Assembly: GCF_000014265.1 (NCBI RefSeq)
Contig: NC_008312.1
Coordinates: 4,290,001 to 4,322,000 of the forward strand
DNA: 32,000 bases
Source of the DNA: Trichodesmium erythraeum IMS101
Lineage (GTDB): Bacteria; Cyanobacteriota; Cyanobacteriia; Cyanobacteriales; Microcoleaceae
Direction: 5' to 3'
Part shown: positions 1-32,000 of the stretch, one piece after another
Layout: every line of letters starts with the position of its first letter
Position numbering within the stretch: position 1 is the stretch's first letter
Program-made: the position numbers and the translations under genes
The notes under the pieces: model-generated
Told to the model about the DNA's origin: nothing
What the model saw: only the letters and a program-made list of their open reading frames with translations
Database searches by the model: none

Positions 1-1026
1 AGATTTTTGGAGTAATTCATCAACAGATATACTCTCAGGTACCATATTTTTTCGTACAACACTATTTTTCCATGTTTCTAAATGATAGTATGAAAATTTA
101 CCAGTTTCAGGTAAGCATAAAGGGTCCTTAGGATATTTTGAATTTTCAAACTTCCAAGTTAGGGAAACTCCTGATTTACAAACTATTCCTTTATCATCAA
201 CCAAAAACATTAATAAATAAGTTTTTTGGTGAGTAGCTTTTTCGACTATTGGCCACCAAAATTTTTTAATTAAATCTGGTAAAAAACCTGTAAAAGTACG
301 GTGGAGTCCTGAAAAAATAAAAATTAAATTTTGAGTTTCTAAACATTGTAAAATTGCATTAATAACCTGTTCGTCTGTAGTATTTGAACCAAAAAATTCA
401 GAAGAAATTTTTCCCCATAATTCCCTAATATCGCTCATCCGAGTTAAATCCCTTTGGATTTTACGTCCATTACTTAATTCTGGCAATTTACGTAATAGCC
501 TAGTAAGCAGAGCTTTCTGACCACAATTTTCATCATACCCATCAATCAGAAAAGCTCCCGTTCGTTTGTGTGATTTTTGGCATTTTATAGCTTTTCTAAC
601 AGTATCTTCTTGTTCTGAAAAATCAATATCAATTATTGATTGAAACAACTGGCTGTTATTATTATTGCCTAAAGATGTTGATGAATTTAAGGGTAAAGAT
701 GGATTTTCTAATTCTTTTTTAACCTTGTTCCATAAATTATTAATTCTATGCCACATCTCGTCTTCTTCATAGTATTCATCTCTCAAATTTTCCAAAAAAA
801 TTATAAATATACACCCATATTCTTGATGTCTTGTTTTTATTAAAATATCCAGATTTAACATCACTAATAACCCTGGTGTATTAGCTTCTTTCAGTTTATT
901 TGATACCACATTTAATTCCTTAATTGCCCCGCAAAAACTACGCAAGTATTGAAAATTGGTAAAAATGTCGCATTCTAAAAGAACATCCCTGCATTCTTTA
1001 TAAAGTTCTCCTGGTAGCCCACTCAT
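1..1026 (-). CDS. Partial CDS (N-terminal 342 codons, continues past the left edge): death-like/EAD-type N-terminal adaptor module plus a STAND-like NTPase core with a degenerate P-loop
   Basis: Absent from the supplied track because it has no stop in the window. I checked all 342 minus-strand codons and found no in-frame stop. ATG at 1026-1024; product starts MSGLPGELYKECRDVLLECDIFTNFQYLRSF. The first 45 aa align gap-free with the N-terminus of the 1521-4466 product (14 identities by eye). GAFLIDGYDENCGQKALLTRLLRKL sits where a Walker A would be but lacks GK[ST]. NLIFIFSGLHRT is Walker-B-like but lacks the acidic residues. Confidence 0.65.
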   Translation of the reverse strand, partial: MSGLPGELYKECRDVLLECDIFTNFQYLRSFCGAIKELNVVSNKLKEANTPGLLVMLNLDILIKTRHQEYGCIFIIFLENLRDEYYEEDEMWHRINNLWNKVKKELENPSLPLNSSTSLGNNNNSQLFQSIIDIDFSEQEDTVRKAIKCQKSHKRTGAFLIDGYDENCGQKALLTRLLRKLPELSNGRKIQRDLTRMSDIRELWGKISSEFFGSNTTDEQVINAILQCLETQNLIFIFSGLHRTFTGFLPDLIKKFWWPIVEKATHQKTYLLMFLVDDKGIVCKSGVSLTWKFENSKYPKDPLCLPETGKFSYYHLETWKNSVVRKNMVPESISVDELLQKS

Positions 1027-1042
1027 ACAATTTTTTATAAAG

Positions 1043-1143
1043 ATTGTATTACACTATTAATATATAATAATAGAAATCTACACCTATAGCATTTTTTTGG
1101 CAAACCCAGTTAAAAACCATCTTGATAATTTTGTCCCAACCTT
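1043..1143 (-). promoter_or_regulatory. Conserved upstream element, copy A (about 17-117 nt upstream of the ATG at 1026); probable shared promoter or 5' leader
   Basis: Aligns with 4486-4602 upstream of the neighbouring paralogous-N-terminus gene. Shared blocks on the + strand: attgta, acactattaa, atataataat, agcattttttt, gcaa, cagtta, aaaccatcttgataa, gtcc, aacctt. Roughly 80 percent identity by eye apart from a 16-nt insertion in copy B. Confidence 0.5.
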
Positions 1144-1271
1144 TGAATTTCTTGCCCAGTCACATACCAAAAACTTACAGCAGGTCTACCATGCAGGAAA
1201 ACTGCTATATGATAATTTTCTGCAATCTTTTCTTAATATTCAACAGTTCTTGTCACAAGATATTATATTCA

Positions 1272-1368
1272 TGACTTACCCAGAACTGCCATATCTAGCA
1301 TTTACCCCCTATGGTATTTGCCACCTACAGATAGCGCATTATCTAAGAGTTTGTGTAGGTCCTGTATA
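1272..1368. repeat. MITE/REP-like small inverted-repeat element, possibly nested inside a larger copy spanning 1172-1428
   Basis: Left end tGACTTACCCAgaac (1273-1282 is identical to the 10-mer in the 9018 copy). Right end GTAGGTCCTGTATA (1355-1368). The termini are inverted complements with one mismatch. Outer candidate termini are aacttacagca (1172-1182) and taagtcttgtta (1417-1428). Confidence 0.4.
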
Positions 1369-1520
1369 TTTTAGTCATTTTTTTTTGATAATGACACTAC
1401 ATTTACTGTCATAGCCTAAGTCTTGTTAGAAAATGTTCTTGAGTTGCACTACCGCTTAACCAAACCTGTGATACTATCACTTTTTTATTCAAAATATTTG
1501 AAATTACTTCAAGTTATCAA

Positions 1521-4466
1521 CTACTCAGAATTCGAGCATTTCACCTTTGCTTCTTCAGGTGTTGAAAATTTGTCAGGAATAAACATGAAACCGGACGGCT
1601 GACTCGGACAACGATAAACCCGAATTGAGTTCAACGGTACTTTTTGACGATCGCCAGTCCCTGATTTAAATATAATTTCTCCTGTAGCCCCCTGAACGAT
1701 GAAATTTTCATCTGCCAATGTCTTCTGAATTCCTTTGCTAGTAGGGCGAGTACCTTGTTCCTGAATACCTTTAAGAATTACCTGCATTGCGTCATAGCTA
1801 AAAGCTGTACGGGCGCTAACATAACCTTCCCAAAGTTTGACAGCGGTATCAAAAAAATCAGAATTGTTGAGAGGATGCCCAGGAACAATCAAAATCAGTT
1901 TTTCTAGGAGTTGATATCGTGTTTCTTGGGATTGATCTTGAGCAATTTTCAAGGTTCTCGGGCTATAAACTGACCAATTAGCTACTATCCAATTTTGACC
2001 ACCATTTTCTTCAATAATTTTGAGACTATTATCGAAAGCATCACTTACTTGACCATCTGATATTAAAACAATTGCGAATTCCTGATCTCCTGCTTGTCTG
2101 CGGGCCTCATTGATGGCATCTTTAACCTTAAAATTATCCTCAGCAAAATAATCCATATTAAGTGATAAATTAATTATTTCTCCTTTTCCTTCAAATTTTT
2201 CTTCAAATTGTTTTTTTAAATCAGCGGAATAATAACTCTTAGGATTATAAAAAATTACAACTCTTGTTTGATTTTTATTCAGCAAAGAGTTAACCATGTT
2301 CTCTGCTTGCTCAATAGTCGTTGTGGTAGTCCGGAAAAAAACGTCTACCCTTTCTTCGGCGGTGAGTTTAGAAGTGGTTGTGCCTGGGGAAACCATTACT
2401 AGTTTTGCATCATCATATATATCTTTAGTCGCCATAGTCATCTCACTAGCCCAATGACCAACAACACCTAAAATTTCTGGGCGGCCGACTATTTTCTTCG
2501 CAACGTTCTCTGCGCCATCCTCTGAGTTAGCATCATTAGCAATAATAACTTTTAAGCCTTTATCATTATCATTATCATTAAACCTTTTGGCTTTTAGATC
2601 TACATTTGGAAAAGGCAAAAAAGAGAATTGCTTTTTCTTGAATAAACTTAAGTTAACTTCTGTTTGTGCTTGAGCTACTCCCCGCAAAATTTCTTCAGCA
2701 AGTTCTCCATTCACCTGCTCATTTTGATCTATAACTGGAACTACAACTGCAATAGTATAAGGATCAGCTTTTATATGTTCTAAAAAAGCATTATTGATAT
2801 AAATTAAAGTTTCTGGGTCCCGCCTTTCATTCTTCCAGCTTTCCTTAAGAGTATTTGCCACTCCAGCAAAACAATTCTGTATTTTAGTATTATTTTTCCA
2901 AATAGCTTGAAAATGATTCCAGGATTTCTGGCAGTATTGAACTTCTTTTACACCATTTTCTTTTTCTAGAGGTCTAGATGATTCTACCAGAATTTCCTCA
3001 CCTATACTAATGTTATCACCAAGAGGCTCATGTCTAGGAAGATAAATTAACCAGCGATAAATTGAAAAAATATCAATCAGAATCAACAAAAACGAAATTA
3101 TCCAACCGGTAGGATTTTGGGACAAAAACAGAGTTATCCCCCTGGTAAGATTTTGGGTTAGCCCAGGTTCATCTCCAATCAGCTCTTCTTTTCCCACAGG
3201 GGGTCTGGATGGTATTGAATTAAGACGATCATTGAAAATAGGAATTTCCCATTCTTGGATTTTTCCCCCTTCTCGGGATGCTTCAAGAAACCAAGATTTC
3301 AACTGATCCTTGCCTTTAATGAGTTCAAGTTCAATTTTATTAACTGTATAGTAATGCCAAATTTGTTTAGCTTTAGTATCAGTATGGTCACGTAGATAAA
3401 GGACAAAGGGGTAACCGGCAGTAATTTTTGTATTCAAGTGCATTTGAGCATCGACAGGATGATCGGTCAGTAACAAACAGGCACGATGTTTTCTAGCCCA
3501 ATTTTGGGTGTTATTGTCGTCACAAGCTTGGTGAAATTGGTGGGTATGAATAGCCAGTTTGCCCTCATTATTTTCACCAATAAGCTGAAGAAAGCTTGTA
3601 TTCAAACCCAAAATTCCGAGTTTTGCACTATTCTTTTCGATAGTGGCTGAAAAATCTCCTGGTAGAATACCAGCTTTTAGGTGTTCTGGCTTCCAGGGTT
3701 GTCTTTTCCACCAAGCCATATAATTTGCAAAAGCTTCAGCCATGACTAGACGATAGTCTGATTTTGCATCCTCCCAAAATTCTTGTTGTACCTCTGGTTC
3801 CTCAGACCACCGTTTTAGAAGTCTTACCGCTGGTTCTTTTTGATTAGGTCTAACTAAATCGTGATTTCCAGGTATTGCTAGTAGCTTAGGAGACGAACCC
3901 CATTCTTGGAATTTTGCCCATAGTTGTTCCAAAAGCTGATCGAGCTTTTCAAATTCTTCAGCACTACCCTCCTGAGTCAAATCACCAGTAAATAGCACTA
4001 AGTCCCACGGCTCACTTTTCTCGTGGAGCCTGTTTAAATCTTCAAAAAATCTTTTTTTTACGCGAGATGATCCCCCATTCTGTTCTTTTATGACTTGATG
4101 AAAGTCGGTTAAGTGTAACCAATTAAAGCTAGTTTTGTTATCAACACTATTCAGCTGTTTATTAAGCTCTTTTTCTAATTTAGATAAAGTGCTATGCCGA
4201 CTATCTTCTCGGTCAAACGTCTCACAAAGCAACCTTACCAAAATAACGAGTCCATTCTTATTGGTATGATATTTACCCACTAAAAAGCCAATCACGTGTG
4301 TTACTCGTTGGTCCGTATTGATACCTTGTGGTAAACTATTAGCCCAAAGGGAGAGCTGACGGTGACCGTTGAAAAAACTCTGTAGTTCTTCATTGCTGTT
4401 AAATTGCTCACACCTTGACAGAGATGCACTCAGTTTAGAATAGAGTTCAGGAGAAATTCCGCCCAT
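1521..4466 (-). CDS. Single-pass membrane receptor-like protein: EAD-type N-terminal module, calcineurin-like metallophosphoesterase, TM helix, extracytoplasmic type-I periplasmic-binding-protein (LivK/Peripla_BP_6-like) domain
   Basis: 981-aa ORF with an ATG start. Phosphoesterase motifs: WLHLTDFHQ (DxH), FTGDLTQEG (GD), IPGNHD (GNHD), LLLTDHP. The last motif reads LRDHTD rather than GHxH. One hydrophobic span, WIISFLLILIDIFSIYRWLIYL (about aa 455-476). The C-terminal ~480 aa carry PBP-like signatures: ISIGEEIL, VVGHWASEMTMA, VMVSPGTTTSKLT. Confidence 0.85.
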   Translation of the reverse strand: MGGISPELYSKLSASLSRCEQFNSNEELQSFFNGHRQLSLWANSLPQGINTDQRVTHVIGFLVGKYHTNKNGLVILVRLLCETFDREDSRHSTLSKLEKELNKQLNSVDNKTSFNWLHLTDFHQVIKEQNGGSSRVKKRFFEDLNRLHEKSEPWDLVLFTGDLTQEGSAEEFEKLDQLLEQLWAKFQEWGSSPKLLAIPGNHDLVRPNQKEPAVRLLKRWSEEPEVQQEFWEDAKSDYRLVMAEAFANYMAWWKRQPWKPEHLKAGILPGDFSATIEKNSAKLGILGLNTSFLQLIGENNEGKLAIHTHQFHQACDDNNTQNWARKHRACLLLTDHPVDAQMHLNTKITAGYPFVLYLRDHTDTKAKQIWHYYTVNKIELELIKGKDQLKSWFLEASREGGKIQEWEIPIFNDRLNSIPSRPPVGKEELIGDEPGLTQNLTRGITLFLSQNPTGWIISFLLILIDIFSIYRWLIYLPRHEPLGDNISIGEEILVESSRPLEKENGVKEVQYCQKSWNHFQAIWKNNTKIQNCFAGVANTLKESWKNERRDPETLIYINNAFLEHIKADPYTIAVVVPVIDQNEQVNGELAEEILRGVAQAQTEVNLSLFKKKQFSFLPFPNVDLKAKRFNDNDNDKGLKVIIANDANSEDGAENVAKKIVGRPEILGVVGHWASEMTMATKDIYDDAKLVMVSPGTTTSKLTAEERVDVFFRTTTTTIEQAENMVNSLLNKNQTRVVIFYNPKSYYSADLKKQFEEKFEGKGEIINLSLNMDYFAEDNFKVKDAINEARRQAGDQEFAIVLISDGQVSDAFDNSLKIIEENGGQNWIVANWSVYSPRTLKIAQDQSQETRYQLLEKLILIVPGHPLNNSDFFDTAVKLWEGYVSARTAFSYDAMQVILKGIQEQGTRPTSKGIQKTLADENFIVQGATGEIIFKSGTGDRQKVPLNSIRVYRCPSQPSGFMFIPDKFSTPEEAKVKCSNSE

Positions 4467-4485
4467 ATTTTTATCGACAAAAATT

Positions 4486-4602
4486 ATTGTACTACACTAT
4501 TAACATATACACCATTAACATATAATAATCAGGAGCTACAATTACAGCATTTTTTTTTGCAAGTTCAGTTAGAAACCATCTTGATAAATTAGTCCTAACC
4601 TT
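4486..4602 (-). promoter_or_regulatory. Conserved upstream element, copy B (about 20-136 nt upstream of the ATG at 4466)
   Basis: Homologous to 1043-1143 (see that feature). Contains an internal duplication of attaacatata that is absent from copy A. Confidence 0.5.
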
Positions 4603-4716
4603 ATTACCTGATGATATTTCGATGGAAGAGTTTGAATATTTGTTAGATTTGGCACCGGGAAAAGATGTCAAACTTTTCTCATAAAATGGTTTTGAAAACA
4701 TTAAATTCCGATTCTT

Positions 4717-6081
4717 TTAATACCTCATAAACTCAGGACTACCAAAAATTAAAGCCGCCCTTAAATCACCAGGACTTTGATCAATTACCCCACGAGTCTG
4801 AGCAGAAAAATTATTACCCAAAGTCCCCATTAACTTTTCTGCACTAATAGGTTTACCCCGACCCAATAAACCACCAGATAAAGGCACAGCTAAACTACTC
4901 CGTCGAATCATGGTATCCGAATCTAACCAAGCATCTTTTGTATTTTTATAACCATCAGGAGTAATACAACCATAAATAGGCATTCCTAACTGGTCTAAAA
5001 TCCCATTAATAGGTCGAAAATTATCAACCTCATTACCAATAGCTCTCATCGCAGAAACTACAAACCGATAAGGATTTTTAAACTTAGAATTATATACCTC
5101 TGGTTGCCAAAACTCTGAACTATTGAACAGAGTATTAAGTACCCGAGAAATATCCCCATCACTCTCCAAAAAACTCTGAGATAAAACTTTTACTAAAGAC
5201 TCAGATGGTTGGTCTAAAACAAAAGTTTGAGCTAATTTATAACTAATATATCTAGCCGTTGAAGGATGACTAGCCAAAATATCTAAAGCTGTTTCACCTT
5301 CAGCTATCCCATTCTCTTTAATTGTTTGTCCGAGAAAAAATTTATCTCCTGGTTCGTGACGTTTTTGATCAAAATAAAATCCATCTTTATCTTCTGCTCT
5401 TTTGTTATTAGGAGGTAGACCCCAACCAGTCAAAATTTTTGCTAAAGCCATAACATCATCTTGACTATAGCCTCCATCCACACCTAAAGTATGTAATTCT
5501 AATAATTCTCTAGCATAATTTTCATTTATTCTACCTCTACGGCTTTGCCAATTATCTAAATAAATTAACATAGCTGGATGATGAGCAGTAGCGCCTAATA
5601 ATAATCTAAACTTTCCCAAAGCATAGGGTCTAATTGCCTGCTGTTCATAACAGCTAAAATATAAACGATTTAGTCCTTGACGACCAAAAACATTAAAGTG
5701 ATTATACCAAAAATCTACCATCACCTCCTCTAAATGACGCGGACTTTCTAGATTCCTTAAAAAACGTCCTTTACTCCCCTGTAAAAAAACCTTTTGCTCA
5801 AAACGTTGTTTGATTCTATTTAATGCTATTCTATCTAATTTTAATTCTTTTCCCTGTTGTTGAAGTTGTTGTAATTCTTTGATTATTTCACTAGGAGTTA
5901 GGGGTAATGTATCTAGATATTTTAGCTTTTGAATTAGTAGTTTTTGGTAGGGTATAGAATTAGGTTCTAGTTGAGATTGAATATAATTTTCTACACCAAT
6001 ATTTTTAATCTTTTCAAGTTGTCCAGGAGTCGGTCCTAAACTAAGACGATTAATTAAGTGTAAAATTTTAATATCAGCCAT
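4717..6081 (-). CDS. DUF1800 family protein
   Basis: 454-aa ORF with an ATG start. Family-typical motifs: DFWYNHFNVF and NENYARELLELHTLGVDGGYSQDDVMALAKILTGWG. Confidence 0.85.
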   Translation of the reverse strand: MADIKILHLINRLSLGPTPGQLEKIKNIGVENYIQSQLEPNSIPYQKLLIQKLKYLDTLPLTPSEIIKELQQLQQQGKELKLDRIALNRIKQRFEQKVFLQGSKGRFLRNLESPRHLEEVMVDFWYNHFNVFGRQGLNRLYFSCYEQQAIRPYALGKFRLLLGATAHHPAMLIYLDNWQSRRGRINENYARELLELHTLGVDGGYSQDDVMALAKILTGWGLPPNNKRAEDKDGFYFDQKRHEPGDKFFLGQTIKENGIAEGETALDILASHPSTARYISYKLAQTFVLDQPSESLVKVLSQSFLESDGDISRVLNTLFNSSEFWQPEVYNSKFKNPYRFVVSAMRAIGNEVDNFRPINGILDQLGMPIYGCITPDGYKNTKDAWLDSDTMIRRSSLAVPLSGGLLGRGKPISAEKLMGTLGNNFSAQTRGVIDQSPGDLRAALIFGSPEFMRY

Positions 6082-6524
6082 TTCAGTTATGAATTATGAG
6101 TTATAAATTATGAATTATGAATTATTATTTATTATATTATTTATAAACTGTTTTTCAAAAGAATCTTAAATCCAAACTGAGCTTATTAATATTGCTAAAA
6201 ACCATTTTTCTTTCCCTTGGTCAAGAACGAATAAAAAATCATGATCTGCCAAACAATATTCTTGAAACCTAAGAGACAATGATAATTTCTCAAAAATATA
6301 TCTTACAGGTTATAAAATATTTTCATAAGCTCTGGTATCCCGTAATTAAAATCAAACAATACCATTTCTCTAACCTTGATGCTACCTTTGGATGGTAGTA
6401 ACAATAACTGGAAAAATCATAGACATTAGTTAACAATAAAATTGCGTCAATAAATAGTATTTAGAAATAAAAAAAACTAAATTAGCGCCAAGTTTTTGAG
6501 AATTGATATAACTTTAATATATTT

Positions 6525-6632
6525 GAACTTACGCCAAAAAACCTGGTTTCTAGGATAAACTATTGTTTGTAACAAACAATAGACATCCATAAAAAAACCA
6601 GGTTCCTAGGTACTTGTGAATAAGTCCTGTTA
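6525..6632. repeat. MITE/REP-like element with composite dyad symmetry; it may also act as an intrinsic terminator for the EF-G-like gene
   Basis: Family termini: gaacttacgcca (6525-6536) and taagtcctgtta (6621-6632). A perfect 23-nt palindrome, ctattgtttgtaacaaacaatag (6560-6582), is flanked by aacctggtt (6540-6548) and its complement aaccaggtt (6596-6604). On the minus strand the outer stem is followed by a T-run (complement of ccaaaaa, 6534-6540). It lies 44-150 nt downstream of the stop at 6676. Confidence 0.5.
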
Positions 6633-6675
6633 ATAATTAAACTATATCTACTTTTCATTTAAATATTAAAGTAGT

Positions 6676-8742
6676 TTAGCCATGACCACGACCATTACCA
6701 TTACCATTCTTGATCAAGACCTTTTCAGCTAACTTATTTGGCACTTCTTGTAAATGATCAAATTGCCAATTAAAAGAACCCACTCCCATTGTTTGCGATC
6801 GCAACTCCACAATTAAATCTTGCATTTCTGACAAAGCCAAATAAGCAGAAGTCTTATCCCACCTTTCCCAGTCAGTCATACTTTCATAACCCAATATCTG
6901 ACCACGACGGATACTAATTAACTGCAAAACTTTTGAAGTAAACTCATTAGGTGCAAAAATATCCACCAAAGCAATAGGTTCCAACAATACTGGTTGGCAG
7001 TCACTCATTCCCTGCTGCATTGCCACTCGCGCTGCCTGCTTAAATGCTTGCTCCGAACTATCAACAGAATGATGCGACCCATTAGTCAACGTCACCGCCA
7101 CATCAACCACGGGAAAACCGAGAGGACCCTGTTGAAGATATTCCCGCACCCCTGTTTCCACACCAGAAATATATTGCTTCGGCACCACTCCACCGACAAC
7201 AGTTTCACTAAAATTAAAACCTGACCCCCGTGGCAACGGTTGAATATCTAAATACACATCCCCAAACTGCCCATGACCCCCACTTTGATGTTTATAACGA
7301 CCATGAGAAGTAGTCTTTTTCCGAATAGTTTCTTTATAGGGAACTCGGGGTAAGTAAGTTTTCATCGAAACATTATACTTTCGGTGCAAACGCTCTAAAC
7401 TTACCTGTAGATGAATTTCTCCTTGACCCCAAAAGATGACTTCGTGAGTATCCCCATGTTGTTCCCATATTAATGCCGGGTCTTCTTCTAGCAACTTTGT
7501 TAAAGCGCTGCTCATTTTTACTTCATCTTTACGGTTTTCCGGAGCGATCGCCATAGCAAAAACAGGAGGCAATAGTATTACTCTTGGCAACTTAGTTTTC
7601 CCATCTGCATCTATAGTTAAAGTATCACCTGTATGTATACCTTCCATCCGACTGAGGGCAACTATTTCTCCAGTTTTAGCTAACTCTAGACTTTCTGTTT
7701 GCTGACCCATCAACCGATATATTCCACCGATGCGCACTCCATTTAAAATCATGCCATCAATAATTTCCCCTTGCCATACCCGAACTAATGAGAGTTTACC
7801 ACCTTGAGGAGTGTAGTAAGTTTTCAAAACTTGAGCAATAGGTGTTTCAGAATTTGATTTTAAACCTCGACGTTTTGCCGTTTCTTTTGGTACAGGAGTT
7901 TCTCGCACCAGAGCATCTAGGAGGGAACGCACACCAGAATCTTTTTCTGCCACCCCTACAAATACAGGTACAATTAAATCTGCACTTAACTCCATTTTGA
8001 TGTCAGCAACTATTTCTTCAGTAGGTGGTTCGATATTTTCGACCAACTCTTCCAATAAATTATCATCAAAATTAGCTAACTCTTCCAGCATTTGTTCTCT
8101 AGCAGCTTGTTCTTCTACTTTCAAAGACTCAGGAATTGTTACAGGGTCTGATGGCGCCCCTGGATGATAATGATAAGCTTGTTCAGTTACTAGGTCAATA
8201 AATCCAATAAGTTGGTTATTTTTAGCAATGGGGTATTGATGGGGAACAATGGGGCGGTTGGATACAGTTTTGAGTGCTTCTAATACTTCACCAAAGTTAG
8301 ATTTACAATGAGTTTCATCCCTACAGACCCGATCCATTTTGTTGATGAAGACTATATGAGGAATTTCCCAGTCATCAAGAAATTTTAATAGTGGAGCAAG
8401 GGTTAGAACACGAGCTGGGTCTGGTTCACACACGACTATTGCTGCCCCTGCTCCAATAAGAGCGTTATTGGTTTCTTGAGCAAATTCTATGGAACCAGGG
8501 CAGTCTAGAAAGGTAAAGTTAATGCCGTCGTACTTAGTACTAGCGGCATTTATTTCTACTGTCATGGAGCGATCGCGAGCTTCTGGACTACCATCTCCAA
8601 TGGTGTTACCATCTTTAACACTGCCTTTACGGGATATTGCTTTTGTAATTGATAATAGGCTTTCTAGTAATGTTGTTTTTCCACTTAAATAAGGGCCTAC
8701 TATGGCAATATTCCTGACATTTGAAGCGACTTTTTCTGACAT
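6676..8742 (-). CDS. Elongation factor G paralogue (translational GTPase, EF-G-like)
   Basis: 688-aa ORF. AGGAGG lies 6 nt upstream of the ATG. G motifs: GPYLSGKTT (G1), LDCPG (G3), NKMD (G4). EF-G domain IV/V-like sequence follows (HGRYKHQSGGHGQFGDV). Unusual tail NGNGNGRGHG. Confidence 0.9.
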   Translation of the reverse strand: MSEKVASNVRNIAIVGPYLSGKTTLLESLLSITKAISRKGSVKDGNTIGDGSPEARDRSMTVEINAASTKYDGINFTFLDCPGSIEFAQETNNALIGAGAAIVVCEPDPARVLTLAPLLKFLDDWEIPHIVFINKMDRVCRDETHCKSNFGEVLEALKTVSNRPIVPHQYPIAKNNQLIGFIDLVTEQAYHYHPGAPSDPVTIPESLKVEEQAAREQMLEELANFDDNLLEELVENIEPPTEEIVADIKMELSADLIVPVFVGVAEKDSGVRSLLDALVRETPVPKETAKRRGLKSNSETPIAQVLKTYYTPQGGKLSLVRVWQGEIIDGMILNGVRIGGIYRLMGQQTESLELAKTGEIVALSRMEGIHTGDTLTIDADGKTKLPRVILLPPVFAMAIAPENRKDEVKMSSALTKLLEEDPALIWEQHGDTHEVIFWGQGEIHLQVSLERLHRKYNVSMKTYLPRVPYKETIRKKTTSHGRYKHQSGGHGQFGDVYLDIQPLPRGSGFNFSETVVGGVVPKQYISGVETGVREYLQQGPLGFPVVDVAVTLTNGSHHSVDSSEQAFKQAARVAMQQGMSDCQPVLLEPIALVDIFAPNEFTSKVLQLISIRRGQILGYESMTDWERWDKTSAYLALSEMQDLIVELRSQTMGVGSFNWQFDHLQEVPNKLAEKVLIKNGNGNGRGHG

Positions 8743-9017
8743 AATTATCCTCCTGGCGAATGCTTAATGATTCAGCATTGATAATTGACAAAATAGCTTT
8801 TTTTGTTAGATTTTATATATTTTTTTTATACTCTACAAGCTATACTTTAAGAGGTTAACTTACTTTTAGCTACCATTAAAAAAATTTTCAATTATTTTAA
8901 ATTTTAGTTTAAATTAAATAAAGTTTAATAAACTAAGATCAAATATATTTAATTTTTGTTACTAAGCTTTACCGACAGCTAAAATTTATATATAAAGATT
9001 AAACTCATTTATTCTCT

Positions 9018-9093
9018 AGGACTTACCCACCCATCTGAAATTATTAACCTTATGTAAGACCTCTTACTATATATAGTAGTTATGGTAAGTCCT
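9018..9093. repeat. MITE/REP-like small inverted-repeat element
   Basis: Perfect 10-bp terminal inverted repeat: aggacttacc (9018-9027) and ggtaagtcct (9084-9093). Internal palindromes gtaagacctcttac and actatatatagt. The ends match the copies at 1272, 6525 and 15284. Confidence 0.55.
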
Positions 9094-9818
9094 GTTATAA
9101 AAGTTGAATTACCAATATTAAAAAAAAAGGAAAAGATACTATATTTATGCCTATCTTTGGTGAATTGCAGAGCTATTTCATTTAACAAAAAAGCACCTAT
9201 AAATGAGCAAAAAATACTCTAATCTTTATCTTTTCCTGACTAAGCTTAGAGAATAAAACAGGTATGGGTAGATTGCAAAAAAAATCTATAATTATTAATT
9301 AATTCTTAACTATTACTATTGGAAGCTGAAATATTTCTAGACAGACTGCCCTTATTACCTGTACTTAATCTTAAAATTTCAAATATAATTGTTGTAGTTA
9401 TTTTGTGTATCTAAACTCATATCTAGTGTCTAATTGCATAAATTAATATACTTATTGAGCCGATAAAAACCTTTGAACTAAAAGAAGGTAATAAAAAAAT
9501 AATATTACTAAGTTTTGCAACTAAACACTAGCATTAAACTGAACTAAACTTATTTAACAACTTATTTAATATTAACCGTTTTGATTGCTGATATTATGTC
9601 AGAATTTTGTATGAATACAAGTAAGATTTGCATTCATACACTAGCTGAAAATATAAGTGACGGTTAAGATACCTATCCCACAAATCTATTAAAGCCATCC
9701 TATATTTATGTAATGCCATAAATTGTCTTTATAGCAGTCAAAATAATTCACTCATAGTGCTGAATAACTTTACTCTTATGGCTAAATTTAACCTGTTCCA
9801 AAACTTTTCTAATCCTAA

Positions 9819-11165
9819 TTATTTTGGTGTAAAGCAAACTTCTATTTTATGAGCTGGACGAGCAACAGGAAATGTATTAATTGTCAAATCTTGATTCTCT
9901 TTAAATTTCCAACTACAATTATCTAGTAGGGCAGATATAAAGATTTTGATGACCAAATAAGCAAATTCTTTACCTATACACTCCCTGGCGCCACCTCCAA
10001 ATGGGATATAACAAAGAGGTTTCTTTTTATCTTCAGCATTAGTAGGGTTAAACCTTTCTGGATTAAATATTTCTGGTTGCTTATATATTTCTGGATCTTT
10101 AAGAACTGAACTAATGTAATAATATGCATGCCACCCTTTAGGAATTCGGAATCCTTGAAAAGAACAATCTTCAATAATTTTTCTAAGTCCACCACTAACA
10201 GGAGGTACTAGCCGTAATACTTCTTTAATTACTTGTTCTAGATAAACCATTTTCTTGTATTTATCTAAAGATAATGGTTCTGAAACATCCATTTTTTCTT
10301 GTTCTATTTGAAGTAATTTTAAAACATCTAAATGTTCAGATGTTAAGATGAAAAAAGAACTTAATGCTGAACTTAATTCCTTTTTTCCTAATGATAAAAG
10401 ATTAACCATTTGCCCTACTATTTCTCTTGGAGTTAGTTCATAATTCATTTGTTCTTGAACTGTCAGTAATATGCCTAATATATCTGAACCAAAATTATTT
10501 TCTTTCTTTCTTCTGACAATGATTTGTTCAAATTGATTAAATAACTTATTCTTGCTTTCTAAAGCACTACCGAATTTAGTCCAAGGAAATACTACAGGTA
10601 TAGTATTTAATCCTGAACTCATATCTTTTAAATAATTACTAATCTCACTTTTTGAAGCATAATCTATACCTAGCAATAATTTCAAAATCATATCTAAAGT
10701 ATAATTATTTATTTCAGAATATAAGTCTACATAATCAGATTTAATCCATTTTAAAAAATAGCTCTGACTCAAATCATGAATAATATCAATATAATTATTT
10801 AAGTTTTTACTTTTGATGGTTTTAGCTAATATTTTTTGTCTCTCTCTATGTTCTTTACCTGCTAAAACAGTAATGTCATTTTCACCGAATATTCTTTGAT
10901 AATTTCTCAAAATTTGAGAGTATGTGAAGTATTTATTTTCATTAGTTAAAATAAATTTAATAGCTTCATATCCTTGAAAGTAAATAAAATTTTTACCGAG
11001 AAAGTTGGTTTTATAAACAGGACCATATTTTTGATAAACTTCTTCTATAAAATTTTGAGGGTTTTTGAAGATTTTTTTGTTTTGTCCAATAAAAGGTAAT
11101 CCTAAATCCCCAGGGGGTAAAGCTAAAGAAGAAGCTGGATTGGATGATTTAAAATTCATATTCAT
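9819..11165 (-). CDS. Cytochrome P450 (CYP120-like)
   Basis: 448-aa ORF. Heme-thiolate loop FGGGARECIGKEFA, N-terminal PPGDLGLPFIGQ, and an ExxR-type region (KEVLRL). Confidence 0.9.
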   Translation of the reverse strand: MNMNFKSSNPASSLALPPGDLGLPFIGQNKKIFKNPQNFIEEVYQKYGPVYKTNFLGKNFIYFQGYEAIKFILTNENKYFTYSQILRNYQRIFGENDITVLAGKEHRERQKILAKTIKSKNLNNYIDIIHDLSQSYFLKWIKSDYVDLYSEINNYTLDMILKLLLGIDYASKSEISNYLKDMSSGLNTIPVVFPWTKFGSALESKNKLFNQFEQIIVRRKKENNFGSDILGILLTVQEQMNYELTPREIVGQMVNLLSLGKKELSSALSSFFILTSEHLDVLKLLQIEQEKMDVSEPLSLDKYKKMVYLEQVIKEVLRLVPPVSGGLRKIIEDCSFQGFRIPKGWHAYYYISSVLKDPEIYKQPEIFNPERFNPTNAEDKKKPLCYIPFGGGARECIGKEFAYLVIKIFISALLDNCSWKFKENQDLTINTFPVARPAHKIEVCFTPK

Positions 11166-11467
11166 AAATATTTTATTTGACTTATTTAAATAGATTTTTG
11201 ATGCTTGAAAAAAACATTAATGTAATTCTATCACCATTAAGTATACAATCAAGTACAAACGAAATTTTTTCGACAATCTTTAGTTTTCAAAAGGTTACAG
11301 CTAGAAACATTTACTTATAGAACTCAGACCAACATCAATTTCCTAATACTCCAGAATATAATTAACTTTAGATAAATTGAATTGATTTGATTTAATTACT
11401 GATGTTTAGCTTTAAACTAGAAAAGTATACCCAAAACCAACAGAAAAAACCTAAGTAATAATTGGAT

Positions 11468-13120
11468 ATGTTGAAAAACTTATTATCTCAAGTTATATTA
11501 TTTCCTTGCTGGTTTAAAAAATTAATCAGTTCTTTACTGGACAAGGCTAACTTTAATACCCCATTCCCAAATAGCTCGATTCGCAAATCATTAAAATTTG
11601 GCCTTTGCGTAACTGTTTTATGTCTCTTCTGTTTTGGCCTTGTACCAATGATGGCCATAGCTAGAGAATATCAATCTTCAGGAGAAATCTCAATCAAACC
11701 CTACTTAGACCGAGTAATTAAAAAAGTCACAGAATTTCGCCTCAATAATGGCATGAAATTCATCGTTCTGGAACGACATAGTGCTCCTGTTATTTCCTTT
11801 GTCATCTATGCGGATGTGGGTGGAGCCAACGAGCCAGACGGCAAAACAGGTGTAGCTCACTACCTCGAACATTTAGCTTTTAAAGGTACAAAAAAAATTG
11901 GCACAAAAGACTATGAAGCAGAAAAACCTATTTTAGATAATTTAGATAGGATATTTGCACAAATTCAGCAAAGTAAAATAGATGGCAAAACTGAAGAGGT
12001 TGCTAAACTAAAAGCAGACTTTGAGAAAGCTCAAAACTTGGCATCTGAATATGTTAATCAAAATGAATTCTCGAAAATTGTCCAACAAGCAGGAGGAGTA
12101 GGACTAAATGCTGCCACTTCCGCAGACTACACTCAATACTTTTATAGCTTACCTGCTAATAAACTAGAATTATGGATGTCTTTAGAGTCAGAAAGATTTC
12201 TAGAACCAGTATTTAGGGAATTTTATAAAGAAAAACAAGTAATTCTGGAAGAGAGGCGATCGCGCACCGAAAATTCACCCGTTGCCCAAATATTAGAAGA
12301 GTTCCTCCGTAAAGCTTTTCTGGTACATCCTTATGGTCGCCCGATCATTGGTTATTCAAAAGAAATACAAAATTTAACCAGAGAGAATGTTCGGAATTTT
12401 TTCGATCTTCACTATGTTCCTAGTAACTTAAATGTAGCAATAGTGGGAGATGTTAACCCTAAGGAAGTTAAAAAGTTAGCAAAAATATACTTCGGTCGCT
12501 ACAAAGTCAAACAAAAACCCCCAAGACTTAATGTTGTTGAGCCTACTCAAGCTGAGACGCGGGAAGTAACGATGGAGTTGCCATCCCAACCTTGGTATAT
12601 AGAGGGTTATCATCGACCAGCAATGAATCATCCTGATAGTGTAATTTATGATATGATTACTAGTATTTTGAGTGATGGTCGTACTTCTCGCCTCTATCAG
12701 TCATTAGTTGAGAAACAACAAGTTGCACTTGTAGCTAGAGGGTTTAGTGGTTATCCGGGAAGTAAATACCCACATTTGATACTATTCTATGCTATGACTG
12801 CTCCTAATAGTAATATAGATGAAGTAGGAGCAGCTTTGCAAGCAGAAATTGAAAGGTTGAAAACAGAGCTAGTTTCTGAACAAGAGTTACAGCGGGTAAA
12901 GACTCAAGCGCGGGCAGGTATGTTACGTTCTCTAGATTCTAACATGGGTATGGCTTCTGCTCTGTTGGACTACGAAGTTAAAACAGGTTCGTGGCAAAAT
13001 TTATTTAAAGAGTTGGATATTATTAATGCTGTAACTAGGGAAGATATTCAACGTATAGCTCAAAAAACTTTTGTACCAGAAAACCGAACTATTGCTAGAC
13101 TACTTTCTAAGCAAAATTAA
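11468..13120 (+). CDS. M16 family zinc peptidase, catalytic subunit (pitrilysin-like), with an N-terminal membrane anchor or signal
   Basis: Inverted zinc motif HYLEHLAFKGT (HxxEH). Hydrophobic N-terminus FGLCVTVLCLFCFGLVPMMAIA. The track start at 11462 is a TTG; the first ATG is 11468, so the start is uncertain. Confidence 0.85.
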   Translation: MLKNLLSQVILFPCWFKKLISSLLDKANFNTPFPNSSIRKSLKFGLCVTVLCLFCFGLVPMMAIAREYQSSGEISIKPYLDRVIKKVTEFRLNNGMKFIVLERHSAPVISFVIYADVGGANEPDGKTGVAHYLEHLAFKGTKKIGTKDYEAEKPILDNLDRIFAQIQQSKIDGKTEEVAKLKADFEKAQNLASEYVNQNEFSKIVQQAGGVGLNAATSADYTQYFYSLPANKLELWMSLESERFLEPVFREFYKEKQVILEERRSRTENSPVAQILEEFLRKAFLVHPYGRPIIGYSKEIQNLTRENVRNFFDLHYVPSNLNVAIVGDVNPKEVKKLAKIYFGRYKVKQKPPRLNVVEPTQAETREVTMELPSQPWYIEGYHRPAMNHPDSVIYDMITSILSDGRTSRLYQSLVEKQQVALVARGFSGYPGSKYPHLILFYAMTAPNSNIDEVGAALQAEIERLKTELVSEQELQRVKTQARAGMLRSLDSNMGMASALLDYEVKTGSWQNLFKELDIINAVTREDIQRIAQKTFVPENRTIARLLSKQN

Positions 13121-13483
13121 GTTTGGTAGTATCGGTTAAATAAAGTAGATTTGATTCGGGGGAAAGTATTTACTGATATTTGTTATCCCACAAACTGGCT
13201 TTCTGATCACATTCTACTCCTAAGCAGAGTTGATCTAATGGTAGAACTCTAGTAGTGGACTGACACACCTAAAAAGGTATTTTTTGAACTAAGTAAAATC
13301 TAAGACGCCCCTTATTATGGTTTGCTTATTATGAGGGGAATTGCTACGTTCTATCCTACCAAATATAGGCTGATAGCACCATTTTAGCTTTTTCTGTCTA
13401 GCAAGGGTTTTTAGCTGCCTACCACAAACTACGGTTTAACAGTTAAAAATTATGTGGCGCCTTAACGCTCCGTCGATAAGTAT

Positions 13484-13581
13484 ACTGGATATAAAGTTTG
13501 GCGTGACAAAGATTTCCACTCATACCTGTTACACTGGATATAAAGTTTGGCGTGACAAAGGTTTCCACTCATACCTGTTAC
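13484..13581. repeat. 49-bp tandem duplication (2 units, 1 mismatch) in the spacer between the two M16 genes
   Basis: Unit actggatataaagtttggcgtgacaaagatttccactcatacctgttac at 13484-13532 is repeated at 13533-13581, with a single a-to-g change. Confidence 0.95.
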
Positions 13582-13654
13582 AGTTTAAATTTTAGCTGTA
13601 AATACGCAGCTGACAATAATGAACTTTTACGTCTAAATCTAACAAAAACAAATT

Positions 13655-15139
13655 ATGCTCTCTCACCAAAAGAAAATTACTAGATCAAAGCTTTTCTTAA
13701 TAGCATTTTTAGTAATAGTAATCCTATTATATATTTTAGGAAGGATGCCAGCTATAGCTATAACACCACCAAAACATTACACTGAACTAGAATTTCCACC
13801 ATTACCAAAATTAGAGCTGCCTGAATACACTCGCTTTAAACTTGAAAATGGCATAGTTGTATATTTAATGGAGGACCATGAGCTTCCTCTAATTGGTGGA
13901 CGTGCTTTATTTCGTACAGGTTCAAGATTTGAACCAGAAAATCAAGTAGGTTTAGCAAACTTAACTGGAACTGTTATGCGTACAGGAGGTACAACTCAAC
14001 ACTCTTCTGAATACATAAACCAACTACTTGAACAAAAAGCGGCAGCGGTAGAAACAGGTATCGGGGGTACTGCTGGTAGTGCTAGGTTTAGTTGTCTTAC
14101 TGAAGACTTGGCAAAAGTTTTTGAATTATTTACTGAGGTAATTCGCGAACCTGTATTTACTGAGGAAAAACTAGACCTTGCCAAACAACAATGGCAAGGT
14201 AACATTGCTCGTCGCAATGATGATCCTGGATCTATTGCTAGTCGCGAGTTCCAAAAATTGATTTATGGAAGAGAAAGTCCTTATGCTAGAACTGTTGAAT
14301 ATGAAACTCTCAATAATATTTCCCAGGAAGATTTAATTGATTTCTATACCAAATATTTTCATCCTGAGAATATGATTTTGGGAATAGTGGGAGATTTTAA
14401 TACTAAACAGATGCGATCGCTGGTCACAGAAAAACTAGGGGACTGGCAACCAAGTCGTCAAGCATTGAAGTTTCCTCTACCAAAAGTTACTCAGGCTGAA
14501 GTTGGTAATATATTTTTTGTAGAACAACCTCAGCTAAATCAAAGTTATATACAAATGGGTCATTTAGGCGGAAAATTAGATAATCCTGATTATACAGCTT
14601 TGAGTGTAATGAATAGCATCCTGAATGGTTTAGGGGGGCGCTTGCTCAATAATATTAGATCCCGCCAAGGTTTAGCTTATTCTGTTTCTGCTTATTGGAG
14701 TGCTAATTATGATTATCCAGGAGTATTCGTCGCTGGTGGTCAAACTCGTTCGGATGCAACTGTCGCATTTATCCAGTCTATTAATGAAGAAATTGAACTT
14801 ATCCGCACTCAACCTATTACACAAGAGGAACTTAAGCGGGCTAAAGATTCGGCACTCAATTCATTTATTTTCAACTTTCAAGACCCAGCTCAAACTTTAT
14901 CCCGTTTGATGCGATATGAATATTATGATTATCCTCAAGATTTTATTTTTCGTTATCGCCAGGAATTGGAAAAAATTACAGTTGCAGATGTGCAAAGAGT
15001 TGCTCAAAAATATTTGCAACCTGAGAAAATGGTAACTTTAGTTGTGGGTAATAAAGAAGCAATTCAACCGCCTCTGAGTACTTTGGGAGATGGGATTGAA
15101 ATTACTTCTATAGATATTACAATTCCAGAACCAAGTTAG
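13655..15139 (+). CDS. M16 family peptidase, non-catalytic partner subunit (no HxxEH)
   Basis: 494-aa ORF with an ATG start. N-terminal TM/signal LFLIAFLVIVILLYILG. M16 fold-like sequence throughout, but no zinc motif. Adjacent to the catalytic M16 gene on the same strand. Confidence 0.8.
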   Translation: MLSHQKKITRSKLFLIAFLVIVILLYILGRMPAIAITPPKHYTELEFPPLPKLELPEYTRFKLENGIVVYLMEDHELPLIGGRALFRTGSRFEPENQVGLANLTGTVMRTGGTTQHSSEYINQLLEQKAAAVETGIGGTAGSARFSCLTEDLAKVFELFTEVIREPVFTEEKLDLAKQQWQGNIARRNDDPGSIASREFQKLIYGRESPYARTVEYETLNNISQEDLIDFYTKYFHPENMILGIVGDFNTKQMRSLVTEKLGDWQPSRQALKFPLPKVTQAEVGNIFFVEQPQLNQSYIQMGHLGGKLDNPDYTALSVMNSILNGLGGRLLNNIRSRQGLAYSVSAYWSANYDYPGVFVAGGQTRSDATVAFIQSINEEIELIRTQPITQEELKRAKDSALNSFIFNFQDPAQTLSRLMRYEYYDYPQDFIFRYRQELEKITVADVQRVAQKYLQPEKMVTLVVGNKEAIQPPLSTLGDGIEITSIDITIPEPS

Positions 15140-15283
15140 ACGGCTTAGTAGGAGCGAATAACTCTGAATTCTTCCCAAGATGTTTAGGTAGCATTCTACA
15201 GGAAAACGCCCCTACAAAACCTAATTATACTAATGCTACCAGACTTAATATCACTACTGTCCGGTTGAATAGTTATTATAGTA

Positions 15284-15348
15284 GGACTTACGCCAGGAAA
15301 CTATATATAGTGTTTAATATTTATTTTCGATCTATATTCTGTAAGTCC
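15284..15348. repeat. MITE/REP-like small inverted-repeat element
   Basis: ggacttac (15284-15291) and gtaagtcc (15341-15348) are inverted. The left end ggacttacgccaggaaac resembles gaacttacgccaaaaaac at 6525. It contains the same palindrome, actatatatagt, as the 9018 copy. Confidence 0.5.
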
Positions 15349-15498
15349 CACTAATAAACTAGAAAATTGTGTATAAAGGGTTGCCCGAAGTTAAAATAGT
15401 GAAGTTAATTTCGATTTGCAGATAACTCTTATGTCCTTATAGGTAAAATTCCTACTGCTTTTTTGTGTTGAAATGACAAATTTAAAAGAATTTCTTGA

Positions 15499-16575
15499 TT
15501 TTTGTACCGTAGAGGAAAAACCAGTAATTTTTATATTCAGCTATGGGATACTGAAGAAATAAAGTTAGACTAAGTGCGGGAGTTGTTTTGGAATAAGCCA
15601 TCGGTTGATTTGTTGGTATTGTCTGCTTGTCGCACTGCTGTAAGAACTGGAATTTAGACTAAATACTTGAAGGTGCTATTAAGAAAAGAATTAAAAAAAA
15701 TTGAAACCATCAACAGATGTGAGAAACAAGATTTGACATTAGTTGACATGCATTGAGGGGCATAATAATTTTTTAACCCACTATCATACTCATCAGTGAT
15801 ACTGATACTCAGACTATTCAACTTCTTTGTCAACAATAATCAAAAGAGCTGTGGCTTTATAATTTAAAAATTCTTCAAAACCTCTGTCTCTTCAGGATGG
15901 TAGGTATTGTTTATTCAAAATGCTATAAATAATTGCTATGTCTGAGTTTGATGTCTTTTTACCATCTATTTAGGAACAACTCTAAAGATAAAATCAGGCA
16001 TTAAATTAAAATTATTTTGCTCAAATGCTTGATTTCACGTTAAAATCATTTCGTAATCAAGTTGATCATTTATTGGAAAATGCCAAGGATGCTGTTTTTG
16101 AACTGACTGATGCAGTAATGTTAAGCCCTAGTCCCAACTGGAACTGCATAATTATCTTTGTCCCCAGCATATCCCAGACAATGGCACAGCTACCATCAAG
16201 GCTCTCGAAAATTGTCATCAATAACAATATAAATTGATTGCAGTTTATATCAACCAAATGCCATTGTTGGTAGGAGATCATAGTGCTTGGCTACGAACAG
16301 AAACGAGTGTTTGGTCCGTGAGTGATCAAGGTACATTGGGGTTAATGACAGAGTTTTATACTCATTTGAATAGTGTTAAGATTAAGTCAGAGGCGTTAAT
16401 ACAGGGACAGTTAGCAATGTTGCAAGGGAAGGTGGTTATTACATATCGGGAGTTGAGGGGAAGCAACACTCGTGGTGTGGTGAAATTACCCTCGGCGTTC
16501 GCAAATATTAAGAATCAAAATTTATCTCATCTTTATTATTGGGAAGGGTTTACTATTGTTGTTAGTTCTTGGTAA
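15499..16575 (+). pseudogene. Relic of a CHAT-domain (caspase-like) protease gene: C-terminal part only, with an in-frame stop and a ~0.6-kb insertion
   Basis: One frame at 15499-15657 reads FLYRRGKTSNFYIQLWDTEEIKLD*VRELFWNKPSVDLLVLSACRTAVRTGI*. It carries the CHAT catalytic-Cys motif LVLSAC and a TAA at 15571-15573. The frame at 16234-16575 ends SVWSVSDQGTLGLMTEFY...LSHLYYWEGFTIVVSSW, a typical CHAT C-terminus. The N-terminal bulk of the gene is absent (the M16 gene ends at 15139). Confidence 0.7.
16025..16237 (+). mobile_element. Remnant of a DDE transposase N-terminus (IS4/IS701-like) inside the CHAT relic
   Basis: FRNQVDHLLENAKDAVFELTDAVMLSPSP resembles, from memory, the N-termini of cyanobacterial IS4/IS701-type transposases. 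There is no DDE core, and I found no terminal repeats. Confidence 0.35.
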
Positions 16576-16998
16576 TAAATACTACTGAGTAAGTATTTAT
16601 ATTTAATCATAACCTACGCACGAGCACTACATCCAGTCAAGGTAAATGCCATTCGCAACTACATATAGCGTTTTCAAGGTTAATTTGCTTAATTACTATT
16701 AATATCTCCCTAATAATTTGACTCCTGCTCAAGGTAAATGAAGATAATTTTTATAGTATAAATACTTAAGCAAATTACTGATTTTATACTAATTTTTATG
16801 CTAAAAATTGAAGTAGAGAATGTGGGCTATAATATTATCTCCAGTTAAATGCTTACACTTTGGAGGGTTTTCCTAGGAGGCTCTATGGCTCTCAGCAGAA
16901 GGATAGAATTGACAGTTACGGTCCTTAGTTTTTTGATCACTGATGTTCCGGACATAATATTACTTATTATCCGGACATCATATTAAAAACAGAACCGG

Positions 16999-17014
16999 AC
17001 GTTTTATGAAACGT
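16999..17014 (-). terminator. Weak candidate intrinsic terminator downstream of the GDPD/RTX gene
   Basis: The minus strand reads acgtttcataaaacgt (6-bp stem, 4-nt loop) followed by ccggttctgttttt. The stem is short and AT-rich. Confidence 0.3.
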
Positions 17015-17060
17015 ACCTACCTGAGTCTAGTGAGTTCAAAACCGTTGTTAAATATACTCC

Positions 17061-20000
17061 CTAATTTCTAATTTGGAAATTATCCTCAGTAATATTGGGA
17101 GCACCATCAAGGATAGCAAACTGAGTAGACTCACCATCTACATTGTAGAATAGACCTCCAGACTTTTCACTATAAACAATGAAAGCATCAGAGTCATCTA
17201 CACTATTATCAGTGTTAACGGTTTCAAAATCATTATTAACACTAAAACCAATTCCAGCAGTACTATTAAGCTCAGTAAAGCTTGACTTATCAAGAAGAAT
17301 TAAGTCGCCTTGGTTTCCATCTTCATTTGTCCTGAGGTCTAGTTGGAAATTATTGATAGTATCAATACCAAAATTATCAGACTCAAATTCTTCATTACTA
17401 TTGAAGATAAAGCGGTCAATACTTGCACCACCAGTCAAAGTATCATCACCAGGACCGCCATTGATGCGATCACGCCCTTGACCACCATTTAACTGATCAT
17501 CACCATCACCACCCAAGAGGTGATCGTTGCCTTGACGACCTTGAAGTTCATCATTACCATCCTGACCCAACAATAAGTCATTGCCACGACTACCAATTAT
17601 TTGATCATTACCAATACGACCTGCTAAGGTATCCGCGCCATTCAAACCGATAATAGTATCGTCTCCAACACCACCAATGAGACGCTCTGTTTTAGGAGTA
17701 CCTTTAATTAGCAAACCCTTATCAACAAGGAGAGGTTGTTCTAGCTCTATCTGAATTATTTCGGTATTATCAATATCATCTCCTCGGCTTTTGGAGAAAG
17801 GATAGTTGTTGTCGTTGGCAACCAGAATAGTGTTTTCATCAATAACTAACATATTCTCAATGCTGGAAAAAGGGAAGTTAAAGCTAGTATCTCCATCACC
17901 ATTAAGGTCATTAGGATCCTCAATATCTAATAAGTCTACAATTTCCTCTTTTTCAACAAAACCCTGATCATCAACTTCATAAATGTCAATTTTAAATATT
18001 TTTTTGAACTCAGCTTCATTCCCTTGACGATCATCCAGTTCAATAACTAAAAATTCACTTTCATTAATAGGAGTAAAGTCACCGATAGTATGACCAGTAA
18101 CATCAGTAGGATAGAAACCAACTAGCTCCTCCTCAAAAGAGCTAGAAACAGAGTCGAACTCGTAAATTCGTAAAGCATTATCTGGATCGCCTTCAACTGT
18201 ACCCCCTAATAAAGGATAGAAAGTTTGGCGATCGCGACTGAATGCCATACCTTTATAACCGCTGGAAGTAGCCAAATTAGGGTCGTTTTGTTCTAGAACT
18301 TTACGACCTGTCCCAGGGAAGTCAGTAAAGAAACCATCTACACCTATATCTATTAGTTGTTGAAATTCCTCCTCCGCAGTTTGAGGTGTTCCTGTGCCAA
18401 AAGCTTCTAGATCAGACTTGAGGGTAAGGTAACGCTCTTCATCCCGTAAAGTGTAGGGATGAACCTGTAAACCTGCATCGTGAGCATCTTCGATAAAGGA
18501 AGTAATTTCTCCTGTTAACTGGGTACTTATTTCAGCTACACCATCTCCGTTACCATCGACTCGAGTATCAAGGGACTCACGCAACAGAATGTTATTCTTC
18601 CAAGTTCCAACACCTTCTGCATATATACCACTAATAACTTTCAGAAATTCTTCACTGTCAAGGTCTGCATAAACTGTATTTTCTGAGAGAGAAACTTCTA
18701 CTGCATTTAGGAATGCTTGACCATAGATAGCTGCTAAGTCGTTATCTTGAGCAACATTAAACCTAATGTCGAAGGGGGAAGAAAAGGTACTGTTTGGATC
18801 TGCTCCTTCTGTAGTATTTCCATACAGTTGAACTAAAGGAATATCACCGAGACTTTGAGCATTCAACTGTTTTTGTAAGTCAATTAAGTTAGCAAACTCA
18901 AACGACTGGATGAAAATACGATCTGGGTCAGTGAAACTTGTATTTTGTAGGGTTTGAATTAGAGGTTCTTCTAAGGATAAACCTTGTTGGTCAAAGAACG
19001 TAGGATGTTTAGTTTCCGGATAGATACCGACCTCAAACCCAGATTCTTCCATTTTTTGTACCAACTCGATAACTTCTTGGAAGGTGGGAATTTCAAATTG
19101 ACCGTTAAAAGATTGATCACGGAAATCTCGAGGTTGAACAGCGCGTAATTGTTTGATTTCTTCAAGGGTGAAATCTTCAGCAAAATAGCCAGTAGTTTCT
19201 ACTCCATCAAGAAACTTAGTGCTTTGACGTTCTGAAGCGAATACTTCAGCAACATTTGTAGTATCGTCTAACAGTGGCTCGTGTCGGGCAATAAGCACAC
19301 CATCGGCAGTAATTACCAGGTCTGGTTCAATAAAATCTGCACCTTTTTCGATCGCTAGTCTATAAGCTTCTAGAGTATGTTCGGGACGAGAACCACTTGC
19401 ACCCCGGTGTCCAATGACTAAAGGCGCTTCCCCACTCAGAGAGTTAAAGGAAATTTCTGGGTTTTGGGGAGAGCGAACTTCATCATTAGAGTCGTTTTGT
19501 TCTAGAACTTTACGACCTGTCCCAGGGAAGTCAGTAAAGAAACCATCTACACCTATATCTATTAGTTGTTGAAATTCCTCCTCCGCAGTTTGAGGTGTTC
19601 CTGTGCCAAAAGCTTCTAGATCAGGCTTGAGGGTAAGGTAACGCTCTTCATCCCGTAAAGTGTAGGGATGAACCTGTAAACCTGCATCGTGAGCATCTTC
19701 GATAAAGGAAGTAATTTCTCCTGTTAACTGGGTACTTATTTCGGCTACACCATCTCCGTTACCATCGACTCGAGTATCAAGGGACTCACGCAACAGAATG
19801 TTATTCTTCCAAGTTCCAACACCTTCTGCATATAGACCACTAATAACTTCCAGAAATTCTTCACTGTCAAGGTCTGCATAAACTGTATTTTCTGAGAGAG
19901 AAACTTCTACTGCATTTAGGAATTCTTGACCATAGATAGCTGCTAAGTCATTATCTTGAGCAACATTAAACCTAATGTCGAAGGGGGAAGAAAAGGTACT

Positions 20001-21179
20001 GTTTGGATCTGCTCCTTCAGTAGTATTTCCATACAGTTGAACTAAAGGAATATCACCGAGACTTTGAGCATTCAACTGTTTTTGTAAGTCAATTAAGTTA
20101 GCAAACTCAAACGACTGGATGAAAATACGATCTGGGTCAGTGAAACTTGTATTTTGTAGGGTTTGAATTAGAGGTTCTTCTAAGGATAAACCTTGTTGGT
20201 CAAAGAACGTAGGATGTTTAGTTTCCGGATAGATACCGACCTCAAACCCAGATTCTTCCATTTTTTGTACCAACTCGATAACTTCTTGGAAGGTGGGAAT
20301 TTCAAATTGACCGTTAAAAGATTGATCACGGAAATCTCGAGGTTGAACAGCGCGTAATTGTTTGATTTCTTCAAGGGTGAAATCTTCAGCAAAATAGCCA
20401 GTAGTTTCTACTCCATCAAGAAACTTAGTGCTTTGACGTTCTGGAGCGAATACTTCAGCAACATTTGTAGTATCGTCTAACAGTGGTTCGTGTCGGGCAA
20501 TAAGCACACCATCGGCAGTAATTACCAGGTCTGGTTCAATAAAATCTGCACCTTTTTCGATCGCTAGTCTATAAGCTTCTAGAGTATGTTCGGGACGAGA
20601 ACCACTTGCACCCCGGTGTCCAATGACTAAAGGCGCTTCCCCACTCAGAGAGTTAAAAGAAATTTCTATGTTGGGTGTGGCAATGGGAGCCTCAAGCAAA
20701 GTTCCCGTGCTATCGAAGTGTAAAATATAAGGTCCAAATTCGTCTCCGACCCAAATATCTCCATTATTATCTATAACAAAAGACTCTGTATCAAAGTCAG
20801 CTCCAGTTAAGAAGCGATCGCTTGTATCTTCATTGAAAATATCAAAGGGTATAAGATTATTAGGATCTGCTAGTTGAATAAAATCTTGAACCTCAACCTT
20901 AGTATCGCCATTTTCTGCTCCAGCAAAGTTCGGGTTAACTTTATATAGTCTGAGCAAATAATCAGCACTATTTCCTTGAGAGCCAAAACCATTATCAGAT
21001 AGAAACCAATAAGTACTGCCATCTTCGCTACCGGGAGCAAACTCAACACCACTAAACCCTTGGACTGGTTGACTATCAAATGGTACATCTCGATTATTTG
21101 TTTCAATAAATTTTCCTGATGGGGGACCTTCTGCAAATGTATCCGCTGATAATACGGTAAAACTTTTTAATCGTGCCAT
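17061..21179 (-). CDS. Large secreted-type phosphodiesterase: phytase-like (esterase-like activity of phytase) domain split by two tandem glycerophosphodiester phosphodiesterase (GDPD) domains, plus C-terminal RTX Ca-binding repeats
   Basis: GDPD signature VIGHRGASGSRPEHTLEAYRLAIEKGADFIEPDLVITADGVLIARHE occurs twice. About ten GGxGxDxUx nonapeptides (GGVGDDTII ... GGPGDDTLT). N-terminal and post-GDPD segments are phytase-like (FSGVEFAPGSEDGSTYWFLSDNGFG). No N-terminal signal peptide. The track start at 21209 is a TTG; I prefer the ATG at 21179 (MARLKSF). Confidence 0.9.
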   Translation of the reverse strand: MARLKSFTVLSADTFAEGPPSGKFIETNNRDVPFDSQPVQGFSGVEFAPGSEDGSTYWFLSDNGFGSQGNSADYLLRLYKVNPNFAGAENGDTKVEVQDFIQLADPNNLIPFDIFNEDTSDRFLTGADFDTESFVIDNNGDIWVGDEFGPYILHFDSTGTLLEAPIATPNIEISFNSLSGEAPLVIGHRGASGSRPEHTLEAYRLAIEKGADFIEPDLVITADGVLIARHEPLLDDTTNVAEVFAPERQSTKFLDGVETTGYFAEDFTLEEIKQLRAVQPRDFRDQSFNGQFEIPTFQEVIELVQKMEESGFEVGIYPETKHPTFFDQQGLSLEEPLIQTLQNTSFTDPDRIFIQSFEFANLIDLQKQLNAQSLGDIPLVQLYGNTTEGADPNSTFSSPFDIRFNVAQDNDLAAIYGQEFLNAVEVSLSENTVYADLDSEEFLEVISGLYAEGVGTWKNNILLRESLDTRVDGNGDGVAEISTQLTGEITSFIEDAHDAGLQVHPYTLRDEERYLTLKPDLEAFGTGTPQTAEEEFQQLIDIGVDGFFTDFPGTGRKVLEQNDSNDEVRSPQNPEISFNSLSGEAPLVIGHRGASGSRPEHTLEAYRLAIEKGADFIEPDLVITADGVLIARHEPLLDDTTNVAEVFASERQSTKFLDGVETTGYFAEDFTLEEIKQLRAVQPRDFRDQSFNGQFEIPTFQEVIELVQKMEESGFEVGIYPETKHPTFFDQQGLSLEEPLIQTLQNTSFTDPDRIFIQSFEFANLIDLQKQLNAQSLGDIPLVQLYGNTTEGADPNSTFSSPFDIRFNVAQDNDLAAIYGQAFLNAVEVSLSENTVYADLDSEEFLKVISGIYAEGVGTWKNNILLRESLDTRVDGNGDGVAEISTQLTGEITSFIEDAHDAGLQVHPYTLRDEERYLTLKSDLEAFGTGTPQTAEEEFQQLIDIGVDGFFTDFPGTGRKVLEQNDPNLATSSGYKGMAFSRDRQTFYPLLGGTVEGDPDNALRIYEFDSVSSSFEEELVGFYPTDVTGHTIGDFTPINESEFLVIELDDRQGNEAEFKKIFKIDIYEVDDQGFVEKEEIVDLLDIEDPNDLNGDGDTSFNFPFSSIENMLVIDENTILVANDNNYPFSKSRGDDIDNTEIIQIELEQPLLVDKGLLIKGTPKTERLIGGVGDDTIIGLNGADTLAGRIGNDQIIGSRGNDLLLGQDGNDELQGRQGNDHLLGGDGDDQLNGGQGRDRINGGPGDDTLTGGASIDRFIFNSNEEFESDNFGIDTINNFQLDLRTNEDGNQGDLILLDKSSFTELNSTAGIGFSVNNDFETVNTDNSVDDSDAFIVYSEKSGGLFYNVDGESTQFAILDGAPNITEDNFQIRN
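18282..20667. repeat. In-frame tandem duplication, period 1209 bp (403 codons), two ~1177-bp near-identical copies
   Basis: 18282-19458 matches 19491-20667 with no indels and about ten substitutions by eye. The two protein copies differ at 5 residues (P/S, E/A, E/K, L/I, P/S). The identical spurious ORFs at 18971-19183 and 20180-20392 are offset by exactly 1209 bp. Confidence 0.95.
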
Positions 21180-23519
21180 TTGATTTTTTTTTACCTTGTA
21201 AATTGACAACTTGTTAAGAATTATTTTGTCTTACATTAGATCAGTTTTAAGTAAATGTCAATATTTAGTTTATGTGCAATAAATCCTCAAAATAGTTAAT
21301 ATTAAAGATTATGATTTTTGTTACATAATCTAGGAAAATTGCTTAGAAAATTTGTCGCTCCCAGGGAAGACAAAGGTTAGAGCTAGGAGGGTGATAAAAG
21401 GGTTAAAAAGCCTTCATTCTTAATGATTGACCAAAACATGGTAAAAAAAGATGAGCTTAGATATTGTTAACAAGGCTGATTTAATAAGAATGAATAAATG
21501 ACCCTAATAGTACCGTAAACACATAGGAAATTAACTAACCAAAAATATCTCTGTCATGTTAAAATAATAATTTTTCTAATTCAATACCATAAGTGGGTAA
21601 GGTTAGAAACCTTAGCTAATCAAATACCAAAATATATTAAATTTCAGAGTTGTTGTCGGAGTTTGCAAAGGTTTTTATCGAATGTGAATATTAAATTTGA
21701 AACTTTGTGTTAACATTAGATTAAAGATTGAGTTAATCATAGTTTTCAAGAAAGATAAATTTTGTATTTAGTGATAGATAGGACGGGGTAGGATGTGGTA
21801 AATTTGTTAGTTTTTAGTCTAGTCTATCGGCGTCGCAGCATACCAATTTACATCACTAATTTAGAAAAAAAGGTAACAGTAACTTTTCCGAGCCAGAAAA
21901 GGTATTATCTATGGTATTAAATTTATTCTCAAATTCTCAAAAAGTAATGTTAGGAGAGAGATAATTTTGTAGAATGGAACTAGCTAAGTGATTAAAAGAT
22001 CAAGAAAAGACGTATTTATATGTGAGATTGAAAAAAAGTCTGTAAATAGTAAAGAGAAAAAGAACTGTGGATAGCTCTGAAATAATTAGGAAGAAAACCA
22101 AGTATATCTATGTATTTACAAGGAGTCAAAGTAACTAAATCCATAAGTTTTGGGCTCGTAAATTTTGTGAGTGAATAGAAAAGAAAATATCGCGGTATAA
22201 AAGCAGAATAAGCGTAGTTTATTCTCACGAATTTTTCGGATTTATAAAGGACAATAAATGCTTAATAAAAAATGAATAGGCATTGAATAAATGTTCTGAT
22301 ATTTTAAAAGTTGGGGCTATAATCTCGAAGGAACTTAAGTCAAAGAAAAACGATTATTGAATATTATTGATAACTTTAGCTGACTCTCAATCCTTAATTG
22401 TAGGAAAAATAATTTGTGAAAAAGGAGTAGCAAACTATGTAAATTGTCCTACATAAAAAAGGAGAAAATATCAACGACATAGCCATTTTTAGACAGGAAA
22501 TAGAGGTCAAACTTAGTTTAATTCTTTGGAAATTTTCCAGAAGAAGCTGATAAATTAATAGCTATTTTCCCTCACAAACGGCTTAATTATTAGAAATTTA
22601 GAAAACCTGCAAGCTTTGTTAGTTAAGCTTTTTATTCTTATCTGTCACCTCTCCAGAAGTTAGAGTAAATATTGATAAAAAGGGAAAATAATAAAAATAG
22701 CTCTCTAACATAAATGACAATAGCTATTTTTAAATATCTCGGCTTGAGATCTACTTCACGATAGTGTATTCTTTTTTTTAGAGGTAGTATACATCCTTAT
22801 GAAATATAGAAAATTAGACGCTTCAATAATTAATAATTAATAATTTAGTTCTACTGAAAACAAGAGAATTGACTAAAAATTTTCTTTCTTTTTTTTATGA
22901 TAATTTTTATTTATTAAAAAATGTAATTATAACATTAAATTATTAAACAAACAAGTCTTAAATATAACAATATTATTTCAAATATTTATTTTTTTTATTG
23001 AAACAAGTTATGGTATAGGCTAGATAAAAAAACTAAATAGGTTGCTATAAGTTCACTAATTGCTAAAATACAATTAAATCACCGTGAATAATGACAATAT
23101 AGACTTGTACACAATCTATCTACTTTTTAGTGCTATTAGTGCTAGTAGTTAGTATTAGTTGATTAGTCAAGTAAAGTTACCAAAAAAAGCAATTGTATTT
23201 TGTTACAGCTATCCCTTTTAATAGTAGCCAACTTTGTTTGATCAATGTGAAAAAAACTATAAATCCTCAGATAAATTTACTAGGGATAGTTTGCCATATT
23301 TGAGGAATTTAAGAATTACTAATAAACTAGACAATGGTAAGTGCTGGGAATAACTATTGCGAGCTTTGGCTTACATCTATCTCAAGGTTAGAAATTTTCT
23401 CAAAAAAACTATAAATGCTGCCAGCCAATTCCTATAATAATTTCAGCCTTTAACGCCAATAGTTTTTTAGGATAACTTTTTACTCCCCAGTAATAAACTA
23501 TCAAAAAATAAATGTAAAT

Positions 23520-24593
23520 ATGATCAGTTTATACAATATAAAAAAAATGATAAATATACGAAAAAAACTTCAATGCCAATCTTGGCAAGAAAACATTTAC
23601 TATATTTTTGAATATTCCAATCCCAAAAACTTTTTAAGCTTACTAGATGATTTGATAATTACTATCTTAACAAGCATTAGTGTGATTGCATTTATTTTAG
23701 ATACATCTCCCAAATTTTCACAGCATTATCCTGAACAGTTAAAATTAATCGAAATACTTGTAACTATATTTTTTACTATAGAATATTTGATCAGAATATG
23801 GATATGTACAGTTAATCCTAAATACAATCATCCAATTTATGGCAGATTAAGATATGTAATTACACCCTTGGCACTAATAGATATTGTAGCCATTTTACCA
23901 TTTTATTTACAAGTATTATTTCCAAGTTTAGAGTTTATAAAATTTACTCTTCTACTACGTTTATTTCGTCTATTTAAAATTAGTAGATATTCAGAATCAT
24001 TACGAACTATTTTTAAGGTTATAGCTGCCAAAAAAGAAGAACTAATAGCTACATTACTGGTAGTAATTTTTGTCTTAGTTTTTGTCTCAAGTCTCATGTT
24101 TTTAGTAGAAAGTGAAGTACAACCCAATAAATTTTCTAGTATTTTAGAGACTATGTGGTGGGGAGTAGTAACTTTAACAACTGTGGGTTATGGAGATGTT
24201 TATCCTGTAACTCATTTAGGTAAATTATTGAGTGCTACTGTAGCTTTTTTAGGTATTGGAATTTTTGCTTTACCAGCAGGTATAATTGCATCTGGTTTTG
24301 CCGAAGAAGTTCAAAAAAGACGAGTGAAAAAAATAGTTCATCCAGTCGGAAAAGATATTAAGGTTACTTCGGAAACTGTAGTGGGACCACACCCAGATTT
24401 GAGACATCATAATCATACAAAACAAGAAAAAGAAAAAGCGATCGCTCACTATATTGACGAATCATCAGAAATTATGAAACTTTGCATAGAAACAGCAAAT
24501 AAAAAGTACGGAAATTATTTTAAAAACGAGGAAATTATTAAAGATTTAGCCATACTTCTTTATTACGAAACAACCCATAAATTTCACCATTAA
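23520..24593 (+). CDS. Voltage-gated-type (6TM, Kv-like) potassium channel
   Basis: Selectivity filter TTVGYGD. S4-like LLLRLFRLFKISRY with a basic residue at every third position. Several hydrophobic helices. The ~85-aa C-terminal tail has no motif I recognise. Confidence 0.85.
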   Translation: MISLYNIKKMINIRKKLQCQSWQENIYYIFEYSNPKNFLSLLDDLIITILTSISVIAFILDTSPKFSQHYPEQLKLIEILVTIFFTIEYLIRIWICTVNPKYNHPIYGRLRYVITPLALIDIVAILPFYLQVLFPSLEFIKFTLLLRLFRLFKISRYSESLRTIFKVIAAKKEELIATLLVVIFVLVFVSSLMFLVESEVQPNKFSSILETMWWGVVTLTTVGYGDVYPVTHLGKLLSATVAFLGIGIFALPAGIIASGFAEEVQKRRVKKIVHPVGKDIKVTSETVVGPHPDLRHHNHTKQEKEKAIAHYIDESSEIMKLCIETANKKYGNYFKNEEIIKDLAILLYYETTHKFHH

Positions 24594-24628
24594 TTATCAT
24601 AGTGCTGGGGGCTACTCTAAAATTAATC

Positions 24629-24650
24629 TCCCCTAGCCTCTAAGAGGGGA
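24629..24650. terminator. Candidate hairpin between the convergent K+ channel and cbiO genes
   Basis: tcccct (24629-24634) pairs with agggga (24645-24650) across a 10-nt loop. The flanks are A/T-rich but have no clean T-run. Confidence 0.3.
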
Positions 24651-24811
24651 AATTAAAATTTCAAAAAATTTCCCTCGTAAATTTTCGGCACCAAAATACT
24701 ATGCCAATAAGATTTACCAATGTCAAAAACCTAAATTTGTAGTGCCATAACTCATTTAATTCTCAAGCTAGATAAAATTAAATTATTAATCTTTTTTTCT
24801 TACTTCTTACT

Positions 24812-25546
24812 TTAATAATTAAAAGGTAAATCATAGGATTCAAGAATTGAAGTATCTCGGAGAATATTTTCCGTAGAAGTATCTACTTGAATTTGACCAT
24901 ACTGTAAAATTAAAGCACGTTCAGTTACCTTGCTAACCCAGTTTAAATCATGAGAAGCAATTAAAATAATTTGCATTGGTAATTGTAAAATAATTTCAGC
25001 TAAGTTGCGACGCCATAAAGGGTCAAGGCCATTAGTTGGTTCATCTAATATTAAAATTTCTGGCTTTAATGCTAAAACTGCTGCTAAAGCTGCCAATCTT
25101 TTTTGACCTCCTGAAAGTTCATAAACAGAACGATGTGCATATTTTTCTAAACCAAATTTTACTAACAAATTTTGAGCAACTTCTTTAGCAGTTTCTAGGG
25201 GTAAACCATAGTTAAGCGGACCAAAAGTTATATCCTCTAAAATAGTAGGCATAAATAATTGGTCATCAGGATTTTGGAAACAAAAACCTATTTGACTATG
25301 CACTTGAGATAAAGTTTTTTGTTCTAGGAGAATTCCTTGAATCCAAATTTCACCAGATAAAGCTTTTTTCAATCCTACTAAAGTTTCCATAAAAGTGCTT
25401 TTACCTGTACCCGTAGAACCTAATAAAGCAACTCTTTCCCCTGGTTTAATTGTCAATGAAAGATTGTGTAAAATAGGATCATTTTGAGAATATTGAAATA
25501 ATAGGTTTTTAACATAGACTCCAGCTTGTGATTTATCCTCTTGCAT
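24812..25546 (-). CDS. cbiO: ECF transporter ATPase (CbiO/NikO-type)
   Basis: Walker A GSTGTGKST, signature LSGGQKRLAALA, Walker B ILILDEPTNGLD. Same strand as the cbiQ/cbiM-like genes. Confidence 0.9.
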   Translation of the reverse strand: MQEDKSQAGVYVKNLLFQYSQNDPILHNLSLTIKPGERVALLGSTGTGKSTFMETLVGLKKALSGEIWIQGILLEQKTLSQVHSQIGFCFQNPDDQLFMPTILEDITFGPLNYGLPLETAKEVAQNLLVKFGLEKYAHRSVYELSGGQKRLAALAAVLALKPEILILDEPTNGLDPLWRRNLAEIILQLPMQIILIASHDLNWVSKVTERALILQYGQIQVDTSTENILRDTSILESYDLPFNY

Positions 25547-25772
25547 TTGATAAATAACTAATTATTAACATAGGAATAAGAATTTTATTAACTACTGAGC
25601 AATATTAAGTAGTAAGTTGAGTAAATATTATAACTATTTTCACTTTAATCAGGTACAGTATTTCCATGTAGCACCTTATGTAAACAGCTTTTTTTTGAAG
25701 TTCTTAAACACATTTACTATGAGTAACTTAGGTAAAGTAGATTTTCAATCAGGATTGAATAATTTTCAAAGT

Positions 25773-26579
25773 CTAGCCCAAAAACATTTCTATAACGATC
25801 AAACTAACAGCAACTATCAGAGATATAAATAAATATATTACATCAGAGCCAAATTGAAAACCATTTTTGGAAGTAGAGTATTGGGGATGACTTTTATTAT
25901 TGGATAGATTGCCATAACCACGTAATAACATTGCTTTATAAACTCGCTCTGCTTGTTGATAGCTTCTTACTATAATACTACTCGTAAGAGCAGCATAAAC
26001 TGATAAATTTCTCCAACTAATTTTGCTCTTTTTAAAACCCCGTAATTTAGTGGCATTCAGCATCATTTTTAGTTGATTGGATAGTTCAAAAAGATAACGA
26101 TAAGATAACATCAACATATCCGTAATAATGGGAGAAATTCCTAAGTTGCTCATCCCTTTTAAAGTTGTTAAAAATGAACTTGTACCGAATAAAACTAAAC
26201 AAGTGGTCATAATAGCAAAAAAACGACTAACAATTAATATAACTGCCAGACATCCTTCTTGGCGAATTGTCAGAAATCCCAATTGCCAAACAATAGTTTG
26301 ACCAGATAGAAAAGGTAATAAAAAGATTACTCCTAACAAAAAAAATCCTGGATAACGTAACCGATTAGCTAAAAATGATAGAGGTAGTTTTGAGATTCCA
26401 TAAAGAATAATGCTTAGGAACAACATTAATGGAATTAGATACCAACTATTAACTGTAGCGAATGCAAACATTAATGAGATTAAACCAATAAGTTTATATC
26501 TTACGTCCCATCTATGTATTGGGGAGTTTAAATTAGCGTATTCATCTAGGGCAAATTTCATTACTGTATCAGTCCTCAT
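25773..26579 (-). CDS. cbiQ: ECF transporter transmembrane T component (CbiQ/NikQ-type)
   Basis: 268-aa polytopic membrane protein between the cbiM-like and cbiO-like genes. C-terminal Arg-containing coupling-helix-like segments (ATKLRGF, LLRGYG). Confidence 0.8.
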   Translation of the reverse strand: MRTDTVMKFALDEYANLNSPIHRWDVRYKLIGLISLMFAFATVNSWYLIPLMLFLSIILYGISKLPLSFLANRLRYPGFFLLGVIFLLPFLSGQTIVWQLGFLTIRQEGCLAVILIVSRFFAIMTTCLVLFGTSSFLTTLKGMSNLGISPIITDMLMLSYRYLFELSNQLKMMLNATKLRGFKKSKISWRNLSVYAALTSSIIVRSYQQAERVYKAMLLRGYGNLSNNKSHPQYSTSKNGFQFGSDVIYLFISLIVAVSLIVIEMFLG

Positions 26580-26787
26580 TACCTAATCTAGCTTTAAGTA
26601 TTTCTATTCCGAAATACTCCACAAACAGGTATTAGCTATTAGCTCAAGTCATAACTATTAGTTGTCAAGGATTTCATTTTTTAATTTCCTAACACTTTTT
26701 TTGTATTACTATATATAGCCTTACTAAGAATGAAAAAGATAAAAAAAAGGAAGGAATAAACTCCCTAAATTCTGGCTTTTCACTTAT

Positions 26788-27432
26788 TTAAGAAGGTAAA
26801 AGTTCTGGCATGACTCGATGCATAAAACTGACTATCATAGCAGTTAAAATTCCTTCTATTCCCATCAAAGGAATATGAGAAATCATTAATCCATAAATTG
26901 CTTTCTCCTCTAATGAAGTATTAAATCCAGACGGAATATTTGTAATAATTAAACTAAAAAATATTAAACTAGAAACTCCAATAGCAGTTGCTCCAGCAAT
27001 AAACCCTAAAATTTTTATTGATAAATTTTCATTTATTTTATTCCCTAAAATGTGACGTAATTGAAATATTTGATAAGCCAAAATTGCTGGTATACCCATA
27101 ATTATAGCGTTAATTCCTAAAGTAGTTAAACCACCATGCCCAAACACTATTACTTGCAAAAATAAGCCAATTAATATGGCTGGAAAAGCATAATAACCTA
27201 ACAAAGTTCCTAATAATCCATTTAACACTAAATGAACGCTACCTATTGGCATAGGAATATGAATACTAGAAGCTACAAAAAATGCTGCTGTTAATAAAGA
27301 AGCTTTGGGAATACTAGCTTGAGGATTTGCTAGACGATTAATTTTGCGTAGAGAATACCAGGTAATTAGAGAAGTAAATCCATAACCACTAATACAAAGT
27401 TGAGCTGGCAGAATACCTTCTGAAATATGCAT
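26788..27432 (-). CDS. cbiM: ECF transporter substrate-capture component (CbiM/NikM-type) for Ni2+/Co2+
   Basis: N-terminus MHISEGILP (Met1-His2, as in CbiM/NikM), a His at residue 67 by my count, and 214 aa of multi-TM sequence. Confidence 0.85.
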   Translation of the reverse strand: MHISEGILPAQLCISGYGFTSLITWYSLRKINRLANPQASIPKASLLTAAFFVASSIHIPMPIGSVHLVLNGLLGTLLGYYAFPAILIGLFLQVIVFGHGGLTTLGINAIIMGIPAILAYQIFQLRHILGNKINENLSIKILGFIAGATAIGVSSLIFFSLIITNIPSGFNTSLEEKAIYGLMISHIPLMGIEGILTAMIVSFMHRVMPELLPS

Positions 27433-27525
27433 TGTGACAATTTAAAATTAAAAAACGCGAAAGTCAAATACTTGAGAAAAAATTATAACTGTAATAGACT
27501 ATTTGGAAAAGTCAGGAACAAAAGT

Positions 27526-28032
27526 CTAACGATTTTCTTGTGGTTGCTCTTGAGTTGGAAATCGCCAGAAAAATAAAGAAGTTCCTACAAATCCCCATAT
27601 AACACAACCTATCATTAGTCCTCTTTGTATGGGATTATAATCCCTAGTTGTACTTGCTAAATAATAACTACTTTTACTGATATTTTTCCTAGGAGAATTC
27701 TCCAGTTTATCTACTTGAAAAGGAACACTAACTAAATTACCATGACCAGCTTGACGCACCTTGATTTCCCAATATCCAGGTTGATAATGATCAGGAGCAA
27801 AAATAAAATTTCCCTCCTCATCAGTCATACCTTGTAACCAAGGTTTATTAGGAAAATTAGGAGCATAAACTGTAACTGAAGCATTACTTAAAGGATTTCC
27901 AGAATCATAAATAGCATTAATCTTAATTGCTTTAGTAATTTGATGTTGAATTTTCACTCCATGAGGGCTCGCTTTTCCCTCTAAACTCAGTAAAGATAAA
28001 AATATTAAAGGAATAACTAATTGCCATTTCAT
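27526..28032 (-). CDS. Bitopic accessory protein: signal/anchor, transthyretin-like (carboxypeptidase-regulatory-like) domain, C-terminal TM; first gene of the ECF Ni/Co cluster
   Basis: N-terminal MKWQLVIPLIFLSLLSLEGKA. Beta-sandwich-type pattern SVTVYAP...MTDEEGNFIFAP...GYWEIKVRQAGHG. C-terminal helix GLMIGCVIWGFVGTSLFFW. Confidence 0.7.
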   Translation of the reverse strand: MKWQLVIPLIFLSLLSLEGKASPHGVKIQHQITKAIKINAIYDSGNPLSNASVTVYAPNFPNKPWLQGMTDEEGNFIFAPDHYQPGYWEIKVRQAGHGNLVSVPFQVDKLENSPRKNISKSSYYLASTTRDYNPIQRGLMIGCVIWGFVGTSLFFWRFPTQEQPQENR

Positions 28033-28364
28033 GTTTTACCTCTATTAATAGTCGCTTCATAAATTTTTCCATTCTTTATTCTTAAATGATTTTTTGTGTA
28101 ATAGGATTTATTTTATAGAAAATCCTGAATTGCTCAAGTTAATTTTTATTATAAATTTTCTATTTTTGATTTTTAGATAATCAGACTTTATATAATAGAA
28201 GTTATACCAAATCTAGCTTAGTGATAGTGCATTTTTCAACTTACAACTGTTGCTCAATAAGGAATTTGGCTATGGGACAAGCCTGCTTTGATACTTTCAA
28301 GGCCAATTTCTTGGCACTAGAAAAAAATTGTGTCCTTTGAAATCTCATATATCTTTAAGTACTA

Positions 28365-29477
28365 TAGCAATCCCATATTGGTCGCAACAGATATAATAGT
28401 AAGAATAACAGATCTAAGAAAAAGACAAAAAATGAATATTATAGATAAACTAAATGATTTTATTAATCAAACAAAAGAGTCTAAAGAAATTAAAAGGGCC
28501 TTGGCCGTAAAAATGACCTTGTCAGGAAAATCCTACCATGAAGTCAAAGAATTATTAAATGTTTCTCACAGTTTTATTAGTGAATGGAAAAACCAAGCAT
28601 TATTTCATGGTGTAGAAAGTTTAAGGCTTCAGTATCAAGGGAGACAAGGTTACTTAAAAACGGTCGAAAAAGAGAAAACAATTGAGTGGTTGAGAGCACA
28701 AGATTATCTTAGGTTATCAGATTTAAAAAACTACTTACAGGAGCAATATGATGTGGTTTTTGAGTCTAATCAAAGTTACTATAACTTGTTTAAAGAAGCG
28801 GGCATAAGTTGGAAAAAAACTCAAAAAAAGAATCCTGCTAAAAATGATGAATTAGTAGAAGTTAAAAGAAAAGAAATAGAGGAATTTTTAGCTAAATGGC
28901 AACCAGAAATAGAAACTGGAAAGCTTACAGTGTTTATGATTGATGAATGTCATCTTCTATGGGGAGACATATTAGGTTATGCTTGGGGAAAAACAGATGA
29001 AAGAATAGAAATTGCAATTAAAAATGAAAAAGAAAGACAGACTTATTATGGAGCTTTAGACTATAAAACCAAGGAATTTCTTGTGCAAGAATATGAGAGT
29101 GGAAATACTAAAAATACTATTGAATTTATTAAATATTTGCAGAAGCAAAGACCGGGCAACAAATTGGCAATATTTTGGGATGGGGCAACTTACCATAACT
29201 CTCAAGAATTTCGAGAATATTTAATGACAATTAATCAATACTTATCAGAAGAAGAATTGTTGATAAATTGTACAAGATTTGCTCCCAATGCTCCGGAGCA
29301 AAATCCTGTTGAAGATATTTGGTTACAAACCAAAAATTTCAGTATTACTTTTTATCATCTTTGCAGTTCTTTTAAAGTAGTTAAGTGGCTATTTAAGTTT
29401 TTTGCGGATGGTCAAATATTCAATTTCCCAAAACTTTTTCAGTATAAAATTTTGCCGCAACCTACTTAGGATTGCTA
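28365..29477 (+). mobile_element. Intact IS630-family insertion sequence (1113 bp) with TA target-site duplication
   Basis: Left end tagcaatcccatattggtcgcaac. The reverse complement of the right end is tagcaatcctaagtaggttgcggc (9 perfect terminal bp, then partial identity). TA flanks both ends, at 28363-28364 and 28478-28479 shifted to 29478-29479 on the right. A single transposase ORF lies inside. Confidence 0.85.
28432..29469 (+). CDS. IS630-family DDE transposase
   Basis: HTH-type N-terminus, then FMIDECHLLWGD, IFWDGATYHNS and EQNPVEDIW (DDE triad context). The track start at 28330 lies outside the element, so I use the first internal ATG (MNIIDKLNDF). Confidence 0.85.
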   Translation: MNIIDKLNDFINQTKESKEIKRALAVKMTLSGKSYHEVKELLNVSHSFISEWKNQALFHGVESLRLQYQGRQGYLKTVEKEKTIEWLRAQDYLRLSDLKNYLQEQYDVVFESNQSYYNLFKEAGISWKKTQKKNPAKNDELVEVKRKEIEEFLAKWQPEIETGKLTVFMIDECHLLWGDILGYAWGKTDERIEIAIKNEKERQTYYGALDYKTKEFLVQEYESGNTKNTIEFIKYLQKQRPGNKLAIFWDGATYHNSQEFREYLMTINQYLSEEELLINCTRFAPNAPEQNPVEDIWLQTKNFSITFYHLCSSFKVVKWLFKFFADGQIFNFPKLFQYKILPQPT

Positions 29478-29924
29478 TATTTGTAGGTAGGCATGAAAAA
29501 ACTTAGCTATATTAAGATTTGTATACTGACTTTAAGCTCCTTTACACAGTTGATTTGAGGTTCATTTACATTTTGTAATATTACGACACATTTTAACACC
29601 GGCCTATTTACACAAAATTATTTGCAAAGGGCGATGTTTAGACAAGGATTAGATTTCAGCTTTTAAAGTGTGTAATTCCTAATTGTTTACCTGCTTACTA
29701 GAATTAGCTAACTAAAAATATAGGGTTGTAAATATTTTCTGATGACAAAAAATTAGCTCTGGCTTTGATACCTGGTGTATTTGGCATCATAACTCAGAGC
29801 TCAGAAGTTAAATTAGTAGCATTTATTATATTTGAGAGGCACGAGAATTTTCTAACTGCTGGGGACGACTTTTATCCAGTTTTTTCTTAATTTTATATTT
29901 CCTTTTCTTCCTATTCCCTACTAT

Positions 29925-30788
29925 CTATTCCCTCTTCAAAATTTGACCATCGCAATGACCTTCCCCCACATGACCCAAACTAGGTAAAATTGCCATAAAT
30001 TTTTCATAATTAGTAGGGGAAAGTTTCTTTTTGAATGTTTCCATATCTACCTCAACTTTTCCGGCTGTAGCGATCGCTGCCAGAGGAGCAAAACCTAATG
30101 CTTCTGTATTAATTTCTTCATCTGGGTTAGCATTACTATCACCAAAAAGATGGTCAAAGTGAAAAGTAGTTTCCAACTCTGCAGTCTCTCCAGCTTTAAG
30201 AATACCTTTACGTTGATCCCCGACAAAATCTCCACAGGTAAATTCTAGTTCGTGGTCAATTTTGACAATAAAAGATATAGTCTTACTATCTTTAGTAGCT
30301 GTGCCACTCATTAATAAAGAATAACCTTGAACAGGGCTTTTAGTTGCTTTAAGCATTTTCCAAGAGATAGCATTGTAGTGACCTGGAGGAGCAGATATTT
30401 CACTGACTAAAATAGTTTCTGCTGTTTCATTTCCTTCTGCCAAGTTTACCACTTTGCTTTTAGTAAGAATGACTTTTTCTTTTGCCTCTAGTTTTGCCCC
30501 TGTTTCAGCTTTGTAGGGTGGGTCTGTTTGATAGGCAGTAACTTCAACTAGATTAATGTAGAGTTTATCAAATGTTATTTTCCACCCATCTTTAGTAATA
30601 AAGCCTTTCCTAACAAAATCTTCTCCATTGGCACGGAGCTTAAGATTACCTTTAGTTTTGTCAATTATTTGAGTTGAATTGGTATTATCTTGATCTATTT
30701 GGTTTCGACAACTACTTAATAGAGAAGTAGGAGTTACAAAAGTTAGAGTCAATAGCATTAAAAGTAGTTTTCTAATCCTCATTTTCAT
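29925..30788 (-). CDS. Hypothetical lipoprotein with a His/Cys-rich C-terminus (possible metal binding)
   Basis: Signal peptide plus lipobox (LLSSC). Predicted beta-rich body. HFDHLFGD and terminal LGHVGEGHCDGQ. I do not recognise the family. Confidence 0.7.
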   Translation of the reverse strand: MKMRIRKLLLMLLTLTFVTPTSLLSSCRNQIDQDNTNSTQIIDKTKGNLKLRANGEDFVRKGFITKDGWKITFDKLYINLVEVTAYQTDPPYKAETGAKLEAKEKVILTKSKVVNLAEGNETAETILVSEISAPPGHYNAISWKMLKATKSPVQGYSLLMSGTATKDSKTISFIVKIDHELEFTCGDFVGDQRKGILKAGETAELETTFHFDHLFGDSNANPDEEINTEALGFAPLAAIATAGKVEVDMETFKKKLSPTNYEKFMAILPSLGHVGEGHCDGQILKRE

Positions 30789-31193
30789 GGCTTTGATAAT
30801 GGCAAAGGTTAAGATGTTCAGAGTAAGTGATTATACAACCATTAACTATCTTTTTAAAGTAATTATCTAAATAGTGTAGATATATTTTTGTTGGCCTTTT
30901 TGACTGATGTATTTATTTTTCTATGAAACTGCTTAAGAGTAAAATTAGTAATCTTGAGGAGGCATTATATATAATTTTGGTCATTAAGTATCCCATGATA
31001 AAGAAAGTTATGTATTCATGTATTCAGAAAAAAAAAGGAATAATTGAAGCTGTGGAAATTGCTTAAGAGTATACCTAGTCATATCTGTCTTGGACTAAGG
31101 AAGAAAACCTAACTAAAAATTGTCAATATTTTCCATACCCATTAATATAGATTTGTCTTAGTATTAACAAAAAAATTCTCTCAACTAACTAAT

Positions 31194-31547
31194 ATGATAA
31201 ATTATTTTCATTTTCTATCCTTGTCTGGAATCGTTGCTAGCTTAATTGCCATCAGTTCTTGTGCAAGTACAATTACTCCTAACACCACTCCTAATACTAG
31301 TCCAGGTACTTCAAATTCAAATGTATCTATTCCTCCTGGTGCTACAATCAAAATAGATATAAATGATGCTTCAGACTCAGATTTAAAAAAATTAGCAATC
31401 AAGTTAAATGTACCTAATTTACCAGAAAAAATAAAAGAAAGCCGTCCTTACAAAGATATTAATGAATTGGCCATCAAAAAAGTTATGAGCCCTAAACAAT
31501 TAGACTTTGTTAAGAATGATATAACTGTGGTAACACCTCAACAATAA
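31194..31547 (+). CDS. Small lipoprotein with a helix-hairpin-helix domain (PsbU/ComEA-like)
   Basis: Lipobox AISSC and a low-complexity TPNT linker. KIDINDASDSDLKKL...PNLPEKIKESRPYKDINEL...SPKQLDFVKNDITVV parallels the PsbU pattern KIDLNN...YPnLA..I....PY..vE.vL..pGLs..qk..l..n...FTV and the ComEA HhH pattern. Confidence 0.6.
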   Translation: MINYFHFLSLSGIVASLIAISSCASTITPNTTPNTSPGTSNSNVSIPPGATIKIDINDASDSDLKKLAIKLNVPNLPEKIKESRPYKDINELAIKKVMSPKQLDFVKNDITVVTPQQ

Positions 31548-32000
31548 TCAAACAATAATTAACTTCAAAAATTTACTTTTTTAAATAAGTACTCAGCCAT
31601 TAAAAGAATTGTTATTTTTAGGTTTATAAGATAATTTAAACTCCTTCTAAATTAAGTGGAGCTTTGAATTTTCTGGATTTTTTTATGAGGCTGATAGTTT
31701 TTAAATTGTATATTTTTCCCCTGCTAATATTACTAGTATTTAGTAGGGGTTGATAAAAATAATTTTTACTTTGATAATCTAGAATTTCAAAAAAAATCAA
31801 GTCAAATAGGTCGAGGTTATTTATATATTTTGGTTGAGGTTAAAAATGCTAGCCCATGAAAGAAATAACCTTGTTTACCTTGCCTCTATCCATTGAAAAA
31901 GAGTGTTAAAATTTTGATGATTTATAAAAAACTAAATGTCAAAAAAATGGTTGACTATTTATCCTGATTATTAGGAGAAAGTAAACATAAAAATATTGCT

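Follow-up and report, generated by a model that had tools for sequence, protein, structure and literature searches.

A Trichodesmium-only phosphoesterase-receptor chimera as a probable component of a vWA-MoxR-iSTAND ternary system

Two neighbouring genes at the left end of the window (the whole stretch of 32,000 nucleotides from Trichodesmium erythraeum IMS101 that was analysed) are probably the first two genes of a vWA-MoxR-iSTAND ternary system, in which the upstream gene (gene A), a Trichodesmium-only chimera, likely acts as a membrane tether. Kaur, Burroughs, Iyer and Aravind described such systems (eLife 2020, PMC7159879), and a later study extended the description (eLife 2021, PMC8195603). 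The adaptor domain common to genes A and B would thus be explained by both being the first two genes of a described five-gene conflict system. The two genes were placed as follows:

1521..4466, minus strand: gene A, 981 aa, starting MGGISPELYSKL
1..1026, minus strand: gene B, running past the left window end, with 342 of its 372 aa visible, starting MSGLPGELYKEC

Gene A was identical to WP_011612313.1, annotated as 'Extracellular ligand-binding receptor'. The remainder of the left gene, which the initial annotation had left to be recovered from the genome, was found in Tery_2768 (P0390) of T. erythraeum IMS101, a protein of 372 aa whose first 342 residues are all identical to those visible in the window and whose last 30 fall beyond its edge. 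The literature searched held no mention of the locus tags Tery_2766-2769.

The initial annotation had proposed that the two minus-strand neighbours open with a similar helical module of about 105 aa and that this module is an adaptor of the EAD type. Both proposals were borne out, the two modules being homologous and corresponding to Pfam bDLD1 (PF20689), the EAD3 of Kaur et al. 2020:

712..1026, minus strand: bDLD1 adaptor domain of gene B (aa 1-105), from Pfam, BLASTP and profile-profile comparison
4152..4466, minus strand: bDLD1 adaptor domain of gene A (aa 1-105), from orthologue comparison and an AlphaFold2 model

The 14 identities counted by eye in the first 45 gap-free positions proved exact, shuffled sequences (n=5000) averaging 3.1 and never exceeding 10, and the pairwise shuffling test returned a Smith-Waterman score of 79 versus 27.4 +/- 4.8 for the shuffles (z = 10.7), with 0/5000 shuffles reaching 79. 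By BLASTP, the two N-termini shared 24/106 identities (E = 4e-7), and hhalign of the two orthologue sets gave a probability of 98.3% over 106 columns (E = 1.7e-14). The gene B domain (aa 3-95) matched the bDLD1 profile at 45 bits (E 1.5e-11; Pfam cutoff 25); gene A itself scored 19.7 bits, under the same cutoff, its orthologues passed it, and the gene A family was assigned to bDLD1 through profile-profile comparison. The gene A domain is also orthologous to the bDLD1 found internally in other cyanobacteria's ~885-aa N400-bDLD1-MPE proteins (MPE, metallophosphoesterase), discussed below, with 55-60% identity to residues ~392-500 of P0003-P0008. The operon carries three bDLD1 copies, in the products of genes A, B and the fifth gene (E), with identities of 40% between A and E (E-value 8e-17), 24% between A and B, and 39% over 38 aa between B and E.

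The AlphaFold2 model of gene A aa 1-113 (pLDDT 89.6, pTM 0.83) comprised six helical elements, one of them of just 4 residues. The Death-like fold that had been attributed to the module was not reproduced by the structural tools, namely Foldseek on this model and a profile search of PDB sequences. Foldseek against the PDB gave a best E of 1.0 at a TM-score of 0.35, with no Death-fold entry in the top 50; the BFVD search likewise returned no Death, CARD, PYD or DED domain, and hmmsearch of PDB sequences yielded no Death-fold match at E <= 10. The published link between bDLD1 and the Death fold is itself weak, bDLD1 matching PDB_CARD at 6.5e-4 in the accessible part of the 2021 supplement (PMC8195603).

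Downstream of the adaptor, gene B continues into the following module:

199..627, minus strand: inactive STAND module of gene B, from Pfam PF19995

The view that one partner is an apparently inactive STAND protein stood up to this comparison. The iSTAND profile (PF19995) was matched at aa 134-276 with 67.9 bits (E 1.8e-18; cutoff 24); the place of Walker A is occupied by GYDENCGQKA (aa 163-172, nt 511-540), a pseudo-P-loop whose lysine is not conserved, being glutamate in several orthologues (GQK/GQE in alignment A2), and that of Walker B by LIFIFSG, in which the acidic residue is absent. By its domain content, gene B is the already known 'third component' in the ternary vWA-MoxR-iSTAND system.

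The operon order consists of gene A, bDLD1-iSTAND, a MoxR-type AAA+ ATPase, a CoxE-type vWA protein and a long TPR protein, the last three genes, among them the predicted working ATPase (MoxR) and main effector gene (TPR), lying just beyond the left edge of the window. In contigs with an identical gene A, the iSTAND, MoxR, vWA and TPR genes come next, and the contigs end inside the TPR gene. The same gene order was observed in L001, L002-L005, L006-L008 and L015, and it is repeated within Trichodesmium and at about 14 loci of other cyanobacteria with filamentous growth. It was also found in 9/9 genome loci retrieved by an iSTAND profile search, which included Caldora, Fischerella, Planktothrix, Microcoleus, Sphaerospermopsis, Microseira and Nostoc; in these nine loci the gene upstream of iSTAND always encoded N400-bDLD1-X, where X was MPE in 4/9. 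The two gene families, whose neighbourhood conservation the initial annotation had proposed to check across cyanobacteria, are adjacent in at least 9 loci outside Trichodesmium.

In L001 and in the contigs with an identical gene A, MoxR is a 315-aa AAA_5/AAA protein overlapping the end of the iSTAND gene, and its cluster members are named 'MoxR family ATPase [Trichodesmium erythraeum]' in the sources. The vWA product of contig L001 has 411 aa and is identical to ABG51949.1 of IMS101, whose UniRef name is 'VWA containing CoxE-like'; Pfam VWA_CoxE scored 23.7 bits in L001 (under the cutoff) and 33.6 bits in L002 (above it). Along the locus, the accessions ABG51952, 51951 and 51949 follow one another in order. 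In the IMS101-like L001, the fifth gene joins TPR, an alpha/beta-hydrolase-like region and a C-terminal bDLD1, and elsewhere, in L026 (another Trichodesmium lineage) and in all non-Trichodesmium loci, it joins TPR and CHAT. A CHAT relic had been pointed out 11 kb away from the two genes:

16234-16575, plus strand: CHAT relic, a 113-aa fragment matching the last 60 CHAT model positions only

This relic does exist, but no link to the system was found for it; a connection with the TPR-CHAT genes or with the CHAT-TM-PBP parent of gene A was rejected, with only marginal local matches (E 0.002-0.1). In relatives, CHAT genes adjoin the operon directly.

The locus resembles the published ternary system in several respects: an iSTAND third component with an N-terminal bDLD1, adjacent MoxR AAA+ and CoxE-type vWA genes, an effector on a separate vWA-L/TPR gene, a neighbouring enzyme gene that bears this adaptor a second time, effectors that vary between close relatives, and a filamentous, colony-forming cyanobacterial host. 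The published main-text example combines bDLD1-iSTAND with a bDLD1-trypsin-like peptidase, whereas here, as in many cyanobacteria, a metallophosphoesterase takes the partner's place, and the Trichodesmium partner further differs in lacking N400, in its degenerate active site and in the TM helix and periplasmic binding domain (PBP) fused onto it. The initial annotation had described the combination as unrecognised; since bDLD1-iSTAND was already published in PMC7159879, this holds for the partner, gene A, and not for gene B. The gene A fusion was not found in the main texts of PMC7159879 and PMC8195603 or in the accessible portions of their supplements, and the bDLD1 architectures listed in the accessible portion of the 2021 supplements (PMC8195603) included no bDLD1+Calcineurin+PBP entry. 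Literature searches retrieved no experimental study of any iSTAND system.

Gene A is composed of bDLD1, a degenerate MPE domain, a TM helix and a PBP, mapped downstream of the adaptor as follows:

3261..4133, minus strand: calcineurin-like metallophosphoesterase domain (aa 112-402), from Pfam and motif mapping
nt 4098-4112, 3978-3989 and 3858-3869, minus strand: MPE motifs I-III, intact
nt 3456-3467, minus strand: MPE motif IV, TDHP instead of THHP
nt 3378-3389, minus strand: MPE motif V, DHTD instead of GHxH
3246..3275, minus strand: fusion junction REGGK/IQEWE (about aa 402/403), from pairwise alignments
3039..3104, minus strand: predicted transmembrane helix (aa 455-476), from Kyte-Doolittle, homologous to the TM of CHAT-TM-PBP proteins
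1659..2600, minus strand: type-1 periplasmic binding domain of LivJ / ANF-receptor type, from Pfam

The description of the partner as a calcineurin-like phosphoesterase with a membrane receptor-type tail was confirmed by the Metallophos profile (40.6 bits; cutoff 21.5), by a hydrophobic segment at aa 455-476 that forms the sole Kyte-Doolittle peak above 1.6, and by the profiles Peripla_BP_6 (E 2.3e-14, 54.3 bits, positions 26-325 of 343) and ANF_receptor (E 4.5e-11, 42.8 bits). Because the single TM helix lies upstream of the binding domain and an N-terminal signal peptide is absent, the predicted topology would make bDLD1-MPE cytoplasmic and the binding domain periplasmic.

The MPE domain is ~55% identical to the conflict-system MPE clade, and the nearest relatives with a solved structure are Rv0805 and Icc, both phosphodiesterases of cyclic nucleotides. 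The complete metal-ligand set (DxH, GD, GNHD, H, GHxH) is not present in gene A: with ligand positions assigned via Rv0805, 2 of about 7 are altered, at sites that are ~98% conserved across the 118 relatives compared: motif IV has its His in 117/118, and the G, H and H of motif V occur in 116, 114 and 115/118, respectively. In IMS101, Asp stands in for the ligand His of motif IV, DHTD occurs at motif V in all Trichodesmium alleles, and ~33 residues after motif V, a segment conserved in relatives, have been deleted. In PADLOC and NCBIfam, the domain matched candidate anti-phage proteins only weakly and over part of their length, far under the cutoffs. The phosphoesterase had been taken as a typical effector; it is probably not a working one here, given the loss of conserved metal ligands and of purifying selection on its amino acids, and gene A in Trichodesmium most likely no longer acts as a phosphodiesterase.

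The two ends of gene A have different origins. Its N-terminal 41% matched bDLD1-MPE proteins and its C-terminal 60% matched CHAT-TM-PBP and kinase-TM-PBP proteins, and the ~390-aa N-terminal N400 domain present in every relative is missing. Upstream of the junction, gene A aligned with the C-terminus of the MPE family and, downstream, with the pre-TM linker of CHAT-TM-PBP proteins; a 'REAR' microhomology lies at the junction point in both parent families. A junction at aa ~353, suggested by the extent of tblastn matches, was rejected, the pairwise alignments extending MPE homology to about aa 402. An exhaustive phmmer search of 1.84 billion cluster representatives found the end-to-end fusion in one 50%-identity cluster only (2169 bits), the next matches being one-sided (481 bits for the MPE part only and 376 bits for the PBP part only). 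Gene A is a Trichodesmium-only chimera in which the bDLD1-phosphoesterase usual for the system, stripped of N400, was joined to the linker, TM and binding domain of a CHAT-TM-PBP protein.

Both parent families could be compared directly with the chimera. The N400-bDLD1-MPE proteins of filamentous cyanobacteria, such as P0004 (Floridaenema/Aerosakkonemataceae BLCC-F50) and P0012 (Nostoc sp. TCL240-02), resemble gene A in bDLD1 (the 55-60% identity given above), in MPE (about 55%, and 80% in DNA versus L015) and in being encoded directly upstream of bDLD1-iSTAND. Unlike gene A, they are soluble, ~885 aa long, and have the conserved N400 domain (~390 aa) at the N-terminus, all MPE motifs, purifying selection on MPE (dN/dS 0.2), and neither a TM helix nor a PBP domain. 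The fold of their N400 domain was modelled poorly by AlphaFold2 (pLDDT 62), with no Foldseek match at E <= 0.001 and no Pfam match. The CHAT-TM-PBP and Ser/Thr-kinase-TM-PBP proteins of Oscillatoriales (Okeania, Dapis, Hydrocoleum, Limnoraphis, Lyngbya, Microcoleus) are usually annotated 'ABC transporter substrate-binding protein'. The CHAT forms share with gene A the pre-TM linker, TM, juxtamembrane segment and PBP at 49-54% identity and the kinase forms at 40-42%, spanning 86-100% of its C-terminal 580 aa; the closest relatives of the PBP part are CHAT-TM-PBP proteins of Okeania, Dapis, Hydrocoleum and Lyngbya (49-54%). The cytoplasmic output of these receptors is a CHAT protease or a protein kinase, whereas gene A bears a Death-like adaptor and a degenerate phosphoesterase.

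A direct repeat of ~110 nt precedes the coding regions of both genes:

1043..1143, minus strand: leader/promoter region of the iSTAND gene, direct-repeat copy 1, conserved in relatives
4486..4602, minus strand: direct-repeat copy 2, just upstream of the gene A start codon, from repeat comparison

The copies are 80-92% identical, and the coding N-termini downstream of them share 23% of amino acids. The leader is conserved 5' of iSTAND in L012-14 and L025, with partial conservation in L015, and the repeat is better read as the iSTAND leader duplicated in front of gene A. Short peptide resemblances in the repeat had prompted the idea of a remnant of an ancestral MPE gene's 3' end, which was rejected, tblastn with nine MPE proteins giving no match there. 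A structured RNA in the leader found no support: RNAalifold returned -6.5 kcal/mol for the leader with essentially no covariation, Rfam matched nothing across the whole window, and promoter and terminator scans gave counts no higher than in shuffles.

Among strains that are otherwise nearly identical, genes A and B are hypervariable, their dN/dS being 1 or more, with a substitution density 16-fold higher than in flanking genes (p 2e-11). Between the window and the near-identical contig L001, gene B showed 18 differences, of which 18/18 were non-synonymous and 14/18 lay inside bDLD1. At the same dS, dN/dS was about 2 for iSTAND versus 0.31 for MoxR and 0.08 for vWA (odds ratio 12, p 2e-6). Gene A reached 1.46 overall, 1.6 in its MPE domain versus 0.2 in relatives (odds ratio 7, p 2.5e-6), and 3.9-5.4 in its bDLD1 versus the L009 allele. 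Individually, the tests for dN/dS > 1 are only marginal (p 0.012-0.05), and they draw on just two or three alleles, some of which come from metagenome assemblies. Within the system, it is the iSTAND protein and gene A that evolve fast and vary between strains, MoxR and vWA being conserved. The gene A reading frame has been kept: neutral simulation expects 6.7 stop codons (P(0 stops) = 0.001), 8/8 internal indels are multiples of 3, and the frame of 981-1019 codons is open in each of three alleles of up to 16% protein divergence. In St11-type Trichodesmium, gene A is cut after aa 365 and an unrelated gene replaces the remainder; in L012-type contigs it is absent. A diversity-generating retroelement as the source of hypervariability was rejected, since the variable stretches have no template-like repeat in any of the three sequences scanned (the window, L001, L012) and substitution was not adenine-specific.

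These observations bear differently on the explanations that compete with a membrane-tethering member of the ternary system. The self-contained two-gene pair of a STAND NTPase and an effector, put forward by the initial annotation as a new combination, reflects the fact that only genes A and B are visible in the window and share an adaptor, and it is extremely unlikely: synteny reveals the window to hold part of a five-gene ternary system, the STAND module is a catalytically dead iSTAND, MoxR and vWA genes follow iSTAND in every locus examined with overlapping or abutting frames, and iSTAND-MoxR-vWA occurs without gene A, while gene A was never found without iSTAND-MoxR-vWA. Gene A might instead be in decay, an accidental fusion with a dead enzyme, open by chance or recent origin and contributing nothing to the iSTAND system. 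The dN/dS of ~1-1.5 over its MPE and PBP parts, the loss of two ~98%-conserved metal ligands and of ~33 aa, the disappearance of an N400 kept by every relative, and its truncation at aa 365 or absence in the St11 and L012 types would all fit such erosion, in a genus whose genomes are known for gene fragments and in a window that itself carries the CHAT relic. We nevertheless regard decay as unlikely, as no stops occurred against the 6.7 expected under neutral drift (P = 0.001), the indels are 8/8 in frame, gene A has its own copy of the iSTAND leader, and the non-synonymous excess peaks in the adaptor (dN/dS 3.9-5.4, p 0.012), which diversifying selection fits better than uniform decay.

The opposite possibility, in which gene A is a working ligand-gated phosphodiesterase receptor whose active MPE degrades a nucleotide messenger or attacks nucleic acid, is judged quite improbable. 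Motifs I-III are intact, one histidine remains in each of motifs IV and V, and the replaced ligands are aspartates, which are able to bind metals. The closest solved relatives, Rv0805 and Icc, act on cyclic nucleotides, and a PBP-TM-enzyme layout is normal in the parent receptor family, with CHAT or kinase. Calcineurin-type phosphodiesterases are also listed as nucleotide-signal enzymes in these systems (Kaur et al.). However, the altered positions are invariant in 114-117/118 relatives, the conserved stretch after motif V has been deleted, the MPE dN/dS has moved from 0.2 in relatives to 1.6, and a sister lineage keeps the first 365 residues only.

Under the preferred assignment to the ternary system, the roles of sensor, adaptor and effector are comparative-genomics predictions. 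On the published model and the anatomy of the genes, the iSTAND protein would be the sensor and assembly platform, its bDLD1 would recruit other bDLD1 proteins by homotypic contact, MoxR and vWA would set the activation threshold, and the hydrolase or CHAT protein would execute the response. Gene A in Trichodesmium would more likely anchor the assembly at the membrane, and may also link it to a small-molecule cue in the periplasm. A stronger version, which we hold to be quite improbable, would make gene A a bacterial counterpart of death receptors, in which a periplasmic ligand signals through the TM helix to a Death-like adaptor docking iSTAND-MoxR-vWA, with the MPE as a pseudo-enzyme scaffold and with diversifying adaptor surfaces. 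By analogy only, animal death receptors (Fas, TNFR1) combine an extracellular ligand domain, one TM and a cytoplasmic Death-like adaptor that, as in gene A, would match that of an oligomerising STAND-type platform, and the caspase-like (CHAT) proteases among the operon relatives would extend the parallel with animal Death-fold signalling. In contrast to those receptors, the gene A ligand domain is of another type, its adaptor is N-terminal and far from the membrane, and the tests gave no sequence or structural tie of this adaptor to metazoan Death domains. If the death-receptor reading were true, an extracellular cue (for example an amino acid, a peptide, or an infochemical of the colony or bloom) could gate a defence or cell-death complex in the colony-forming Trichodesmium, in contrast with an intracellular invader signal.

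The vWA-MoxR-iSTAND class is thus known already, from comparative genomics only, and what is new is the Trichodesmium remodelling of the partner gene into a receptor-like protein with a crippled-looking enzyme, the sole case among 1.84 billion cluster representatives in which this conflict-system phosphoesterase is fused to a receptor module that binds extracellular ligands. One genus offers a series of states (full fusion, truncated, absent, and a hydrolase or CHAT fifth gene) that could help to dissect the contribution of each part bearing a bDLD1. The fast diversification of the predicted sensor (iSTAND) and of the adaptor-bearing accessory, next to a conserved MoxR-vWA engine, fits the proposed arms-race logic. 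Programmed cell death in Trichodesmium matters for ocean biogeochemistry. If the receptor reading is wrong, gene A would be an ordinary, partly eroded member of a described family; if it is true, outside cues would be linked to a death-type assembly in a bloom-forming nitrogen fixer.

At the left edge of the window, two genes are arranged head to tail on the minus strand, and a direct repeat precedes both of them:

4466..1521, minus strand: gene A, 981 aa
start at 1026 and running past the left window edge, minus strand: gene B, 342 aa visible
1043-1143 and 4486-4602, minus-strand sense: direct repeat of ~100-120 nt, copies 80-92% identical

The product of gene A was identical to WP_011612313.1/ABG51952.1, annotated as 'Extracellular ligand-binding receptor' of Trichodesmium erythraeum IMS101, and that of gene B was identical across all 342 visible residues to the 372-aa Tery_2768 (ABG51951.1), so that the window lacks only its last 30 residues. 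The initial annotation's tally of 14 identities over the first 45 positions without gaps in the two proteins was exact (shuffled sequences gave a mean of 3.1 and a maximum of 10 in 5000 trials). The similarity of the N-termini was also evident by BLASTP (24/106 identities, E = 4e-7) and by a Smith-Waterman score 10.7 standard deviations above shuffles, and a profile-profile comparison of their orthologue sets gave a probability of 98.3% (E = 1.7e-14) over 106 columns. The shared module corresponded to Pfam bDLD1 (PF20689, 'Bacterial Death-like domain 1'), which scored 45 bits in gene B, over the Pfam cutoff, and 19.7 bits in gene A, slightly under it; the bDLD1 annotation is present on gene A orthologues. 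Beyond this module the bodies do differ, as had been read from the DNA: gene B continues into an inactive STAND domain, iSTAND (PF19995, 67.9 bits), and gene A into the proposed phosphoesterase and membrane receptor-type body, comprising a metallophosphoesterase (Metallophos; MPE), a single hydrophobic helix (aa 455-476) and a type-1 periplasmic binding domain (PBP).

The assignment of the module to the EAD/death-fold domains held in part. The profile match supports membership in the bDLD1 family, but the 'Death-like' label was not reproduced. The bDLD1 of gene A was confidently modelled as six helices (pLDDT 89.6), for which Foldseek retrieved no Death, CARD, PYD or DED structure (best E = 1.0, TM-score 0.35), and a profile search of PDB sequences gave no match of bDLD1 to these four either. 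In PMC8195603, the published link to Death domains is itself a weak profile-profile score of bDLD1 against CARD (6.5e-4). The domain is therefore treated here as a bDLD1 family member only, its placement in the Death superfamily being unconfirmed in this analysis.

The proposed reading of the two genes as an NTPase-plus-effector pair was an artefact of the window edge, past which three more operon genes follow gene B. These were seen in the metagenomic contig L001, which matches the window without a difference across the 494-nt intergenic region and has 3 differences in the ~4.3 kb upstream of gene A. After gene B, L001 encodes a 315-aa AAA+ protein (matching AAA_5 and related models), a CoxE-type vWA protein of 411 aa and, as the fifth gene, a protein of 1070 aa that has TPRs, an alpha/beta-hydrolase-like stretch and, C-terminally, a third bDLD1. 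The vWA protein of L001 was identical to IMS101 ABG51949.1, and the MoxR cluster includes a RefSeq entry for T. erythraeum that stems from the 7.75-Mb chromosome. In contigs with the exact gene A protein of the window, gene A is followed by the iSTAND, AAA+, vWA and TPR genes. The same order was found in a relative (L002-L005 and L015), in Floridaenema/Aerosakkonemataceae, in two Nostoc strains and in 9/9 genome loci retrieved by an iSTAND profile search (Caldora, Fischerella, Planktothrix, Microcoleus, Sphaerospermopsis, Microseira, Nostoc, a Nostocales strain and Floridaenema). With this order recurring across other cyanobacterial loci, the two gene families clearly co-occur in other genomes. 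In the system of Kaur et al. 2020, bDLD1/EAD3 is N-terminal on iSTAND and a second copy lies on the adjoining enzyme gene (PMC7159879; PMC8195603), and genes A and B very probably belong to this vWA-MoxR-iSTAND ternary system. It was observed that every assembly with an identical gene A (L029, L030, L031 and 8 further similar contigs) ends inside the fifth gene, which suggests a repeat or a polymorphism there; the fifth gene is therefore described here from L001 and other lineages, not from IMS101 itself.

Outside Trichodesmium, the gene preceding iSTAND encodes, in every locus, a conserved domain of ~390 aa (N400), followed by bDLD1 and a variable C-terminal domain, the latter being an MPE in L002-L008, in L015 and in 4/9 genome loci. 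N400 yielded no Pfam match, a poor AlphaFold2 model (pLDDT 62) and no Foldseek match; it was observed to comprise an alpha/beta part and then three ~50-residue helices (P0004 aa 1-390; equivalents in L002-L008 and L015-L024), and in L020 and L021 it is additionally fused behind a vWA-L linker. Gene A, in contrast, begins at the methionine opening bDLD1, so N400 is gone, and it further differs from the N400-bDLD1-MPE relatives, which have full metal-ligand motifs, in its degenerate motifs IV and V and in the addition of the transmembrane (TM) helix and PBP. Motifs I-III of its MPE are kept, motif IV reads TDHP and motif V DHTD, where 117, 116, 114 and 115 of 118 relatives have the matching His, Gly, His and His, respectively, and a stretch of ~33 residues following motif V is absent. 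By a weak match to the Rv0805 phosphodiesterase, the histidines replaced here map to metal ligands. One MPE protein, P0010, carries two tandem bDLD1 copies (aa 264-370 and 385-493), the second of which shares 52% identity with the iSTAND-type bDLD1 of the window, not with the MPE type, showing a shuffling of adaptor subtypes between components.

The alignment of gene A with MPE proteins stops at about aa 402, between REGGK and IQEWEIPI. From there on, gene A has in common with the ~900-aa CHAT-TM-PBP proteins (Okeania, Dapis, Hydrocoleum, Limnoraphis and Lyngbya) the pre-membrane linker, TM helix and binding domain, with 49-54% identity, the kinase-TM-PBP proteins of Microcoleus being a more distant match. 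A 'REAR' microhomology is found at the junction in both parents. In an exhaustive HMMER search of 1.84 billion cluster representatives, one cluster only spanned gene A end to end (2169 bits), and each of the next matches was restricted to one portion, MPE (481 bits) or PBP (376 bits); going by the public data, the MPE-TM-PBP fusion is therefore confined to Trichodesmium. In the window, a DUF1800 gene lies directly upstream of gene A. In Dapis sp. BLCC M229 (L011 219-2927, 6432-7103 and 7499-8863), a CHAT-TM-PBP gene and a separate PBP fragment were observed within a few kb of a DUF1800 gene, which may hint at the ancestral site of the TM-PBP donor.

The copies of the direct repeat precede the start codons of genes A and B by about 20-135 nt. 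They are far more alike than the two coding N-termini (23% amino-acid identity), and the iSTAND-side copy is conserved in other Trichodesmium lineages, and 58 nt of that copy recur in a relative that is further removed. On these grounds, gene A appears to have gained a second copy of the iSTAND leader/promoter upon losing its N-terminal domain. An RNA structure was unsupported for the repeat region, and no Rfam family was found there.

Outside the operon, the window contains the following features:

4717-6081, minus strand: DUF1800 protein gene
6676-8742, minus strand: EF-G-like GTPase paralogue
9819-11165, minus strand: cytochrome P450 gene
11462-15139, plus strand: two tandem M16 peptidase genes
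16234-16575, plus strand: 113-aa CHAT ORF, matching the CHAT model over no more than its C-terminal ~60 positions
17061-21209, minus strand: 1382-aa protein with two glycerophosphodiester phosphodiesterase regions, a phytase-like domain and RTX calcium-binding repeats
28330-29469, plus strand: DDE_3-type transposase gene

The CHAT ORF is a gene relic, and possible further fragments of it extend from about 15580. The initial annotation had brought it into connection with the operon, a link that was not sustained: the relic has no specific similarity to operon-type TPR-CHAT genes or to the CHAT-TM-PBP family, and the EF-G-like, DUF1800, P450 and two M16 genes, essentially invariant between the strains compared, lie between the relic and the operon. 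The 1382-aa protein is probably a secreted phosphorus-scavenging enzyme. Long AT-rich stretches (26-30% GC) without any ORF of at least 100 aa were noted at 9000-9800 and 21200-23500.

Between the window and L001, 50 differences fell in the 4.5 kb with genes A and B (window 1-4541) versus 3 in the ~4.3-kb flank (4717-9000, comprising the EF-G-like and DUF1800 genes with the DNA between them), a 16-fold excess in density (p 2e-11). The excess change in both genes was non-synonymous; in gene B, 18 non-synonymous and 0 synonymous differences were counted, 14/18 of them within bDLD1. No DGR-like template repeat was found for this hotspot. When L001 was compared with the TARA-derived lineage L012, in which dS was alike for the three genes, dN/dS was about 2 for iSTAND, 0.31 for MoxR and 0.08 for vWA, with a non-synonymous/synonymous odds ratio of 12 for iSTAND versus MoxR plus vWA (p 2e-6). 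Compared with L009, an 84% identical allele, gene A of the window showed a dN/dS of 1.46 as a whole, 3.9 in bDLD1, 1.6 in MPE and 1.05 in PBP, whereas the MPE of relatives gave 0.2 (L015 versus L002; odds ratio 7, p 2.5e-6).

Larger rearrangements also affect gene A. St11-type contigs (L025-L028), which represent another Trichodesmium lineage, share 99.6% identity with the window down to position 3372 but lack window 1239-3371, a segment that spans all of gene A from aa 366 onward and the next 282 nt. Its place is taken by a gene on the opposite strand for a 694-aa FAD-oxidoreductase/SLH-domain protein (L025 11111-13564), between flanks of 99.6% and 94.6% identity. The break falls two residues past the degenerate motif V, leaving a 397-aa bDLD1-MPE stub, and the fifth gene is a TPR-CHAT. 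In L012-type contigs, from another Trichodesmium-like lineage, iSTAND-MoxR-vWA is present and gene A is absent; the upstream context (L012 8889-10001 and neighbours) was observed to differ, with ferredoxins, DUF3326 and a truncated EF-G-like gene copy, and with no DUF1800 gene. The mosaic alleles P0371 and P0388 point to recombination among locus types.

The operon consists of five genes and carries one adaptor family in three copies, along with a STAND module that is dead, a MoxR-vWA pair that is conserved, terminal enzymes that can be swapped and a membrane-anchored accessory protein whose active site is changed. Following the published model, iSTAND would sense an invader-derived signal and then multimerise, its bDLD1 would draw in other bDLD1 proteins by like-with-like contacts, MoxR and vWA would impose an ATP-dependent threshold, and a hydrolase or CHAT domain would carry out the response. 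In the preferred reading, gene A would be a pseudo-enzyme scaffold tying this assembly to the inner membrane, and it may also relay a periplasmic ligand signal.

The main rival is that gene A is in simple decay, a reading supported by the lost metal ligands, a dN/dS near 1 and the loss or truncation in sister lineages. However, the reading frame has been kept, since a neutral simulation at the observed substitution number expects 6.7 stop codons and gives none in 0.1% of runs, and 8/8 internal indels are multiples of three; moreover, the amino-acid change is concentrated in the adaptor. On balance, a gene A that is still functional is modestly favoured. A second rival is that the enzyme might still work, using aspartate ligands. 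The scaffold reading, taken together with membership in the ternary system, is considered likely as an overall picture, and the reading of gene A as an analogue of a 'death receptor' in bacteria is improbable.

The shared-adaptor pair and the inactive NTPase are standard parts of the system that was described in 2020, and Pfam has a model for each of the two domains; the bDLD1-phosphoesterase partner is common in cyanobacteria. What is new is the receptor-like chimera specific to Trichodesmium, the degenerate catalytic site of gene A and the evidence, at strain level, that it is iSTAND and the accessory gene bearing the adaptor that evolve fast within the system.

What the first reader, a model, noticed from the sequence alone, without database searches (positions are those of the whole stretch)
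1521..4466. Receptor-like architecture: extracytoplasmic PBP sensor, one TM helix, cytoplasmic metallophosphoesterase with adaptor domain
The domain order implies that an N-terminal cytoplasmic EAD plus phosphoesterase is joined by one TM helix (about aa 455-476) to a ~480-aa LivK-type periplasmic binding domain. This would be a one-component transmembrane sensor whose output is a phosphoesterase rather than a kinase, cyclase or transporter.

Four phosphoesterase motifs look intact (DxH, GD, GNHD, DHP-type). The final GHxH position reads DHTD, so the active site could be a variant, or the domain could be regulatory.
Basis: partly seen in the sequence, partly recalled or inferred. Interest (0 to 1): 0.75.

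Follow-up and report, generated by a model that had tools for sequence, protein, structure and literature searches.

The report
Membrane-anchored Death-like adaptor with ligand-binding ectodomain
A Trichodesmium-only chimeric protein joins a cytoplasmic Death-like adaptor and a partly decayed phosphoesterase, both taken from a predicted cell-suicide/immunity operon, through one membrane helix to an outside-facing small-molecule-binding domain; this could link external cues to that system, but the protein evolves fast and is truncated or absent in sister lineages.

Summary
Window 1521-4466 (-) is one intact 981-aa ORF, identical to Trichodesmium erythraeum IMS101 ABG51952.1. Its order is bDLD1 Death-like domain, calcineurin-like phosphoesterase (MPE), one TM helix (aa 454-477), a helical juxtamembrane module, then a type I PBP.

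- **Operon context.** The gene is the first gene of a vWA-MoxR-iSTAND ternary conflict system of the kind Kaur et al. 2020 described. Downstream lie bDLD1-iSTAND, an AAA ATPase, a vWA-like protein and TPR-CHAT. Nostoc and Aerosakkonemataceae carry the same operon with a soluble bDLD1-MPE protein.
- **Chimeric origin.** The TM-PBP half comes from a separate cyanobacterial receptor family (CHAT-TM-PBP at 53 % identity, kinase-TM-PBP at about 40 %).
- **Uniqueness.** In 1.84 billion representative proteins, only the target's own cluster has both halves.
- **MPE decay.** Motifs I-III are intact. Motif IV His is Asp, GHxH reads DHxD, and a conserved ~25-aa segment is deleted.
- **Selection.** dN/dS is about 1.5 overall and 3.8 in bDLD1, yet the frame is maintained.
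- **Instability.** Sister lineages carry a 397-aa truncation or an unrelated gene at this position.

Best reading: a lineage-specific, membrane-anchored, bDLD1-coupled accessory subunit of the iSTAND system. This is a new variant of a known kind, and everything functional is inferred.

The parts
1521..4466 (-). Whole gene, 981 aa (identical to T. erythraeum IMS101 ABG51952.1 / WP_011612313.1, annotated 'Extracellular ligand-binding receptor')
   Evidence: ORF list. Exact-sequence look-ups: 14 contigs and named cluster members.
4146..4466 (-). bDLD1 (EAD3) Death-like adaptor domain, aa 1-107, a six-helix bundle
   Evidence: Pfam bDLD1 E 1.1e-3, below the cut-off. Orthologues reach it at up to 9e-12. 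AlphaFold models six helices at aa 6-107 with pLDDT ~95. hhalign to the iSTAND N-termini gives probability 97.5 %, E 6e-12. BLASTP to the neighbour's N-terminus gives E 2e-6.
3261..4139 (-). Calcineurin-like metallophosphoesterase module, aa ~110-402. The N-half is intact; the C-third is degenerate and loses the family's last ~45 aa.
   Evidence: Pfam Metallophos matches only model positions 4-72 here, against 4-190 in orthologues. Family alignment. Retention is 70/76 in the N-half and 11/20 plus 8 deleted columns in the C-half. Foldseek hits Rv0805, GpdQ, 5'-nucleotidase, PAP and Mre11. pLDDT is 41-67 for aa 340-410.
3456..3467 (-). Motif IV, T334-D335-H336-P337. The family consensus is THHP; the 99 %-conserved His is Asp here.
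   Evidence: P0002 and the 397-aa truncated alleles still have His.
3378..3389 (-). Motif V, D360-H361-T362-D363. The family consensus is G-H-x-H at 97-99 %. It is followed by deletion of a conserved ~25-aa segment.
   Evidence: The change is shared by all Trichodesmium forms.
3108..3260 (-). Junction and linker, aa ~403-453. MPE-family homology ends at about aa 402. Homology to CHAT-TM-PBP proteins begins at about aa 396-403. Predicted disordered.
   Evidence: Segment BLASTP, full-length BLASTP to P0165, pLDDT <50 for aa 411-440.
3036..3107 (-). Single transmembrane helix, aa 454-477 (WIISFLLILIDIFSIYRWLIYLP)
   Evidence: Hydropathy. AlphaFold helix at local 14-35, equal to aa 454-475. Aligned with the TM helix of P0165.
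2775..2969 (-). Extracytoplasmic four-helix juxtamembrane module, aa ~500-564, with the family motif ERRDPETLIYxNNA and Cys512/Cys532
   Evidence: AlphaFold, A2 conservation, Cys conservation.
1524..2771 (-). Type I periplasmic-binding-protein / Venus-flytrap domain, aa ~566-981 (HAAT/LivK-like), with the invariant Cys953/Cys977
   Evidence: Pfam Peripla_BP_6 and ANF_receptor. PDB sequence hits to LivJ/LivK/4mlc. Foldseek TM-score 0.75-0.80 normalised by target length. 100/115 family-conserved positions kept.
1239..3371 (.). Variable cassette. This segment holds target aa 366-981 plus 282 bp downstream. In other Trichodesmium lineages a 2.45-kb segment carrying an opposite-strand FAD_oxidored-SLH gene replaces it, leaving a 397-aa truncated protein.
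   Evidence: BLASTN of L001 against L007, gene calls, protein sequences.
1..1026 (-). Downstream gene, cut by the window edge: bDLD1-iSTAND, 372 aa in full (Tery_2768). In the source contig it is followed by a MoxR-like AAA ATPase, a vWA (CoxE-like) protein and TPR-CHAT.
   Evidence: Pfam iSTAND 1.8e-18 and bDLD1 1.5e-11. Operon on L001/L008.
4508..4602 (.). ~94-bp element 42 bp upstream of the target's ATG. A second copy at window 1050-1143 lies 24 bp upstream of the iSTAND ATG (80-85 % identical). Possibly a shared leader or promoter.
   Evidence: No Rfam match. The promoter scan was not above shuffles.

Best explanation
The gene encodes a Trichodesmium-specific chimeric accessory subunit of a vWA-MoxR-iSTAND ternary conflict (immunity / programmed-cell-death) system.

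**Cytoplasmic part.** Its N-terminal half, bDLD1 Death-like adaptor plus calcineurin-like phosphoesterase, is the orthologue of the bDLD1-phosphoesterase protein that precedes bDLD1-iSTAND in the same operon of other filamentous cyanobacteria.

**What changed in Trichodesmium.**
- The ~390-aa N-terminal domain of those orthologues was lost.
- The last ~45 residues of the phosphoesterase were replaced by the linker, TM helix, juxtamembrane helices and type I PBP of a CHAT-TM-PBP-type receptor.
- The metal-site motifs IV and V decayed.

**Inferred mechanism.**
- The protein sits in the cytoplasmic membrane, N-in/C-out.
- Its bDLD1 pairs homotypically with the bDLD1 of the iSTAND protein, following the 'EAD principle'. 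This tethers the iSTAND / MoxR / vWA / TPR-CHAT machinery to the membrane.
- The PBP binds a small periplasmic ligand, probably an amino-acid-like carboxylate. That binding either gates the adaptor interaction (input) or merely localises it.
- The phosphoesterase is probably impaired or altered. It acts mainly as a scaffold or spacer, with at most residual (cyclic-)nucleotide phosphodiesterase activity.

**Shown:** architecture, operon membership, chimeric origin, motif decay, fast evolution with frame maintenance, and presence/absence polymorphism.

**Inferred:** topology, the bDLD1-bDLD1 interaction, ligand binding, the direction of signalling, and loss of catalysis.
For: **Operon.**
- The target is followed by bDLD1-iSTAND, an AAA ATPase, a vWA_CoxE-like protein and TPR(-CHAT). 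Start and stop codons overlap from iSTAND onward.
- The same gene order, with an 885-890-aa bDLD1-MPE protein, occurs in Aerosakkonemataceae and Nostoc.
- This matches the published description of iSTAND systems and of EAD-tagged neighbouring effectors (PMC7159879 sections 20 and 30; PMC8195603 section 5).

**Same adaptor on both proteins.** hhalign gives 97.5 % probability, E 6e-12.

**Chimeric origin.**
- aa 1-402 are 55-65 % identical to the bDLD1-MPE orthologues.
- aa ~455-981 are 53 % identical to CHAT-TM-PBP proteins and about 40 % identical to kinase-TM-PBP proteins.
- The junction lies at aa ~396-405.
- No other representative among 1.84e9 has both halves.

**A C-terminal ligand sensor on this orthologue group has a precedent.** P0009 and P0020 carry SAVED after the MPE.

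**MPE decay.**

**The ORF is under selection to stay open.** There are 0 stop codons against 8.1 expected for 167 substitutions, and all 10 indels are in frame.

**The bDLD1 domains are the fastest-evolving parts.** The target's bDLD1 has omega 3.8 (p = 0.015). In the iSTAND protein, 17 of 31 amino-acid changes fall in its bDLD1. MoxR, vWA and p450 have omega 0.07-0.2.

**Ectodomain.** The Cys pair is invariant.
Against: - No experiment exists for any iSTAND system. All function is inferred from domain logic.
- The target's bDLD1 is below Pfam's cut-off (19.7 against 25 bits).
- vWA is only weakly detected (23.7 bits against a cut-off of 26.4).
- dN/dS of about 1.1 in the PBP fits relaxed constraint as well as diversifying selection, and omega > 1 overall is not significant (p = 0.095).
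- The gene is truncated to 397 aa in several lineages and absent from this slot in MAG_R03, while the iSTAND core persists. The TM-PBP part is therefore dispensable.
- There is a 494-bp gap between the target's stop and the iSTAND start. Co-transcription is unproven.
- Both metal-ligand changes are His->Asp, which could still bind metal, so loss of catalysis is not certain.
- Topology rests on homology and hydropathy only. The positive-inside analysis was uninformative.
Confidence: 0.55

Rival explanations
1. The protein is an autonomous one-component transmembrane sensor. Ligand binding to the periplasmic PBP allosterically switches an active cytoplasmic phosphoesterase, for example one that hydrolyses cNMP or cyclic oligonucleotides. 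The N-terminal domain is a minor add-on.
For: - The layout is receptor-like, and sister families couple the same TM-PBP module to enzymes (kinase, CHAT protease).
- Motifs I-III are intact and the N-half keeps 70/76 conserved positions.
- The two altered metal ligands are His->Asp, which are chemically capable of metal binding.
- The closest structures are class III cNMP phosphodiesterases (Rv0805, GpdQ).
- Orthologues with a C-terminal SAVED domain suggest that the MPE is ligand-regulated.
Against: - G360D within GHxH, loss of a 97 %-conserved ~25-aa segment, replacement of the C-terminal ~45 aa and low model confidence at aa 340-410 all argue against a normal active site.
- The Pfam model matches only positions 4-72 of 191.
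- The bDLD1 and the conserved operon show that the protein belongs to a multi-protein system.
- The MPE regions have dN/dS of 1.5-2.6, not what is expected for a constrained enzyme.
Confidence: 0.15
2. An evolutionary relic. The gene is a recent chimeric gene on its way to pseudogenisation, with no current function. The intact frame in T. erythraeum is a transient state in a genome known for gene decay.
For: - dN/dS is >= 1 in every domain except the juxtamembrane segment.
- Catalytic motifs have decayed.
- Sister lineages have a 397-aa truncated allele lacking part of the MPE fold, or no gene at all in this slot.
- Trichodesmium has an unusually low coding fraction (abstract of PMC4143802).
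Against: - No stop codon appears among 167 substitutions, against 8.1 expected.
- All 10 indels between two alleles of ~1000 codons are in frame.
- The PBP keeps 100/115 family-conserved residues and TM/juxtamembrane keeps 16/17. The invariant Cys pair is also kept.
- Omega in bDLD1 is significantly above 1, the pattern of diversifying rather than neutral evolution. It is mirrored in the partner's bDLD1.
Confidence: 0.2
3. An ordinary ABC-transporter substrate-binding protein, as current RefSeq naming implies, or an annotation or assembly fusion of two genes.
For: RefSeq and JGI name it 'ABC transporter substrate-binding protein'. The PBP is LivK-like.
Against: - No branched-chain-type permease or ATPase genes are adjacent. 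The only ABC genes in the window are an ABC_tran/CbiQ pair about 20 kb away.
- There is no signal peptide or lipobox. The PBP is anchored by an internal TM helix after 450 cytoplasmic residues.
- The identical ORF occurs on 14 contigs from independent assemblies, and the same sequence is in a finished genome.
Confidence: 0.03

Closest known systems
vWA-MoxR-iSTAND ternary conflict systems with bDLD1 (EAD3)-tagged neighbouring effectors (Kaur, Burroughs, Iyer, Aravind 2020 eLife, PMC7159879; Kaur et al. 2021 eLife, PMC8195603). These are computational predictions only.
   Same: - The operon matches: bDLD1-iSTAND, a MoxR-like AAA ATPase, a CoxE-type vWA protein and a TPR-CHAT effector.
- A second bDLD1 copy sits on an adjacent effector-type protein.
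- The calcineurin-like phosphoesterase is a listed effector class.
- The host is a filamentous, multicellular cyanobacterium.
- A subset of iSTAND systems is described as membrane-proximal.
   Different: - The bDLD1 protein carries a C-terminal TM helix plus an extracytoplasmic type I PBP.
- Its phosphoesterase motifs IV and V have decayed.
- It lacks the ~390-aa N-terminal domain of its orthologues.
- The papers mention TM+PBP only in the variable position of the caspase protein of an unrelated system ('System 4', EACC1), not with bDLD1, iSTAND or a phosphoesterase.
Cyanobacterial CHAT-TM-PBP proteins (~890-900 aa; Okeania, Dapis, Hydrocoleum, Limnoraphis, Lyngbya) and 'bifunctional serine/threonine-protein kinase/ABC transporter substrate-binding protein' (~800 aa; Microcoleus and others)
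   Same: - The TM helix, helical juxtamembrane module and PBP are homologous over aa ~455-981 (53 % and about 40 % identity).
- The Cys pair is invariant.
- The implied N-in/C-out receptor design is the same.
   Different: - The cytoplasmic part is bDLD1 plus a degenerate phosphoesterase instead of a CHAT protease or a kinase.
- The genomic context is different.
- My literature searches found no experimental characterisation of these families.
Class III cyclic-nucleotide phosphodiesterases / glycerophosphodiesterase of the calcineurin-like superfamily (Rv0805, CpdA/Icc, GpdQ)
   Same: They are the best structural and sequence matches of the enzyme module, and motifs I-III are conserved.
   Different: - Sequence similarity is marginal (E ~0.02).
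- Motif IV His and motif V G/H are replaced, and a conserved segment is deleted.
- No activity data exist.
Metazoan death receptors (TNFR1, Fas) and single-pass Venus-flytrap receptors (natriuretic-peptide receptor guanylyl cyclases). These are functional analogies recalled from general knowledge.
   Same: - The design is an extracellular ligand-binding domain, one TM helix and a cytoplasmic Death-fold adaptor. That adaptor would recruit a Death-fold-bearing STAND-like hub and a caspase-like (CHAT) protease.
- The PBP is homologous to ANF-receptor-type ectodomains.
   Different: - The topology is opposite (type II).
- The ectodomain is not homologous to TNFR cysteine-rich domains.
- No evidence exists for ligand-induced oligomerisation or for signalling direction.
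- bDLD1 is only a distant member of the Death-like fold.
Candidate anti-phage proteins sharing the phosphoesterase: PADLOC PDC-S60, NCBIfam DS8_antiphage and DS9_1 anti-phage phosphoesterase
   Same: The MPE N-half matches their phosphoesterase domains (PDC-S60 E 7.8e-17; DS8 1.6e-11; DS9_1 5.7e-11).
   Different: Scores are far below the family cut-offs (42.7 against 790 bits; 41.9 against 420 bits). Only about 200 residues of ~1000-residue models match. The target is not a member.

Membership tests
Calcineurin-like metallophosphoesterase (Pfam Metallophos PF00149) | Score above Pfam's gathering threshold, and an alpha/beta-sandwich MPE fold | tested here: met
   40.6 bits against a cut-off of 21.5, but only model positions 4-72 of 191 match. 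Foldseek hits Rv0805, GpdQ, UshA, PAP and Mre11 at probability 1.00.
Calcineurin-like metallophosphoesterase (catalytically competent) | Motifs I (DxH), II (GD) and III (GNH[DE]) | tested here: met
   D121/H123, G161-D162 and G200-N201-H202-D203 are all conserved.
Calcineurin-like metallophosphoesterase (catalytically competent) | Motif IV His and motif V GHxH (metal ligands) | tested here: not met
   H335D (99 % His in 118 homologues), G360D, H363D and H357Y. The conserved ~25-aa segment after motif V is deleted.
bDLD1 / EAD3 bacterial Death-like domain (PF20689) | Profile match above the curated threshold | tested here: not met
   Target: 19.7 bits against a cut-off of 25 (E 1.1e-3). Orthologous segments of P0004, P0009 and P0014 pass it (35-45.6 bits).
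bDLD1 / EAD3 bacterial Death-like domain (PF20689) | Six-helix Death-like bundle, and homology to the bDLD1 of the partner core protein | tested here: met
   AlphaFold models six helices at aa 6-107 with pLDDT ~95. hhalign to the iSTAND N-termini gives 97.5 %, E 6e-12.
vWA-MoxR-iSTAND ternary system (Kaur et al. 2020) | An iSTAND third component with an N-terminal EAD, next to a MoxR-type AAA+ ATPase | tested here: met
   iSTAND 1.8e-18 and bDLD1 1.5e-11. The AAA protein hits AAA_5, AAA_2 and AAA, and weakly bpMoxR, with its start overlapping the iSTAND stop.
vWA-MoxR-iSTAND ternary system (Kaur et al. 2020) | A vWA component (CoxE-type) with a variable C-terminal or adjacent vWA-L effector | tested here: inconclusive
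   VWA_CoxE scores 23.7 bits, E 3.7e-5, below the cut-off of 26.4. The next gene is TPR plus CHAT, 1281 aa in L008. The vWA-L domain was not tested.
vWA-MoxR-iSTAND ternary system (Kaur et al. 2020) | EAD principle: the same EAD on a core component and on a neighbouring effector, which interact homotypically | not testable with these tools
   The duplicate presence is shown. A physical interaction needs an experiment or multimer modelling.
Type I periplasmic binding protein (Peripla_BP_6 / ANF_receptor) | Profile match above the cut-off, and a two-lobe Venus-flytrap fold | tested here: met
   54.3 bits against 31.7, and 42.8 against 25.4. TM-score 0.75-0.80 (normalised by target length) to Leu-bound SBPs.
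ABC-transporter substrate-binding protein (functional class) | A secreted or lipid-anchored free SBP encoded with its cognate permease and ATPase | tested here: not met
   No signal peptide; anchored by an internal TM helix after 453 residues. No LivHMGF-type genes are nearby.
Single-pass PBP receptors of cyanobacteria (CHAT-TM-PBP / STK-TM-PBP) | A homologous TM helix, juxtamembrane helices and PBP, with an invariant C-terminal Cys pair | tested here: met
   53 % identity over 97 % of aa 441-981. 16/17 and 100/115 conserved positions are kept. C953 and C977 are invariant.
Single-pass PBP receptors of cyanobacteria (CHAT-TM-PBP / STK-TM-PBP) | N-in/C-out topology and ligand-dependent control of the cytoplasmic domain | not testable with these tools
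   No dedicated topology predictor was available. The flank-charge count was uninformative. The ligand is unknown.

The most novel reading that the evidence does not exclude
A bacterial analogue of a death receptor. Binding of an extracellular or periplasmic small molecule to the PBP ectodomain would change the oligomeric state of the membrane protein and expose or cluster its cytoplasmic Death-like domain. That cluster would nucleate the bDLD1-iSTAND hub, and through MoxR/vWA it would activate the TPR-CHAT (caspase-like) protease. External chemical cues, such as amino acids released by lysing neighbours, would then be wired to an immunity or programmed-cell-death module in Trichodesmium, a bloom-former known for caspase-like cell death. 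The decayed phosphoesterase would be a scaffold, like other catalytically dead MPE folds.
Probability: 0.2. Interest if true: 0.85.

Novelty: new variant of a known kind. Interest (0 to 1): 0.5.

Why it matters
**If the PBP is a real input.** This would be the first case in which a predicted bacterial Death-domain/STAND/caspase-like conflict system has an obvious extracytoplasmic ligand sensor. That gives a concrete, testable entry point into systems that have so far been described only computationally: a purifiable ectodomain and a defined adaptor pair. It would also suggest a route from external cues to cell death in Trichodesmium, an organism whose bloom collapse matters for ocean nitrogen and carbon budgets.

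**Even without that.** The locus is a clean natural example of domain shuffling in a conflict system, and it shows four things:
- a receptor module (TM-PBP) swapped between CHAT, kinase and Death-like/phosphoesterase partners;
- decay of a catalytic site after fusion;
- fastest evolution in the adaptor domains of both partner proteins;
- presence/absence polymorphism between closely related lineages.

**Annotation.** It corrects the current database name ('ABC transporter substrate-binding protein').

Tried and rejected
- **Genome-contig scan with the protein.** It found no relative. That collection seems to lack T. erythraeum, so the organism was identified through exact-sequence look-ups instead.
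- **Positive-inside rule on the TM-PBP family alignment.** Uninformative. The target was skipped because its flank was too short, the TM columns aligned poorly, and K+R counts were 0.76 against 0.62. I do not use it.
- **Sigma-70 promoter and terminator scan of 900-4800.** 15 sites against 11.4 +/- 3.8 in shuffles, so no evidence either way on co-transcription.
- **Rfam scan of the whole window.** Nothing. The ~94-bp upstream repeat is not a known RNA.
- **Expression evidence.** No paper in the library mentions Tery_2767 to Tery_2770. The IMS101 primary-transcriptome paper has no supplements held.
- **Prior cataloguing of this locus.** The accessions are absent from the held supplements of both eLife papers, but most of the 2020 source data are not held. 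I cannot exclude that the iSTAND operon is listed there.
- **Membership in the anti-phage families DS8, DS9 and PDC-S60.** Rejected. Only the shared phosphoesterase domain matches, far below the cut-offs.
- **ABC-transport SBP.** Rejected (see rivals).
- **Assembly or annotation fusion artefact.** Rejected.
- **Ligand identity.** The Ser of GHWAS and the Thr of SPGTTT align with the LivJ carboxylate-binding Ser79/Thr102 by my own reading of the sequences. The LivJ sequence and residue roles are recalled from memory, not tool-verified. The Tyr202/Glu226 equivalents are not evident.

Full report
**1. The observation**

Window 1521-4466 on the minus strand is a single 981-codon ORF with an ATG start. 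The exact protein is called on 14 contigs from independent assemblies. It is identical to T. erythraeum IMS101 ABG51952.1 / WP_011612313.1, named 'Extracellular ligand-binding receptor' or 'ABC transporter substrate-binding protein'. It is therefore not a fusion artefact.

Pfam finds these domains:
- bDLD1 at aa 3-78: E 1.1e-3, 19.7 bits, below the cut-off of 25.
- Metallophos at aa 117-220: E 5e-10.
- Peripla_BP_6 at aa 623-936: E 2.3e-14.
- ANF_receptor: E 4.5e-11.

Hydropathy shows one membrane-grade segment at aa ~455-477 and nothing signal-like at the N-terminus.

AlphaFold models built with family alignments give the following picture:
- Cytoplasmic half: a confident six-helix bundle at aa 6-107 (pLDDT ~95), a confident N-terminal phosphoesterase half, and low confidence at aa 340-410.
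- C-terminal half: a TM helix at aa 454-475, a four-helix juxtamembrane module at aa ~500-564, and a two-lobe PBP.

Foldseek confirms both folds. The cytoplasmic half matches Rv0805, GpdQ, 5'-nucleotidase, purple acid phosphatase and Mre11. The ectodomain matches Leu-binding SBPs at TM-score 0.75-0.80 normalised by target length, and also the GABA-B, CaSR and ANP-receptor ectodomains.

**2.

The truncated ORF at window 1-1026 (-) begins MSGLPGELY..., much like the target's MGGISPELY.... It is bDLD1 (1.5e-11) plus iSTAND (1.8e-18).

On the source contig the gene order is: target, bDLD1-iSTAND (372 aa, Tery_2768), an AAA ATPase (AAA_5/AAA_2, weak bpMoxR), a 411-aa protein with a weak VWA_CoxE match, then a TPR protein that ends in CHAT (1281 aa in L008). 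Start and stop codons overlap from iSTAND onward.

[quoted passage not shown] 2020 (PMC7159879, section 20). It includes that paper's 'EAD principle': one copy of an adaptor on a core component and another on a neighbouring effector (section 30; PMC8195603, section 5).

A profile-profile comparison of the target-family N-termini with iSTAND N-termini gives 97.5 % probability, E 6e-12.

The closest non-Trichodesmium homologues are 55-65 % identical over aa 1-~400. They come from Aerosakkonemataceae, Microcoleus and Nostoc, and they sit in the same position of the same operon. They are 885-890-aa soluble proteins: an unannotated ~390-aa N-terminal domain, then bDLD1, then a complete phosphoesterase. 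Two orthologues add a C-terminal SAVED sensor.

**3. The phosphoesterase**

The module belongs to a very large, promiscuously fused family. Its partners include TIR, caspase, several EADs, STAND NTPases, TPR, FGE-sulfatase and SAVED. This agrees with the calcineurin-like 'effector' of the eLife papers.

Against 118 non-Trichodesmium members:
- Motifs I-III are intact.
- The 99 %-conserved His of motif IV is Asp335. It is still His in the 84 %-identical allele P0002 and in the truncated alleles.
- Motif V GHxH (97-99 % conserved) reads D360-H-T-D363 in all Trichodesmium forms.
- His357 is Tyr.
- A conserved ~25-aa segment (Q..SLFGLE..R) is deleted.
- WPR has become WFL.

Retention of positions conserved at 90 % or more, by region:

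| Region | Retained |
|---|---|
| MPE N-half | 70/76 |
| MPE C-third | 11/20, plus 8 conserved columns deleted |
| TM / juxtamembrane | 16/17 |
| PBP | 100/115 |

The Pfam model matches only positions 4-72 here, against 4-190 in orthologues.

Both lost metal ligands are His->Asp, so metal binding is not excluded. From memory, E. coli 5'-nucleotidase has Gln at the second motif V position. Even so, the combination of changes makes normal catalysis unlikely.

**4. The TM-PBP half**

aa 441-981 are 53 % identical over 97 % of their length, TM helix included, to ~900-aa CHAT-TM-PBP proteins of Okeania, Dapis, Hydrocoleum and Limnoraphis. They are about 40 % identical to ~800-aa Ser/Thr-kinase-TM-PBP proteins.

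A kinase must be cytoplasmic, so this module is an N-in/C-out receptor module. An invariant Cys953/Cys977 pair fits an oxidising compartment.

MPE-family homology runs to about aa 402, and CHAT-TM-PBP homology starts at about aa 396-403. The gene is therefore a chimera with its junction there.

An exhaustive HMMER pass over 1.84 billion representative proteins found only the target's own cluster spanning both halves. Every other hit covers either aa ~108-363 or aa ~455-981.

Kaur et al. mention TM plus extracellular PBP only in the variable position of the caspase protein of an unrelated system.

**5. Evolutionary dynamics**

Nei-Gojobori dN/dS against P0002 (84 % amino-acid identity, dS 0.044):

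| Region | omega |
|---|---|
| Whole gene | 1.46 (141 nonsynonymous / 26 synonymous; p = 0.095 against 1) |
| bDLD1 | 3.8 (p = 0.015) |
| MPE | 1.5-2.6 |
| PBP | 1.1 |

There is no stop codon, where 8.1 would be expected under neutrality, and all 10 indels are in frame. The frame is therefore maintained while the sequence diversifies.

Between T. erythraeum and another lineage:
- p450, MoxR and vWA have omega 0.07-0.2.
- The iSTAND protein has omega 1.6, with 17 of 31 amino-acid changes in its bDLD1.

Structurally, the segment window 1239-3371 (aa 366-981 plus 282 bp) is replaced in several lineages by a cassette carrying an opposite-strand FAD_oxidored-SLH gene. That leaves a 397-aa truncated protein. 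In Trichodesmium sp. MAG_R03 the slot holds an unrelated GHL10-like gene. The iSTAND core persists in all of them.

**6. Interpretation**

The data best fit a lineage-specific, membrane-anchored, bDLD1-coupled accessory subunit of the iSTAND system. It carries a captured receptor ectodomain and a decaying enzyme domain.

These points are inferred and untested:
- whether the PBP is an input that gates the Death-like adaptor (a 'death-receptor'-like logic);
- whether it is merely a membrane or periplasm tether;
- whether it is an effector or decoy.

A pure-relic reading is weakened by frame maintenance and by retention of the PBP core.

**7. Novelty and score**

The parts, the operon logic and the idea of TM-PBP modules in conflict systems are all published. 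What is new is the specific combination, its chimeric origin, the localised catalytic decay and the polymorphism.

This is a new variant of a known kind, confined to one genus, with no experimental handle yet. Interest is moderate at 0.5. It would be high only if the outside-in signalling reading proves true.

Noticed in passing
window 1050-1143 and 4508-4602: A ~94-bp direct repeat (80-85 % identical) lies 24 bp upstream of the iSTAND ATG and 42 bp upstream of the target ATG. It may be a duplicated leader or promoter that co-regulates the two bDLD1 genes. It has no Rfam match, and a pattern scan found it at just one other place, upstream of the iSTAND gene of Trichodesmium sp. MAG_R03. The small ORFs overlapping it (69 aa upstream of the target; 1097-1414 on the + strand) are probably spurious.
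   Followed up: partly
window 1239-3371; L007 9111-11564; L017 975-4241: The locus exists in three structural states in Trichodesmium: the full chimeric gene; a 397-aa truncation plus an opposite-strand FAD_oxidored-SLH gene; and an unrelated GHL10 glycosyl-hydrolase-like gene. The flanks are 92-99 % identical, which marks this as a recombination hotspot next to a conserved iSTAND core.
   Followed up: yes
L001 13441-14559 against L007 11781-12899 (window 1-1026 holds the first 342 codons): The iSTAND protein itself evolves at dN/dS 1.6 between lineages, with 17 of 31 replacements in its bDLD1 domain. The adjacent MoxR and vWA genes are under strong purifying selection.
   Followed up: partly
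P0127 (400 aa): This truncated allele is a mosaic. Its N-terminus resembles the T. erythraeum-type allele and its middle resembles the divergent P0002 allele (KKKPAVILLQRWSEEPEVRREFWKNPESEYRKVMDNAF). That suggests recombination between alleles in natural populations, which could inflate the dN/dS estimates.
   Followed up: no
P0003-P0014, aa 1-~390 (e.g. P0004): Orthologous bDLD1-phosphoesterase proteins of other cyanobacteria carry a conserved ~390-aa N-terminal domain with no Pfam match (MNEIPHNWGLRSPSLTLYAFHLRNS...). It is an uncharacterised domain of iSTAND systems and is lost in Trichodesmium.
   Followed up: no
window 17061-21209 (-): A 1382-aa protein combines GDPD (glycerophosphodiester phosphodiesterase), a phytase-like esterase domain and RTX calcium-binding repeats. 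It is probably a secreted phosphorus-scavenging enzyme.
   Followed up: no
window 6676-8742 (-) and 4717-6081 (-): An EF-G paralogue (688 aa, with all five EF-G domains) and a DUF1800 protein lie directly upstream of the target. They are nearly invariant between Trichodesmium lineages and show no evident link to the iSTAND system.
   Followed up: no
window 15140-17060 and 21210-23519: These are long stretches without ORFs of 100 aa or more, apart from one 113-aa TTG-start ORF at 16234-16575. They fit the unusually low coding density reported for Trichodesmium (PMC4143802).
   Followed up: no
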